A stretch of 64,000 nucleotides of DNA from Dictyostelium discoideum (lineage: Eukaryota). Positions 1-64,000 of this stretch are shown piece after piece (within the stretch, counting starts at the first letter, position 1; each line of letters starts with the position of its first letter). Location: positions 2,336,001 to 2,400,000 of the forward strand of contig CM000153.2 of assembly GCA_000004695.1 (NCBI GenBank). The letters run 5' to 3'. The position numbers were made by a program, and so were the translations under genes. The notes below the pieces were generated by a model. That model was not told the origin of the DNA. It searched no databases and saw nothing but the letters and a program-made list of their open reading frames with translations.

Positions 1-208
1 AAAAAATTAAAAAAATTATAAAAATATATATACATATAAAATTCATTTATTTCTTTTTTTTTTTTTTTAATAAACTTAAAACATTGCAGAAAAAAAAAAA
101 AATATGCATACCTACTATTTAACTTTTTTTTTTTTTTTTTTTTTTTTTTATAAATTAAATTAAATATATATATTTTTTTTTTTTTATTTTTTATTTTTTT
201 CTTATTAT

Positions 209-3112
209 TTAAAAGTTATCTATATTATGAATTTTACCACCCATAAATACTGGTACAGTATTTGGACGTGGTTGGTTTCTCATAGTAGGAGTTCTTGAGA
301 AACGATGGCCAAATTTCTTTACTAGTACAACTGTTAAAACTGTGGCTAATATAATAAAAGGTATACCAATACCAAGACATAGACCAAGTATTAGACCAAG
401 TTTATTTTTATCATCTTTTTTAGGATTTCCATTTCCATTTCCACCATTTTGAATTGAATTTGGTCCAAATTGAGGATGGATACCATTGATATTATGAACT
501 TGACATTTATTTGGTCTTTTAATGGTGATATTATTATAAACAGCAACACAACCTTTAGAATCAGAGATGTTTAAACTATAAATTCCATCAACCCAATAAG
601 AGACATTTAAATAATGACCGTGTGAGATAGCACCCGATGATATTGTAAAATCATAATAACTACCATTGTATTGAGTACCACCAGTTGCAGTAATTGTCAT
701 GTTGGCAAGGTTTGCTCTTGTACAATCAATACTTTCAATAAGGGTATCAGTGATTTGAATTCTTTTTGGTTGTGCCAAAGTTAAATTATTTGATACTGAA
801 CCACAATACAAACTTTCACCTCTTGTTGATTTAATCTTTGCTTCAAGAATATATTTATCAGCTATTAAACCATTAAATTCCAAAGTTTTAATTTTATTAA
901 TAAATGGTTGATGAACTTTACCTTTTGAATCTGTCAACTCGAAATCAATACCATCCATTGATGCAACTTTAATTGAACCTTTTGAACCAAAACATAGTGA
1001 TTTAATTACCTTTGGTTTAAGTTTTTCTTTAACTACCTTTGCAGAAGGTGGTGAATAAATATCGACACTTACAATTTGTGAACATACACCACCTTTAATT
1101 TCTGCCTTTATAACAATATTTAAATCACTTATATTCTCAATGGTACCCTCTGATGTTATATTATATTTTGTTGGTGTTACAATGTAATTGTATTTCTCTG
1201 GTTTGAAATTTACAATTTTAATTCTAGCATCCTTTGAATCTGCACATGTTAAATTTGTATATTCAATGATTGGTTTCTCAACTTTATCATTTGGAAGAAA
1301 CTCTTTTACTGAATAGGTACATTGATGTTTGAAAACGTCTTTACTTGTGGTGGTAATGTTAACAGTATAATTTTTATCACCATACAAGCCAGGAAAAACA
1401 CTTCCATCCTTAAGAATCACTGGTTTTTTACCATCTTCACTGTATAGAATATATTCATAACTGAAATCTGGATGTTTTAAATTTGTAAAATTGAAAACAC
1501 CTTGTGCAGCATTCAAGCATGCATGTGTTACATTAATAAACATTGGATTCTCTGGTGTAATAATCGAAATATTCTTTCTAACCATATCAGTTGAGTCATC
1601 AATTCCACTTAACCAATATTGTAGAATATAATCACCATCTTTTAAATTTTTTCTTATCAAAGATTTAGTTGCAGTTAATTGATCTTCCCATTTAATTTGG
1701 AAAACACCTGGTGGTGCAAGTATTTTAATTTCACCAGTACCTTTATCACCATAACAAGGATGTGTTACTTCAAATGAAACTCCAGGTATACTTCTACTTA
1801 ATTCATCAGATCCTGGTAAAGCATAAAACTAATCATAAATAAAAAATAAAAAATATAATTATATTTTGTTAATTTTGTTAATTCTAAAATTTTAAAATAA
1901 AATAAAATAAAACTTACAGTATCTAAACCTTTTGTTGCAAATGGTGCACAATAGTCAGTGGTATCACCATCTTTTGTTAATGAAATTGACTTTTCACTTC
2001 TTTCATTATAAAGTGTAAAGCCATCTTTTTTTGATACCATCCAATAGGTATTTCTTTTTTCTTGATCATAACGATATAATCTAACTGAGCAAGCATCAAG
2101 AACATTTAATCTTCCACCTTCAGTTTCTTCAAATTTTTGTAAACTTGAACTATGAGTAAATTTAACCAAAACATGTGCAGCACTATCATAAATATAAATA
2201 TATCTACTTGATGATGTGATTGGTTGAGAAATTACATCCTCTGGATTTGTAATATTAACTGGCATTGGTACATATGGATCATTCTTATGTATAACTTTAT
2301 TAATTTATTTTTAAAAATAAAATTAATATATGTATATATAAGTATATATTTTAAATTTAAATTAAATTATATACTTACTTTTTTTACAACCATCATGAAT
2401 TATTGGTTTAAGATAAACTTGATTTGCTTCTTTATAAGTTGCCCATATAAATGTATCATCAATACTAAGACTTAAATAATTATGAGATGAATCAACTTGA
2501 TAAAAATCAGGAACATTATTTAAATTATACATTGCTATAAAAGTATTACCATCTTGTAAACCTTTACCAAGGTAAGCAACACAACCATCATAAATTGAAG
2601 CTTTGATAACTTTAAAATAGTTTTTTTTTAAACCAGTTATAAGTTCATCTGTTTCTGATGATGATGAGGATGATGACTCAATTGGTTTTGGTGTTTTTGA
2701 TTTTGTTTTAATTGATGGTGTTGGCGTTGGTTTTGGTGTTTTTGATGTTGAATTTTCAAAAACAAAATTTGGAATTGGTATTTTTGGTGCTAATGTATAA
2801 AAATTATTTCCTGAAAAAGTTTTATCAGCTTGTTCAGGTTGAGTTTGATATTCACCAATTACATATATTTGTTCAGTTTTTGGATCCTTTATTACATTTC
2901 CAATTTTATTCTTTGTTTCTAAAAAAGGTTTAAATGTTTTTGAATAATCTAAAAAAAAAAGATTATAAAAAAAAAAAGTTAATAATATGAAATTTTATAT
3001 ATTATAGGCTTTTATTTAAAATTCACTTACCAGTATCAATTAAATTTCCATTTATAAATAATATATTATATAAAATAATTATAAAGAAAATTAATTGTGA
3101 TTTAGACCACAT
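209..3112 (-). CDS. Type I membrane glycoprotein with Ig/IPT-like repeat ectodomain, possibly Tgr-family adhesion protein. 4 exons, about 885 aa.
   Basis: Exons on minus strand: 3031..3112 (ATG, signal peptide MWSKSQLIFFIIILYNILFING), 2379..2957, 1918..2294, 209..1828. Introns have GTAAGT donors and AT-rich bodies ending AG, and the frame is continuous across all three junctions. There are many NxS/T sequons and beta-rich repeat modules. A single TM helix (LGLILGLCLGIGIPFIILATVLTVVLV) precedes a short basic tail. Family naming is by inference only. Confidence 0.6.
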
Positions 3113-3410
3113 TTTTTTTTATCTATTTTTTATTAATTACTATTATTAATAATTTTTTAATATTCTAATTTTAATAATAATTAATTTAATTAATATTAAT
3201 AAATTACTATTATTATTATTATTATCTTTTAAAAAAAAAAAAAAAAATTATTTGGTTTTAAAAAATAAAATAATTATTTGATTTTAAAAAAACAAAAAAA
3301 GTGTGTGCGGGAATGTTTTATTACTAAAAAAAACAAACAAATAAATAAAATAAATAAATATTATAATATTTTATAAAATATTTTTTAAAAAAAGAATGAA
3401 TAAATAAGAA

Positions 3411-3461
<51 letters not shown>

Positions 3462-3775
3462 TTTGTTTTAGAAAAAATAAAAAAAAAAAAAAGATGAATT
3501 ATGAATATTATAATTAGTTAAATTCTTTTAATTAAAAAAAACCAACTAATAATAAACGAGGACTTTTTTTGGAATTAATTGCTAAACGATTCCAAATTAT
3601 TTTAACAAAAAATCTTTTCTGAAAAAAGTTAAATTATATATATAAATAAAATTATTTTTTCCTTTTTTTTTTTAAAAAATTGATTTTCTTTTTTTTTTTT
3701 ATTATAAACACTTTTTGTTTAAAAAAAATTGATTAAAATAAAAATTTTAAAATAAATTGTTTAAAAAAATAAATA

Positions 3776-3808
<33 letters not shown>

Positions 3809-5053
3809 ATATAAAATACAAATAACACACAAAAACAGTGAATAATATTAATATGGTTTGTTCAAGTAAAAACAAAAAAAATGTTTTTAAATATTATATG
3901 TACATAATTGGGGTGAAATATAGTTGGTTTGGGTTAATTTAATTTATTTTTTTTTTAAAATCACACGCAAAAAAATATTTTCTTTAAATCAATCTAATTA
4001 TTTGTTTTAAAAAAAAAAAAAAAAGTGTGGTAATTTTTTATGTGCGAAAAAATTTATATAATTATAAAGGCGTTTAATAATTATTTAATATTTTTTTTTA
4101 AAAAATACTAGGATATCCAAATATGTTTATAAACTCTTTTTTTTTTAAAAAAAAAAAAAATTTCCCCACAATTAAGTAAATCGACCAATTATTTTTATTT
4201 GATTGACTATTTGGTACATACGATTGGATATTATTTTTTTTTTTTAGTAAAATAAAATATAAAAAAATAAAATTAAAAATAAAAAAAAAAAATAATATTC
4301 TTATTAACAATAATTTGAAATCTAAAAGTAAAATGAGGATTTTATTAACAACTAAAATGATGTTGTATGATGGTGATGTTGTTGGTTTTATAAAAAAATA
4401 TTGATGTTAATTTTTAATTATTATTTTTTTATTTTATTTTTTATTTTATTTTTTTTATTTTTTTTTTTATTTTAATAAAATCTATTAAAATTTTATTTTT
4501 ATACCTGAAAAAGAAATAATAAAAAATAAAATTTTACTTAGAGAAAAACAAAAAACTTAATTTGGTCTTTATACTATTTACACATAAAAAACAATAAAAA
4601 CCTAATAGATGGATTTTATTACACAAACTAATTTTAAAATAACAACACTTAAAATAATTATTATAATTTCTTACCACACAAATTCTTATTATTACAGAGC
4701 TCTAATTATAATTATACATTTAAAATTAAATATATTTTAAAAATAAAAAATAAAAAAAATAAAAAAATAAAAAAAAATATATTAATTTTTTTCCAATATT
4801 TTATTATTACCATACCTTGGTAATTTTAAAAATAACCCAAGAAAAAAAAACAAAAAGGTTGGTTCTTTGTTTGTTTTATTTTTACTAAAATGTTTTGTAT
4901 AAACCACACAACACAACCACAATATTTTATAAAAAAAAAATAAAAAAAAAAATAAATAAAAAAAATTTTCTGAATCAGGTAATTTACGAAAATTATTTAA
5001 TTTAAATAATTATTTTTAAGGGGGTTATTCAACATTTAATTTAATTTTAATTC

Positions 5054-5091
<38 letters not shown>

Positions 5092-5126
5092 CTTAATTAA
5101 ATTAAAAATAACGAAAGTGCTATAAA

Positions 5127-5157
<31 letters not shown>

Positions 5158-5415
5158 AAAAATTATCTTAATTTAATTAAAAGTAATTTTATAACTTATT
5201 TTGGGGTTTTTTTTGATTTGTAGAAATTTTTTAAAAAAAAAAAGTTTAAACAAAAAATAATTTAATTATACTACTTTTTTTTTTTTTTCCCTATTTAAAA
5301 AAACATTTTTAACTGAAAAAATGTATATTAATAAATTAATATAAATTCATTGTAAAATTAGTATTATTGTTTTTAGATTTATTAATGATAAACTACATTT
5401 TTTTATTTTATAAAA

Positions 5416-5459
<44 letters not shown>

Positions 5460-5605
5460 TATATGTAAAAGAGGAAAAAAATAAAAAATAAAAAATAAAA
5501 TACATATAATTAATGAATGGTATTGTTATTTTATTTATTTAATTTAATTTTAATTTTTTATATTGAATGGGGTTATTTATTTATGAGAGAGAGAGAGAGA
5601 GAGTA

Positions 5606-6988
5606 TTACAAATTATTTTTATTAAAAATTCTATTACTAACACTTGCAACATATATTGATACAGGTATTGATGAATCAGATTGAATGAATTGATAATCAG
5701 TATTTGCAGGTACAAATAAGATTGAACCTGTATGAAGATTATTTAAAGTTGATTGATTTGATTTGTTTTCAATTGATAAATTACCTGAATAAACCAAAAC
5801 TATTGAAGGACCTTTACTTGAGTATACATTTATATTTTTACAGCAATCATCTAAATGATAGTATTCCACTTGAAATTCGTCAACGGGTGGTTGATAACAA
5901 CGATAATTAGTTAAAGATAAATCGGGTCTTTGCTGTGGTACCACTAGATCAGGTCTCCCAGTTCTGTAGGTCAACATATCACCAAGGGTGTCTACATCCT
6001 TTAACTTTGGTGTTAACCCTGCTCTAACCACATTATCAGATGGTGCCATACATTCAACACAATCACCCGATATATATGCATGTGGTTCACCAGCACCTAA
6101 AAACAAAGCCTCACCAGGTTTCAATACAATATAATTTAAAATATATGCAAAGAATACCCCAACGTCACCTGGATATTGTGAATAAAGTTTCAAAACCAAT
6201 CTATCCAAATCATCTCTCTCCTCCTCCCTCTTTTCATTCAATCTATTATTTAATTCCTTTAAATTATTTGATATTAATAAACCATCTGCTTTTAATAATG
6301 ATGTTACAATACTCTTTAAATATTCTTTACAATCATCTAATTTTATTACTAAAAATATATGTAAATATATTAAATTAGTATATACATATACATATATACA
6401 TATATGCGTGTGTGTGTTAATAATAATAATTACAATTATTTGGTAAAGAATTTTTAAATTCTGGTATTGTGTCTATAAATGATTGAATTTCTGATAATGG
6501 TCTAAAACTACATAATGCTTCGAATGGAGTTGTTGCAATTGCAATCTCTGGTTTATGATATGGGTCTTTATAGATGTTTGGATACTTTTTAAATAAAACT
6601 TGTGCTAATTGTGAATCTGGATGTGCTTGAATTGAAAGTGCTGTTCTAATTGATAAAACTTTAAATAAAAATGGAAAATCATTACCAAATCTTTTTTCAA
6701 CAATTTCACCTCTAATTGATGATGATGATGATGATGATGTTGATGATTTTTCATTTATTTCTTTTTGTACTGTATCGATATATTCTCTTAATTTTAATTC
6801 TTTATTTTTATATTCAACTTTTGATGGCGCACTAACATGATCACCCATCCAAAGTTCTGCATATGGTATTGTTTCTTTTATAATATCACTACATTCTTTT
6901 GCATATCCTTTTAATAATTTTGCAACTGTACTATTTGAACCATATTTACCCCATTCATAATTTTGTGAAACACATTTTAATAATACAA

Positions 6989-7043
<55 letters not shown>

Positions 7044-7049
7044 TTCCAT
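5606..7049 (-). CDS. Mannose-6-phosphate isomerase (type I PMI), 2 exons
   Basis: Exon 1 is 6434..7049 and exon 2 is 5606..6348 (minus). The intron 6349..6433 runs GTAATT...TTTTAG, with phase-1 continuity. PMI signatures are YEWGKYGSNS, ELWMGDHVSAPSKV, ALSIQAHPD and GEPHAYISGDCVECMAPSDNVVRAGLTPK. The N-terminus has an 18-residue poly-Asn run. Confidence 0.85.
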
Positions 7050-7058
7050 TTTATAAAC

Positions 7059-7089
<31 letters not shown>

Positions 7090-7825
7090 AGATAGAAAAA
7101 GATAAATATATATGTATAATATTAATAATTATGAATGTGGGTGGGATAGTTTTTTTTTCTTTTTATATTTTTTTTTTTTTTTTTATTTTTTTTATTTTTA
7201 TTTTTAATTTTAACCCAAATTTTTAAAAAAAAAAAAAAAAAATCTTTAACAGGTAGGCAATCCAACTCATTTTTCAACTTTTTTTTTTTTTTTTTTTTTT
7301 GGATCAATTTAATTTCAATTTTATTTTATTTTTTTTTTTTTTTTTTAAACATATCGGCAGAAGTTCACCAAAAAATAAATATAAATATAAATCTATAAAC
7401 AAAATGGAAATAAAATAAAAAAATAAAAAAAATAATAATAAATTAATTACAAAGGTGATCCTAATTATTTTTTACTTTTATTTTATTTTTTGTTTTTTTA
7501 TTTTTATATTTTTTTTTAAGGTGTTCAGGCAAAATTTGAAATTTCATTAAAAAAAAAATAAAAAAAAAAAAATTAAAAAAAGTGAAAATAATAAAAAATT
7601 TCGTATTAATGTTGTCATTGGATACATAATCACTTTTTTTTTTTTTTTTTTTTTTTTAATTTTTTTTAAAAAAGACAAAAATAATAATAATCACACACTC
7701 ATACCACACTTTTTTTTTTATATTTTCTCAACACTTTTTTTTTTTTTTTTTTTTGTTTATTTATTTTATATACATATATATCTAAAAAAAAAAAAAAAAA
7801 TTTTGACTAAAAAAAAGAAATAAAA

Positions 7826-9747
7826 ATGAATTCATTTTTAGCTCGTGTTGGTTCATTAGGAAATATATTTAAATCTAAATCATTTTCACAACAATTTAGG
7901 AAAAATTTAAAGAATGAAAGTTATTATAAAAAAGTTAAAAGTAGTTGGATGAATGCAACTCAAAAACTCTTTAAATTAGATGAACCAACAAAAGGAAACA
8001 ATGTTACAATCTTTTTTACAGGTGATGAAATGTTTAGACATATGTGGGGTTGTATTAAAAGTGTAAAAATTTAAATTAATTATTAAAAAAAAAAAAAATA
8101 ATAAAAAATGTCACAAATAGAAAACTAAAAATACAAATTTTATTTTATTTTTAATTTTTCTATTAGGCAAAAGAATCAATTTATTTAGAAACATATACAA
8201 TTGAACCAGATTTAATTGGTAATAAAACCATTGAATTATTGACAGAAGCACAAAGAAGAGGTGTTCAAGTTAAATTTGCATATGATTCAATTGGTAGTTC
8301 AGGATTATCAGATTTTGATATTTATGAAATGAGAGTTTCCGGTGTTGATATCTATCAATTCAATCCGGTTGAAATTAGTTCAATATTACCATACACATTA
8401 AGAAATCATAGAAAGATTATAGTTGTTGATGAAAAGTATGGTTTTTGTGGTGGTATGAATATATCTGGTAAATATGCTTCATCAAATATGGATGGTGGTA
8501 AAGATTATTTCCGTGATACTCATTGTATGATTGAAGGACCTGCCGTTAAAAATCTTTTAAATATTTTTCATGATTCTGTTAAAGATAAAAGAATCATTGA
8601 AAAACCAGTAAATAAAATTGGTTCACCTGCTTTACTAGCTCTACATTTTCCATATGCATCTGAAATGGATTCCAAAATATATAAAAAACCAATTTATGAA
8701 TTAAATGAAGAATTTAAAGAATCAATTGAAAATAATAATCAATATATAAATAATAATGATAATAATAATTATAAAGATAAAGAACTTGATGATGAATATG
8801 AAGATGAAGATGATACATTTAATGATATAACTCAATCAACATATTATCATTATCAACCACCAATAAATAGTACAAATTATACAAATAATAATAAAATAAG
8901 GCAAAATGAAAAGAATTTAATAAAATTAGAAACACAACAACAATTTTTAAAAGATGAAGATTTAACTGAATTTACAATTGAAGATGATGATGATGATGAA
9001 GAAGGAGAGGATGATGATGAAAATGAAGATGAATTTAAAGAATTTGTATCATTAACAAGTGAATATAAAAATTTAGAGAATTTAAATAAATTAAATGATT
9101 ATTTGAATGATGAATCAAATATAAATCTAAATAATGGTAATGGTAGTGGTAGTAAAAAGATTGAAATAGTTCAATCAAAGACTATTTCAAATGCAGTTGT
9201 TCAAGTTCAACAATCAAATCAGTTTAGAAATAAAAGGGAGATTCAAAAAGCATTATTAATTGCATTGAATAAGTCGTATGATCATTGTTATTTCACTACA
9301 CCTTATTTTTTACCACCAAGAAAATTAAGAAAGGCAATTGTTAATGCCGCAAAACGTGGTGTTGATGTAAAGATTATTACGGCTGGAAAAAGTGATGTCC
9401 CTTGGTTCCGTAATGCTTCGAGATATATTTATCCACTTTTTTTAAAACATGAAAAAATTAAAATTTATGAATTGGAATCAATCACTTTACATGCGAAAAC
9501 TTTATCAATTGATGGTATGTATTCAACAATTGGAAGTTACAATTTGGATACCTGGTCTCAAAGAAATCTCGAAGCGAATCTCGCCTTCTTTAGTCCAAAT
9601 GTCGTAAAAGTTTTAGAAGATCAATTTAAAAATGATCTCAAATCCTGTAGCGAAGTAACCTTAAAAGATATTGGTAACCGTCCATTTTTAGATCGTTTAA
9701 TTTGTTTTTTCGCTTTCCAAATGAGTAAAATTTTAAAACCAACGTAA
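7826..9747 (+). CDS. PLD-superfamily (2x HKD) bacterial-type cardiolipin synthase-like protein, 2 exons
   Basis: Exon 1 is 7826..8062 and exon 2 is 8167..9747. The intron 8063..8166 has a GTAAAA donor and TTTCTATTAG acceptor, phase 0. HKD motif 1 is HRKIIVVDEKYGFCGGMNISGKY and HKD motif 2 is HAKTLSIDGMYSTIGSYNLD. The N-terminal repeat (AKESIYLETYTIEPD) is typical of Cls. A long acidic/Asn-rich insert lies between the two catalytic halves. The basic, amphipathic N-terminus (MNSFLARVGSLGNIFKSKSF) is consistent with a mitochondrial presequence. Confidence 0.75.
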
Positions 9748-10807
9748 TAAATAAATAAATAAATTAATAAATAAAAATAAATAAAAAATAAATAAATAAA
9801 AATAAAAATAAAAATAAAAAAAAAAAAAAGTAGTGTTGCCACTTTCTCATTTTGAGATTTTGCCAAAGTTAAAAGTGATGAAGGTGTAGGTTATAAAATT
9901 TTTTTCAATTTTTTTTTTTTAGTGTTTTATTTTTTTATTTTAATTAAATTTTTCTTTTTTTTTTTTTTTTTTTTTTTTTCTTTTTTTGGATCGAGCACAA
10001 AATCATAGATATATCTAAAATGATTTATTTTAATTAGAAAGTATAATAATAAAAAAAAAAAATAATAATAAAAAAAAAAATATAAAATAAAACACTGATT
10101 TTATAATAAAAAAAAGATTGAATTAGCAGATTACACTTTTTGAATTGTTTTATTTTTATTTTTATTTTTTTTTTTATTTTTTTTTTTTTTTATTTTTTTT
10201 TTTTTTAAAAAAAATTTTTTTCCAAAAGATATTTTTTTTTTTTTTCTAATTTTTTTTTTTTTTAATTTTAATATTATTATTAAGACATAAAAGGATATTA
10301 AAAAAAAATAAAATAAAATAAAATAATCACCTACAATACACACACTCACTCGCACACTCACAATTTAACAACTCACAAACAGCACACCACACAAATAAAG
10401 ACAACTGAGATTATCATGTTGTTTTATTTTTAAAAAAAAAAAAAAAAAAAAAAAATAAAATAAAAAAAAAATAATAAATAAATAAAATTAAAAAATATAT
10501 GTATATTTAATTTGTAGTATAATTTTTATTTTTTTTTTAAATTAATTTTTATTATTTTTTTTTTTTTAAAACACCATTTATTGTAATAATAATACTTAAT
10601 AATAATTAATAATAATTATAATAATATTAATAATAATATAGTATAATTTAACTCCCTTATAAACTTTCAATATTTCATAAATAGTAATATCATAAATAAT
10701 AATAAATATTTTAACTTCATTTAAAGTTATAATTTATTATTTTTCATATATATATATATTTTTTTTTATTCTAAACTACACCTTATAAATTAATTTTTTT
10801 TTTTTTG

Positions 10808-10848
<41 letters not shown>

Positions 10849-10925
10849 ATTCCACACACACAAAAAAAGGTTTATTTTATTTTATTTTTATTAAATAAAA
10901 CTAAATAAAAAAAAAAAAAAAAAAA

Positions 10926-13635
<2,710 letters not shown>

Positions 13636-14366
13636 ATAATTATTTATGCAAATAACAATGTGTTATATATATTTATTAAAGTAACAAGTAAAAAAAAGTA
13701 TAGAAAACAATTATAAAAAAAAAAAATCAAAAAAAAAATTAAAAAAAAAAAAAATCAAAAAACAGATAACAAAACAGCTCCCAGGAATAACAATATAATA
13801 TGATTATTAGTAATAGTGATCTGTATGTTGAATATAGGTAATTGTTTGAATTACAAAAATTAAATAAAAATTAAATTAGAATAAAAAAAAAAAAAAAATG
13901 CTTATCAATGTAATAGTCAAATAAAATAAGAAATTCTAGGAATATTGAATTTTAAAAATAGATTTCTATTATCTCCAAAATACCTTTTTTTTTTTTTTAT
14001 TCTTTGTGGTAAAATAAAAATAAAACAAATATTTATAATATTATATTATTACTTTTAACTGGAATTTAAAAATTGGAAGCCTTAATTTGGATCAACAGTA
14101 CCATCATTATGAGGTGTATTACTGAGTTATTGAAAAAAAACTATTATCTTGTGATCGACAGTGATTCGATTTTAAAAATAAAGAAAATAAAAAAAAAAAT
14201 TGGCCAAACAGCAGATGAAATTAGTCAATAAAATAACCTGGATTTAAAATCAATTTTTTTTTTTTTGTTTTCTTATTAAATTCTAAAAAATTAAAAAAAA
14301 AAACTAAATTTGATATTTTAACATTTTTATTTTTTTTTTTTTTATTTTTTTTTCTAATTTTGCTTT

Positions 14367-14397
<31 letters not shown>

Positions 14398-14413
14398 CAT
14401 TTTCAAATTAAAA

Positions 14414-14435
14414 ATGGACACTTTTGGAAATAAGG

Positions 14436-14474
<39 letters not shown>

Positions 14475-14735
14475 GCAACAAAGATATTGATAATACAATT
14501 GAATCAAAATTAACATTAACACCCTCTCCTTCAACTCCAGAAAAAATAGTATCAACAGTAACAACTGCAGTAGCCAAACCAAAAAAAGAATTAAAGAATT
14601 TAGTATTATACAAGCTAATTGATATAAATAGTGCAAAATGTTATTTTAAATATCAAAATATTAGAAAAGATATTGAATTATTTATAAATAAAGATGATGA
14701 GCCATCATTTAGAATTCTACTTGAAAATAATGCCG

Positions 14736-14766
<31 letters not shown>

Positions 14767-15711
14767 TAATAAGTTTATTATTGAACAAAGTGCAACCACT
14801 CTATTGAAATCATATTTAAAGTTAGAAAAACCAATAAAAGGAAATAGTTATGTTTATATCAATGATAAGAAAATTGATGATTACTCTTTTGATTTTCTTA
14901 TATCTGCTACCAGTACCACCACTGCCACAACAACAACAACAAACACCACACCACAATCTAGTAACAAAACAATACCATCTACACCAGTGTCAGTATCAAC
15001 CTCAACCGAAAAAGCTAATCAACTCAATTCTACACCAGGTATTGATCAAACTCCATATAGAGAAATTAATGATCATAAATTAATAAAAAAAGTTATAATT
15101 AAAGAAAATACTCAAAAAGAAGTAGAAGTAGAAGAAGAGTATCAATTCATTAAGAAATCATCACCATCATTGAAACAACATATTCAAATTAAAGAAGAAG
15201 AAGAAGAAGAAGAAGAAAAAGAATTAATTATAGAGAATGCAAAAATAAAACCATCAGGTGTTGGTAGATTCTTTCATTTCGGATGTGAAAGATATTTATC
15301 ATTTTCAAGTAGACAAACTTATAAAGAGAATGATCCAATTAAATCAATTCAAAGTCCAATTTCATCTGTTCAACAGAAACTAATTGATGATGGTTTCATT
15401 TGGGAGGATAAAGTTTTAAAGTATTTACAAGATGAAAATGATATTAAAAATCCTAAATATAGAATATTTAAACCTGAAAATGGTCAAGCAGATTTATCAA
15501 TCTCTGAAACTATTAGAATTTTAAAAGATGAAAAAGTAGATTCAACCCCATTCTATATGATTCAATCAACACTTGAACCACCAAAATCATTTAGAAGAAA
15601 TTTACCTGACTCAATTAAATTTTCAATTTCAAAGCCTGATTTCTTATTAATTTCAAAAAAGAGTACTTATGACGATGATGGTGATGGTAATAAATCAAAT
15701 ACTACAACAGC

Positions 15712-15746
<35 letters not shown>

Positions 15747-18700
15747 CGGCAACAATTAGAGAAATTGAAATTCAAGATGCAAAATCAACAACAGTTATTG
15801 CATTCCATCAAAAGATTCAATTAGCATTCTATTCATTGTTATTGAATGACATTATTAAAGAATTTGGTATTAAAGATTTAGTAGTGTCAGATAGAGCTGG
15901 TATTTATTTAAAAGGTAATTTTAATGTTGAATATTTTTCATTAAAGGATTCAATTAAAATACTTGAAAGTTTTTTATTTGGTGATTCTATTAAAAAGAGA
16001 TCATATCTTTTAGATATCCTTTCAACACCAAAAGAAAAATCTCCTTGGATTCTTAGTGAAAGATGTGATGGTTGTGAATTTATAAACTATTGTACAAATC
16101 AATATGAAAATGAAAAAACTTTAAATTCTTCTGTAAATATAAAATCTTCATCATTATTAAATTTAATTAAACAAGAAAATGAAAAAGAAAAAGAAAAAGA
16201 AAAAGAAAAAGAAAAAGAAAAAGAAAAAGAAAAAGAAAAAGAAAAAGAAAAAGAAAAAGAAAAAGAAAATGAAAATGAAAAAACAAATCAATTAGAATTT
16301 TTAATGAAAATCGATAAAGAATCAATTAAAAATTTAGCACAAAGAGTTGATTTTATTAAATCTTTACCAATGATTGAAGCATCACTAACTGATAAAGTTG
16401 TACCAACTGGTTTATTCGATATTAGATTATCTTCATATGAAGATATTCAAGTTTATTTAGAAATTATACATAATCCAATTAATCAATCAATTTACCAATG
16501 GGGTGTTTTAGTTGTTGATAATACTATCACACCACCATCACCATCATCAAATAAATTTGCAAAAGGAAATGATTTCATTGAATTGGTTATGGGTTTATCA
16601 GTGATTTTCAACCAATATCATAAATCGAAATTATCATTACAATGTTATATATTTGATTCATTCCAAAAATCATTATTCTTTAAACAATGTTTTAAATTAT
16701 TAAAAGATATTAATAATAATAATAATAACATTAATAATAATGAAATTGAATTACATAAAGAATCAATTCTTTTAGTATTAAGAACTTTATTACATAGTAA
16801 TGAATGGATTAATTTAAATATTGGTCATTTTCCACAATGTAATGTACCTTTAAATTGGACATTATCAGATAGACAAGATGAATATTCTTTCTTGGTTATT
16901 AAAGATTTAATTAAAACTTCATTTGCTATAAATGTTAAACCATTTTATACATTTAATAATATTGTAAAGAAATTATTATCACCTTCATCAAATGCTAATG
17001 GTGATGAAGATGATGATGGTGATGAAATATTTAAATTAATAATTAATAATGAAGATTGTTCAAATATTATTGAAAATAAATTACATAAACAATTAGAATT
17101 AATTAATTATTTAAAATTAGTTGTATTTAAAGGTGAAGATTTAAAAGAAGTAAAGAAAGCAAACCAATTCTTAATTAGAGACAAATCAATTTATAATGAT
17201 AATAAATTATTAGCAAAATTATTTTATTGTTATCAAAATGAATGTATTTCATCATATAGAAAATTAAAACAAATTAGATCAAATCCATTAGAAATTAATT
17301 TATTGGAAGGAACATTCTACAAATTAAAACTATTATCAATTGAAGCAAATGGTGAAAAGAAATTTAGATTAACATTTTCAACCGATATAAACATTCAAAA
17401 TTATCAAAGATTTGAACATATCATTGATAAATCATTCTCAAGTTTTGCTTTAATTCAATTATCAAACTATAAACATATATGGTCTTTAAATGAAATTTTA
17501 TCAACTTCTTCAGATTTAAAAAATCAATTCATTGAATCAATTCCATCAATTCATTCACATTATATCATTAACAAATCAATTGATTTAATTTCAGTTTCAT
17601 TAGTTTTTGATGTTTCTTCAAATGTTAAATTTTTAAACAATATGTATGTATAAAATAAAAAATAAAATAAAATAATAATAATAATAATAAATCAATACTA
17701 ATATTAATAAATATTTATTTATTTATTTAAAAGTGGTGAAGAATTTTTATTTTTTGAAAAATATGATATTGGTTACTTTTCAATGCATAGAAGTTTATTA
17801 AAATCGTATGATGAAATGAATAAATCATCAATATTTTTAGATATATTAAATGACCCAAAGAAATGGTGTACCGAGAATATTGATAATGATTTTAAGAGAT
17901 TAACTGATCAAGTGATTGAATCATTTAAAGATATTAGTGGTATTAATCCAAATACTAAATTAGTGATGACAACTTCTCAACAATTAATATTCGATTCAAT
18001 CATTAAAAAGAGAATGCAATTAGTAAGAGGTCCACCAGGTACTGGTAAAACTCATTTCTTAGCATTGGTAGTATTAATATTTATGGAATCATTCAAGAGA
18101 AAAGAAAAACCATTTAGAATTGCTATAACTTCATTTACACATAATGCAATCGATAATTTGCTATTAAGAATTTCAGCATTAAAAAAAGAATATTCAATTT
18201 CTGTTGGTCAAGATATTAATTTCCCATTATTTAAAAAACAATCATCCAAATTAACTGATGAATTCAAAGATAATGATATTAAATTATTCGATAAAAAAGA
18301 TTTAACAAATCGTAATCATCTTTGTGTTGGTGCTACAAGTTGGTCATTATCAACATTGGATTATAATGATTTCGATTTATTAATCATTGATGAAGCTTCT
18401 CAATTAAGTAGTTTTATTGGCTCTATACCATTCCAAAGATTAAATAAAGAAACTGGTAAAATTATAATTTGTGGTGATAATAAACAATTAGGTCCAGTTT
18501 TAAATGACTCATATCCAAATAGAAAAGAATTAAATTGTAATCAAAATCAAAATCAAAATCAAAATAATAATAATGATAATCCAAAATTACATAAATCAGT
18601 TTTCTCTTGTATTAAATCTCATCTAATTGCAAATAATATTAAAAATCCATATTTATCACTTTATGAAAACTTTAGAATGAATAATCAACTTTGTAAATTC

Positions 18701-19423
18701 TCTCAAAATCTTTATGGTAAACTTTATCAATGCTTTAAAGAGAATCAAGAATCAATAACACCTTTATCATTTGATAAAGATGATTTAAATAATCAATTGA
18801 TTGAATCAATTTTCAATAATGATTTATCATGTCATACAATCCTATTAGATGATTCACAATTTGGTGATAAAATATTAGAAGCCAACATTGTTAAACAAAT
18901 TTATAAATTCTTAAGAAAAGAATATTCAAAAAGATTAATTAATAATAATAATAATGAAGAAATAAATGATGAACAAATTAAAGAAGATAAATTTTGGAGA
19001 AAAGATTTAATACTTGGTGTAATTACACCACTTCATATTCAAAGAAATACAATTATTCCAATGATAAATCGTGTACAAATTAATGAATTAAATCTTGAAG
19101 CAACTGTAAAACCAATTGTAAATACAGTTGAAGTTACACAAGGTAAAGAATTTGAAAATGTAATTCTATGTTATAATGGTTTTGATGATCTTAATCGTAT
19201 CTCTGAATTTAGTTTTGACCTTAATCGTTTAAATGTTGGTTTCACTCGTTCAAAGAAAAGATTCATCTTAATAGTTTCCTCAAAATTATTCTTCCCTGAT
19301 GAATCAATCTTTGATAACAAAAGAATGTCTTTAGCTTATAATCATTTAATTAAATATATTGAATATTCAAAAATTCATCAATTTTATTCCTCACAAATTA
19401 AAAATGATAATAATATTATTAAA

Positions 19424-19481
<58 letters not shown>

Positions 19482-19543
19482 TAAATGACAATAATTTAAT
19501 CGATAAATTTAATAACAGTTTGGTGTTCGAGGATAAAAAATGA
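14414..19543 (+). CDS. dna2: DNA2-type nuclease-helicase (RecB-like PD-(D/E)xK nuclease with Fe-S cluster plus SF1 helicase), 2 exons, about 1665 aa
   Basis: The supplied ORFs 14414..17653 and 17783..19543 are joined by a 90-nt intron 17644..17733 (GTATGT...AAAAG) with phase-2 continuity (..FLNN-I-GEEFLFFEKYDIGYFSMHRSLL..). Nuclease features are FHFGCERY (first Cys), PDFLLISKK, EIEIQDAKS, a QhxxY motif (QLAFYSLLL), and a CX2CX5C motif (CDGCEFINYC) downstream of them. Helicase features are a Walker A GPPGTGKTH, ITSFTHNAIDNLLLRI (compare human DNA2 TSYTHSAVDNILLKL), LLIIDEASQLS and ICGDNKQLGPV. Confidence 0.75.
16195..16268 (+). repeat. (AAAGAA/GAAAAA)n hexanucleotide microsatellite encoding a (KE)n run inside the DNA2-like CDS
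   Basis: A direct read shows about 12 perfect hexamer copies in frame. Confidence 0.9.
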
Positions 19544-19960
19544 AAACACCAATTTGTAAAAAAAAAAAAAATAGTTTAAAAATAGAAAAATAGGAAAAAA
19601 AAAAAAATAAATAAAAATACTTTAAAGAATTAAAAGATAAATAATAATCGAGATAATCAAGATAAAAATGGGTTTTTTTTTTTTTTTTTTTTAAGAGTAT
19701 TTAGAGAAAATATGTACAGATTAATAAAAAAGTAAATTACTATTCAAAATATAGAATTTATAATTTTTGAACTTTACAATAAAAGATTTTACTTGTGTTA
19801 ATATTTGGAAATATCTTTGTAAAAATTATGGAATTCACCCACATTTTTTGATAACACAACCACACTCACACTCACACACTCACATTAATAAATCTAAAGA
19901 TTATAAATGGATATATATTCAATAATTGATCCCACTGATGTGATTATCTTTATGATCAGT

Positions 19961-19994
<34 letters not shown>

Positions 19995-20772
19995 CTTTGT
20001 TTTTTACTTCTTTTCTTTTATTTGCCATCAACCAACGTTTTCAAATGGGGTTTACAATAAAAATGAAAAAAATATTTCATGTTGGGTAGTTAACAAAACG
20101 ATTTTAGTGTTATCGAATTTATAAAAAAAAAATAAAAAAAAAGAAAAAAAAAGGGTTTAAACACAAAAAAAAAACATTTTGGCTTTTTCAAGATTTTTTT
20201 TGGCAAACTTTGGGTTTTTATCATAATTACATTAAAAAATAAAAATAAAAAAAATAAAAATAAAAAAAAAAAAAATAAAATAAAAAATAAAAAAAAAAAA
20301 CAAAAAAAAAAAATAAAATAAAATATAACACTGTTATTATTTTTTTTTTTTTTTTTTTTTTTTTCTTCCCTTTAGTCAAATCAATATATTTTTTAAAAGG
20401 TAATTTCGTTAGTAAAAAACTTTTTAACACTGTGTTTAACCCACATTGTTTTTTAAAACAAATAATTTGAATTTTAAAAATAATTTAGATTTTTTTGACT
20501 GGTTTATTTTATTATCATTTTATTAATTTTTTTTAAAAAAAAAAAAATTAAAAAAAATTGTTATTTAAAATTATATTTTTAAATCATAAAAGATCATTTT
20601 TAATATTATCATTATATAATCTTGGTTATAAGTAATTTTTTTTTTTAAAATATTATCACAAGATAAAATATAAAATCACCAAAATAATATTAGAATAATA
20701 TTTAAATTAAAATTAAAAATAAAATTAAAAATAATATTAAAATTAAAATTAAAATAAAATTAAAAAAATAAA

Positions 20773-20811
<39 letters not shown>

Positions 20812-21078
20812 CCCTTTTATAATAATAATCTATTTTAAATTATTTTTAATCGTTTATTAATTATATATTTATTTATATTTTTTATAATTATTCAATAACC
20901 ATTATTATTATTTTTATTATAATTATTTTAAAATTTTTATTTTATTAATTTATTTATTTATTCAATTATTAATTTTTTGGTTGCCACTGGTTGCCGACTA
21001 AAACCAACTAAAAAAAAAAAAAAAAAAAACCAAAATAATTTATCCCCATTAAATAATTATAGAGATATTGGAAAAAAA

Positions 21079-22174
21079 ATGAAAACTATATTATCATTAT
21101 TATTTATTTTAAGTATTTTTTCAAATTTATATTTTGTTAAATCGCAACAATCGGTTACAGTACTTTCAGATTCAATTGAATCATTTGGAACAATTGAAAC
21201 TGTTAAATCAGGTGCTTCAATTTACTCTTTCACATTGACCTCCAAATTACCAACCAACATTACTGTAACACCATGTTTTGGAACTTTCGATATTTATGTT
21301 AGTCTAAACAATATTATAACAAATAAGAGTGCAACCTATTATGGTGAATGGGATCCATCTGTAAAAGCACTTGGAACAAATTTAAAAGCATTACCTGAAA
21401 ATACTATTATGTATGTAAATAAAAAAAAATAAAAAAAATAAAAAAAAATGAAAATTATTATTATTCTGTGACATCATAAAATTAAATCATTAAACTAACT
21501 TTTTTTAAATATCATCATCATTATCATAAAAATATAGCTATATTGCTGTTATGCCATTAGAAGAATATGATTTCAAAAACAAAACATATGCCGCATCCTT
21601 CTCTGTTTTAATCACTACAAATGAACAAGATCGTATGTATAATTATAACCCTTTTATATTATTATTTTATATAATTTTTTATTTATTTATTTACTAACTT
21701 ATAATTAAAAAAAATATAATAAATAAATTATAAGTTGTTGTTCCATATTTACCAATACCAGCAAGAGATGGTGGTGTTGATATTAAATTAACAAATGGTG
21801 GTAAATCAGGTACAATTAGTTTTTATAAAACTGGAAATTCTACTGATAATTATACAATTTACACTTTTTATGGTACTAGACCAAAAGGAAGTTTCCCATT
21901 CTCTGCATGTGGTGTTAAATTTTATGCAACTGAAAACAATCAAAAGATTGAAGATAATGGTGACAATGAAGCATCTGCTACTTTCACTGGTTTAAATACT
22001 AAAGAACCAACTGGTTTAACTGTTGTTGTTACTAGAAAGACAAAGAATTTTTCAAGTGCCTATGATTATGCTGTTTTTAATGCTCCAAATTCTTCATCTT
22101 CTTTAAAATCAACTTTCTTAAATTTAATTCCAGCTTTCTTTATTTGTATTTTTATTTCATTTTTATTATTGTAA
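21079..22174 (+). CDS. Small secreted/GPI-anchored protein, 3 exons, about 288 aa
   Basis: Exons are 21079..21410, 21538..21632 and 21735..22174. Both introns use GTATGT donors with AT-rich bodies and have frame-consistent junctions (phases 2 and 1). The N-terminal signal peptide is MKTILSLLFILSIFSNLYFVKS. The C-terminal hydrophobic tail FLNLIPAFFICIFISFLLL following a Ser-rich stretch is a typical GPI signal. The annotated 20977 start lies upstream of the likely true ATG at 21079. Confidence 0.65.
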
Positions 22175-22317
22175 AACCACAATAATCTTCACATATTTCA
22201 TTTGTTTTTTTTTTTTCTGGAAAAAAAAAAAAAAGCTTAACAAAATAAAATAAATATTTAATAACAAAAAGAAAACCTTTTTTCAAAATTTATTTATTTT
22301 TTTTTTTTTTTGGTTGT

Positions 22318-22352
<35 letters not shown>

Positions 22353-22648
22353 GAAAAAAGATAGGAAAAAAAAGTGAAAAAGAAAAAATGATGGGGTGAA
22401 ATGCAAAAAAAAAGATAAAATAAACATTAGTTTTATTATGAGAATTTTACTTTGATTCTTTAGTATCAATAGTCATATATATGCGCTTCTTTAAAAAAAA
22501 AAAAATAAAAAAGTGAACAGCAAGTGGGGGTTATTTTATTTTTTTTAAAATTTTCTATTTTTTTTATTTATATCATTATGTTCTTTTTTTTTTTTCTTTT
22601 TTTTTGAATAAATTATTGATACTACTATTAATTATTTATATTATATAT

Positions 22649-23022
22649 TTAAACTCTGTCTGATGGGAAGAGATCAGCGGCTTTTTGTTCATCCCATTCT
22701 GAAATCTGTTATTTATTATTATTATTATTTTTTATTAAAATGAAAAGAAAAATAAAATAATATATATATTAGTACTACTTTTTATTTATATACTATTTCT
22801 TTTTTTTTTTTTTTTAAAAGTGATAAAATAATGAAAACATACCCAGGCAGCTGGACATAATGAGTTCATTGAGTTGAAAAAAGTTTGACATTTTGAGTTG
22901 TCACCATTGTAATGTTTGACACAACCATAGTAATCAACGTAGTTAGCCCAACAATGTTTAGTTTGGTTTTGTTGTGGGAATCTTGGGTTGTATGGTGCAG
23001 TTTGTAATTGTTCTCCTTCCAT
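22649..23022 (-). CDS. Cytochrome c oxidase subunit VIb (COX6B/Cox12 family), 2 exons
   Basis: Exon 1 is 22843..23022 (MEGEQLQTAPYNPRFPQQNQTKHCWANYVDYYGCVKHYNGDNSKCQTFFNSMNSLCPAAW). The twin CX9C/CX10C motifs are present. The GTATGT-donor intron is 22706..22842. Exon 2 is 22649..22705 (ISEWDEQKAADLFPSDRV*), which matches the conserved KWDEQR C-terminus. Confidence 0.85.
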
Positions 23023-23546
23023 TGTTGTTAATTTATATGCTATGTGTGTATGAATGAATGAAATAAAAAATTTTTGAAAAAAAAAAAAAATTGGAAAAAT
23101 TAAAAAAAAAAAAAAAAAAAAAAAAATCAAAATTTTTTATTTTTTTTTTTTATTTTTTTATTATTTTTTTTTTTTTGTATTTACACTGAAATTGATTGTT
23201 TTTGAAAAATCAGCCAAATTTTTTTATTTTATTTTTTAAACAAAGAAATAAACAAAGAAATAGTGAAAATTGAAATTTTTTTTTTTTTTAAAATAAAAAA
23301 AAAAAAAATATATAAGTGAACATACAAAAAATATATTTTTTTTTCTTTTGATTATATTTAAAAAGGAAATATGGGAATTTTTTTTTTTTTTTGAGAAGAA
23401 AATGTGGAAAAAAAAAAATTTGGTGTTTTTACCTAATTTGGAGGATAAAAAACCTTTAAAAAAAATCGTATTGGTAAAAACATTTAAAATGATTTTAATG
23501 ACATAGAAGTGTTTACAAATATTTACAACTTGGTTTATTTATGTTT

Positions 23547-23595
<49 letters not shown>

Positions 23596-23621
23596 TGTTT
23601 TTATATTTTTATTAAACTATT

Positions 23622-24974
<1,353 letters not shown>

Positions 24975-25001
24975 AATTTTAAAAATAGAAAATGAAATTT
25001 G

Positions 25002-25052
<51 letters not shown>

Positions 25053-25298
25053 AAAATAAATCAATTTATTGGGAAAAATAAAAAAAATAAAAAAAATGAA
25101 AAATGAAAATAATTAAAAAGTCAATCTTATAAACCTTTTTTTTTATTTTTTTTTTAAAAATTTTAAAAAAAGTCGAATAAAAATAAAAAAAAAACCACCT
25201 TTTTTCCCTTAAGTTTTTTTTTTTTTTTTTTTTTTTACAATCAAATTCGAATATAAAATTTATATATCTTTATAAATATATATTATTAATATAATAAA

Positions 25299-26276
25299 AT
25301 GAGCTCAATTACAAAAAGAGATAAGGTTATAATTGGATCAAGAAAATCTCAATTAGCAATGCTTCAAACAGAATGGGTTAGAGATAGAATTCAAGAATTA
25401 AATCCCGGTATTATAGTTGAAATTAAAACAATGGATACAACAGGTGATAAAGTATTGGATGTATCACTTTCAAAGATTGGTGATAAAGGTTTATTTACAA
25501 AGGAATTGGAAGATATGATGTTAAATGGTACAATTGATTTAGCAGTTCATTCATTAAAAGATATACCAACAAAATTACCAGATGGATTAAAATTAGGAGC
25601 CATCACTAAAAGATATAATACATCAGATGCATTCATTGCCAATGCTAAAAAGCATGGAAAGAATTGTAAATTATCAGAGTTACCACAAGGTGCAATGATA
25701 GGATCATCCTCATTGAGAAGGGTTGCACAATTGAAGAAAGCATATCCACATTTACAATTCAAAGATATTAGAGGTAATTTAAATACCCGTTTTAAGAAAT
25801 TAGAAGATGATTCAAATGGATATGATGGTATGATTTTAGCAGTTGCAGGTTTAGAAAGAATGGAATTAACCGACCATATCTCTGAGATCATTCCAGATTC
25901 AATTTCATTATATGCAGTTGGTCAAGGTTCGTTAGGTATTGAATGTAAAGATGGTGATGATTTCATTCAATCAATTTTAAATCCATTAATTCATCGTGAA
26001 TCAATGTATTGTTGTGAAGCTGAACGTTCAATGTTAAGAGATTTAGAAGGTGGTTGTCATGTACCAATTGGTGTTGTCACAAAATTACACAATCAATCGC
26101 AACCTGATGAAACTTTAGAAATTAATGCTATAGTTTTAAATTTAGATGGTTCAAAATATATTGAATCTAAAATTATTGGTCCATCAATTCAATATTATCA
26201 ATTAGGTAAATCAATTGCTCAAGATTTAATTAATAAAGGTTCAAAAGATATTTTATCCGAATTTATTAAAAAATAA
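25299..26276 (+). CDS. hemC: Porphobilinogen deaminase (hydroxymethylbilane synthase)
   Basis: This is a single exon of 325 aa. The N-terminal IGSRKSQLAMLQTEWV matches IRVGTRKSQLA of HMBS. Other matches are GDKGLFTKELE, the three-domain HMBS arrangement and the cofactor-binding Cys region (LEGGCHVPIG). Confidence 0.9.
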   Translation: MSSITKRDKVIIGSRKSQLAMLQTEWVRDRIQELNPGIIVEIKTMDTTGDKVLDVSLSKIGDKGLFTKELEDMMLNGTIDLAVHSLKDIPTKLPDGLKLGAITKRYNTSDAFIANAKKHGKNCKLSELPQGAMIGSSSLRRVAQLKKAYPHLQFKDIRGNLNTRFKKLEDDSNGYDGMILAVAGLERMELTDHISEIIPDSISLYAVGQGSLGIECKDGDDFIQSILNPLIHRESMYCCEAERSMLRDLEGGCHVPIGVVTKLHNQSQPDETLEINAIVLNLDGSKYIESKIIGPSIQYYQLGKSIAQDLINKGSKDILSEFIKK

Positions 26277-26419
26277 AATAATTTAACATATTTAAAAAAA
26301 AAAATAAAAAAATAAAAAAATAATAATTTATTAAGTAAATAGAGAGTTATTATTATTATAGTATAGTAAAATATATTTTTATTATTTTATTTTTATTTAT
26401 TATTATTTTGTTTAAGAGT

Positions 26420-29400
26420 TTATTTTACTAATGGTAAACGATCATAAGATAAAATTGAAGATAACCATCTTTCAGCTTCTTCTTTGGTGATTTGTTTTCT
26501 TGATGCATAAGATTCGATTTGTTCTTTAGTGATTTTACCAACAGAGAAATATTTAGCATGTTCATGAGAGAAATAAACACCACAAACTGCAGCACCAGGT
26601 AACATTGCCATATGATCGGTTAATTCGATAGAGGTATTTTCATTTACATTCATTAATGACCAAATGGTTTTCATTTCAGTATGATCTGGTTGAGCTGGAT
26701 AACCTGGAGCTGGACGAATACCTTTATATTTAATTTTGAATAAATCTTCATTTGATAATGCTTGATCCTTTTCATAGGCCCAATGTTCTCTTCTAACATC
26801 TTCGTGAACAGCTTCTGCCAATGCCTCTGCTAAACGATCAGCCAATGCTTTAGCCATGATACTTGAGTAATCGTCATTCTCTTTTTTATATTTTTCAACC
26901 ATATCTTCTAAACCAAAACCAGAACTAACAGCGAATAAACCAATGTAATCCTTTACACCCGATGAAACTGGTGCGATATAATCACCGATGGCAATGTATG
27001 GTTCATCAGTTTCCTTTTCATTTTGTTGACGAAGACCAAAGAGTGTTGCAATTGGTTTGGAACGAGTTTCATCATCATTATGATCGTAGATTATAATATC
27101 CTCATCGATACTATTAGCAGGGTAGAAACCAATTACACCACGAGCATTTAAAAGTTTCTTATCGACAATTTCCTTCAACATGGTTTGAGCATCATCAAAG
27201 AGTTTCTTTGCTTCGGCACCAACGGTTTCATCATTGAAAATACGTGGATAACCACGATTTGGATATTTACCACGTAATTGCCAAGTTACAAAGAATGGAT
27301 TCCAATCGATTTTAGTGACTAATTTCTCCAAGGAATACTCTTTGAAAACTTGAGTACCAAGGAATGTTGGTTTAACAGGTTGAATGGTTTTCCAATTAAC
27401 TTTAACACAATGTTGACGTGCTTTCTCTAAAGAAGTATATTTTCTATCCTTTAGTGAAGCATAATGTTTCTCACGAAGTTCTGCGTATTGCTGTGAAACA
27501 TCCTCTGCGAAAACTTCTTTATTATTTGGATCTAACAATGATTGAACTACAGTTACACTACGTGATGCATCTAAAACATGAACGGTTGGTTGAGAATAGT
27601 GTGGTGAAATCTTAACTGCTGTGTGAATTTGTGAGGTAGTGGCACCACCAATCATTAATGGGATTTTGAATTTAAGTCTTTCCAATTCACTTGCTACATA
27701 AATCATCTCGTCCAATGATGGAGTGATTAAACCTGATAAACCTACAACATCGGCTTTGTTGGCAATGATGGCCTCTACAATCTTTTCACATGGTGTCATA
27801 ACACCAATATCAATGACTTTGTAATTGTTACAACCCAATACAACACCAACGATATTCTTACCGATATCATGTACATCACCTTTAACAGTTGCCAAAACAA
27901 CGACACCGGCATTATCTGGTTCATCTTCTGCTGCTTCATCGTTACCTTTCTCTAAACGTTTTAATCTTTTCTCTTCCTCCATGAATGGAATTAAATGAGC
28001 TACAGCTTTTTTCATAACACGAGCACTCTTGATAACTTGTGGAAGAAACATTTTACCAGCACCAAATAAATCACCAACAACATTCATACCACCCATTAAT
28101 GGGCCTTCAATGACAGATAATGATGATGGTAATGTGTTACGTGCCTCTTCGGTATCTTCAATGATATAAGTGGTGATACCTTTAACCAAAGCATGAGCGA
28201 TTCTTTCAGACACTGGTTTATTTCTCCATTCTTCTACTTCAACATTTGCTTTCTCTGATTTATTATTGGCTTGAGCGTATTCTAATAGTTTTTCAGTTGC
28301 ATCATTGGTACGATTTAAAATTGCATCCTCTACTAATTTCAAAAGATCCTTTGGAATATCATCATAGATTGGTAATGCACCAGCATTAACGATACCCATA
28401 TCCATACCGGCGGCAATTGCATAGTAAAGGAAAGCACTGTGCATAGCTTCACGCAATGGTTCGTTACCACGGAATGAGAAGGAAAGATTAGAAACACCAC
28501 CACTTACACGAGTTAATGGCATCAATGCTTTGATCTCTCTAGTGGCCTCAATGAATTCTACACCATAGTTATTATGTTCTTCTAAACCTGTTGCAATTGT
28601 TAAGATATTTGGATCGAAAATGATATCTTGTGGATAGAAACCAACTTGCTCTGTTAGGATCTTGTATGAACGATAACAAATTCTAACTTTCTCTTCTTTG
28701 CTTGTAGCTTGACCATTTTCATCGAATGCCATAACAACAACGGATGCACCATATTGTTTAACGATTTTAGCTTGTTTAATGAACAATTCTTCACCAACCT
28801 TCAAAGAGATTGAATTGACAATACACTTGCCTTGAACACATTTTAAACCTGCCTCTACAACATCGAAATTACTAGAATCCAACATGATTGGTACCTTTGA
28901 AATCTCTGGTTCTGAGCCAATGAAGAATAAAAACTTTTGAATGGCTGCAACTGCATCAATCATACCTTCATCCATATTGATATCAATGATTTGTGCACCA
29001 GCTTCAACTTGTTGACGAGCAACTGATAATGCCTCTTCGTATTTATTGGCTTTGATTAAATTTGCGAAACGTCTTGAACCAGATACATTACAACGTTCAC
29101 CAACATTTACAAAATTTAATTCCTTTGTGAATACCAATGGCTCCAAACCAGAGAGTGTAGTATTTGGAACAAGTGTTGGAATGGCACGTGGTGCGATACC
29201 CTCAATGGCATTGCAGAATGCACGAATGTGATCTGGAGATGTACCACAACAACCACCTACAATATTTAATAAACCAGACTCGGCAAACTCCTTAATTTGC
29301 TCTGCCATCATCTCTGGTGTTTCATCGTAACCACCAAATGTATTTGGCAAACCTGCATTTGGATAACATGAAACGTAGCATTCTGAACACTTTGAAATAT

Positions 29401-30026
29401 TTTGAAGGAATGGTCTCATCTCTTGAGCACCCAATGCACAATTCAAACCGAATACCATAAGATTTGCACTTGCAACACTTGTATAGAATGCCTCACCTGT
29501 TTGACCACTCAATGTTCTACCACTCTTATCTACGATAGTACCTGAAACGAATACTGGTAATCTTGGTGAATATGTCTTGAAGAATTCCTCAATTGCGAAT
29601 AATGCTGCTTTACAATTGAGTGAATCGAAAACTGTCTCCACCAAAATCACATCAATACCACCCTCAACCAATGCTTCAACCTGTTCGAGATAACCACTTA
29701 CCAATTCATCGAATAATACATTTCTTGCTTCTGGTCTTTCGACTGATGGTGAAATCGAAGCTGTCTTATTGGTTGGACCAACTGCACCACAAACAAATCT
29801 TGGTCTACTTGGATCCTTCTTTGTATACTCTTCACATGCACTCTTGGCTAATCTTGCTGATTCAATATTAATTCTTTTAACTAAATGTTCCATCTTATAA
29901 TCTGCTTGTGAAAATATATTACCATTAAATGTATTGGTTTCAATAAAATCTGCACCTGCTTCAAGATATTTCTAATGAATCAATTATTATAAAAATATAT
30001 TTATATTAATTTATTATTATTTATTA

Positions 30027-30062
<36 letters not shown>

Positions 30063-30256
30063 TATTATTAAACACCACATACACAATGAATTTCCCTAAT
30101 GATATGTGGTTGAGTTAATGATAAAAGATCATTATTACCACCTAATTCATGTGGAAAATCTTTAAATTCTTCACCTCTATAATCATTATCTTTTAATTTG
30201 AATTTTTGAATTTCTGTACCCATAGCACCATCAAGTACCATAATTCTTTCACTCAA
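26420..30256 (-). CDS. Cobalamin-dependent methionine synthase (MetH/MTR), 2 exons, about 1241 aa
   Basis: Exon 1 is 30083..30256 ([19 protein letters not shown]...IIREIHC). The intron is 29972..30082 (GTATGT...CATTAG). Exon 2 is 26420..29971 ([15 protein letters not shown]...). The Hcy, pterin, B12-binding ([10 protein letters not shown]...GLSGL) and AdoMet-activation domains are all recognisable. Confidence 0.9.
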
Positions 30257-31307
30257 AATCTTTCTAATAATACCAAAAGTATCTATTTAATTTTAAATCA
30301 TTCATTTTATTATTATAATAAAAAAATTAGTATAGAAAAATAATAAAAAAAAAATATTTTTTATACATGTGTAGTATGTTTTTTTTTTTTTCAATTTATA
30401 AATAATAAAATTTGGATTTGATTTTATAATTATGATATTGATTTTATTATTTTTATTTTTATTTTTATTATTTACTAATAAAATAATTGATATAATAATA
30501 AAATAAAAGATTTAAAAGATATGTATCTAAATATATATATTTACCAGATTCATTCTTATCATTTGAATTAATCATTTTCTTTATTTATTTTACAATTATG
30601 ATGATAATTTGTTGTTGTTGTTGTTGTTGTTTTTGTTGAGGTTGAGGTTTGAAATAAAAAGAAAATCTATATTTGTTGTTGAAAAAAAAAAAAAAATTAT
30701 AATTATAATTGCATAATAAAAAAAAAAAAATATTAGTTTATTTTTTTTCAAATTTATTGTTATTATTATTATTTTTAAAAAAAAAAGTTTTATTTTTTCA
30801 AAGGTTGTAATCTAAGATTAAAGTTTTTTTTTTAACCCCAAGCACAACAATAAAAATAAGACATACATACCAAAAGTGTTTTTTTATTTTTTATTTTTTT
30901 TTTTTTTTTGTGGTTTGACAATAAAAAAAAAAAAAAGTTTTATTTATTAGTAATTAAAATGACAATAAATAAAATTAAAAAAACTACAATTGAATTAATA
31001 TATTTTACTATGTAAAAAAAAAAAATTAATACCAGAAAAAAAATGTGAACAATCGTCTGAAAAAAAAAAAAAAATCTAAAATAGCCGAATTTTTCTTTTT
31101 TTTAAATTTTTTCTTTTTTTTAATTTTAATTTTAATTTTTTAATTAGGTTTTTGTTTTTCCATTTTAATTTTTTTAAAAAAAAAAAATCTTGACTCATTG
31201 AATTGGATTAATTTTTTATAATTTTTAACTCAATTAAAAAAAACCCAAAATTCCATCCAAAGCAACCTAATTATGTTTTTTTTACCAGGTTATTGGTTTA
31301 ATTAAAT

Positions 31308-31352
<45 letters not shown>

Positions 31353-33154
31353 AAATTTATTAAAAAAAATGAAATAAATAATTAAAATAAAAAATATACC
31401 ATAAAAAATTAATATATAGTTTTTTTTTTTTTTTTTATCATTTGTAAAGGAATTTTAATTTACAATCCTTTTTTTTTTTATTCTCGCACTAAAATATTAT
31501 AAGGATTAATTAATTTCAAAAAATTATTATCAATTAATATTTATTAAAAGAAGATATTTCGGAATTTATTTTTGTTTATGGTGTTTTAATCTCGAATATT
31601 GATTTTTAGGAAGTATAAAAACATTTTTTTTTTTTTTTTTTGAGTGTCCATTTGTTCTCACATACATTCATATCTAATTATATATTTTTATTTTCATTTT
31701 TAATTTTAATTTTTTTTTTTAATTTTTTTATTATATGTCTTTTTTATATAAAATGTAGATTACAACCTGCCCCAATCAATTAATTGGTGATCAAAATTAA
31801 TTAATTTATAAAATAATAATAAAAAAATAAAAAAAAAAAATAATAATAATAATAAAAAAAAAAAAAAAATAATAATAATAAAAATAATAATAATAAAAAT
31901 AATAATAAAAAAATAAATATTAATAGTTGTAAAAAAAAATATTATTTGAAATAAAATTTTGTATAGACATACACAAATAAGTGTTTTTTTAAAAAATATT
32001 CCTTTGAAATATATTTTATTATTCGATATTTTAAAATTATTTTATTATAATTAATTTTTATTTTAATTTTTATAATTATTTTTATTTTAGCTCATAAATT
32101 TTATATCATCACCATATACATATTAAACAATTAAATAAAATTTTTATTTATTTTATTTTATTTTTTAAAAAAAATAATTATTCACCTACCATTTGTAGTA
32201 AAGATATTATTTTTACTAAATATAAAAGATAATACTGCATTATTATAAAGATAATAATTAAATGATTCTGTTTTATAAATAATTTCGAAATATTATCATA
32301 ATATTGTTTTTATATTCACCCACAAATACATATAGAGTTATAAAGTTATATTCACCCCCACACACTTATCAAAAAAAAGCATTAGATTAGAAAAAAAAAC
32401 AATAAAAAAAGATCTTTTACAAATAAAAAAAAATCAAGAACATCATAATATACTAGGGTTAATATTTAATATGGCAGCTAAATATAAAATAAAAAAATCA
32501 ATTAATTACCACATTAAGCCCAGAGGACATATAAAATAATTTAGATTGGTTTAAACAACACACATACACACACACAATTCACACATTATTTTTTTTTTTA
32601 TGTTTTTTTTTTCTCTTTAGTTTAAAATATTAATCTGTCCCACCCTGTCCTTTACTTTAGTTTTCAAATTAATTTCCTTTTCATTAAAATAAAAACAATA
32701 TTGTTATTTTAATTAATTATTTAATATTGTTTTTTTAAAATATTTTTATTTTAACCCCAAGAAATAATTTGATATAAAAAGGTTAACTTTAAAAAAAAAA
32801 AAAAAAACAAAAAATCATATTTGAATATTTATCAATCAAATCAAATAGTCAAAAAATTATATATAATAAAAATTTACTTAAACTACAAAAATATTATAAT
32901 TTTAGCTGTTGATTGTTCATTTACAATTTTTCAGTAAAAAAAAAAAAGAAAAAAAAAAAAATTTTATTTAAACACTTTTTTATATATATTTATTTTGATA
33001 TTTATTTGTTTTTTTATTTTTATTTTTTAAAAAATCATCATTTTTTTTTTAAATAAAATAAATCTGTTTTTAAATTATAATATAATATTTTAAATTTATA
33101 AATTTATAAAAAAATAATAATTTATTTATTTTTTTCACTATATTGTACTTTAAA

Positions 33155-33240
33155 TAAATAAATAAAATAAAATAAAATAAATTAAAATAAAATAAAATAA
33201 AATAAAATAAAATAAAATAAAATAAAATAAAATAAAATCC
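33155..33240. repeat. (AAATAAAAT)n 9-bp microsatellite, about 10 copies
   Basis: A direct read shows the array upstream of the mucin-like gene. Confidence 0.9.
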
Positions 33241-33309
33241 AACCATTTTTTTGTATTGTACTTTAATATATAAATATTATTATTAAAAAAAAAAAAAAAA
33301 AAAAAAAAA

Positions 33310-35160
33310 ATGAAACTCAATAAAAGTTTAATCGCAATATTATTATTATGTTTTGTGTTATTTGTTAATATAAATGTGTCCAATGGGCAAGATAGTTCGG
33401 TAGCACAATCGGAAAACCCTACTCCTTCAAGTTCCGAACAACAAGTAGTACCATCATCACAAGAAGATCAAACAGCTTCATCAGCTGTTCCCGAACAAAC
33501 TGACTCACAACAACAAGAAGCACCAGCTCAATCATCAGCTGCCCCATCAACTGATTCACAACAAGCTCCAACAGAATCAACTGAAGCCCCAACTCAATCA
33601 TCAGTCGAACAACCAGCACCAACAGAATCAACTGAAACACCAGCCCAATCATCAGCTGCTGAACAACAAGCACCAGCAGAATCAACTGAAGCCCCAGCTC
33701 AATCATCAGCTGCTGAACAACAAGCACCAGCAGAATCAACTGAAGCCCCAGCTCAATCATCAGCTGCTGAACAACAAGCACCAGCAGAATCAACTGAAGC
33801 CCCAGCTCAATCATCAGCTGCTGAACAACAAGCACCAGCAGAATCAACTGAAGCTCCAGCTCAATCATCAGCTGCCGAACAACAAGCACCAGCAGAATCA
33901 ACTGAAGCCCCAGCTCAATCATCAGCTGCTGAACAACAAGCACCAGCAGAATCAAATGAAGCACCAGCTCAATCATCAGCTGCCGAACAATCAGCAGAAT
34001 CAAATGAAGCACCAGCTCAATCATCAGCTGCTGAACAACAAGCACCAGCAGAATCAAATGAAGCTCCAGCTCAATCATCAGCTGCCGAACAACCAGCAGA
34101 ATCAAATGAAGCACCAGCTCAATCATCCTCAACTGTAGAACAACCACCAGCTGAATCATCAGCTGCACCAGAAGCAACAGAAGTTCCAGCTGAATCTGCT
34201 GAACAACCAACTGAATCATCAAATGCTGAACAACAACAAACTGACTCACAACAACCAACTCAATCATCAGGTGAAGAACAACAACAACCAACTGATTCAC
34301 AACAACAACCAACTGATTCACAACAACAAACAACTGATTCACAACAACAACAAACATCAGAATCATCAAATCCAACCCAATCATCAGGTGAACAACAACC
34401 AACCGAATCATCAAATGCTGAACAACCAACTGATTCACAACAACCACCAGCAGAATCATCATCAGCCCCAGAAGCAACTGAATCTCCAGAACAATCAGGT
34501 GAAGAACAACCAACTGAATCACAACAAGAAACATCTGCTTCACCAACTGAAGAAAATCAAACATCTTCAACAGAAGAACAACAACAACCAGCCGATTCAA
34601 CCGCCTCTGTAGAACAACCAGCCGAAACATCATCATCACAACAAACCTCAGAAGCACCAGCTCAATCAAATGAGCAACCAACTGAATCATCTGCCTCTTC
34701 TAATCCAACTGAATCATCATCTGCTACTCCAACTGAATCATCCACAGCTCCAACTGAATCATCTGCCACACCAGCTGAATCATCAACTGCCACATCAGAA
34801 TCATCTGAAGAAACCGTTGTAAAACCAGCCTCTGGAGAAGATGGTTCAGAAGCCATTGAATCAGGAGAAACTGAAACATCAGAAGAATCAATTGAATCAG
34901 AAGAAACTGAAACATCAAATTCTGAAACAAGTCCAGCAATTTCCAAATCACCAATCAACTCTGATCCAACTCTTCCAAATATTAATGAATTTTCTGACGA
35001 TGAAAAAGCCTCACAAAAAGGTGGAAAACAAAATAAATTACATTCAAGTACAGAAGAAACTTCTGATGAAACATCATCCCATAGTGATTCATCAAACTTA
35101 AAATCAAATAGTATATTCACAATTGTAGCTGTATCATCGATTATCTATTTAATTTTGTAA
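33310..35160 (+). CDS. Secreted mucin-like Ser/Thr/Pro/Gln/Glu-rich protein with a 60-bp (20-aa) minisatellite and a hydrophobic C-terminus (GPI or TM)
   Basis: The signal peptide is MKLNKSLIAILLLCFVLFVNINVSNG. The array 33650-34110 holds about 9 near-identical units of AEQQAPAESTEAPAQSSA. Degenerate PTES/TDSQQQ repeats follow. The C-terminal tail is IFTIVAVSSIIYLIL. Confidence 0.7.
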   Translation: MKLNKSLIAILLLCFVLFVNINVSNGQDSSVAQSENPTPSSSEQQVVPSSQEDQTASSAVPEQTDSQQQEAPAQSSAAPSTDSQQAPTESTEAPTQSSVEQPAPTESTETPAQSSAAEQQAPAESTEAPAQSSAAEQQAPAESTEAPAQSSAAEQQAPAESTEAPAQSSAAEQQAPAESTEAPAQSSAAEQQAPAESTEAPAQSSAAEQQAPAESNEAPAQSSAAEQSAESNEAPAQSSAAEQQAPAESNEAPAQSSAAEQPAESNEAPAQSSSTVEQPPAESSAAPEATEVPAESAEQPTESSNAEQQQTDSQQPTQSSGEEQQQPTDSQQQPTDSQQQTTDSQQQQTSESSNPTQSSGEQQPTESSNAEQPTDSQQPPAESSSAPEATESPEQSGEEQPTESQQETSASPTEENQTSSTEEQQQPADSTASVEQPAETSSSQQTSEAPAQSNEQPTESSASSNPTESSSATPTESSTAPTESSATPAESSTATSESSEETVVKPASGEDGSEAIESGETETSEESIESEETETSNSETSPAISKSPINSDPTLPNINEFSDDEKASQKGGKQNKLHSSTEETSDETSSHSDSSNLKSNSIFTIVAVSSIIYLIL

Positions 35161-35415
35161 AAAAAAAAAATGGAATCAATCCACTTTTTTTTTTATATAT
35201 TTAAACTTTTAAACAACAAAATGTAAAAATTAATTTAAAAAATACAATCTTATTAATTGTAATAATAAAAAATAATAATCAAATAATCAAAATAATCAAA
35301 ATAATCAAATAATAAAAATAATATACATATAGCAATTGTATTATTTATATATTTTAAAAAAATAAAAATAAAAAATAAAAAATAAACATTAATTTAAAAA
35401 AAGAAAAATTTTATT

Positions 35416-36798
35416 TTATTTTTTTAAAGTTACACCAACACCATAATTATTTGAATTCATTTTAATTAAACCATTATCTAATAATTGAAAAGCATCATTT
35501 TCAAATAGTTGAGTTGCATCATCAATTAATAAACCACCATCGAGATCACCACCAAAGTCAGATAATGAACATAAGAGATGAGCAGCGGCACTAACATTTA
35601 AACTTGAAGCTACCATTGAACCAATCCAAGTTTTTAAACCCAATTCTTTTGCTTTTAATAATGTTGAAAGACCTGGTCTAATTCCACCAGTTTTTTCAAG
35701 TTTTATATTTACACCATGAACTAATTGAACTAAACCATCCAAATCCTTTTCAGTACAAATTGATTCATCAGCGAAAATGAGTAAACCTTTATCTTGATAT
35801 TCCTTTTTAATTGATACCCATTCGTTTAAATGTTGAATATCAATTTTTTGATCTTTGTTGACTGTTTTTAAAGTTTCAATTGGGAATGGTTGTTCAACCA
35901 TTGATATTAAATCAGCCATTGGTGATAGCTTTTCCAAATATTTTCTTGCAACACTTGGGGTCCAAGATGAATTTGCATCGACTGAAATTTTTGAAATTGT
36001 TCTTGTTGAATTATTATTTAATAAACGTTTTTGAACAGAGTCAATGATATTCATACCTTTTTCAACGTCAGCATCTAATTTAATCTTTAAAAATCCTGTA
36101 TATTTACTACCGAAATCAGTTGAATCCATAATTTCCTCCATTGTTGGACACATTGAAATTGTATAATAAAATGGTTTCAATGATTCACTCTCTGGAATAT
36201 TAATTAATTTATAAATTGGTTGTTTTAAAAATTTACCCCAACCATCTAACAATGCCATTTCAATTGCACATCTTGAAGCATAGGAATAATCTTTACTATT
36301 CTCTTTACAATTATCTAAACATTCAAATAAAAATTGATAAACACTTTGTTGATAATCACCATTCATTTCTTTTCTTAATTCTTTAAAATATTCTTTTTGT
36401 GAAATTTTATTAAATGCATCATAATGATATGATTCTTCTTGTTGTTGTTGTTGTTGTTTTTGTTTTTCATCAATTTCTTTAATCCAACTATTAAAATAAG
36501 TTTCAATATCATTGTAATCTGCTAAATAACATAATGGTTTCTTTGGTGGTAAACCACATTCTCCAAATCCTCTAATATCCTCTACTTTAATTTCAATTAA
36601 TGCATTGGTTCTTGTTGTTGTTACTGAATGTGCTGTTCTAAATTTAATGAAAAAAGTGTTAAATGAAATAAAATATTAAAATATAAAAATAAAATTTAAT
36701 AAAAATAAAATCTTACCCAAATGGATTTCTTAGATTTAATTTATATTGTTTAATTGATAATTCAACATTTATTTTATTTTTAAATAAAAATTTCAACA
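35416..36798 (-). CDS. Enolase-superfamily (MR/MLE) dipeptide-epimerase-like enzyme, 2 exons
   Basis: Exon 1 is 36717..36798 (MTKMLKFLFKNKINVELSIKQYKLNLRNPFG). The intron is 36638..36716 (GTAAGA...AATTTAG). Exon 2 is 35416..36637. The capping domain is IEIKVEDIRGFGECGLPP. The barrel-domain metal ligands are KIKLD, DANSSW, VEQP and IFADES. Confidence 0.75.
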
Positions 36799-37103
36799 TT
36801 TTTGTCATAATTATGGTAAATATAAAAAATAAAAAAATAAAAAAAATTAAAAAAAATAAAAAATTTGATATTCTGTTTTTTTTTTTGATCAAAAAATTCA
36901 TTTTCAATTTTTTTATTAAATTAACAATATATTCCCTATAGTTGTTATTGAAAATAAAGAAACAATTACAAAAAATGGATGATAAATAATTAAAAATAAA
37001 CTTTTTTAAATAAAAAAAAAAAAGAAAAAAAAAAAAAAAAAAAGTGGAAATTATTTTGATTGGTAGTATTAACCATTGTGTATTATTCTAAAATTTTTAT
37101 TAT

Positions 37104-38095
37104 TTACATCAATGAGCAAGCTCCATCATTGGTTAATTCACCCTTTAAATTGTTTTCTATAGATTGGGGTGGTGGTGGTGGTGGTGCTGAAATTTCACCA
37201 CTTTTTTTTGTACTATTGCTGTAGTTGTTGTTGTTATTATTGTTATTGTTATTAGATGATGAATTTTCAATAATTTTTTTTTTTAAGGGGTCCAATTTCT
37301 TTAAAATATTATTTGTAGCATTACCAATACTAGAATATGTTGTATTGGTGTTATTATTAGTTGTATTATTATTATTTACAGTTTTTAAAGATTTTGGAGA
37401 TTTTGGAGGTTCTTGGTTTTTAACTTGTTGGAGTTGATCATGTTTCATTTGTTGTTGTTTTTTTATTGCTAAATGATTTTGTCCTTCTGTATTTAAAAGA
37501 TGGAATGAGTTACTTCTTCTCTTTGGTTGATTGCTTTGTTGTTGTTGTTGCTGCTTTGATTGACTATCTTTTTTATTTACATTATCATTATTATTACTAT
37601 TACTATTATTACAATTATTAATGGTGGTGTTGGTACCAAAATTATTACCACTACTAGTTAAAGTTGGAGAATAATTTCCATTTGGAATTCTAAAAGATTC
37701 AATAATTAATGGATTTTCATAAGCTATTTGTTTTAAATCTTCAAATGATATTCTCTCTTTTGCATCATTTATGAAATCTTCTTTCTTTTGAAAATAACCG
37801 GATTTAACTTCATTTGGATAATCCTTTAGAAATGGTTCGAAATAAATGAAATGAACATGGTCAATTAATTCTCTTAATTCACTTCTATTGATGAAATCTT
37901 TATGTTCAATTGCAAATAATTTAAATATAAATGTTAACTTTTGATCTATATTACCATGTGATAATGTTGATAATGATTCAACCAATTCTTTAAAATTTAA
38001 AAGATTATCATCATCTTTATCCATTAATTTAAACATTCTATCCAATAAATTATTGTTTTTATTTTCATTGTTATTATTATTGCTATTATTATTGC

Positions 38096-38162
<67 letters not shown>

Positions 38163-39772
38163 ATTTAAATTCCAATTCCAGTCAGGTAAAAATCTTAAAA
38201 TTAATTGTTGAAATTGTAAGAAACCAATACCAGTACCATCAGTTGATAAATATTCAAATTCTTCTTTTAAATCTTTTAATTTCTCTAAATCGAATTTAGT
38301 TGATTTTAGTAGATAACGAAGATCATTATCTTCTTCTTTTTGTTTAACTTGTTTCTTTGTAATTTCCCAATGTTTTGATTTTAAATCTTGAATTCTCTTT
38401 TTAGAGAGTACAATACCAATTCTTTTATAGGAATTTTCAATTGTTTTGAAAAGGTCAGGATTAAATGGTCTACCCGATAGAATATCAGTTACTTGACCAT
38501 GATTCTTTGCCAACATCAATGAATTTAAATTCATTTCAATTAAACCTAATGCAATCTCTAATAGTACTCTACTACCTCTAATAATGAAATTATCCCAAAT
38601 TATTAATGCACATTGTGCAGGTAATGATACTGTAAATAAACATAAAAACCATTCCATTGATAATACTGGTATAATGGCTCCAATATTCTTTAAATGTTGA
38701 TTCAATTCTGGAAATATCTCTTCCATTAAATCTAATAATACATTTTGATCAACTTGACTTCCTAACATTGTCTTTGTATAATAATCTGTAAGTAATTGAT
38801 CTGTAATATGTGATAAACACCAAAACACTTGCTCCTCTATATATACATATATATATATATAAATATACAAATATATATATATAAATAAATATAATTTATT
38901 ACTATTAATAATTATTAATTTTAAAATTATAAATTATAAATTATAATACAAACCATTTTCAATAATCATTAATAAAAAAAAAGTTATATAATTTAAAGAT
39001 TGACAATAACCAACAGTTGTTGTTTCACTAAAAACAAATAAAATTCTTTTTAATTTATCTTTAAATTCTGGATCTAATGATTTTGGATGTGTTGGAAATG
39101 TTCTCTCTAAATCCTATAAAAATTGAAAAAATTAAAAATATATTAGAATAATATTATAAAATCAATCTATTAATAATAATAAATAAATAAAAAACATACT
39201 GATAAAATTTCATTTTTATATTTTAAATTATTTATATTAGATTTACTACTAGTACTATTAAAAGATTCTGTTGATGTTGATAATATTAAATCATTATAAC
39301 TTGAATTCTTTGGCATTGTTGTTGATGTTGATGTTGATGTTGTTGAATATGGTGATGATGGTGTTGAAAATATTTGGAGATCAGTTAAATCATTTGATAA
39401 TTCATCTAGATTGAAATTTTCATTTTTTAATAATGACCAATAATAACCTTTTTTAAAATCTAAATTATAACAATCCAAGAATATTGTCCAAATTGATTTA
39501 CGATATTTTGGATGAATACCATGTGATAATAGTTCTCTAAATGATTCTTCATGTGAATATCTTTTTAAGTATCTAAATATATCCTCTTCTGTATGACATG
39601 TAGTTTGAATATAGTGTGTCCATTCTTCTAATCTTTCATCTTCATTCTTTTTTTGTTGTTTTAATTCTTTAATTAATTCTGAATTCTCTGAATACCTATA
39701 CTCAAATCCATATTCATCTATAAATATATCTTGATCAATTATAATATCTGTATCTTCTTCAAATGTTTCCAT
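37104..39772 (-). CDS. TBC-domain Rab GTPase-activating protein with a C-terminal EF-hand-like pair, 3 exons, about 821 aa
   Basis: Exons are 39200..39772, 38954..39113 and 37104..38836. Donors are GTATGT and GTTTGT. The Arg-finger motif is DLERTFPTHP and the Gln-finger YxQ motif is VGYCQSLNYI. Further TBC matches are LSMEWFLCLFTVSLP and IWDNF. The EF-like region is FKELVESLSTLSHGNIDQKLTFIFKLFAIEHKDFINRSELRELIDHV. The poly-Asn run is encoded by (AAT)n. Confidence 0.7.
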
Positions 39773-40163
39773 TTTTTTATAAAATAATTTTTTTTTTTTT
39801 TTTTTTTTTTAAATATATAAATTTACACAAAAATAAAAAAAAAAATAAAAAAATAAAAAAAAGAAAATATATATATTATATATAAATTAAAATTTATACA
39901 TATAGAACAATGAGATAATCTATTTTTGGTGGACAAAAAAAAAAAAAAAAAATCTTTTTTTTTTTAACGAAGGGTGAAAACGCCTTTTAACAAAAATAAA
40001 AAAAAGTTAAAAAAATAAAAAAAAAATAAAAAAATAAAAAAAAAAAAACAAAAATAAAAAAAAAACAAAAATGAACTCCTAAATTTTTTTTTTTTTTTTG
40101 GCATGATATTATTTTGATCATTATTTATTTATTTATTTATTTATTTTTTTCTAAACATGATAA

Positions 40164-42598
<2,435 letters not shown>

Positions 42599-42838
42599 TT
42601 ATTTGTTTTGGTTTTTGAGTAGAAAAAAAAAAAATAAATAAAAAAAAAAAAGAAGATTTTTATTTTTAAAATTTTTTGAGAAAAAAAAAAAATAAAATAA
42701 AATTAAAAATAAAATAAAATTAAAAATAAAACAAATCAAAATTTATTTTTTTTTTTAGAAGAAAAACAATTATTATTATAATTATTATTTTAAATGATTA
42801 TTTTTTATTTTTATTTTTATTTTATTTTTATTTTATTT

Positions 42839-44249
42839 TTAATTATAAAATACTAAACTTGGGAATATATAAAAGTATTTTTTATAAGCAGTGTCGAAAA
42901 TATTTTTTGGAAGACGAAGATTTAATAATAAACCTTTTGTACGTTGAACGACAGCACATTGAATGATGACTTTACAATCTTTATCGATTTCAGGATCACG
43001 ACCATCCATATTGATACGAAGAGCACGATAATTATCGATACGAGCAGGATCTTGAGAGATGATACGTGCATTTTCGACAGAGTTTTCATAGAAAGACAAG
43101 AGGAGATCTTTATATTGCTCCAATTTGATTGGAGCACCCAAGTCCTCCAATGTGATATTAAATATTGGATACATTGGATAATCTTGATCGAGGAAAATTA
43201 AAGAGGTGAAATTGGATGATCTTGGGTCCATTGCGAATGATTTTGGAATGTGAACGTAGAATTTGAAGATGAAATTATAGAAACGATTGTAAACTGGTGA
43301 TTCTAAAAATGATGTGCCAATCTTTAAATCGGCTATAAAACGTTCGAATAGTGGTTCCCAAGAGTTTGATTCATTCTCTAAACATGTAAAGACCAATGAG
43401 AGATGAATATCTTCAATGGTTACATCGTAGTGGAAATGATGTTTATTATTAGTGATGGTAGTTGATTTTTTAGTTTCTTTAACTTGAGGAGTATTGGTTT
43501 TATTTTGAACTTCAACAACTAATGATAAGTTATTTGAAGAGTCTGTATATTCTTGATGTTTAGATTCTTTTTTTGATTTCCATGTCTTTGGTACCCAATA
43601 TTGGTAATAATAGGTTGCTGCTGATGATGAGCTTTTAATACTTGATGTGAATGCTTCCATTTGAGTGTATTTAAATCCTTTTGCTTCGAAATTCTTAAAG
43701 GTTTTACAACAATGTTCCAATGCTGGTAAATTCTTTGTGAATTCACCATTTGATGAGGTATATGAAATGATGAATACATTGTTATTCTTTATGAAGAAAC
43801 ATTGTTTATTTCTTACTTTTTGTTCTGGTGCATAATATGATAAAAAGTCTGCACTGTTTGAACCGATTTTACATGAACCTGTTTCAATATGGGTTGCATT
43901 AATTTGTTGAATTTGTTGAATTGAAATATCTAATAATTGTTTTGGTGTCATAGATTGATCTGATCCAGTTGATCCTAAAATTATTATTATTATTTATTAT
44001 TTTTTTATTAAATTCACTAATTCATTAGTAAATAGTTTTAATTATTATTATTTGTTTAAAAAAAAAAGAAAAAAACAAACCTTCTAAATTTTGAATTGTA
44101 ACATTAAGACTTGGTGAGTTTTTATCGTTTGATTCCATGAAAGATGCTAAAAACATTGCTGAATGTTCCTTTACTATCCAATTTGATGGATATTCAAGTT
44201 CAAAACCATATTGATTTGAAACGTATTTTGAGTATTGAATATCGCTCAT
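42839..44249 (-). CDS. Hypothetical protein, 2 exons, about 434 aa
   Basis: Exon 1 is 44081..44249 (MSDIQYSKYVSNQYGFELEYPSNWIV...). The intron is 43975..44080 with a GTTTGT donor. Exon 2 is 42839..43974. I recognise no confident domain. Confidence 0.5.
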
Positions 44250-44796
44250 TTTAATATTTGGGTTTTATGATATTTGAAAAGAAAGAAAAAAAAAAAAAAA
44301 AAAAAAATTAAAAATTAAAAAAAAAAGAAAAATTAAAAAAAAAAATTAAAAATTAAAACCGAAAAAAAAAAATTAAAAAAAAAAAAATAAAAAAAAAAAT
44401 AAATTTAATTAAAGGTCTTAATTCTCCCATGATTTTCATTTTTAGATAAAAGTAAAGAGGAGTTTAGTTTCCAAAATTAGAATCAAATTTCATCTAAATT
44501 TTCTTCTAAAACATAGGTGACTAAATTCAAAAAAATTTAAATAAATTATTCTCTTATATATAAATATATATAAATATTAATGAAATTGTTTGAAAAAAAA
44601 AAAAAAAAAAAAAAATCCTTTTTCGCGCTTTTTTTTATTTTTTTTTTTTTAATTTTTTTTTTATAAATTTTTTTTTTTTTCAACTTTTTTTTTTTTTTTT
44701 TTATTCTTTTTTACTTACTCTTATATTACATAATATATATTTTTTTGTATATATATAAAAAAAAGTTAAAATAAAATAAAAAAAAATAAAATAATA

Positions 44797-47142
44797 ATGG
44801 ATAGTGATGAAGAAACAGTTTTTAAAACACCAATAAAAAGAAAAAAGAGTACAACAATTATTGATGAAGAAGATGATGATATTTTAATAGATAAAGTTGA
44901 TAATGGTAATAACAAAGGTGATGATGAAGATATTAATTTTAAAACACCTTCACCAAAAATAAAGTCAAGATTAAAGAGAATTAAATCGTCACCTTCTTCT
45001 GACATTGATTTCACTCCATCACCAAAATCAAACCAAAAATCCAAAAATGGCACACCAAAAAGTACAACATCTTCACCAAAAATTGCAAATTCAACATCAC
45101 CATATAAACCAACAATAACACCACCAACAACTCCATCACCATCAAAAAAGGACCAAATTAAAAAGAAAATTAATAAATCTCCAATTTCTGCTACCCAATC
45201 TCCATCATCATCACCATTATCACAACCAAAATCAAAACCAATTCAAAATAATAATGATAATAATAGTTATGATAATGAAATTACTAATGATATTGACAAT
45301 CCTTGGGATTTCGGTACATCAGATATAAGAATGAATGATGATGGATCAATGTCAAATGATAATCAATATTTTGCAACACCTGAAAAATATTCTTCACCAT
45401 CAAAACAACAAGACCAAGATAAATCTCCATCACCTCAAAAAAATGTAAATAAAAAAAATGAAAAAGATTTTAAAATTAGTAACAAAAAAGTAATTTTAAG
45501 ATCAATTAAAGATAAGGACTTACTTTCTTTTAAAGGGGTTTCAAAACTTTATAATTCCTTAAAACTTTCTGGTTTCTCCACAAAACAGTCAAATAAAGTA
45601 AGTAATATTTTTTAAAATATATATTTTGACCATTTTATTTTAGAAAAAGGAAAATATAATAAAATAAAATAAAATAAAATAAAAATTTAAAATTAAAATA
45701 TTTCTATTTACCAAACTATAGGCAAATTTAGAAAAGTTATTTGGAATTTACTCTAAATGGACAAAAGAGCTTAATCCATATGTTACACTAGAAAATTCAA
45801 TTATTAATGTTGAGAGGTTGGGTAGAAATAGAATTGTTAGAGTAAGTAATAAAAAAAATAAATAAATAAAAAATTTAAAAAAAAGAAAAAGAAAAAAAAA
45901 AAATAGAATACTAACTTTACACTTTTTTTTTTTTCTTTTTTTTCTATTTATAAATCTTCTTTATAATTTTTTTTATTTTATTTCGTTAATAAATTTTTAG
46001 AATCATATTGATGATTTAAAGAATGGTATAGTGTTTAGTTATAACGAACCAAAAGTAGGTATCATTTTTTATTATAATTGGTGATTTTTTTTTTTTTTTG
46101 GCAATAGATTGTTTTGGTAAAATGTCGGTTATCGTTTTTTTAAAATAGTGTGTTTGTAATATAACCTTAAATATCTTTAATTTTTTTTTTTTTTTTTTGG
46201 TCCCAAAATGGACTCTTTTCCACTTTTACTTGTTTTTTTAAGTTAATAATAAAAAAAAAAAGAAACCATTTATAATAAAAAAAAAAAAAAATCATTTATA
46301 ATAATAAAAAAAAACAAATCATTTATTTATATTTATTAATCCACAAACATTTCACCACAACACAACACAACACTTCACAAAACACAACTATATTGGGTGG
46401 CTTCTGTGAGGTTAATGCATTTAAATTTTTAATCTCCTCGTTTACCACCCTAAATTAATTGCTAATGATGTCGTTTTTTGAAATTTTACATTTATGGTGT
46501 GTTGATTAATATGTGGGTATGTGTGTGTGTGTAACAACCACCCTTCCTCTTATTATTAACCTCCATTTTTACCCGAATGTTTATTTCATTTTTCACAATC
46601 ATTATCTCTTATCTCCTTATACCTATGTTGCAAAGATACAATTATAGGACAGATACGGATAAGACAACTTTATTATTATTATTATCATTTTTATTTTTAA
46701 AATAATTTATGGTTTATAATTGACCTTTTATTTGTTTTACATGTGTGGTGTGTGGTGTGTGGTGTGTTGTAAGTACTTGTGTGGTTTGTAATCAAAATAA
46801 ATTTTAAAAAGATAAAAAGAAATAAATAATCATAAAAACACAATCAGTACTGTTTTTTTTTGTTTCTAATTTTTTATTATCGTTATTATTAATTTTCTTT
46901 GAATACTAACATAAATTTCCAAATAATAAATAATAATTGTATTTTAGGATAATCAAAACGATGTTAATGATAATGATATTAAAAATAATAATAATAGTGA
47001 CGATTTTGATTTTGATATTGATAATGAAATATCAAATCCAAATAATAGTAAAGTTGATTTTGTGCCACCTCATCAAGCTAAAAAGAATGATAACACCCAT
47101 TCAAATTCTTTTGGACAATTTAAAAATAATAATATTAGTAAT

Positions 47143-47197
<55 letters not shown>

Positions 47198-47385
47198 TTA
47201 ATAATAATAATAATTTTAATAATAATAATAATAATTTTAATAATAATAATATAAATAATAATATAAATAATAATATAAATATTTTTAAAAAAGTCGCAAC
47301 TACCTCTATTTTACCACCTAAAGATAATAACGGAGGTAGAGGAGGCGGAATTAAATTATCTCTTCCCAAAAAACCATCAAAATAA
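44797..47385 (+). CDS. Ser/Thr-Pro (CDK-consensus)-rich basic nuclear-type protein, at least 3-4 exons
   Basis: Exons are 44797..45597 (many S/TPxK sites such as KTPIKRKKS, FKTPSPKIKS, FTPSPKSNQKS), 45722..45841 (ANLEKLFGIYSKWTKELNPYVTLENSIINVERLGRNRIVR) and 46001..46054 (NHIDDLKNGIVFSYNEPK). All three have GTAAGT/GTAGGT donors. A putative last exon 46948..47385 is in phase after an 893-nt intron, and this last join is inferred only. Confidence 0.5.
46741..46776. promoter_or_regulatory. GT-rich G-box-like element (TGTGGTGTGTGGTGTGTGGTGTGTTG), a candidate GBF-type developmental enhancer
   Basis: The sequence motif is visible directly. Similar islands lie at 46503-46533, 49188-49212 and 49658-49692. 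The functional assignment is an inference. Confidence 0.3.
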
Positions 47386-47501
47386 AAATAGAAACTTATT
47401 TTTTTTTTTTATTATTTTTTTTTTTTTTTGGTTTTTGGTTTTTGGTTATCAATACCAATCAAAAGGGGAAATATTGGTCATTTAAATAAATAAAAATAAA
47501 T

Positions 47502-47542
<41 letters not shown>

Positions 47543-47999
47543 AAATTTATATATTTTTTATTTTAATTATTTCTTTTATCTTTTTATTTTTTAATTTTTT
47601 TAAATTAATCTTTTTTTATAAAAATATTATAAAAATCGATTTTGTTCAAGATCGATTTAAATCTAATACTACAAATAATTAAAAAAAATACAATCTGCAT
47701 AATAAAATTATTTTTATTATTATAATAACGAAAATATAAAAAAAAAAATAATTATAAATTTTTTTTTTATTTTTTATTTGTAATTAGAAGATCAAATACA
47801 ATAAATAGATCTTAAATATAATCATTACAAAAAGGTTTTTTTTTTTTTTTTTTTTTTAATTATTTATTTATTTCATTATACAACAACAAAAAGGAATCAT
47901 AAAAAATTTTTTTTTTTTTTTTTAATTATTTTTTTAATTTTCTTTTAAAAAATCGATTTTTCCTATATTCAATATATATATATATATATGTATCGACAC

Positions 48000-48039
<40 letters not shown>

Positions 48040-50459
48040 AAATAATCAAATTACAACAAGCGTGTTAGGCAAATTTTTATTTATTTTTTTTATTCTTTTT
48101 TTATACTTGCATTCTTTTTTTAAAAGAAAGGTGTGGGAATTCCTAATTACAAAAGAAAAATTTTTAGGAGATTGTATTGAGATAAAAATAGATTCAATGT
48201 CGAAAATGATTTCAGGTTATATTTTTTTTATTTTTTTTATTTTTTTTTGTTATTTTTATTAATCTAATATGATGGTAAAAAAACAAAAAAATTAATGGAG
48301 CAGTTCACAAGATTTTCCAATTTTTCTTTTTTTGGAAGATTTTAAACAAAAATAAAATTTTAAAAAATATTTTTATTTTTAATGTATGGGAGTTTTCAAT
48401 TTTTATTTACGTGGGTAGGAGTAATAAAAAAAAAAAAAAATTATTAAGTACCAAATTTTATAAATTTTCTTCATTTAATATTCCCAACTACAAAAAAAAA
48501 ATCCAAAAATCTAATTATCTACCTACCAAATTTAACTATTTTTAGAATATTTTTTAACACCAAAGCATTTCTCAATCATTTTTATTTTTATTTTTATTAT
48601 TTTCATTTTTACAAGTAGATATTTTTTTATTTTTTAATAAAATTAACATCGTAATTAGATATTTTTAATTAATTTTTTATTTTCTTCTTTTCTAATTTTT
48701 TTTTTTTTTTTTTTTAAAAAAATCTCAATGTTTTTGCAAAATTTTTTTATAATAATTTTATTTTATTTTATGATTTGTCAAAAAAAAAAAAAAAAAATTA
48801 TTAATAATAATATTAATTGGAATATTTTGTAAACTGTCTTTTTAAACTTTCAATCCCACATGCACACCACCTACACACGATTGCTTATTGAAATTATCTG
48901 TAAAACTTTAAAAATAGATTAGTTTGTATATGTAAAAATGTTAACATTTTTGTTTTATTTTTGCCAGTGTTTGTTGATTTTTCATGATAAATAAATATTC
49001 AATTAATTTATTGTGAATAAAAACAAATTGATTTCAATATTGATAAAAAAAAGTAGTACTACTCAATATTACCACGCATTTACAAAACAAATAAAACACT
49101 ACAACACACACACACACACTAACAAACAAGCTAAAACACACACACATTTTAACCCACTAGATAGAATATTCTATTTTTTGTTAGTTTAGTTAAGTGTGTG
49201 GGTGGGGGTTGTCAGTTTTAATAGCAGATTAAATCTACCCCTTAATATCACACGTACTTCCCAAATTCTATTTAACATTTTATAAAAATAGGGTTCGGTA
49301 AATTAATAATTACAAAGCTCCATTAATTAATTTGGTGGTATTTGGATTTAAAAAATGTAATGGTGCCTGGTGCCTAGTAGTTGGGGTTTATAAATTTTAT
49401 TTTTTATTTTTATTTTATTTTATTTTATTTTATTTAATTTTATTTTATTTTGTTTTGTTTAATATAACTATATTTTTGTCTGTTTTATAAGATTTGTTGG
49501 GCTTGAGTGTGTATGTTGGTATTATTGAATATCAATAATTTTAAAAGTTTCATTGATACATGATATTATCTTATCTATTTTTTGGTACTTATTCACTTTG
49601 TGAAACTTGAAATAATAATAAGATCGTATGAACAGATTATTAAAGTATTATTTTTTCTTGTTGTGTGTGTGTGGGTGTGTAAGTGTGTGTGGTAAATATT
49701 TATTTTTTTATTATTGTTTTATATTTAAAAAATTCTCTTACCAAAATAAAGTATCATCTCATATTATTGTCAATTTTAAAATTTTAAAACAATTCATTAT
49801 TGATATTATTTGATATTAATAATTTTGAATAACAACATATTATTAACTAACTACAAAAAAAAAAAAAAAAAAAAAAAAAAACACAATTAATTATTTATTT
49901 ATAATTAAAAAAAAAAGAAATTTTATTTATAAAAAAAAATCAAGTAATAACAATAACATTGTTTGTATTATTTTATATAAATTAATTTTTTTGTTTACAC
50001 TTTTTGATAAAATTTATATAAAAATTAGAGTTGCATTGCCTTTTTTTTTTTTTTATTTATTTATTTTTTTTTTTTATTTAATTTATTTTATTTTAAATTA
50101 TAAAATAATTTTTTTATTTTTTATTTTTAATTATTTTATTTCTTCCTTAATTTTGGGTGATTTTTCAATCTTTAAATAACAGATATTTAGTTTTTATTGT
50201 GGTCGTAATAACATAATACAAAATTAATTTAAAAAATAAAAAAAAAATAATTGGAATTTTAAAAAAAGATAAAGATATTTATTATTAAATAAATAAAAAA
50301 AAATTGTGTAATATACCTGTTCCATATTAAATACACACAATTTTTTTAATATAGCAGTTTCATTTATTTGTATAAATATATTTTTATACTTTAATTTTTT
50401 TTTAAATCTACCTCCAACCAAAAAATAAAAAAAAAAAAACTAAAACAAAAAATAAAATA

Positions 50460-50510
<51 letters not shown>

Positions 50511-50787
50511 CTAAAACACCATCAACAACAACAAACGCCACCAACACCACAATAAGAACACCAATATTTACATCCCTACATTACCAACAAAAAAAACCAC
50601 CACTAGTAACAAACCACTACCAAATACATTCCTTCCACTCATGTTTATTACAAAACTTGATATTTTTCAATCTACCCAATATATTAAACATTGAATATTA
50701 ATTTTTTAATTTTTTTAAATTATATAACATTTTTTAAAAAAAAAAAATTAAAAAAATAAAAAAGAAGATTTAAAAATAATAAAAATA

Positions 50788-50824
<37 letters not shown>

Positions 50825-51218
50825 AAAAACAATAATAGTAATAAAAATAACACCAAAATAATAAAAATAATAATATTATCAATAACAATAAAATAAAAAA
50901 ATAAAAATAAATAAAAATAAATAAAATAAAATAATATTATAATCAAAAAAAAAAAAAAAAAAACAAAAAAAAAAAAGAGATAAAAACCCAAATTAAAAAT
51001 CAATCATTTTGACAAGGTCTATTGTTGGGTTAAAATAAATTAATAAATTTAGTTATTATTAATAAAACCACGGCAAAAAGCCAAAATAATAATAAAAAAA
51101 TAATACTTATAATAATAATAATAATAATTCTCATTGAATTAGTTTAAAAAAAATAATAATATTTATTTCCAATATTTATTTTATTTATTTTTATTATTAT
51201 CTATTTATTTTTTGGTTT

Positions 51219-51265
<47 letters not shown>

Positions 51266-52416
51266 ATTTAAACAAAACAATAAGTTTTAATTTTTTATAA
51301 ATAATTTAAATATAACAGTGTCCAATTAAAAAAGACCAATTTAAATTAATTTTTATCTCTAAAGGTATCTTTTTTAAAAAAAAAAAAAAAAAATTATAAA
51401 AAATCATTATTCTATATATAAATTTTTATAATTATTTAAGAATATTTTTAAATAATAAAGCCTTCACCCCCCATCAAACACACATTTTTATTATTTTTAT
51501 TATTACTCATACAAAAAAAAAATATCGAAAACCACCATACAATCATACATATACATATTTATAGTTTTTGAATTTTAATAAAACATTATAACTCCCACAC
51601 TCACACACAGCAATAAATTTTAAAAAGTGTAAAAGAAAATTAGTTTTTTAAAAAATTATTCTCCTAACCACCCCAAAAACAAAAAATTATTCTTTTATTA
51701 TTAAAAATTTTTTTTTTTTTTTTTATCGTTGTTACATTTTTTATTTAAACCATTTTTTTATTTTTTTTTTTTATTTTATTTTCAATATTCAAATCACATT
51801 AATTAATATCCTATTGCTCATACCTTTTTAACCTAAAATTAAATCAATTTTTACTTCTTTTTTTTTTTTTTTTTCAAAACCACCAATTATAAATTGAATA
51901 ATAAATAAAATTTTTTAACTTTTTTTTCAATCAAAAAACCACCGTTTTTAAAAAAAAAATTTTTTAGTTACCAATTCGTTAGTTTTTAAAATAATTTTAA
52001 GATCATAATCACCCCAAACCACTGCATATCTTAAAAAAAAAAAAAAATTATTAATTAATTAAATTTCACAAATAAATCCTTATCCTTAGTAAAAAATTAA
52101 TCAACAAAATATCTACCGTAATTTTTTTTTAAAAATATCTTCAATCAATTAATTAATTAACATAATTTTTACCAAAGTAATAAAAAAAAAATAAAAAAAA
52201 AATAAAAAAAAATAAAAAATAAAAAATCTATAAATAGAGAACAAAAAAAAAAAAAATAAAAAATAAAACATTAATCACTACAACTGTAACATTAAAAAAA
52301 TAATAAATTATTTATTTCAAAAAAAAAAAAAAAAAGATATAAATAGTTTTTAATAAATCCAAAAAAAAAAAAAAGAAGAAAATAAAAAAATAAAATTTTA
52401 TATTTCCTCATTTACA

Positions 52417-52520
<104 letters not shown>

Positions 52521-52565
52521 GATCAATTTATTTAAATAAATAATTTAATAATAATAAATAATAAA

Positions 52566-53651
52566 ATGTCTTTATCTTTGGGTGATATCAAATTTCCAGA
52601 TAATTGGGATTTAATTCCAAATGAAAAAAATTACATTGATTATGTTTACAAGGAATCAATTGAATTAGAAGTATGGAGACCAAATAATAAAAGAGATTTA
52701 ATGGCACATAATAATGTTGTAAGTTTGGCTAAATATTTCTGGCCACATGTTGATTTCAATAGATTAGTAATGGGTGGAGAATTAATGGTATGGTTCTTTT
52801 CATTTGATGATGTTCTTGATGCTGGTATCTACACTGATGAAAAACAAATGGATTTGGTGAAAAGAATGGATAATGTGTTTATTAATGGTACTGTTGAGTC
52901 TGATGCAACTGGTCCAGAGAAGATGGCTCTCCACCTTAGAAAGAAATGTGAAGTAATGTGTGGCAAAAGAAGAAAGGATACCTTCAACCGTTTCATCTCT
53001 TCATGTGTCCAATGGGTCGATTCAATTATTCCATTCAATAAACTTCGTTCAGCTCAAGGCACATCCCCACATTTAGAATTATACTCATACTTGAGAAAAG
53101 TTAATATCGGTGCATATCCATGTGTCACTCTTACTGAAGTAATGTTAGATCATGAAATTGAATATTACATTTGGTCAGACCCAAAATGGATCAAAATGAA
53201 CGAAGACATCGCCATCATCACCACCTTAATCAATGATTTAGTATCCTATGAAAAAGAAGTCAATGATCAAGCAGGTGACTTGAATCCATTATACTTCCTC
53301 CAAAATCAAAAGAATATTCCATTACCAGATTCTTACAAACAAGTGGTTGATCTCATTGATTTCTGGGTAAAAGATTACCAAACCATGGAACAAAGTCTCT
53401 TAAATGAAATGGAATTTAAAGATTCAAAACAAAGAAGTGATATGGAATTCATATTGGAACATCTTCGTTATTTAGCTAGTGGTTCAAAGAAATGGTCAAT
53501 GCAAACACCTCGTTATTGCTCTCCAACTTCTCCATTCATTGAAATGAGAACTAAACCATCAACTCCAGTTATGAATTCTACAAAAAAACAAAAAATTGAT
53601 CATGTTCCATCTCAATCATTTATTTCAACACCAATTGATTTAAATAATTAA
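52566..53651 (+). CDS. Microbial-type class I terpene synthase
   Basis: This is a single 361-aa ORF. The metal-binding DDxxD motif is [10 protein letters not shown]. The NSE/DTE triad is NDLVSYEKE. The overall size and helical composition match the Dictyostelium and fungal terpene synthase family. Confidence 0.75.
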
Positions 53652-53836
53652 AAAAAAAAAAAAAACAATCAATAATATATATATATATTTTAAAAAACCA
53701 CTCGATCAATATATTTTTTTTTTAATGTATAAAAAAAGAATATTAAAAAAAAATAATAGTTAATAAAATTTGACATAAATTCAATTTTAATAGAGAATTT
53801 CTATTTAAAATTTAATTATATGATTTACTCATAAAA

Positions 53837-53894
<58 letters not shown>

Positions 53895-54761
53895 AATTTC
53901 CATAGTTTATAATTAGAAATAAAAAGTCGGTTATTTTTATTTTATTTTTTAATTTTTATAAAAATTGAATAAAAATTTTATTGAGTTTTATTTAAAATGT
54001 TAATTGAAGGTGATAATCTGAAAATTAAATAACGTTTAAATAAAAATTTAAAAAAAAAATTAAAATTTAAAAAAAAAAAAAAAATAAAAAAAAAAAAAAA
54101 CTGTTTAAAATGTTTAAAATTATTGATAGGTTAAAAAATGGATTTACAAATAAATGGATATTGTTCCATTCTAAAATGAAAAAAAAAATAAATAAAATTA
54201 ATATCTTAAAAAAAAACCAACATAATTTAAAAAAATAAAAATTGCTAAAATATATTTTTTAAATATGATGTCATTCAAATGATTTTAATTTTAAATAATT
54301 TTTACAAAATGATATTTATTGGATAGTAAATAGCTGAATTTTATTAATTTAATTTTTTAAAGTGGACCAATTCCATTATACAATTTGATTATATAAAAAT
54401 GGTATACTTGTAAAAAATTAATGGCGCAATTAATTTTATCTTTTTTTTAAAAAAATATTTATTATTTTATTATTCTATTTAAAACTATTAAAAATAGTTT
54501 TTTTTTTTTATTTTTTTTTTTTAACTGTATTAATAAAATAATGGAATAACAAAAATTATGTTGTAGGGAATTTTCCATAAAATTTCACTACAGTAGCGTA
54601 GTGAATTTTATTATTTAATTTCCCTACAGTAGCGTAGTGAAAAAAAAAAATCACTGACCTTAAATTTTTTTTTTTTTCAAAAAACAAATAAAGTTTATTA
54701 AATTGAAATTTTATTTTTTGTTTTAATTATTATTTTATTTATTTTTATTATAATTATTGTT

Positions 54762-54801
<40 letters not shown>

Positions 54802-54942
54802 CAATTTTTTTTTTTTAAATTTTTTTCAATTTTTATTTGTTTATTAAATTGTAATTTTATTTTTTGTTTTAATTATTATTTTATTTATTATTATTGTTAA
54901 TTTTTTTTTTTTTTCAATTTTTTTTTTTTTAATTTATTTTTA

Positions 54943-55340
54943 TTAATTTATTTTTATTAACTCCCTGAGTTGTTCAATTGCTTGATTTACCATATCACTG
55001 TAAACACTGCACACAATTGAATTTTTTCTAGCTTTGTTACCTCTGGTGCATTTGATGTTTTTGCATTTTCCTTTGTATACAAAAAAGTCCAAATATAATT
55101 CGTTTTCTATTACAGTTTTTACACAATGTTGGTGAAATTGTTTTGATTTTAATTCTAATGCTTCTAACATCATATTTGAATTTTTAACGATTAAAGCATC
55201 ACCACTATTTACATATAGTACTTTGGCTGCTTTTTCGAGGAATTTAGTCAAATTTTCCTCTGAATCTAACTATTCTTCATTGCCATATTCAATGGCTAAA
55301 TTTCTTAAGAGTTTTATCGAATCTATTAATTCTTCGATCA
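54943..55340 (-). pseudogene. Second short ORF inside the transposon, interrupted by an in-frame stop (MIEELIDSIKLLRNLAIEYGNEE*LDSEENLTKFLEKAAKVLYVNSGDALIVKN...)
   Basis: The 102-aa ORF 54943..55251 extends upstream in frame to an ATG at about 55330, but it is broken by TAG at about 55262. Its function is unknown. It is flanked by ~150-bp internal tandem duplications (54690-54760 and 54840-54905). Confidence 0.35.
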
Positions 55341-55704
55341 TTCTTTTTTTTTGAAATTTTTTTTTATTTTGTTTTTTCAATTTTTTTTTTTTATTTTGTT
55401 TTTTCAATTTTTTTTAAGTTTTATTTTTTTTTATTTTTTTTTATTTTTTTTAACAAATGTAATTTTTTTTTATTTTTTTCAATTTTTTTTTTTTTTTAAT
55501 TTTTAATTTTTTTTTTTTTTTTTAATTTTTTGTGTTGATTTGTGTTTTTTTTGTTTTTTTGATTTGGCCACTTGTTTTTATTTTCTAATTTCCCCATACC
55601 CCCTTCTATTAATTGCAACCAAATCAAGTTCTAATTTTTGTGTCCTTGTTGACTTTGTTTTTGCAACTTTTTTTGAAGGTATCACATTAACGATTTTTCC
55701 TATT

Positions 55705-55940
55705 GATGGTGATTTGGAAGGTGATTTAAATGGTGATTTAAATGGTGAATTGGAAGGTGATTTAAATGGTGAATTGGAAGGTGAAATGGATGGTGATTTG
55801 GAAGGTAATTTAAATGGTGATTTGGAAGGTGATTTAAATGGTGATTTAAATGGTGAATTGGAAGGTGAAATGGATGTTGATTTGAGAGGTGATTTGGATG
55901 TTGATTTGAGAGGTGATTTGGATGGTTTAGAATGTGATTT
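55705..55940. repeat. 12-bp-period tandem repeat (GGTGATTTGGAA/GGTGATTTAAAT/GGTGAATTGGAA...), about 20 copies, abutting the assembly gap
   Basis: A direct read shows the repeat. The + strand reads (GDLEGDLNGELEG)n and the - strand reads (KSPSKSPFKSP)n. The coding strand cannot be assigned. Confidence 0.8.
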
Positions 55941-55974
55941 TAAAGGAGGTTTATTAACAATTGGTATCTTATGA

Positions 55975-56094
55975 NNNNNNNNNNNNNNNNNNNNNNNNNN
56001 NNNNNNNNNNNNNNNNNNNNNNNNNNNNNNNNNNNNNNNNNNNNNNNNNNNNNNNNNNNNNNNNNNNNNNNNNNTGTTCTAAAAATATCAACTG
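55975..56094. other. Assembly gap (120 N)
   Basis: A run of n characters is visible in the sequence. Confidence 1.
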
Positions 56095-57759
56095 TTGATT
56101 GTTTATAAAGAACCAACTTGTTACCTCCTACAAAACCAGAGTATAAACCTTTTTTTTGAAGGCTATTGATTCCATCTTCCAAAAATTCAAGTTTATAAAG
56201 TTGTTTAGTGTCTTCCTGTATTACCTTATGAATTTTACACAAAATCAATATTTTCTATTAGAATTAAATATAAAATTTGTTAATTATTACTGTTTCATAT
56301 ATTATTAATCTTTATGTTTTAATTACTTACATTATTTTTTTTAATTTCTAGAAAGAGTACAGTATCACCAACTTTCAATCCCTTTGGTGGTTTTGAATTC
56401 CATTGATTTTGGTAACTTGTGAGATTTTCAAGAATAATAGCTGTTCTTTCTTCTTTTGAAACATCTGAAACACCAATTGATTGAGAGTCTTGTTCTGATT
56501 GAACATTAATAAACAAAGGAACAATACCAACAGCTTGAGATGGTTTCATTTTAATTGTTCTTGTTTTTGTATTATTGTAATCATACAAAGCTTGTTTTAA
56601 TAGTTCAGAAAGAGACCTAGAAGTACCATCAAGAAAACTAAAATTTATTTATAAATGATTAATTAATAAACATATCGATAATTTATATTGTTCACAATAT
56701 CATACTCTTGTTGTTTTAATTTTGAGATCCTCTCCTTGATAGTTCGATTCAATCTTTCTACCATACCTTGAGTTGTTGGTGTACGAGGAGCTCCATGTGC
56801 TGACTTGGAGCCTGGAAAAAGTTTTAGGAATTCTTTTTGGACTTTGTTTTTAAATTCACGTCCATTATCGCAGTGCCATACTTTCACAGGTTTGCCAAAG
56901 TACGTGAGAGCCAAAAAATTGTATATGGGAACTGTTCTCTTTGTTGTCAAACATCTAAAAAATAAATGATAATTAAAATAAAAAAAGAAAACTAATAAAT
57001 TAATAAATAAAAAATAAATACCTTCCAGTAGCAAATTTTGTAAAAGAATCTATGCATAGAATAATGTAAACAACATCGGTGTCGTACGGTTGTACAGAGT
57101 CATATTGGATAAGATCATCTAGTTTAGTTAGTATCTTTTCATTATCATCATCGTATGTAACTTTTTCTTTATGTTCACCTTTAATTGATGTTAAATCATA
57201 AACCAATCTTGAGTATTCCTCGGTATCTACAATTGGAGCAAAATCCTTTGTTATACCTATTAATTTATTTAAATTATTAAAAGAGTTTTAATATAAAAGT
57301 TACAAAACATCATATAAAAATGATTGATACCAAACCTTTTATTCTATTTCGTTGGCAAATGTCACACGTATCTACTGCATCAGATACAAAAGAATACAAT
57401 CCCATATTATAATATTTAGTCTTGTAGTTCCCATAGGTTGCATCTCTTCCTATATGACCTTTATGCATTTCTTCCCAGAGTGATACCATTCTATAATCAT
57501 TAATTACTTCTAAACACACTTCTTTTGATATATTTCTATCTCCGCCACAATTCATGACTTTTTTTTCAATTCTAAATAATTTTTCTTTTCTGTTTCTGTT
57601 TTTTATTGGTCAGAATTTAAAAAATGATTGTGTTATTGTAAGGAAAAATATTTACTCATCATGTAAAAATTTATAATTTTTATGTTTAGTATTTTCAAAA
57701 TTATTATCTTCAATAAATTTTAAATAATTTATAATTTCATTTATTTTATCTTGTTTCAT
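56095..57759 (-). CDS. Integrase-like transposase (HHCC zinc finger, DD35E core and SH3-like C-terminal region) of the Tdd-4-like element. Multi-exon, with the 3' end truncated by the N gap.
   Basis: See the mobile_element entry. The HHCC finger is H-x3-H-x29-C-x2-C. The core residues are ..DTD.., ..CDNG.. and ..E.. in ERLNRTIKE. The exon joins keep the frame. One junction near 56588/56663 is either a stop (..NYRYVY*) or a 68-nt GTATGA intron. Confidence 0.6.
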
Positions 57760-57774
57760 TTTGGGAAAATGAAA

Positions 57775-57809
<35 letters not shown>

Positions 57810-58344
57810 TGTTGGGGAAAAAAAAAAAAAGTTTTGGCCCAAAAAAAAAAAAAAAATTAAATTAAAAAAAAAAAAAATTAAATTAAAAAAAAAAAAAATT
57901 AAAAAACCTTTTTTTAAAACTATTATTCAATTAAAAAATAATATTTTAATAAACTTTTTTTGTTTTTTGAAAAAAAAAAATTTTAGGGCCAGGAATTTTT
58001 TTTTTTCCTTCCCCTCCTGGGGGAAATTTAATTAATAAATTTCCTTCCCCTCCTGTAGTGAAATTTTTTTTAAAATTCCCTCCCACCCTTTAATTTATAA
58101 AATTTATTATGAATAAAAAAAATTATTTTTATATTTCCAAAATTTATTATATTTTAAAAGAAAAAAAAATTTAATTTTTTAATTAATGAATAGAAAAAAT
58201 TTTATTTTCATTTTTTTTTTTGGGGGTTACCCCCTTTTTTTTTTTTTTTTTTAGTGTCCAATATGGTGATTTTTCCAATTGATAAAAAAAATTTTTTTTT
58301 TTTAAATTTTTTTTTTTTTTTTAAAAAAATTCAATTTCTTTTTT

Positions 58345-58409
<65 letters not shown>

Positions 58410-58560
58410 ATTTTTTTTTTTTATTAATATTATTGTTTTTTTTTATAAATTAATTATTTTTATCTATTTCTTTAAGACAAATTATATAAATCAATTATAT
58501 AAATAGATAATATAAAGAAAAATAGGAATAATAAAATAAATAAAAAAATAAAATAAAAAG

Positions 58561-61811
<3,251 letters not shown>

Positions 61812-61941
61812 AAAAAAAAAAAATTGCAATAAATAGTAAAAAGAATAATAATAATAATAAAATTAAATTAAAAATAAATGATATCATTTAATTGATTTTA
61901 AAGGTTTTTTTATTTAATTTTATTTTTTCAATTTATAATTA

Positions 61942-62964
61942 TTAATTATTATTTGATGGTAATAAATCAGCAATTGTATTTGTATAATAATTTGGATTAA
62001 TTTTTGAATCGATATTATTAATTTCATTTAATTTTGATATACCTGTCAAAACTAATAGACTCCTTATTCCTCCATTAACAGCAAAAGCGATATCAGTATC
62101 TAATCTATCACCAACAAATAAAGTTCTCTCTGGATTTAAATTATCTTTTTTTAAAATTACATCTAATAGTAGTGTTTCAGGTTTACCAATTGTAATGGGT
62201 TTAACTCCAGTTGAAGTTTGTATCATTGCTACGATTGAACCTGCACCTGGCAATGTTTTTTCATTTTTCACTGGATATGAAGTATCAGGATTGGTTGCAA
62301 TAAATAAACAACCTTCAATTTCTTTTATACACATATGAGCATAAGTTGCCTTTTGAAATGTTAATTGTGTATCCATACCAACTATAACTGCACCAACATC
62401 TTTATCAATAGCTGTATTTTGAACACTATCTAATCCATCTTTTAATTTATTAATCTATAGATTTGGATTATTTTTATAATTATTATTTTTATTATTTTTA
62501 AAATTAATGATTGAATAATCAGTAAATTAATTATGTATGAGTATATATTTTTTGATTTTATTTACTTCTTTAATAGTTTTAAAATTTTGATCGTTTAATT
62601 CTTTTTCTAAACCATGTTCGCCAATAATGAAGACTTTTTTAGTTTCTTTTGGGAAGTTGATTTGATTTAGATAAATTGCAGCCCCATATGATGATCCATA
62701 CACCTCATCTATGAAAGCTTCGATATTAAATGATTTGATTTTCTCCAAGAATTGTTGTCTAGTTTTCGTACTATTATTTGTAACAAAAAGAATCTTTTTT
62801 CCAAGTGTTTGTCTTAAATAATTTAAAGTTTCAATAGCTCCTGGTACAATAGTATCTGCAATCCACAATACACCATCACAATCAAAAATAAATGTATCAA
62901 TTGAATCTATAAAAGATTTTTTATTTTCTTCATCAATTTTTGTACTATAGGTTACCAAATTCAT
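61942..62964 (-). CDS. HAD-IIA phosphatase (phosphoglycolate phosphatase/PNPPase, PGP/Pho13 family), 2 exons, about 303 aa
   Basis: Exon 1 is 62566..62964 (FIFDCDGVLW ... FVTNNSTKTRQQF). The intron is 62455..62565 (GTAAAT...CTATAG). Exon 2 is 61942..62454 (GKPETLLLDVI...VGDRLDTDIAFAVNGG...). Confidence 0.8.
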
Positions 62965-63421
62965 TTTTATTATTACTATTATATCTGAAAATTAATATTC
63001 AAAAAAATAAATTGATTAAAAAAAAAAAATTGAAAAAAAGTAAAAAAAGAATGATTAAAAAAAAAAGAAAAAAAATTTAATTTTATTTTTCTTTTTTTTT
63101 GTTTTATTTAGCAAATGATTTAATTTGATTTATTTTTAATATGAATTTGGTATAGATATATATATGTTGGTCATTGAATTGTCCAATTTTTTTTTTTTTT
63201 AAATTATTATTGTTATTATTTATTTAAATAAATTAATAAATATTAATAGTAATTTAAATTTTATTTTTTGTATTATTGTTTTTTTATTTTAAATTTCCCA
63301 TTTCATTTCCGACTTTAAAAAAAAAAAAAAAACCATATTTTGGTCACTGCTTTTCCTAAATCTACAAAACAAAAACCAAAAAAAAAGGTTTTATTCTTTG
63401 TATAACATTTTTTAACAAAAA

Positions 63422-63453
<32 letters not shown>

Positions 63454-63479
63454 ATTGAATAAATATTATTATCAATTAT

Positions 63480-64000
63480 TTATTTGGTAATTGAATCTTC
63501 TTTTTTTGATATTGGATTTTCATCAATCATTGTTGAGGAATTTGAAATTGATGATGACATAGTTGAATTTGAGGAGGAAGAGGAATAGTTTGAAGAAATA
63601 GTTGAACTACCTTCCATTCCTTTAATTGGTTTTGATAAAGATAAAAGTTCTTGGATTGATTGTTTCAAAGAGAAATTATCATTTGTTAAAAGTGTTCCAC
63701 GCATTGGTGAAGATAATTTACTATGATAAGGTGACATTCTACTCAAAGAAGGTGATGTGAAAGAAGCAATATTTAAGTTTGTTGCATATGAGCCATCAGC
63801 ACTTCCACTTCCATAACTATTGCTACTACCACCACCACTACTATCAACTAAACCAGGATTAGTTGACCATTTTGGATTAAAACTTAATACATTCTCTGTG
63901 ACTCGATTAATTACATTTACAAATGCGCTCCTCCATTGTTCTTTCTCTTCTTCATTTGGTAAACAAATCACTAATGTACAGTCCAAAGTGTGTAATTTAA
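63480..64000 (-). CDS. Partial gene (3' part only): protein with a PH-domain-like C-terminal helix (CLPNEEEKEQWRSAF) followed by a Ser-rich tail
   Basis: The ORF runs off the window edge. Only the motif-level resemblance supports the call. Confidence 0.4.
   Translation of the reverse strand, partial: KLHTLDCTLVICLPNEEEKEQWRSAFVNVINRVTENVLSFNPKWSTNPGLVDSSGGGSSNSYGSGSADGSYATNLNIASFTSPSLSRMSPYHSKLSSPMRGTLLTNDNFSLKQSIQELLSLSKPIKGMEGSSTISSNYSSSSSNSTMSSSISNSSTMIDENPISKKEDSITK

Follow-up and report, generated by a model that had tools for sequence, protein, structure and literature searches.

A phospholipase D-type cardiolipin synthase candidate with an expanded acidic linker in Dictyostelium discoideum

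Two unrelated types of cardiolipin synthase (CLS) have been described in eukaryotes. The CAP type, represented by yeast Crd1 and human CRLS1, is a polytopic CDP-alcohol phosphatidyltransferase that uses CDP-diacylglycerol (CDP-DAG) and phosphatidylglycerol (PG) in an irreversible reaction (PMC5695855). The other type belongs to the phospholipase D (PLD) superfamily and is found in Trypanosoma brucei as well as in every other trypanosomatid (PMC5695855). The T. brucei enzyme, TbCLS, is essential, a result that PMC5695855 credits to Serricchio and Butikofer (2012); T. brucei does not survive in culture without it, and its substrates have not been identified (PMC5695855). PLD-type Cls paralogues can use phosphatidylethanolamine (PE), make PG, or use CDP-DAG: ClsB also converts PE and glycerol to PG, ClsC uses PE, and a PLD-type enzyme of Xanthomonas uses CDP-DAG (PMC5695855).

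For Dictyostelium, Tian et al. (2012; PMC3378450) recorded the PLD type (CLS_pld) as present and the CAP type (CLS_cap) as absent in both D. discoideum and D. purpureum, and cited Lykidis (2007) for the occurrence of CLS_pld in this genus. Cardiolipin occurs in D. discoideum (PMC3378450), and two later papers, PMC5695855 (2017) and PMC10411912 (2023), also assign the PLD type to Dictyostelium or Amoebozoa. A bacterial-type Cls in Dictyostelium has thus been in the literature since 2007 to 2012 and, given that the gene is also part of the reference annotation, finding it again adds nothing new. The patchy distribution of PLD-type and CAP-type enzymes across eukaryotes nevertheless bears on the evolution of mitochondrial membrane biogenesis, and in parasites the PLD type is a possible target for drugs. 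Our search of the literature on Q54P99, the D. discoideum protein described below, and on Dictyostelium cardiolipin synthase retrieved no functional, enzymatic or localisation study. There is also a small practical gain, in that the database name of the protein, "phospholipase D", is under-specific for what is a putative CLS in a genetically tractable organism.

We analysed a 64-kb window (64,000 nucleotides of D. discoideum genomic DNA, to which all positions given here refer), for which the original prediction had proposed a PLD-type cardiolipin synthase at 7826-9747, with a presequence and a large acidic insert. These coordinates agreed to the nucleotide with the two ends of the coding sequence, start codon and stop codon, but an intron of 104 nt had been passed over. 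When the DNA was read and the intron removed in silico, a forward-strand gene of two exons, encoding 605 amino acids, was obtained (Table 1). Two program-listed open reading frames on the same strand, 7826-8074 and 8239-9747, were joined in this way into one coding sequence, with the frame restored and the annotated protein reproduced. The spliced product was 100% identical over the full 605 residues to XP_638476.2/Q54P99 of D. discoideum AX4 (the protein named "phospholipase D" by NCBI and UniProt), and the gene model is therefore that of the reference annotation. The window has a GC content of about 20-25% and contains poly-N and poly-Q coding tracts, and the third-position GC content (GC3) of the gene, 0.12, was similar to that of its neighbours. 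The latter are eukaryotic and encode phosphomannose isomerase (PMI), a Sin1-CRIM/RBD protein, an SF1 helicase, MetH, a RabGAP and coatomer beta. Orthologues were found across five dictyostelid genera and species, including D. firmibasis, D. purpureum, Tieghemostelium and Heterostelium. Scanning the 64-kb window for tRNAs gave no match.

Table 1. Features of the candidate cardiolipin synthase gene and its product (positions in the window).
Feature	Position	Strand	Details
Exon 1, codons 1-79	7826..8062	+	ATG at 7826, in frame to 8062, then GTAAAAAT; includes the candidate presequence, the helices of the N-terminus and the beginning of PLD lobe 1
Spliceosomal intron, 104 nt	8063..8166	+	GT..AG, 8.7% GC, in-frame stop codons; AT-rich
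Exon 2, codons 80-605 and TAA stop	8167..9747	+	TAA at 9745-9747
Candidate mitochondrial presequence, residues 1-30	7826..7915	+	6 K/R, 0 D/E, 5 S/T; first acidic residue 31
HKD motif 1, HRKIIVVDEKYGFCGGMNISGKY, residues 160-182	8407..8475	+	H160-R-K162-x4-D167 ... G174 G N177; Pfam PLDc spans residues 156-182
Expanded inter-lobe linker, residues 217-423	8578..9198	+	207 aa; acidic/Asn-rich, low complexity
HKD motif 2, HAKTLSIDGMYSTIGSYNLD, residues 521-540	9490..9549	+	H521-A-K523-x4-D528 ... G535 S N538 x D540; Pfam PLDc_2 spans 443-569
C-terminal helix, residues 586-601, FLDRLICFFAFQMSKI	9685..9732	+	Confident helix in the model; aligns with bacterial and trypanosome homologues

The two HKD strings named in the original prediction were both present, each of them opening an HxKxxxxD motif. 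In an alignment of 56 homologues, residues H160, K162, D167, G174 and N177 of the first motif and H521, K523, D528, G535, N538 and D540 of the second were invariant. Pfam searches of the protein returned PLDc_2 over two segments (132.1 bits against a cut-off of 27, 1.4e-38) and the motif of the PLDc active site (39 bits against a cut-off of 21.9, 6.6e-10), a PLD match that is far beyond chance; these were the only two families found, with PX/PH, C2 and CDP-alcohol phosphatidyltransferase domains absent. An AlphaFold2 model built on the 56-homologue alignment (pTM 0.75) had a pLDDT of >90 in both lobes, and in it the protein is predicted to adopt the bilobal alpha/beta fold of the PLD superfamily with the HKD halves opposed. 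Compared with the PDB by Foldseek, the model matched the bilobal folds of PLD1/PLD2, PssA and Streptomyces PLD with E values of 1e-13 to 5e-17, those for PLD1/PLD2 and PssA lying at ~1e-15 to 1e-17. Searches of the PDB by sequence, by profile and with Foldseek found generic PLD-superfamily members and no solved Cls, and the structural comparison thus confirms the superfamily and cannot separate Cls from PLD or Pss. The Cls-like N-terminal repeats that had also been proposed were not found: BLASTP of lobe 1 against lobe 2 gave no similarity between the catalytic halves, and we rejected this claim.

The family assignment came from profile and homologue searches. The best NCBIfam models were all cardiolipin synthases (TIGR04265, 3e-60; ClsB NF008427, 1.3e-54; PRK12452, 1.7e-47), and other models were far weaker, with DrmC of the DISARM defence system at 5.9e-14 and Pss NF006946 at 8.8e-8. 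The ranking that the original prediction called for, with Cls ahead of Pss and PLD-type nucleases, was thus the one obtained. The Cls scores lay under the curated equivalog cut-offs of NCBIfam (204.6 against 290 bits and 185.9 against 281 bits), which are tuned to bacterial proteins, and the match is broken in two by the insert of ~200 aa. We accordingly place the protein within the Cls group, but not as an equivalog, in the strict sense, of ClsA or ClsB from bacteria. BLASTP against a T. brucei CLS-family protein (P0123, "cardiolipin synthetase, putative") gave a collinear alignment over residues 41-601 with an E value of 1e-61, and the T. congolense homologue matched at 1.5e-53. Cls-family affinity, a PLD fold and conserved catalytic residues are hence observed here. 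Together with the published surveys, the profiles and the T. brucei alignment bear out the idea of a bacterial-type PLD cardiolipin synthase in a eukaryote, and whether a CAP-type enzyme exists alongside it, which had been raised as a possible objection, was judged from the published listing of D. discoideum as lacking CLS_cap (PMC3378450). Judged from its sequence, the protein is very probably the PLD-superfamily cardiolipin synthase of D. discoideum, and it would act at the inner mitochondrial membrane.

The similarity to phospholipases had to be weighed against this assignment, since a hydrolytic phospholipase D, or a cardiolipin/phospholipid hydrolase, would agree with the name given to the protein by NCBI and UniProt, with the human PLD1/PLD2 catalytic domains at the top of the Foldseek list, and with the weak matches to phospholipases and to the mitochondrial cardiolipin hydrolase MitoPLD in the PDB profile search. 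The name, however, reflects domain content only, the solved PLDs are just 10-13% identical to the protein, and the PX/PH or C2 domains are missing, whereas the Cls profiles were ahead of any other NCBIfam model by about 50 orders of magnitude and the closest named homologues, the T. brucei CLS-family protein among them, are called cardiolipin synthases. Cardiolipin is, moreover, found in D. discoideum, for which PMC3378450 gives no second candidate for a CLS, and we regard a hydrolase instead of a synthase as very unlikely. A PLD-fold transferase dependent on CDP-DAG (a PGS1-type PGP synthase or Pss), or a ClsB/ClsC-like enzyme with PG as product or PE as donor, seems improbable too. The Pss profile did match, if weakly, E. 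coli PssA ranked high in the structural search, with a target-normalised TM-score of 0.64-0.69, the architecture without transmembrane (TM) helices is closer to ClsB and ClsC than to ClsA, and ClsB, ClsC and the Xanthomonas enzyme differ in donors and products (PMC5695855). The Pss match, however, was not full-length, covering 53 residues only and scoring 31.5 bits against a cut-off of 314, and identity on trimmed alignment columns was 21.7% to PssA compared with 42-45% to a Cls-like bacterial clade. Use of PE as donor would, moreover, still leave the protein a cardiolipin synthase.

Bacterial contamination of the assembly, or a very recent horizontal transfer, could be suspected from the fact that the nearest relatives outside the dictyostelids are bacterial, with 42-45% identity on conserved columns compared with 32% for the trypanosome CLS. 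Against this, the gene carries a spliceosomal intron, has the low GC3 of its neighbours and Dictyostelium-style repeat tracts, and is flanked by eukaryotic genes (those for PMI, the Sin1/CRIM-RBD protein and coatomer beta), while the orthologues from five dictyostelid genera and species formed a clade in 195 of 200 bootstraps. The intron, the codon usage, the genes on either side and the spread of orthologues led us to reject contamination or recent transfer, to which we attach a negligible probability.

We compared the protein with the described enzymes. Like TbCLS, it is encoded in the nucleus of a eukaryote, has two HKD motifs, is collinear from the N-terminal to the C-terminal helix, shows no stretch in a Kyte-Doolittle scan that is as hydrophobic as a TM segment, and carries a long insert between the PLD lobes. 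The two differ in that overall identity is just 26% (32% on conserved columns) and the trypanosome insert is basic and unrelated. E. coli ClsA and ClsB (YbhO) belong to the same Cls group of the PLD superfamily, with 26-27% identity on conserved columns; ClsB likewise has no TM helices, whereas ClsA has N-terminal ones (PLDc_N). With CAP-type CLS the protein would share only the presumed product, cardiolipin, and the presumed location in the inner mitochondrial membrane, as fold and chemistry are unrelated and the CAP domain is absent from the Dictyostelium protein.

No TM segment was detected in the protein: the Kyte-Doolittle maximum over 19 residues was 0.85, nothing reached 1.6, and the corresponding values were 2.55 for E. 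coli ClsA and 2.3-2.9 for ClsA and the homologues bearing PLDc_N. A search with PLDc_N (PF13396), which represents the two N-terminal TM helices of ClsA, gave no match, leaving the protein without the mark of the ClsA subtype. The architecture is therefore ClsB-like and TM-less, not ClsA-like, and this layout is common to other eukaryotic CLS_pld sequences and to the nearest bacterial clade. The absence of TM helices suggests that the enzyme is probably peripheral or monotopic, on the side of the inner mitochondrial membrane that faces the matrix. Hydrophobicity over 19 residues was highest at the C-terminal helix, FLDRLICFFAFQMSKIL, and this helix could serve as an in-plane membrane anchor.

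A basic, amphipathic N-terminal leader, read as a sign of mitochondrial import in the original prediction, was recovered in the composition of the first 30 residues (Table 1), with a charge of +6 and a hydrophobic moment that was moderate. The protein is longer at its N-terminus than the bacterial homologues by about 20 residues, and one of these homologues (P0008) aligns from approximately residue 21 of the D. discoideum protein. In the model, confident helices run from about residue 18-27 on, and these are present in bacterial homologues too; part of the basic N-terminal helix thus occurs in bacteria, and it is not wholly an addition for targeting. The N-terminal composition is consistent with mitochondrial targeting. 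For Acanthamoeba, another amoebozoan, a PLD-type CLS has been located in mitochondria by microscopy (PMC13632651), and this protein, a candidate homologue only, is the one external, homology-based observation consistent with such targeting.

From what is established on the chemistry of the PLD superfamily, and from the overview in PMC5695855, we infer the following mechanism; the substrates, the import into mitochondria, the topology at the membrane and a neutral insert are all parts of the proposal. A short basic presequence would direct import to the matrix side of the inner mitochondrial membrane, where amphipathic N- and C-terminal helices would hold the enzyme at the membrane. The two HKD half-sites, one from each lobe, would come together in one active site. 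If the enzyme works like the PLD-type Cls that have been characterised, the first histidine would attack the phosphodiester of a phosphatidyl donor, most likely PG, with PE or another donor being possible, and form a phosphatidyl-histidine intermediate. The free glycerol hydroxyl of a second PG would then resolve the intermediate and yield cardiolipin and glycerol, in a transphosphatidylation that would be reversible and would not need CDP-DAG.

The linker between the lobes was taken here as the region from the end of lobe 1 (D216) to the first strand of lobe 2 (V424). The Asp/Glu/Asn-rich insert of ~150 aa that had been predicted is real and lies between the lobes, but its size was put slightly too low, as the net extra length is about 160-185 aa. 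The linker was 207 aa long in D. discoideum AX4 and 139-234 aa in four other dictyostelid species, compared with 23-47 aa in the bacterial relatives and the heterolobosean Pharyngomonas, 72 aa in Amorphochlora and 179 aa in T. congolense. In D. discoideum it consists of 24% D+E and 30% N/Q/S/T, whereas the trypanosome linker, although located at the same site, is basic (38 K/R, 8% D/E) and unrelated in sequence. The acidic version was thus found in dictyostelids only, in line with the suggestion that it might be lineage-specific.

The insert was both disordered and variable. Residues 288-406 of the linker had a pLDDT of <50 in the AlphaFold2 model. Every dictyostelid examined carried the insert, with a poorly conserved sequence: identity to D. 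purpureum was 50/248 in the linker and 270/399 outside it, and when AX4 was compared with another D. discoideum strain, 23 of 218 columns differed in the linker and 4 of 399 elsewhere. The tandem repeats (AAT)n and (GAT/GAA)n were found at 8731-8813 and 8979-9032, and the GC3 of the linker was 0.05. Slippage of trinucleotide repeats is typical of Dictyostelium coding DNA, and the simplest reading is that the insert is a disordered, fast-evolving surface linker inflated by such slippage. Most likely it is tolerated and not catalytic, although its persistence across Dictyostelia leaves room for the acidic linker having acquired a role, and its length (139-234 aa) and retained charge, in a region where sequence is not conserved, could just conceivably reflect the binding of cations or proteins, for instance, at the inner membrane.

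Outside the dictyostelids, the highest scores were those of Cls-like proteins from bacteria that lack TM segments, are ~390-430 aa long and come from Myxococcota, "deltaproteobacterial" and Planctomycetota metagenome-assembled genomes (MAGs; for example P0008, P0021 and L008-L012 in our set), with E values of 1e-87 to 1e-74 and 42-45% identity on conserved columns. They resemble the D. discoideum protein in lacking TM segments and in having N- and C-terminal helices, and differ from it in their 23-47-aa linker and in the lack of the N-terminal extension. Tian et al. (2012; PMC3378450) reported no particular close bacterial relative for eukaryotic CLS_pld. We built a neighbour-joining (NJ) tree from Kimura-corrected p-distances over 381 trimmed columns of 53 sequences, including E. 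coli ClsA, ClsB, ClsC and PssA, and bootstrapped it 100-200 times. Support was confined to shallow clades, among them the dictyostelids (195/200). The grouping of eukaryotes with the TM-less bacteria was recovered in 39-61 of 200 bootstraps and that of the dictyostelids with a bacterial subclade in 100 of 200. Both phosphatidyl-transfer motifs of the eukaryotic CLS_pld group are present in the D. discoideum protein, and monophyly of the eukaryotic sequences was recovered in 1-34 of 200 bootstraps. As the deep nodes of this tree are poorly supported, the bacterial link remains a lead and not a result.

It is nonetheless conceivable, if doubtful, that eukaryotic PLD-type CLS share an origin with the TM-less clade of Myxococcota and Planctomycetota, or that the acidic linker of dictyostelids gained a function. 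The shared origin, for which we draw on the bit-score ranking from two independent eukaryotic queries and on the weakly supported NJ tree, may, if true, mean that a mitochondrial membrane-lipid enzyme had a non-alphaproteobacterial donor.

Some further observations were made on these bacterial proteins. Whether the query was from Dictyostelium or Trypanosoma, the best bacterial matches were of the same TM-less type of ~390-430 aa. A scan of species-representative genomes gave matches in Myxococcota, "delta proteobacterium" and Planctomycetota MAGs with E values of 3e-47 to 1e-42, followed by a gap to 1e-33. The contigs that carry these relatives are clearly bacterial, and genes of the trp operon or hrcA-grpE-dnaK adjoin those of the TM-less clade.

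The PLD-type cardiolipin synthases (CLS) of Dictyostelium and Trypanosoma were found to have the same single group of Cls-like proteins as their closest bacterial relatives. The members of this group (among the homologous proteins P0008-P0060) lack transmembrane segments, are approximately 390 to 430 aa long and come from MAGs of Myxococcota, a "delta proteobacterium" and Planctomycetota (GTDB MAG contigs L008-L012, as well as L001 and L002), where their gene surroundings are clearly bacterial. An earlier survey of CLS_pld had identified no particular bacterial relative (Tian et al. 2012, PMC3378450). The deep branching order was not settled by the NJ tree of CLS homologues (53 sequences, 381 trimmed columns).

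Comparison of the AX4 protein with that of a second D. discoideum strain (P0003) revealed that the acidic linker between the two PLD lobes differs in length, with 207 versus 218 aa, and that it carries 23 differences in 218 columns, compared to 4 in 399 for the remaining protein. The indels of the linker fell within (AAT)n and (GAT/GAA)n tracts. The trypanosomatid enzymes (P0073 and P0123, the latter from T. brucei) carry a basic insert of approximately 180 aa at precisely this point between the lobes, and it is independent of the acidic dictyostelid one. Since unrelated inserts occupy the same position, the inter-lobe linker of eukaryotic PLD-type CLS seems to have undergone expansion more than once.

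Features around the Cls gene, in window positions
Feature	Position	Strand	Evidence
ORF, probable continuation of the phosphomannose isomerase gene	5606-6241	-	
Type I phosphomannose isomerase exon	6417-7049	-	PMI_typeI_cat, 6.8e-42
Acidic linker of CLS (residues 217-423)	8578-9198	+	
A-rich tandem array, (AATA)n / 26-37-nt periodic, starting right after the Cls stop codon	9745-9829		TRF score up to 126
802-aa ORF	10926-13334	+	Sin1 CRIM domain, 2.5e-8; Raf-like Ras-binding domain, 2.1e-6
MetH, cobalamin-dependent methionine synthase, complete	26420-29893	-	all five Pfam domains
Long overlapping ORFs	33310-35160 / 33419-34690	+ / -	

The tandem array 3' of the Cls gene is typical of Dictyostelium 3' intergenic DNA, and the predicted N-terminus of the phosphomannose isomerase opens with 18 asparagines in a row. 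The two domains of the 802-aa ORF suggest a Sin1/TORC2-subunit-like, Ras-interacting protein; this ORF also contains very long poly-Q tracts and extends beyond a likely intron.

Farther along, MetH had the highest GC content of the five neighbouring ORFs measured (0.366), with a GC3 of 0.24, approximately twice that of the Cls gene. The stretch with the overlapping ORFs was also relatively GC-rich (0.33), with a strong negative GC skew (-0.31), and a Pfam search of its plus-strand ORF gave no match; it is probably a repeat-rich coding region in which the antisense ORF is spurious.

Follow-up and report, generated by a model that had tools for sequence, protein, structure and literature searches.

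The window, i.e., the whole 64,000-nucleotide stretch of Dictyostelium discoideum DNA analysed here, contains on its forward strand two adjacent open reading frames. ORF1 (14414–17653, +) encodes 1079 amino acids terminating with ...NNMYV, followed by a TAA stop at 17651–17653, whereas ORF2 (17783–19543, +) is also intact and starts with an ATG. A SIN1-like gene lies upstream and a small ORF downstream, and the gene order PLD – SIN1 – nuclease-helicase gene is conserved, being syntenic in D. purpureum. An exact-match look-up in the protein collection found neither the joined protein nor the product of either ORF.

A split gene and its intron

ORF1 ends at a GTATGT sequence (17644–17649), and an AG is found at 17732–17733. 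Excision of the intervening 90 nt (17644–17733, +; GTATGT...TTTAAAAG, phase 2) divides an Ile codon (AT|T) and yields a single 5040-nt CDS encoding 1679 amino acids with no internal stop, consisting of exon 1 (14414–17643, +; codons 1–1076 plus the AT of Ile1077) and exon 2 (17734–19543, +; TGA stop at 19541–19543). The spliced junction reads ...KFLNN|IGEEFLFFEKYDIGYFSMHRS, so that the ATG opening ORF2 (17783) codes for an internal Met. The frame can be restored without a stop by three GT..AG pairs in the region, only one of which, 17644–17733, retains the 16 residues that precede the ATG of ORF2 and, with them, the conserved IGEEFLFFEKYDIGYF; in the alignment these 16 match IGNEFILFEVFDLGFF in D. 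purpureum and have equivalents in the other dictyostelids. Furthermore, the GC content of the intron is 5.6% vs ~23% for the exons, and a 67-nt intron (9062–9128 of locus L001) interrupts the annotated gene of D. purpureum at the identical codon and in the identical phase. The segment thus combines the GT...AG ends, the frame, the composition contrast and the position common to an orthologue that are expected of a spliceosomal intron.

Could the two ORFs nevertheless be two genes, one for a nuclease/central-domain protein ending at 17653 and the other for an independent helicase beginning at the ATG 17783? Both frames are intact, the second one opens with an ATG, and separate nuclease and helicase genes occur in some bacteria (PMC5704561). 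However, the gap between them is just 129 nt, the 49 nt preceding the ATG (17734–17782) code for residues conserved in all orthologues, and the proteins of the nine dictyostelid orthologues (9/9), continuous across the junction and collinear over 94–98% of the protein, are single polypeptides, as are those of the bacterial relatives; in addition, the D. purpureum intron occupies the same site and in the model of its product the junction falls at 297|298, immediately flanked by the confidently predicted beta strands 279–288 and 301–307. The existence of two genes is, therefore, scarcely credible. Judging from conservation, from which splicing is deduced, ORF1 and ORF2 are a single gene (14414–19543, +) with one 90-nt spliceosomal intron; a sequence-only reading of the window, which had joined the ORFs through these very nucleotides and had regarded their annotation as two genes as an error, was correct in both respects.

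Domains of the 1679-amino-acid protein

The domains are best described with reference to Bad, the bacterial DNA2-like helicase-nuclease of Geobacillus stearothermophilus (Wilkinson et al., NAR 2020; PMC7430649). AlphaFold models were obtained for the exon-1 residues 270–1076 and, to cover the junction, for the D. purpureum orthologue.

The first 277 residues (14414–15244, +) constitute an N-terminal extension present in the dictyostelid orthologues and missing from bacterial Bad, in which a conserved block of ~100 amino acids is accompanied by poly-Asn/Thr tracts and no Pfam match is found. Residues 278–565 (15245–16108, +) correspond to an Fe-S “iron-staple” PD-(D/E)xK nuclease with the key residues C291, E331 (GFIWE331), Q384, D409 (SKPD409FLLI), D455 and K457 (IEIQD455AK457ST), Q469 and Y473 (Q469LAFY473), and C551, C554 and C560 (C551DGC554EFINYC560); the C...CX2CX5C pattern, RecB motifs I–III and QhxxY are all present, and the Cys-bracketed nuclease motifs previously recognised by eye are thus borne out by their coordinates. 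The CX2CX5C element (CDGCEFINYC; 16064–16093, +) supplies three of the four predicted Fe-S ligands, equivalent to C239, C242 and C248 of the Bad-family protein P0054, and the four Cys would together hold the cluster. The nuclease contains a poly-Thr insert (15701–15754, +) that falls within a predicted disordered loop, and is connected to the central domain by a linker bearing a species-specific (Glu-Lys)14 repeat (16181–16264, +).

In the confident model the Cas4-like Fe-S nuclease is followed by an RNase H / DEDD 3′-5′-exonuclease-like fold (~aa 674–839; 16433–16930, +), the first part of the central domain. This fold lacks the Exo I DxE motif, retains an Exo II-like SLQxYIFD and, given the lack of Exo I in the alignment, is probably inactive. 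There follow a helical part conserved with Bad (~aa 840–969; 16931–17320, +) and a beta-rich pre-helicase domain (~aa 970–1090; 17321–17773, +), delineated by the strands of the model and aligning with residues 596–800 of Bad, inside which the intron is located, so that its last strand (EFLFFEK) is encoded by exon 2.

The C-terminal portion (aa ~1150–1600; 17951–19303, +) is an SF1B (Upf1-like) helicase core, identified by Pfam AAA_11 and AAA_12 and by PDB and Foldseek matches, the latter being with Sen1, DNA2 and Upf1 (each ~1e-21). Motifs I–VI are all present (+ strand: Walker A, 18029–18052; Ia, 18128–18172; DEASQ, 18389–18403; III, 18473–18499; V, 19118–19153; VI, 19229–19261), the relevant sequences being GPPGTGK1182T, TSFTHNAIDNLLLRI, D1296EASQ, GDNKQLGPV, VNTVEVTQGKEF and LNVGFTR1582, in keeping with the Walker A/SF1 helicase with DEASQ that had been noticed downstream of the intron. 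The catalytic residues of the protein are invariant or nearly so in an alignment of 40 sequences.

As to size, the protein had been described as strongly Asn-expanded. Asn does account for 189 of its 1679 residues; nevertheless, the extra length is only partly Asn expansion, because the central domain is conserved and shared with Bad, and most of it is due to this additional domain and to the N-terminal extension of ~275 residues.

DNA2, Bad and other relatives

The order nuclease-then-SF1B helicase and the C...CX2CX5C pattern are those of DNA2 (mouse structures 5EAN/5EAW), mouse DNA2 is the top PDB sequence match (E 4.8e-12 with the single sequence and 1.8e-19 with a five-orthologue profile), and in UniRef the orthologues bear the name “DNA2/NAM7 helicase-like”. 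Is the gene then, as the sequence-only reading proposed, Dictyostelium's canonical orthologue of DNA2, made larger by insertions of low complexity? Several lines of evidence render this very unlikely. The PDB matches to DNA2 are confined to the helicase half, the nuclease escaping detection by the sequence profile, and the helicase itself is not diagnostic, its scores against Upf1 and Sen1 being comparable to that against DNA2. The Pfam Dna2 domain (PF08696) is found at E ≤ 1 in none of five dictyostelid orthologues, including the window protein, nor in further relatives, yet it is borne by a genuine DNA2 fragment (P0207). Unlike DNA2, whose nuclease joins the helicase through only a beta-barrel and a stalk, the window protein has between the two ~400 conserved residues (RNase H-like fold plus helices), so that its extra length represents a conserved folded domain common to Bad and not low complexity; indeed, those who described Bad reported that the central domain is not found in any eukaryotic DNA2 (PMC7430649). 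Finally, helicase domain 1A scores higher against Bad (96 bits) than against mouse DNA2 (58.5 bits).

When a 162-aa fragment of mouse DNA2 taken from the PDB alignment served as query, only fragments shorter than 300 aa and no dictyostelid DNA2 were retrieved; these sequences were usable only for a helicase-1A tree. In this neighbour-joining tree (171 columns, DNA2 represented by fragments) DNA2 forms a separate clade in 100/100 bootstraps, the window protein being outside it, and a sister grouping of DNA2 with Dictyostelia appears in 31/100. No usable identifier of a dna2 gene in Dictyostelium emerged from a literature search. The identification of the window gene as canonical DNA2 is thus unsupported, considering the lack of PF08696, the ~400-residue central region and the full-length collinearity with Bad described below. 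The expectation that its N-terminal part would align with the DNA2 nuclease holds for the fold class, which is shared, but not for the sequence; “DNA2-like” remains a fair description of the architecture, because the nucleases of DNA2, Cas4 and Bad are homologous.

A word-indexed homologue search had been swamped by low complexity (8000 candidates scored, 5 matches). On the other hand, an exhaustive profile search with residues 270–1076 against 1.84 billion representatives retrieved first the dictyostelid proteins and then proteins of ~1250 aa sharing this architecture. One of these, P0054, was identified as Bad by its length of 1245 aa, by D150 and the Walker K815, which are the residues published as mutated in nuclease-dead and ATPase-dead Bad, respectively (PMC7430649), and by the presence in its cluster of ACJ33552.1 from Anoxybacillus flavithermus WK1, which appears as Bad in Supplementary Figure 1 of the same paper. 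BLASTP aligned residues 932–1622 of the window protein with 596–1222 of P0054 (E 2.7e-47) and residues 280–567 with 6–255 (E 1e-14), whereas hhalign of the dictyostelid and bacterial alignments gave E 4e-116 over 1179 collinear columns (276–1555 vs 4–1243). The homology extends to the central domain, since profile positions up to ~650 align with 4–650 of P0054 and window residues 932–1160 with 596–800 of Bad. D455 (= Bad D150) and K1182 (= Bad K815) lie in invariant columns.

The three-domain architecture of Bad (Fe-S RecB nuclease, central domain, SF1B helicase) is thus matched over the full length, the two proteins sharing also the four Cys, the nuclease motifs and a homologous central domain. 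They differ in that the window protein is eukaryotic (Amoebozoa), its gene contains an intron, its identity with Bad is ~23–27% and it is longer by ~430 residues, corresponding to the ~275-aa N-terminal extension and to the Thr, Glu-Lys and Asn tracts; furthermore, Bad has been characterised biochemically whereas the window protein is known here from sequence and models. Among the matches listed in the genome scan, which comprise Methanoculleus loci, at least some six are full-length Bad loci, whose neighbours vary: a methyltransferase gene lies beside that of Bad in locus L006 and is absent from L002, L003 and L005, L007 having been partly sampled. Next to the amoeba gene there is no evident Type III-like DNA methyltransferase, such as often adjoins Bad in its prokaryotic hosts, nor is the host a prokaryote. 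Taken together, these data make it very probable that 14414–19543 is a single gene, with a 90-nt intron, whose 1679-aa product belongs to the Bad helicase-nuclease family.

Other families share individual parts of this architecture. In the TM0106 proteins (TIGR03491; PF13482, RNase_H_2), too, an RNase H-like domain accompanies a Cas4-like nuclease, and some of them, e.g., P0005, have in addition the helicase found in the window protein. However, the latter matches neither TIGR03491 (P0001 scoring 17.4 bits vs a curated cut-off of 97.45) nor PF13482 and, unlike the TM0106 family, lacks the Exo I DxE. Concerning Cas4, the window gene has no CRISPR context, and Pfam Cas_Cas4 and PDDEXK_1 match no better than E 0.05–0.09. 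The Upf1-like SF1B helicases (Upf1/Nam7, Sen1/SETX and IGHMBP2) share the fold and motifs of the helicase core, with similar scores, but they are helicases of RNA or RNA/DNA, with no Fe-S nuclease at the N-terminus. Assignment to a defence system (PADLOC and NCBIfam: DpdJ, MkoA, PLuB, ProA, Hhe) was rejected since the matches concern only the helicase core.

Amoebozoan relatives and their possible function

Relatives of the window protein occur in nine dictyostelid species, in Rhizamoeba and in Pelomyxa, and the amoebozoan and bacterial sequences are split with 100/100 bootstrap support. The nearest relatives outside Amoebozoa are bacterial and archaeal, a circumstance that would also be compatible with a bacterial gene recently transferred or decaying (a contaminant or pseudogene) and devoid of a conserved eukaryotic function. 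This possibility is very remote given the host-like GC content of 23%, the Asn/Thr tracts, the spliceosomal intron, the synteny in D. purpureum, the conservation of every catalytic residue and the occurrence both in nine dictyostelid species, where the tree agrees with the species groups, and in Rhizamoeba and Pelomyxa.

With about as much in favor as against, the data may be read as indicating a vertically inherited eukaryotic branch of Bad in Amoebozoa (Dictyostelia, Tubulinea, Archamoebae), whose central domain opens with a degenerate DEDD/RNase H-like exonuclease fold that connects Bad with those TM0106 proteins in which nuclease, RNase H and helicase are combined. The branch would stem from a bacterial gene acquired long ago by a lineage that feeds on bacteria, or else would be a relic of the prokaryotic stock behind DNA2, and its members may act on foreign or damaged DNA beside canonical DNA2. 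The Bad family having hitherto been reported from bacteria and archaea alone, the amoebozoan branch is modestly novel.

How might such an enzyme work? From the N-terminus, the polypeptide presents the dictyostelid-specific extension, a Cas4/AddB/DNA2-class PD-(D/E)xK nuclease with its predicted Cys4 Fe-S staple, the probably inactive RNase H/DEDD-exonuclease-like fold with the helical segment, the beta-rich pre-helicase domain and the Upf1-like SF1B motor. By homology with G. stearothermophilus Bad, from which both polarity and substrate are deduced, the protein would load on single-stranded DNA at a free 5′ end or on a flap and translocate 5′→3′ at the expense of ATP through the Walker K1182 and DEASQ, with the nuclease leading the motor and cutting the single strand endonucleolytically, D455 being the counterpart of Bad D150; this mechanism is carried over from a single bacterial enzyme with which the identity is ~25%. 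The cellular role could be DNA repair, flap processing or the degradation of foreign DNA.

For the annotation of the genome, the two ORFs need to be merged, and neither the name DNA2 nor the corresponding GO terms (Okazaki-fragment processing, end resection) should be passed on to the product. The central domain of the family has been termed “completely unknown”, and the assignment of its first part as RNase H-like represents a testable structural hypothesis for a region that those who described Bad were unable to assign. The amoebozoan distribution, in turn, bears on the origin of the DNA2-type nuclease-helicase fusions. To our knowledge, no cellular role has been described for Bad, and the studies of it are limited to in vitro work on the protein of a single thermophile; Dictyostelium, being genetically tractable and possessing a conserved homologue, lends itself to knockouts that address the function of this enzyme class.

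An intron-split gene and its orthologues

The window, whose 22.6% GC content and poly-Gln, poly-Asn and poly-Thr tracts are typical of Dictyostelium, contains two forward-strand open reading frames, ORF1 (14414-17653, 1079 aa, ending in ...KFLNNMYV*) and ORF2 (17783-19543, 586 aa), the latter starting 129 nt after the former. The sequence-only reading had joined them across a 90-nt GTATGT intron and had considered their separation into two genes an annotation error. Both proposals are borne out by four lines of comparative evidence, and ORF1 and ORF2 are one gene. Removal of the predicted intron (17644-17733, + strand, GTATGT...TTTAAAAG, 5.6% GC) restores the frame and yields a 5040-nt CDS for 1679 aa with zero internal stops, an Ile codon being split AT|T; the GTATGT (17644-17649) precedes the ORF1 TAA stop (17651-17653), and GC content within 17644-17733 is 3-7% as opposed to ~20-25% in both flanks. 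Of the GT..AG pairs nearby, just three give back a stop-free frame, and only the 17644-17733 pair retains IGEEFLFFEKYDIGYF, encoded by the 49 nt 5' of the ORF2 ATG.

Full-length orthologues of 1558-1821 aa occur in nine dictyostelids (among them D. purpureum, Tieghemostelium lacteum, Polysphondylium violaceum, Cavenderia, Acytostelium, Synstelium and Heterostelium), all continuous across the junction, which in D. purpureum reads IGNEFILFEVFDLGFF. The annotated D. purpureum gene (locus L001) has a 67-nt intron (9062-9128) at ...FNDK|IGNEF, i.e., at the same Ile codon and in the same phase, and existing gene models probably already contain the single gene with its intron, as the one for that species does. 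The order phospholipase D (window 8239-9747), SIN1/RIP3-like gene (10926-13650) and gene under study (14414-19543) is likewise conserved in L001 1-10881. AlphaFold models D. purpureum residues 700-1545 with confidence (pLDDT 82.8), and the junction (model positions 297|298) falls in a beta-rich segment ahead of the helicase, after strand 279-288 and before strand 301-307; judging from the secondary-structure list rather than from coordinates, these strands would form one sheet. A second D. purpureum intron of 71 nt (L001 8703-8773, KLNS|IEPNK), where the window ORF is unbroken (~17380), was gained or lost in the divergence of these two group-4 species.

Bad rather than DNA2

The nuclease and helicase motifs listed in the sequence-only reading are all present, in columns invariant or near-invariant over 40 amoebozoan and bacterial relatives. 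The nuclease comprises C291, E331 (motif I), Q384, D409 (motif II), D455 and K457 (motif III), Q469 and Y473 (QhxxY) and C551, C554 and C560 (CX2CX5C), and the helicase GPPGTGK1182T, TSFTHNAIDNLL, D1296EASQ, GDNKQLGPV, VNTVEVTQGKEF and LNVGFTR1582; on account of this conservation both halves look catalytically competent.

The same reading had named the gene DNA2. The protein is DNA2-like in architecture, but its assignment to the DNA2 family is not supported. Pfam recognizes only the helicase domains AAA_11 and AAA_12 (residues 1158-1592), and the Dna2 family PF08696 has no match at E<=1 in the window protein and four orthologues. Mouse DNA2 is the top PDB sequence match (4.8e-12 with the single sequence, 1.8e-19 with a profile), through helicase residues only, with Nam7/Upf1 close behind (8.7e-16), and at the structural level the helicase half matches Sen1 at 1.1e-21, DNA2 at 2.7e-21 and Upf1 at 3.5e-21. 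Helicase domain 1A scores 96 bits against Bad, the bacterial DNA2-like helicase-nuclease, versus 58.5 bits against mouse DNA2; in a neighbor-joining (NJ) tree of this domain the DNA2 sequences, present as fragments, form a separate clade in 100/100 replicates and group with Dictyostelia in 31/100. The protein collection returned DNA2 fragments and close orthologues but neither a full-length DNA2 of any species nor the window's own protein; failure to retrieve a protein there is therefore no argument that it does not exist.

The first hint of another family came from TM0106, an NCBIfam RecB-like nuclease family matched weakly by the D. purpureum orthologue (E 0.0017) and strongly by the metagenomic relative P0005 (6e-39), in which it is fused to a matching helicase. 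A profile of residues 270-1076 and four orthologues, searched exhaustively, yielded 384 relatives, which after the dictyostelids are mostly of ~1250 aa, have the layout of the window protein and are named by NCBI "bifunctional RecB family nuclease/DEAD/DEAH box helicase". Geobacillus stearothermophilus Bad, of 1245 aa with motif III D150 and Walker A K815, has an Fe-S cluster and is an ssDNA-dependent ATPase, a 5'-3' translocase/helicase and an ssDNA endonuclease favoring 5' flaps (PMC7430649). One relative, P0054, has the same length and the same D150 and K815, and its 90% cluster includes ACJ33552.1, on the authors' list of Bad sequences. The window protein aligns with P0054 over 932-1622<->596-1222 (27.5% identity, E 2.7e-47) and, in the nuclease part, over 280-567<->6-255 (E 1e-14), while dictyostelid and bacterial profiles align with 100% probability (E 4e-116, 1179 columns, 276-1555<->4-1243). 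By these sequence comparisons the window gene belongs, as a eukaryotic (amoebozoan) representative, to the Bad family; a literature search found that family described for bacteria and archaea only.

The Cas4-like nuclease is followed by a domain that matches 3'-5' exonucleases of the DEDD/RNase H-like fold, TREX1 and RNase T; Foldseek lends weak agreement to both assignments (Cas4, E 1.8e-3; weak RNase H matches). This gives a fold class to the first part of the Bad central domain, unassigned in 2020, and accounts for the connection with TM0106 proteins, where PF13482 RNase_H_2 occupies the equivalent place. In the alignment conservation is lost at the beta-1 position, where the Exo I DxE motif would lie (VYLEIIHNP in the window protein, LTxQ in the bacterial consensus), and the Exo II-like SLQxYVFD is mostly retained; from this we infer that the module is non-catalytic, its role being probably DNA binding or scaffolding.

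Absent from the orthologues are an 18-residue Thr/Ala tract inside the nuclease domain (15701-15754, model pLDDT<50) and a perfect (Glu-Lys)14 repeat in the nuclease-central linker (16181-16264). The N-terminal extension (14414-15244, ~275 aa) is dictyostelid-specific, has no Pfam match and contains a conserved ~100-aa block, KPKKxLKNL...FIxEQSATTLxKxYL...GNxYxYI.

Distribution and neighboring genes

Outside the dictyostelids, amoebozoan relatives were found in Rhizamoeba saxonica and Pelomyxa schiedti, together with one metagenomic protein. In an NJ tree built on the whole proteins (1176 columns) amoebozoan and bacterial sequences separate in 100/100 replicates and the dictyostelid branching agrees with species groups, which indicates, long-branch effects being possible with NJ, old vertical inheritance within Amoebozoa. 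Full-length members among the genome-scan matches listed include several bacterial MAGs and Methanoculleus, which is one of the genera named by the Bad authors (PMC7430649). Their neighborhoods vary: in L006 the Bad-like gene has a ResIII/TnsA-like gene on one side and an N6/N4 DNA methylase gene on the other (1077-3767 and 9745-10890), in L003 it shares a run with genes for a UvrD-Cas4 fusion protein, NERD-UvrD and RecQ (3257-6004, 9814-11661, 11805-14273), and other loci have unrelated neighbors. Such contexts may point to a defence or repair island, in a sample too small to judge. Anti-phage model libraries matched the helicase core only.

In the window, the SIN1/RIP3-like gene adjoining upstream (10926-13650, +) encodes a protein that has CRIM and Raf-like RBD domains and very long tracts of poly-Gln, and the gene appears to run on past its ORF by way of two GT..AG introns, both short and AT-rich (~13302-13391 and from ~13513). 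Other ORFs encode a complete five-domain MetH-type cobalamin-dependent methionine synthase (26420-29893, -, 1157 aa), a RabGAP-TBC protein (37104-38870, -), a family 2 terpene synthase with its C-terminal metal-binding domain (52566-53651, +) and coatomer beta (59902-61683). Two long overlapping ORFs on opposite strands, 33310-35160 (+, 616 aa) and 33419-34690 (-, 423 aa), have no Pfam match, and 33310-35160 probably consists of low-complexity repeats that can be read both ways.

Predicted mechanism and significance

To the gene structure, domain order and folds, full set of catalytic residues and family relationship established here, Bad biochemistry and DNA2 structures would add a mechanism in which the nuclease is held as by a staple by its Cys4 Fe-S cluster, the protein is threaded onto a single strand with a free 5' end, the SF1B motor travels 5'->3' with the nuclease in front and the strand is cut endonucleolytically. 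More speculatively, the dictyostelid N-terminal extension may provide eukaryote-specific targeting. The window gene adds no new kind of system; its study corrects the annotation and provides an organism amenable to genetics in which this enzyme class can be examined.

Follow-up and report, generated by a model that had tools for sequence, protein, structure and literature searches.

Terpene synthase 6 of Dictyostelium discoideum (DdTPS6) was reportedly discovered by Chen et al. (2016, PNAS), and Rabe et al. (2016, Angew Chem) is said to be the primary reference for it as a protoillud-7-ene synthase. The enzyme converts FPP to protoillud-7-ene (PMC6156593, PMC7356884), and the stereochemistry and carbocation route of this product have been given with citation of Rabe et al. 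2016 (PMC7356884). Protoillud-7-ene is also made from FPP by DpTPS1, DfTPS1, AsTPS1, PpTPS18 and DlTPS1, and the clade that these enzymes belong to, clade I, is the sole orthologous TPS group common to all six dictyostelid species studied (PMC6156593). Protoillud-7-ene is the only volatile terpene that D. discoideum and D. purpureum have in common and is emitted by both (PMC6156593), and the DdTPS6 product has been found in the volatile bouquet (PMC6524965). Expression in the multicellular stage is documented for each of the nine DdTPS genes (PMC6524965), most of which are prestalk-enriched (PMC6156593). The developmental expression profiles of DdTPS6 and DpTPS1 are similar, and the DpTPS1 transcript is highly abundant with a maximum in the first half of development (PMC6156593). 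An earlier note, made from the letters of the present DNA, had proposed development-stage-specific expression, and this is already in print (PMC6156593, PMC6524965, PMC7356884). The position of tps6 as the single terpene synthase that every dictyostelid retains, making a product unchanged over several hundred million years, was established in 2016-2018.

Outside the dictyostelids, the closest solved structure by sequence is BcBOT2, the presilphiperfolan-8-beta-ol synthase of Botrytis cinerea (PDB 8h6q). Like DdTPS6, it is a class I alpha-domain sesquiterpene synthase; the alignment covers residues 46-322 with the DDxxD motif, the sensor Arg, the NSE triad and the RY pair in register, and the Foldseek target-normalised TM-score with the DdTPS6 model is 0.72-0.75. 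It differs in being fungal, in sharing only ~21% identity with DdTPS6 and in forming a different product, a tricyclic alcohol. The pentalenene synthase (PDB 1ps1) and T-muurolol synthase (PDB 9hqm) have the same single-domain fold, with target-normalised TM-scores of 0.79-0.86, and the same motifs. These two enzymes are, however, bacterial, only 16-20% identical to DdTPS6 and yield other end products. Pentalenene synthase, too, starts with a 1,11-cyclisation to the humulyl cation and is thought to pass via the protoilludyl cation.

For the DNA upstream of tps6, the closest described systems are promoters of Dictyostelium developmental genes that depend on GBF (G-box binding factor), whose response element is (T/G)G(T/G)G(T/G)G(T/G), i.e. 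KGKGKGK (PMC2257962). Similarly, the DNA upstream of tps6, a developmentally expressed and prestalk-enriched gene, matches the element many times, frequently as pairs and in either orientation. The tps6 candidate elements, in contrast, are spread over 5 kb, compared to a few hundred bases for the sigN promoters (PMC2257962). In the open literature on DdTPS6 we found no mention of the length conservation of its upstream spacer, of conserved blocks within it or of its G-box enrichment.

Locus and identity of tps6

The DNA analysed here is a 64-kb stretch, referred to as the window, and all positions below are positions within it. The window is extremely AT-rich, with a Dictyostelium-like composition of 14-37% GC in 2-kb bins, and its DNA is that of D. 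discoideum, at 99.4-99.5% identity to a contig of chromosome scale from a second assembly of this species. The coding sequence of tps6 (DDB_G0284707) occupies positions 52566..53651 of the + strand as one exon with an ATG start and 361 codons plus the stop, and it encodes DdTPS6, the protoillud-7-ene synthase. The GC content of this open reading frame (ORF) is 32.6%, compared to 15.5% across the 5,180 bp upstream. A search of a protein collection matched the 361-aa product to a D. discoideum AX4 protein at 100% identity and 100% coverage. The UniRef/UniProt name of the matching protein is Terpene synthase 6, TPS6_DICDI; the two are the same protein, with 361/361 residues identical and no difference at the protein level. 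Going by its sequence, the 52566-53651 interval is the intron-less tps6, which is already named and biochemically characterised, and the gene is not new. A full-text literature search for the locus identifier DDB_G0284707 gave no match.

After the self-match, BLASTP returned single orthologues in other dictyostelids at 61-70% identity. The highest value, 70%, was obtained between DdTPS6 and D. purpureum Terpene synthase 1 (DpTPS1), followed by 61-67% for Cavenderia fasciculata TPS1, Heterostelium album TPS18, Tieghemostelium lacteum TPS1 and a Polysphondylium violaceum protein. Paralogues from the D. discoideum species complex, at 42-47% identity, ranked below these orthologues. Orthology to DdTPS6/DpTPS1 places the protein in dictyostelid TPS clade I, the protoillud-7-ene synthase orthologous group. 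The described clade I orthologues (DpTPS1, DfTPS1, PpTPS18, DlTPS1 and AsTPS1) are 60-73% identical to DdTPS6 and carry the same motifs; they also form the same single FPP product and have a similar expression profile (PMC6156593). An upstream Swi3-like neighbour is common to D. discoideum, D. purpureum and T. lacteum. The differences lie in the C-terminal tails, which vary between DdTPS6 and the orthologues, in the gene structure, since D. purpureum and T. lacteum have one intron each, in different places, whereas D. discoideum tps6 has none, and in the upstream spacer, which is 1.4 kb long in T. lacteum compared to 4.4-5.2 kb in group 4 species.

Motifs, fold and predicted catalysis of DdTPS6

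We found a match to the Pfam profile PF19086 (Terpene_syn_C_2) with an E-value of 2.5e-26 and 93.1 bits, against a cut-off of 23.7. This match spans residues 73-269 and profile positions 2-198 of 199. The plant-type profile PF03936 scored 24.9 bits, just under its cut-off of 26.3. The DDxxD metal-binding motif comprises residues 81-85 (D81, D82, V, L, D85; positions 52806..52820, + strand) and sits inside the ten-residue segment 78-87. The NSE triad motif NDLVSYEKE covers N223-E231 (53232..53258, + strand). Each motif is unique within the protein, and D81 and N223 are 142 residues apart. The ORF coordinates in the earlier note were exact, and its figures of ~360 aa and ~140 residues between the motifs correspond to 361 and 142.

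Arg177 (53094..53096, + strand) is the predicted pyrophosphate-sensor Arg; it forms an invariant column and aligns to the LRR/LRK segment of BcBOT2. It is located exactly 46 residues N-terminal of the NSE Asn, N223, and a spacing of ~46 residues from the sensor Arg to the NSE motif is a known rule for bacterial class I TPSs. Near the C-terminus, W310, R316 and Y317 make up a WxxxxxRY motif (residues 310-317; 53493..53516, + strand), which has been described for amoebal TPSs (PMC6902781). We scored the conservation of these motifs on an alignment of 15 dictyostelid homologues. D81, D85, R177, N223, D224, S227, Y228, K230 and E231 were invariant among all 15, while position 82 was D or E, with E in two paralogues. 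W310, R316 and Y317 were conserved in at least 90% of the homologues.

An AlphaFold2 model built from the homologue alignment contains 14 helices and no strands (pTM 0.71, mean pLDDT 68.9), with residues 1-18 and 306-361 of low confidence or disordered; the all-helical protein foreseen in the earlier note is what the model depicts. Foldseek retrieved 249 PDB chains at an E-value of at most 1e-3, the best 50 of which were all microbial class I terpene synthases, with a probability of 1.00 at the top. Target-normalised TM-scores were 0.72-0.86 for the top matches and reached up to 0.86. By sequence, the nearest solved relatives were the fungal BcBOT2 (E 4.3e-15) and the bacterial synthases of T-muurolol, cucumene and pentalenene, and the DDxxD motif, the LR(K/R) segment, the NSE motif and the C-terminal RY were in register. 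The profile match, the DDxxD motif, the NSE spacing, the sensor Arg with the RY pair and the all-alpha fold of a microbial-type class I TPS are each present. Neither a lack of similarity to terpene synthase profiles nor a mutated DDxxD aspartate in orthologues was found, D81 and D85 being invariant. The class I microbial-type terpene synthase, here in a eukaryote that is neither plant nor fungus, proposed in the earlier note is borne out by the PF19086 score above the cut-off, the invariant motifs, the alpha fold and the 100% identity to DdTPS6. DdTPS6 belongs to the bacterial/fungal type of class I (ionisation-dependent) sesquiterpene synthases and consists of one domain that is entirely helical.

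The roles that we assign to single residues in catalysis are predictions based on motif conservation and on solved homologous enzymes, whereas the substrate and the product are taken from the literature. By analogy to the solved relatives, the diphosphate of FPP would be bound by three Mg2+ ions, coordinated as a trinuclear cluster by DDVLD (81-85) together with the NSE triad (N223/S227/E231), and Arg177 and the R316-Y317 pair may assist in this binding. Abstraction of the diphosphate, i.e. ionisation of FPP, would then give the farnesyl cation, and cyclisation to the protoilludane skeleton followed by deprotonation would yield protoillud-7-ene. The tps6 gene is switched on in multicellular development, most likely via an extended upstream cis-regulatory region. 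No evidence contrary to the enzyme assignment turned up.

Extent, conservation and G-box-like islands of the upstream spacer

The intergenic spacer, a putative extended control region, covers positions 47386..52565 (5,180 bp, 15.5% GC) and reaches from the 3' end of a Swi3/Tipin-like gene to the tps6 ATG. This upstream neighbour lies on the same strand (+) and has its stop at 47383-47385; a Pfam Swi3 match is recorded for its orthologues in D. citrinum, D. purpureum and T. lacteum. The only gene with its 5' end toward the spacer is tps6. The 5-kb gene desert of the earlier note is real, its 5,180 bp containing no tRNA, no Rfam match and no conserved ORF. The longest ORF in the spacer encodes 77 aa of low complexity. 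When all 76 stop-to-stop ORFs of the spacer that reach 30 aa or more were compared by tblastn with four related spacers, none was conserved over more than 43 aa; the short matches occurred in various frames and on either strand, with no match at all in D. purpureum. On this result we rejected a hidden protein gene in the spacer.

A tRNA scan of the whole 64-kb window found none, and a nearby transposon is therefore not a tRNA-targeted element. At the gathering score, no Rfam family matched anywhere in the window, and at an E-value of at most 1 the only match in 46000-52600 was a chance-level one to a bacterial sRNA, which maps to the final exon of the neighbouring gene, outside the spacer. Dictyostelium ncRNA genes (Class I RNA, snRNA) carry the DUSE promoter element, WCCCAYAA, ~60 nt upstream. 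We counted 0 exact matches to this consensus in 47386-52565, the only DUSE-like sequence being a conserved TCCCACA at ~48854. With no exact DUSE and no Rfam match, a DUSE-driven ncRNA gene inside the spacer was set aside. A scan for bacterial sigma-70 promoters and terminators near the ATG gave counts below the shuffle mean and is irrelevant to a eukaryote. In one other D. discoideum assembly, a gene caller extends the upstream gene across the whole spacer, ending 27 bp before the tps6 ATG, whereas in four other assemblies this gene ends at the position homologous to 47385. We treated the gap-crossing model as an artefact because it ends in an (AAT)n repeat and disagrees with the models of the four other assemblies.

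The synteny of the Swi3-like gene and tps6 is kept in six related loci, from five other species and a second D. discoideum assembly. The spacer measures 5,118 bp in D. firmibasis, 4,869 bp in D. citrinum, 5,043 bp in D. dimigraforme and 4,370 bp in D. purpureum, while the other intergenic regions of these loci span 0.09-1.15 kb. In T. lacteum, the order Swi3-like gene, spacer, tps6 is retained around a spacer of 1,406 bp. Over its full length, the D. discoideum spacer is collinear with its counterparts in the three closest species, and we aligned the four (D. discoideum, D. firmibasis, D. citrinum and D. dimigraforme) with MAFFT, defining a block by at least 70% four-way identity over 50 columns. 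Overall, 43% of the spacer columns are identical in all four species. About 20 conserved blocks make up 35% of the spacer and are spread over all 5 kb; blocks of 80-180 bp are as identical among the four species as coding sequence, some with 0.86-0.90 compared to 0.84 over the initial 300 bp of the tps6 coding region. Profiles of 14 conserved blocks, run with nhmmer on the loci of D. purpureum and T. lacteum, gave no significant hit and no match at a syntenic position.

The blocks and the G-box-like clusters alternate in several modules. A dense distal module at 48821..49694, 2.9-3.7 kb upstream of the ATG, contains four blocks of the four-way alignment (48821-48901, 48963-49102, 49241-49362 and 49517-49655) that are interleaved with G-box clusters of the CA type (48863-48878 and 49102-49146) and of the GT type (49193-49213 and 49660-49694). 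The middle module at 50531..50733 has CA-rich islands at 50531-50552 and 50610-50621 and a conserved CAATCTACCCA element at 50668-50678. Proximal modules lie 0.45-1.1 kb upstream at 51465..52128, with conserved blocks at 51760-51872 and 51945-52128 and CA-type G-boxes at 51465-51484, 51594-51609, 51663-51680 and 52008-52023. A further candidate element is ATCTACC, of which five copies share one strand.

We defined an island as a 12-nt sliding window with at least 11 G/T including at least 6 G, or the complement of this. The spacer contains 13 such GT/CA islands, compared to 1.2-1.3 ± 1.1 expected from first-order Markov simulations of the spacer (maximum 5 in 500). Sites for KGKGKGK number 29, in 9 clusters on both strands, against 2.2 ± 1.6 expected, so that multiple GBF-type elements are present above chance upstream of tps6, in a roughly ten-fold excess. 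In 2-kb bins of the whole window, the 46-50 kb bins hold 15 and 23 KGKGKGK sites, the two highest values of the window, the 50-52 kb bin holds 6, and no bin outside 46-52 kb exceeds 8. The orthologous spacers of four other species carry 20-22 sites each, compared to ~2 expected, including the unalignable spacer of D. purpureum, which has 22 sites (2.3 expected) and 12 islands (1.3 expected). Island density is 2.3-3.0 per kb in the spacer, compared to 0-0.3 per kb in the flanking intergenic regions. Toward the gene the islands follow the strand order CA, GT, CA, and this order is kept together with island position and number in the four species of the D. discoideum clade. The GT-rich, G-box-like islands of the earlier note are thus real and far above chance, but on the + strand they are GT-rich only at 49193-49694; the remaining islands are mostly CA-rich on this strand, as is every island closer than 2.2 kb to the ATG, which corresponds to the element in the opposite orientation.

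Readings of the spacer and the putative tps6 core promoter

Taking gene and spacer together, we are highly confident that the locus combines a class I sesquiterpene synthase, DdTPS6, with a 5.2-kb spacer that most likely serves as its extended cis-regulatory region. We assign the spacer to tps6 because no other gene has its 5' end facing it, and it is most likely a large developmental control region for this gene. We infer that the G-boxes and conserved blocks drive tps6, and a link from the G-box islands to tps6 expression would be consistent with the data. The expression of DpTPS1/DdTPS6 peaks in the first half of development, earlier than that of classical GBF-dependent post-aggregative genes, and GBF may therefore not be the relevant factor. 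The control-region reading fits the documented developmental regulation of tps6. The block sequences are not recognisable in D. purpureum or T. lacteum, which weighs on the same reading. Tentatively, the spacer could be something more elaborate, an unusually large multi-module array of developmental enhancers or alternative promoters, possibly with an unannotated non-coding transcript, and it would act on the only terpene synthase common to all dictyostelids; were this so, protoillud-7-ene would be under complex stage- and cell-type-specific control, as expected of a signalling molecule. The modestly new item at this locus is the conserved, G-box-dense and unusually long upstream region. At about five to ten times the neighbouring intergenic length it is exceptional in a compact genome, and it supplies candidate cis-elements for the control of protoillud-7-ene.

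Several other explanations were weighed against this reading. It is scarcely credible that the ORF represents a relic of a terpene synthase, decayed or without function, or a bacterial or fungal contamination of the assembly. Beyond the microbial-type fold nothing favours this, the ORF is uninterrupted and encodes exactly the reference protein, its catalytic residues are invariant among homologues and its composition is Dictyostelium-like; we exclude it because synteny extends over seven dictyostelid loci, introns are present in the orthologues of D. purpureum and T. lacteum, and the enzyme activity and in vivo product are published (PMC6156593). Besides controlling tps6, the spacer itself might hold one or more unannotated transcription units, either an ncRNA or distal alternative promoters or 5' exons of tps6, to which the blocks and G-boxes would belong. 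Blocks of 80-180 bp with coding-level identity would suit such units, as would a TATA-like TATAAAAATAGGG conserved near 49282, the exons called across the spacer in the other D. discoideum assembly, and alifold column-shuffle z-scores of -3.3 to -6.1 at 48960-49095, 49500-49660, 50300-50415 and 50600-50730. The consensus folding energies are small, however, at -7 to -15 kcal/mol per 115-160 nt, and palindromic binding sites of the TTGA/TCAA type could account for the folding signal. The spacer is also devoid of tRNAs, of Rfam families at the gathering score, of an exact DUSE consensus and of any ORF conserved over more than 43 aa (the matches being in mixed frames and strands, with none in D. 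purpureum), and the gap-crossing gene model with its (AAT)n end is contradicted by four other assemblies. We consider such units improbable.

We judge it similarly doubtful that the GT/CA islands are neutral dinucleotide-type microsatellites and that only the proximal few hundred bases drive tps6. Several islands are indeed plain (GT)n or (CA)n, with a length and exact sequence that vary between species, and T. lacteum manages with an upstream spacer of only 1.4 kb. Against neutral repeats, four species agree in the position, strand order and number of the islands, which also adjoin conserved blocks that are not repetitive. Moreover, the spacer of D. purpureum is equally enriched despite being unalignable, and the adjacent intergenic regions are almost without islands.

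A candidate TATA box, TATAAATA, is located at 52229..52236 (+ strand). Its CTATAAA core is identical in the four aligned species, three of which have the full TATAAATA octamer, while D. firmibasis has TATAAAAA instead. Downstream of the candidate TATA box follows a conserved AATCACTACAACTGTAACATT at ~52274-52294 (+ strand), and the two elements would together make up the tps6 core promoter with its start region. Further downstream, ahead of the ATG, lies an (AAT)n microsatellite of ~34 units (52420..52520, + strand). This repeat is expanded in D. discoideum alone, D. firmibasis, D. citrinum and D. dimigraforme having only short AAT runs.

Repeated motifs in the tps6 upstream spacer

We observed that the heptamer ATCTACC occurs seven times in the 64-kb window, against 2.7 copies expected, and that five of the seven lie within the 5.2-kb spacer upstream of tps6, every one on the + strand (48517, 49233, 50406, 50670 and 52111). 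The copies at 49233, 50406, 50670 and 52111 fall in blocks conserved among related species. The D. firmibasis spacer likewise carries five copies on the same strand, and none was found in that of D. purpureum. ATCTACC is a possible cis-element, as yet unassigned.

Conserved blocks upstream of tps6, at 47630-47665, 48976-49045 and 49521-49565, also contain palindromic or repeated elements of the TTGA/TCAA and ATCGAT types, for example ATTGATTTCAAT, TATCAAT(n15)ATTGATA and ATCGATT...GATCGATT. These elements are possible binding sites and the probable cause of the mildly negative z-scores that the upstream blocks gave in consensus folding.

Closer to the gene, an (AAT)n microsatellite of ~34 units occupies 52420-52520. 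Since it lies between the conserved TATA-like box (52229-52236) and the tps6 ATG, it is probably part of the 5' UTR. The AAT runs at the same position are only short in D. firmibasis, D. citrinum and D. dimigraforme.

The adjoining Swi3/Tipin-like gene

The gene on the far side of the spacer, which encodes a Swi3/Tipin-like protein, has an apparent intron of ~890 bp (46058-46946), unusually long for Dictyostelium and reaching 27-31% GC in parts. Three G-box-type islands, that is, GT- or CA-rich stretches, were located inside this intron (46352-46366, 46512-46544 and 46741-46770), and the 2-kb bin that holds it has the second-highest count in the window of KGKGKGK, the consensus of the GBF response element.

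In assembly GCA_054883475.1, the Swi3-like gene is modelled as fused across the entire 5-kb spacer, at 2262-9974 of its locus (L001), which corresponds to 44827-52539 here. The terminal piece of this model falls in the (AAT)n repeat just 5' of tps6, and the Swi3-like gene models of four other assemblies end at the homologue of position 47385. The fused model is a probable annotation artefact.

A putative insertion and an inversion downstream of tps6

Some 900 bp past the tps6 stop codon lies a 3.5-kb segment (54559-58088) that is missing from another D. discoideum assembly, where 54558 is joined straight to 58089 (L001). The segment ends in inverted repeats of 153 nt (54560-54712 and 57934-58086) and has an assembly gap of 100 N in its interior (55975-56074). 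In its minus-strand ORFs, the Integrase_H2C2 zinc domain is matched at 57313-57555 with E 4.8e-9, and rve is matched weakly at 56666-57034. We take the segment to resemble a DNA transposon of the Tdd-4 type; given this match, it would be a strain-polymorphic insertion.

The putative insertion sits in the spacer separating tps6 from a HAD-hydrolase/coatomer-beta gene pair on its 3' side. The orientation of this pair in D. discoideum (L001 12404-16800) is inverted relative to D. firmibasis (L002 12230-16553), D. citrinum (L004 11965-16202) and D. dimigraforme (L005 12238-16776). One inversion breakpoint must lie within the same spacer as the putative transposon insertion.

Orthologues and paralogues of tps6

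The tps6 genes of the D. discoideum clade have no intron. A single mid-gene intron, after ...IIPFNKIK, interrupts the D. purpureum orthologue (L003 10001-11211), and the T. lacteum orthologue (L006 10001-11139) has its one intron near the 3' end, after ...FIEMRK. Intron positions therefore vary, although the gene is otherwise very conserved.

D. citrinum, D. dimigraforme and D. cf. discoideum have paralogues with 42-47% identity to DdTPS6, the tps6 product; these paralogues may be relatives of DdTPS2. Two of them, the D. citrinum proteins P0009 (ACTFIU_008792) and P0012 (ACTFIU_008791), have consecutive locus tags on one contig, which suggests that their genes form a tandem pair.

Follow-up and report, generated by a model that had tools for sequence, protein, structure and literature searches.

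The segment from 54559 to 58088 on the minus strand of the window (the 64,000-nucleotide stretch of Dictyostelium discoideum DNA analysed here) is almost certainly a single genomic copy of Tdd-4, a cut-and-paste transposon of the Ginger2/Tdd group, lying between the genes for terpene synthase 6 (tps6) and coatomer beta (copB). The element is an ordinary one of an already known kind, in which we see nothing new, and no evidence was counted against the assignment. An earlier note, made from the sequence of the window, had proposed a Tdd-4-type DNA transposon, and this proposal is borne out by protein identity, DNA colinearity and the features of the family.

The assignment is based on annotated Tdd-4 genes and on a full Tdd-4 copy at a different locus in another D. 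discoideum assembly (L001), rather than on the Repbase TDD-4 consensus or the original GenBank entry. The spliced window protein is 99% identical to AX4 DDB_G0292352 (P0003), 93% identical to DDB_G0282919, and 92% identical to two full-length D. discoideum models; DDB_G0282919 is labelled 'Tdd-4' by dictyBase (PMC12405889). At the DNA level, the element is colinear with L001 positions 1722–7791 at 98.3–100% identity, its poor right end excepted, and a BLAST search with the L001 element gave no match in the window outside 54500–58150. Published TDD-4 is 3,839 bp long, with 260-bp terminal inverted repeats (TIRs), 5-bp target-site duplications (TSDs) and TGTNR termini, and encodes H2C2 and DDE domains without GPY/F and YPYY (PMC2836005). 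The published features of the Ginger2/Tdd group are all present in, or compatible with, the window element: TGTTG termini, long TIRs, an A+T-rich target, and an HHCC finger with a DDE core. With the size of the sequencing gap borrowed from another copy, the length is estimated as 3,530 - 100 + ~440 = ~3,870 bp. Coordinates of the element and its parts are collected in Table 1.

Table 1. Features of the Tdd-4 copy, in window coordinates.
Feature	Position	Strand	Remarks
Whole Tdd-4 copy	54559..58088	-	3,530 bases as assembled, including 100 N; true length ~3.87 kb
TSD AATTA	54554..58093		Left copy 54554-54558 exact; right copy, ~58089-58093, reads CTTTA
Left TIR	54559..54712	+	3' end relative to the gene; starts TGTTGTAGGGAATTTT; near-identical to both L001 ends
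Two 26-nt subterminal direct repeats	54580-54605, 54616-54641	+	Consensus AATTTCaCTACAGTAGCGTAGTGAA, offset 36 nt
Downstream open frame (MIEELIDS...LRELIKIN)	54943..55343	-	In-frame TAG
Exon 6, post-gap part	55578..55973	-	Same frame; 15 SPxx repeats, basic tail, TAA stop 55578-55580
N run	55975..56074		100 N; conceals ~440 bp (147 codons) of exon 6
Exon 6, pre-gap part	56075..56254	-	100% identical to L001 5057-5209
Exon 5	56331..56637	-	Linker and start of beta-rich C-terminal domain
Exon 4	56706..56954	-	D221 and E258
Exon 3	57022..57256	-	First catalytic Asp, D183
Exon 2	57336..57571	-	HHCC zinc finger
Exon 1	57656..57759	-	ATG at 57759; N-terminus MKQDKINEIINYLKF common to P0001
Right TIR	57934..58088	-	At the gene's 5' end; many changes, on the + strand chiefly A>C and A>T

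The minus-strand exons and short AT-rich GT...AG introns described in the earlier note were recovered as six exons separated by five GT..AG introns of 67–84 nt (80–93% A+T), and joining the exons gives an uninterrupted frame of 437 amino acids as far as the gap. NCBI gene models P0002, P0001, and P0003, which are independent of this analysis, use the same junctions for exons 2–6; the exon 1/2 junction is placed by its GT..AG reading and by frame continuity only. In the description by Wells in 1999, Tdd-4 reportedly has six introns, the sixth a non-canonical, alternatively spliced AT–AA intron, together with a C-terminal SPxx tail. Against the five GT..AG introns found, no sixth, AT–AA intron was located in the window copy.

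The gap within exon 6, previously given as 120 N at 55975–56094, is in fact the shorter run listed in Table 1, and it conceals about 20% of the coding sequence. Both of its edges are bridged by L001 positions 5209–5650, and the 147 residues between ...DIFRT and HKIPIV... were filled in from P0002 and P0003; the hidden stretch is expected to encode SPNIQKDIDS...RLRGRP. The post-gap part of exon 6 shows no difference from the corresponding C-terminal part of DDB_G0292352 of AX4 and contains a 12-nt tandem array (55705–55926) encoding the 15 SPxx units, downstream of which the gene models differ from one another. There, the open frame at 54943–55343 is a candidate for the last exon or for a second product of Tdd-4. 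The L001 copy has its in-frame TAG as well, and it is at this point (GNEE) that the AX4 model P0003 stops. Homologues of this frame are solely predictions from D. discoideum Tdd-4 copies, and neither the SPxx tail nor the downstream frame has a match in Pfam.

The encoded protein consists of an HHCC finger, an RNase-H-fold DDE core, a small beta-rich C-terminal domain and the SPxx tail. The finger, which the earlier note had recognised, reads H71-x2-H74-x29-C104-x2-C107 and scores above the cut-off for Pfam Integrase_H2C2 (33 bits). The DD35E core proposed alongside it is correct as to the DDE triad and incorrect as to the spacing: the triad is D183-x37-D221-x36-E258, with 36 residues from the second Asp to the Glu. 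Pfam rve (27.8, gathering cut-off 32.6) and rve_3 (23.6) both fall slightly under their own cut-offs; in alignment with RSV integrase, D221 and E258 fall at its DNG and MVER motifs, and the DDE core has PDB sequence matches at E = 7.7e-6. The GP[YF] and YPYY motifs are absent from the 715-aa reconstructed protein.

An AlphaFold2 model was made for P0001, a close homologue (95% identical), in place of the window protein. Its mean pLDDT is low (53.9), as the greater part of the chain is disordered, with block-means of ~80–90 in the core; the usable parts are the core and, weakly, the beta domain, which has five strands at residues 350–409 (block-mean pLDDT ~55–73). The best structural matches of the model, extending over ~390 columns, are the full-length integrases of PFV, Ty3, HIV, and RSV, with Foldseek E-values of about 1e-14 for PFV, Ty3 and HIV and a lowest value of 8.6e-15. 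The predicted C-terminal beta domain is compatible with an SH3-like assignment, having been matched only as part of the whole-chain fold.

The element begins at 54559 (TGTTGTAGGG...), with a TGTTG terminus, and ends at ~58088, rather than at the 54565 and 58078 first given. Its ends are inverted repeats, as had been noted, of greater length than the ~70 bp then ascribed to them: the arms at 54560–54712 and 57934–58086 extend over at least the 153 nt aligned, at 74% complementarity, and those of the clean L001 copy over 238 nt at 89%. For Tdd-4, which is said to have been isolated by plasmid capture, a repeat figure of 145 bp has reportedly been given. Within the left arm, the 26-nt core AAATTTCACTACAGTAGCGTAGTGAA has two matches, with 0 expected by chance, and there is no other match in the window. 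Both L001 ends carry the same pair of 26-nt subterminal repeats, which we infer, by analogy, to be putative transposase-binding sites.

When the flanks were inspected for a 5-bp TSD, the left copy of AATTA proved exact, while the right copy, in a poor-quality stretch, could be deduced only from the spacing and from a match at 3/5 bases. Anchors AATTCCCT and ATAAAATTT on the right lie 15 nt apart, the expected distance being 16 with a 5-bp duplication and 11 with none. The L001 copy has a clean TCATC/TCATC 5-bp duplication, and an undamaged right end in the window is expected to read ...CACTACGCTACTGTAGTGAAATTTTATGGAAAATTCCCTACAACA followed by AATTA.

The right end looks degenerate because ~550 bp (57750–58400), covering part of the element and unique flank, appears to be of low quality. 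The right TIR is 87% identical to L001, against 98–100% over the remaining element; corruption affects the right-hand TSD as well as the outermost 230 bp of the right repeat, and the right boundary is uncertain by ~1 base owing to the poor sequence. True degeneration of the right TIR was considered and rejected, since the excess differences run ~300 bp into the unique flank and then fall to zero. Any claim of a degenerate end or truncation in this copy would therefore be an artefact. The practical gain is a warning that the assembly is unreliable over 57750–58400 and that the N gap conceals ~440 bp of coding sequence.

Turning to the insertion site, an ORF next to the element matches AX4 TPS6 at 100% identity, in agreement with D. 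discoideum as the host, and 472 bp separate the insertion from the start codon of coatomer beta downstream. Three other assemblies (L003, L004, and L005) have an empty site between tps6 and copB, and alignments to all three place the left breakpoint exactly between 54558 and 54559. On the right, alignments resume at 58089, and at 58097 and 58324 in two divergent strains. In L003 and L004, the empty site reads CAAAAATTA directly followed by AATTAATAAAATTT. One of the empty-site assemblies has a left flank 99.5% identical to that of the window and a right flank without differences past the poor-quality stretch. The sequence AATTAAATTA at the empty site was considered as an excision footprint and rejected: two strains that are 91–95% identical in this region also carry AATTAAATTA, and the empty site is therefore ancestral. 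The third strain carries AATTAAATAA. Scanning the window for tRNA genes and Rfam families gave no hits, so tRNA-linked targeting of the kind seen with TRE or DGLT-A elements does not apply here.

Several other readings of the locus were weighed against Tdd-4. The protein is integrase-like in both sequence and fold, and the Tdd-4 copies L001 and L002 have LTR-element neighbours (RVT_1, RNase H, rve), so that the window might hold the integrase portion of an LTR retrotransposon of the Skipper or DGLT-A type, its remainder lying past the gap or lost. Such an origin is extremely improbable. The gene has introns, the terminal repeats are inverted, not direct, both gap edges line up colinearly with a 440-bp stretch of Tdd-4 coding sequence, and no RT or RNase H lies past the gap. 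The empty sites already refute it, delimiting the whole insertion as just the TIR-bounded unit of ~3.5–3.9 kb with tps6 and copB on its flanks; inside those limits there is no RT, RNase H or gag, in accordance with the earlier note, and only the transposase gene and the short Tdd-4-specific frame are coding. An equally slight probability attaches to a single-copy host gene domesticated from an integrase, a possibility that the earlier note had raised from the splicing and that the open, intron-containing visible frame would suit. The locus is missing at the orthologous position in three assemblies, which already refutes this reading, and the family is multi-copy; this is therefore a mobile copy. 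It retains its TIRs, near-identical copies with the same termini are present at other loci, and dictyBase lists 19 Tdd-4 elements, which are expressed and are 25-fold derepressed in rblA-null cells (PMC3386910).

Membership of another Ginger2/Tdd family, such as Tdd-5 or an unnamed relative, is also very improbable, if marginally less so. Related families do exist, and a second group of Dictyostelium proteins (P0004–P0016) is 38–56% identical to the window protein; against this stand the 93% identity to the gene that dictyBase names Tdd-4, the estimated ~3.87 kb, near the 3,839 bp of TDD-4, and the presence of the SPxx tail with its 15 repeats, a feature reported for Tdd-4. A greater, still minor, chance is given to an assembly chimera, built by collapsing the reads of several Tdd-4 copies or by joining them over the N gap, so that the internal sequence does not belong to the copy at this site. 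The 100-N gap lies within a multi-copy repeat whose copies are >98% identical, so reads could have been mis-assigned, and the right junction is of poor sequence; yet the sequences on either side of the gap are colinear and share orientation and frame, and one empty site accommodates both outer junctions. The earlier suggestion that the flanks come from two joined copies is not supported, as the empty alleles have the two outer flanks side by side and both ends therefore derive from one insertion site. A chimera would in any case leave the identity of the element as Tdd-4 unchanged.

By analogy with retroviral integrases and DDE transposases, a transposition mechanism can be proposed for the Tdd-4 copy. 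The transposase would bind the pair of 26-nt subterminal repeats at either end, draw the two ends together, expose 3'-OH groups at the terminal ...CA, and join these to target DNA with a 5-bp stagger, the repair of which would yield the AATTA duplication.

The window copy is a real insertion, carried by some strains and not by others, and its breakpoints are defined. With respect to activity, the part of the frame that can be read is open, and assemblies differ in whether they carry the insertion; a further 440 bp of sequence is hidden, and the right end cannot be read. The copy is probably young and, with ~440 bp lying in the gap, possibly autonomous, because its visible frame is open and its body is 98.3–100% identical to a copy elsewhere; it could still serve as an autonomous source element. 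The insertion is present in the AX4-type window and absent from an assembly with near-identical flanks and from two divergent strains, and we tentatively consider, at somewhat under an even chance, that it represents a very recent transposition. If so, an insertion upstream of coatomer beta could alter the promoter of that essential gene. Beyond correct annotation, the window copy has little significance.

Among known systems, Tdd-4 of the same species shares with the window element an intron-containing HHCC + DDE + SPxx gene (93–99% protein identity), long TIRs with TG..CA ends, a 5-bp TSD and a length of ~3.8–3.9 kb; apart from the gap in its sequence and the corruption of its right end, the window copy shows no difference of substance. 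Described in 1999, Tdd-4 is said to have been the first eukaryotic cut-and-paste element found with a retroviral-type integrase. Its use of an integrase bears on the origin of LTR retroelements, a point established in 1999 and 2010. Tdd-5 and the Dictyostelium relatives P0004–P0016 belong to the same Ginger2/Tdd group and have the same domain order and host genus, with about 48% (38–56%) protein identity to the window protein; P0004 is without the SPxx tail and has a different end. Metazoan and fungal Ginger2 elements have TIRs of 45–180 bp, TGTNR termini, A+T-rich targets, and H2C2 and DDE domains without GPY/F or YPYY, and their TSDs are of 4 bp, against 5 bp in Tdd-4 and Tdd-5 (PMC2836005). 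Skipper and DGLT-A, which are Gypsy-like, have direct LTRs around gag-pol with RT and RNase H, all lacking in the window element. Ginger1 and the Gypsy and retroviral integrases share the HHCC finger, DDE core and small C-terminal beta domain of the window protein; Ginger1 and Gypsy possess the GPY/F motif, and often YPYY, that the window protein lacks. Whereas Gypsy and retroviral integrases belong to a pol polyprotein and work at the LTR ends of reverse-transcribed DNA, the window enzyme is encoded by a stand-alone, intron-containing gene between inverted repeats.

The Tdd-4 copy in the window lies on the minus strand between an ORF (52566–53651) matching AX4 DDB_G0284707, terpene synthase 6 (tps6), at 100% identity, and the gene for coatomer beta (copB; 58561–61683, start at 58561). 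The two genes are 4.9 kb apart in the window versus ~1.3 kb in three other assemblies, whose tps6 loci (L003, L004 and L005) carry an empty site, which reads CAAAAATTA|AATTAATAAAATTT in L003 and L004. By BLAST, L003 1–11970 aligns to window 42535–54558 at 99.5% identity and L003 11968–17830 to window 58089–64000; the alignments of L004 and L005, which represent strains 91–95% identical, break exactly at window 54558, and the TIR motif was found in none of the three tps6–copB intervals. Because the alignments to the empty sites break there, the element spans 54559 to ~58088. The insertion is polymorphic, and the empty state is ancestral, since divergent strains have it in common. An earlier note had suggested that the two flanks may come from different copies, but in the empty alleles both belong to one site. 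The element begins 907 bp past the tps6 stop codon and ends 472 bp ahead of the copB ATG, within what is likely the promoter region of copB.

The left flank terminates in AATTA (54554–54558), the expected half of a 5-bp target-site duplication; the right side, after the element, reads CTTTAATTTATAAAATTT. A manual count gives 15 nt between the anchors AATTCCCT and ATAAAATTT, against a predicted 16 with the duplication (ACAACA + AATTA + AATTA) and 11 without it, and every mismatch on the right concerns an expected A. A 5-bp AATTA duplication is thus supported and probable, although not cleanly read. Under the single label D. discoideum, L004 and L005 (GCA_054859385.1 and GCA_054859355.1) are only 89–96% identical to window 48720–63160, a large spread compared with the 99.5% identity of GCA_054883475.1 in the left flank.

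Turning to the element ends, 54560–54712 and 57934–58086 form the region's longest inverted repeat, 153 nt at 74% complementarity. Both ends were aligned with those of a Tdd-4 copy at another locus, L001, which has arms of 238 nt at 89% identity and a clean flanking 5-bp duplication, TCATC. Of the four termini, three are almost the same and start TGTTGTAGGGAATTTTC; the fourth, the right end of the window copy, shows many scattered changes. A 26-nt motif occurs twice per arm; within the window, the 26-nt TIR core pattern was matched in the left arm only. Compared with a composite reference of the L001 end and the L003 flank, differences are concentrated at 57750–58400 (~550–650 bp), reaching 22 per 50 nt. 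Over 57850–58350 most are A>T, A>C or inserted T, and at 58300–58400 most concern poly-T length; the 1.2 kb after ~58400 has none apart from one indel near 58950. The divergent stretch runs from the transposon into unique flank, with odd strings such as GGGGGTTACCCCC. True decay of the right terminal repeat is unlikely, since the excess differences reach the unique flank and then fall to zero, and real decay would not enter single-copy DNA and then stop. The stretch instead looks like poor base calls in the source assembly at a repeat/unique junction, which would explain both the left-only match to the TIR core and the imperfect repeat of only ~70 bp reported earlier.

The window as a whole is extremely A+T-rich. 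Direct reading of 54000–58600 resolved six exons and five introns (84, 79, 67, 68 and 76 nt), the introns all GT..AG and 80–93% A+T; the exons splice into an open 437-aa frame ending at a run of N (see table). The run counts 100 N (55975–56074), not the 120 N at 55975–56094 first recorded. It hides ~440 bp, because L001 5209–5650 bridges both gap edges; this corresponds to 147 codons, as in the full-length D. discoideum model P0002 and the AX4 model P0003 (DDB_G0292352), and the true length of the window copy is therefore near 3.87 kb. Beyond the gap, the SPxx repeats are encoded by a 12-nt tandem array (55705–55926). The element comprises a stand-alone, intron-containing integrase-type gene between long inverted repeats.

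Coordinates of Tdd-4 features in the window and of the ~760-bp element in or near the L001 copy
Feature	Position	Strand	Detail
Exon 1	57759–57656	minus	
Exon 2	57571–57336	minus	
Exon 3	57256–57022	minus	
Exon 4	56954–56706	minus	
Exon 5	56637–56331	minus	
Exon 6, before gap	56254–56075	minus	
Exon 6, past gap	55973–55578	minus	HKIPIVNKPP, then 15 SPxx repeats, basic tail, TAA stop
Downstream frame MIEELIDS...LRELIKIN	55343–54943	minus	~131 aa, one in-frame TAG, Tdd-4-specific
26-nt motif, left arm	54580–54605, 54616–54641		0 expected by chance
~760-bp element (L001)	2107–2881, 4297–5058, 6106–6869, 7977–8736 (inverted)		

The window protein carries a zinc finger, H71-x2-H74-x29-C104-x2-C107, and a catalytic triad, D183-x37-D221-x36-E258; the DD35E core of the earlier note holds as to the triad, with the spacing strictly D-36-E. 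Pfam Integrase_H2C2 scored 33 bits, above its curated cut-off of 25.5, and rve and rve_3 fell just under theirs, while the GP[YF] and YPYY motifs were absent from the transposase. A PDB sequence search retrieved retroviral integrase cores from RSV (E = 7.7e-6), HIV, HTLV and PFV; the DNG and MVER motifs line up with D221 and E258, respectively. A structure model of the 95% identical homologue P0001, standing in for the spliced window protein, has a confident catalytic core (block-mean pLDDT ~80–90) followed by a five-strand beta domain (residues 350–409, ~55–73), with the remainder, including the SPxx tail, disordered. Its top Foldseek match in the PDB was the full-length PFV intasome integrase (E = 8.6e-15, ~390 aligned columns, 366-residue target), followed by Ty3, SIV/HIV, MVV, MMTV and RSV two-domain integrases. 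As judged on the whole-chain match, the model supports a three-domain integrase layout that includes a small C-terminal beta domain.

Gene models differ over the 3' end. P0001 and P0002 terminate at RRGYGEIRK*, P0003 splices RRG to MIEELIDS...GNEE*, and in others the downstream frame stands as a small gene of its own, whose predicted GC-AG mini-intron skips the TAG. That TAG also occurs in L001, and P0003 stops at the same point, so it is not a defect of the window copy. Homologues of the downstream frame came only from D. discoideum Tdd-4 copies, and Pfam gave no match; the frame is a candidate last exon or second protein of Tdd-4. Wells reportedly described a sixth, AT-AA intron in Tdd-4 that is alternatively spliced; a search of the window copy did not locate it.

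By analogy with integrase and DDE-transposase chemistry, the transposase would recognise the paired subterminal repeats, synapse the ends, expose a 3'-OH at the terminal CA through the D183/D221/E258 metal site, and join both strands to the target at positions 5 bp apart. For the SPxx tail, the original Tdd-4 paper reportedly proposed a role as a minor-groove DNA-binding module, which is plausible. That the gene is spliced had been taken as a hint of domestication, on which splicing is silent: host polymerase simply transcribes the element, as it does other transposons. Transcripts of 19 Tdd-4 elements are reported, with 25-fold derepression in rblA-null cells (PMC3386910).

Other Tdd-4 copies sit in transposon clusters (L002 5840–8481; L001 1–877 and 8689–9022), unlike the window copy, which is alone in gene-dense DNA. 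The L002 copy, apparently cut off ~360 bp beyond the transposase stop codon, lies near an LTR-retroelement pol gene (RT, RNase H, integrase), and RVT_1 and rve genes flank the L001 copy. Three insertions of a ~760-bp element lie inside the L001 copy and one just outside. These are 98–99.6% identical, with inverted termini CACAGCAAAGAAAAA...TTTTTCTTCGCTGTG and an interior of 12–13-nt tandem repeats plus a palindrome; one insertion site has a 30-bp deletion, and, judging by the flanks, 2 bp may be duplicated on insertion (TA at the first site). No copies were present in the window, and ARAGORN found no tRNA in the element, which may be non-autonomous, of the thug or DDT type.

The proposal of a Tdd-4-type DNA transposon is borne out by protein identity of 93–99% to AX4 Tdd-4 genes and by DNA colinearity with L001, which lies at another locus, in assembly GCA_054883475.1. 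Aligned blocks of 1,431, 153, 73, 408 and 936 bp match L001 at 99.93%, 100%, 100%, 99.0% and 98.3% identity, respectively; only the terminal 400 bp on the right drops to 87%. The spliced protein is 99% identical to DDB_G0292352, 93% to DDB_G0282919 (named "DDB_G0282919_TE, Tdd-4" where PMC12405889 tabulates dictyBase genes) and 92% to the full-length P0001 and P0002; the lower values stem from differences between gene models, not from divergence. The element belongs to a known family, whose first description came from this same species. Published TDD-4 is 3,839 bp long, with 260-bp TIRs, 5-bp TSDs, TGTNR termini, and H2C2 and DDE domains without GPY/F or YPYY (Ginger paper, PMC2836005), and the window copy contradicts none of these features.
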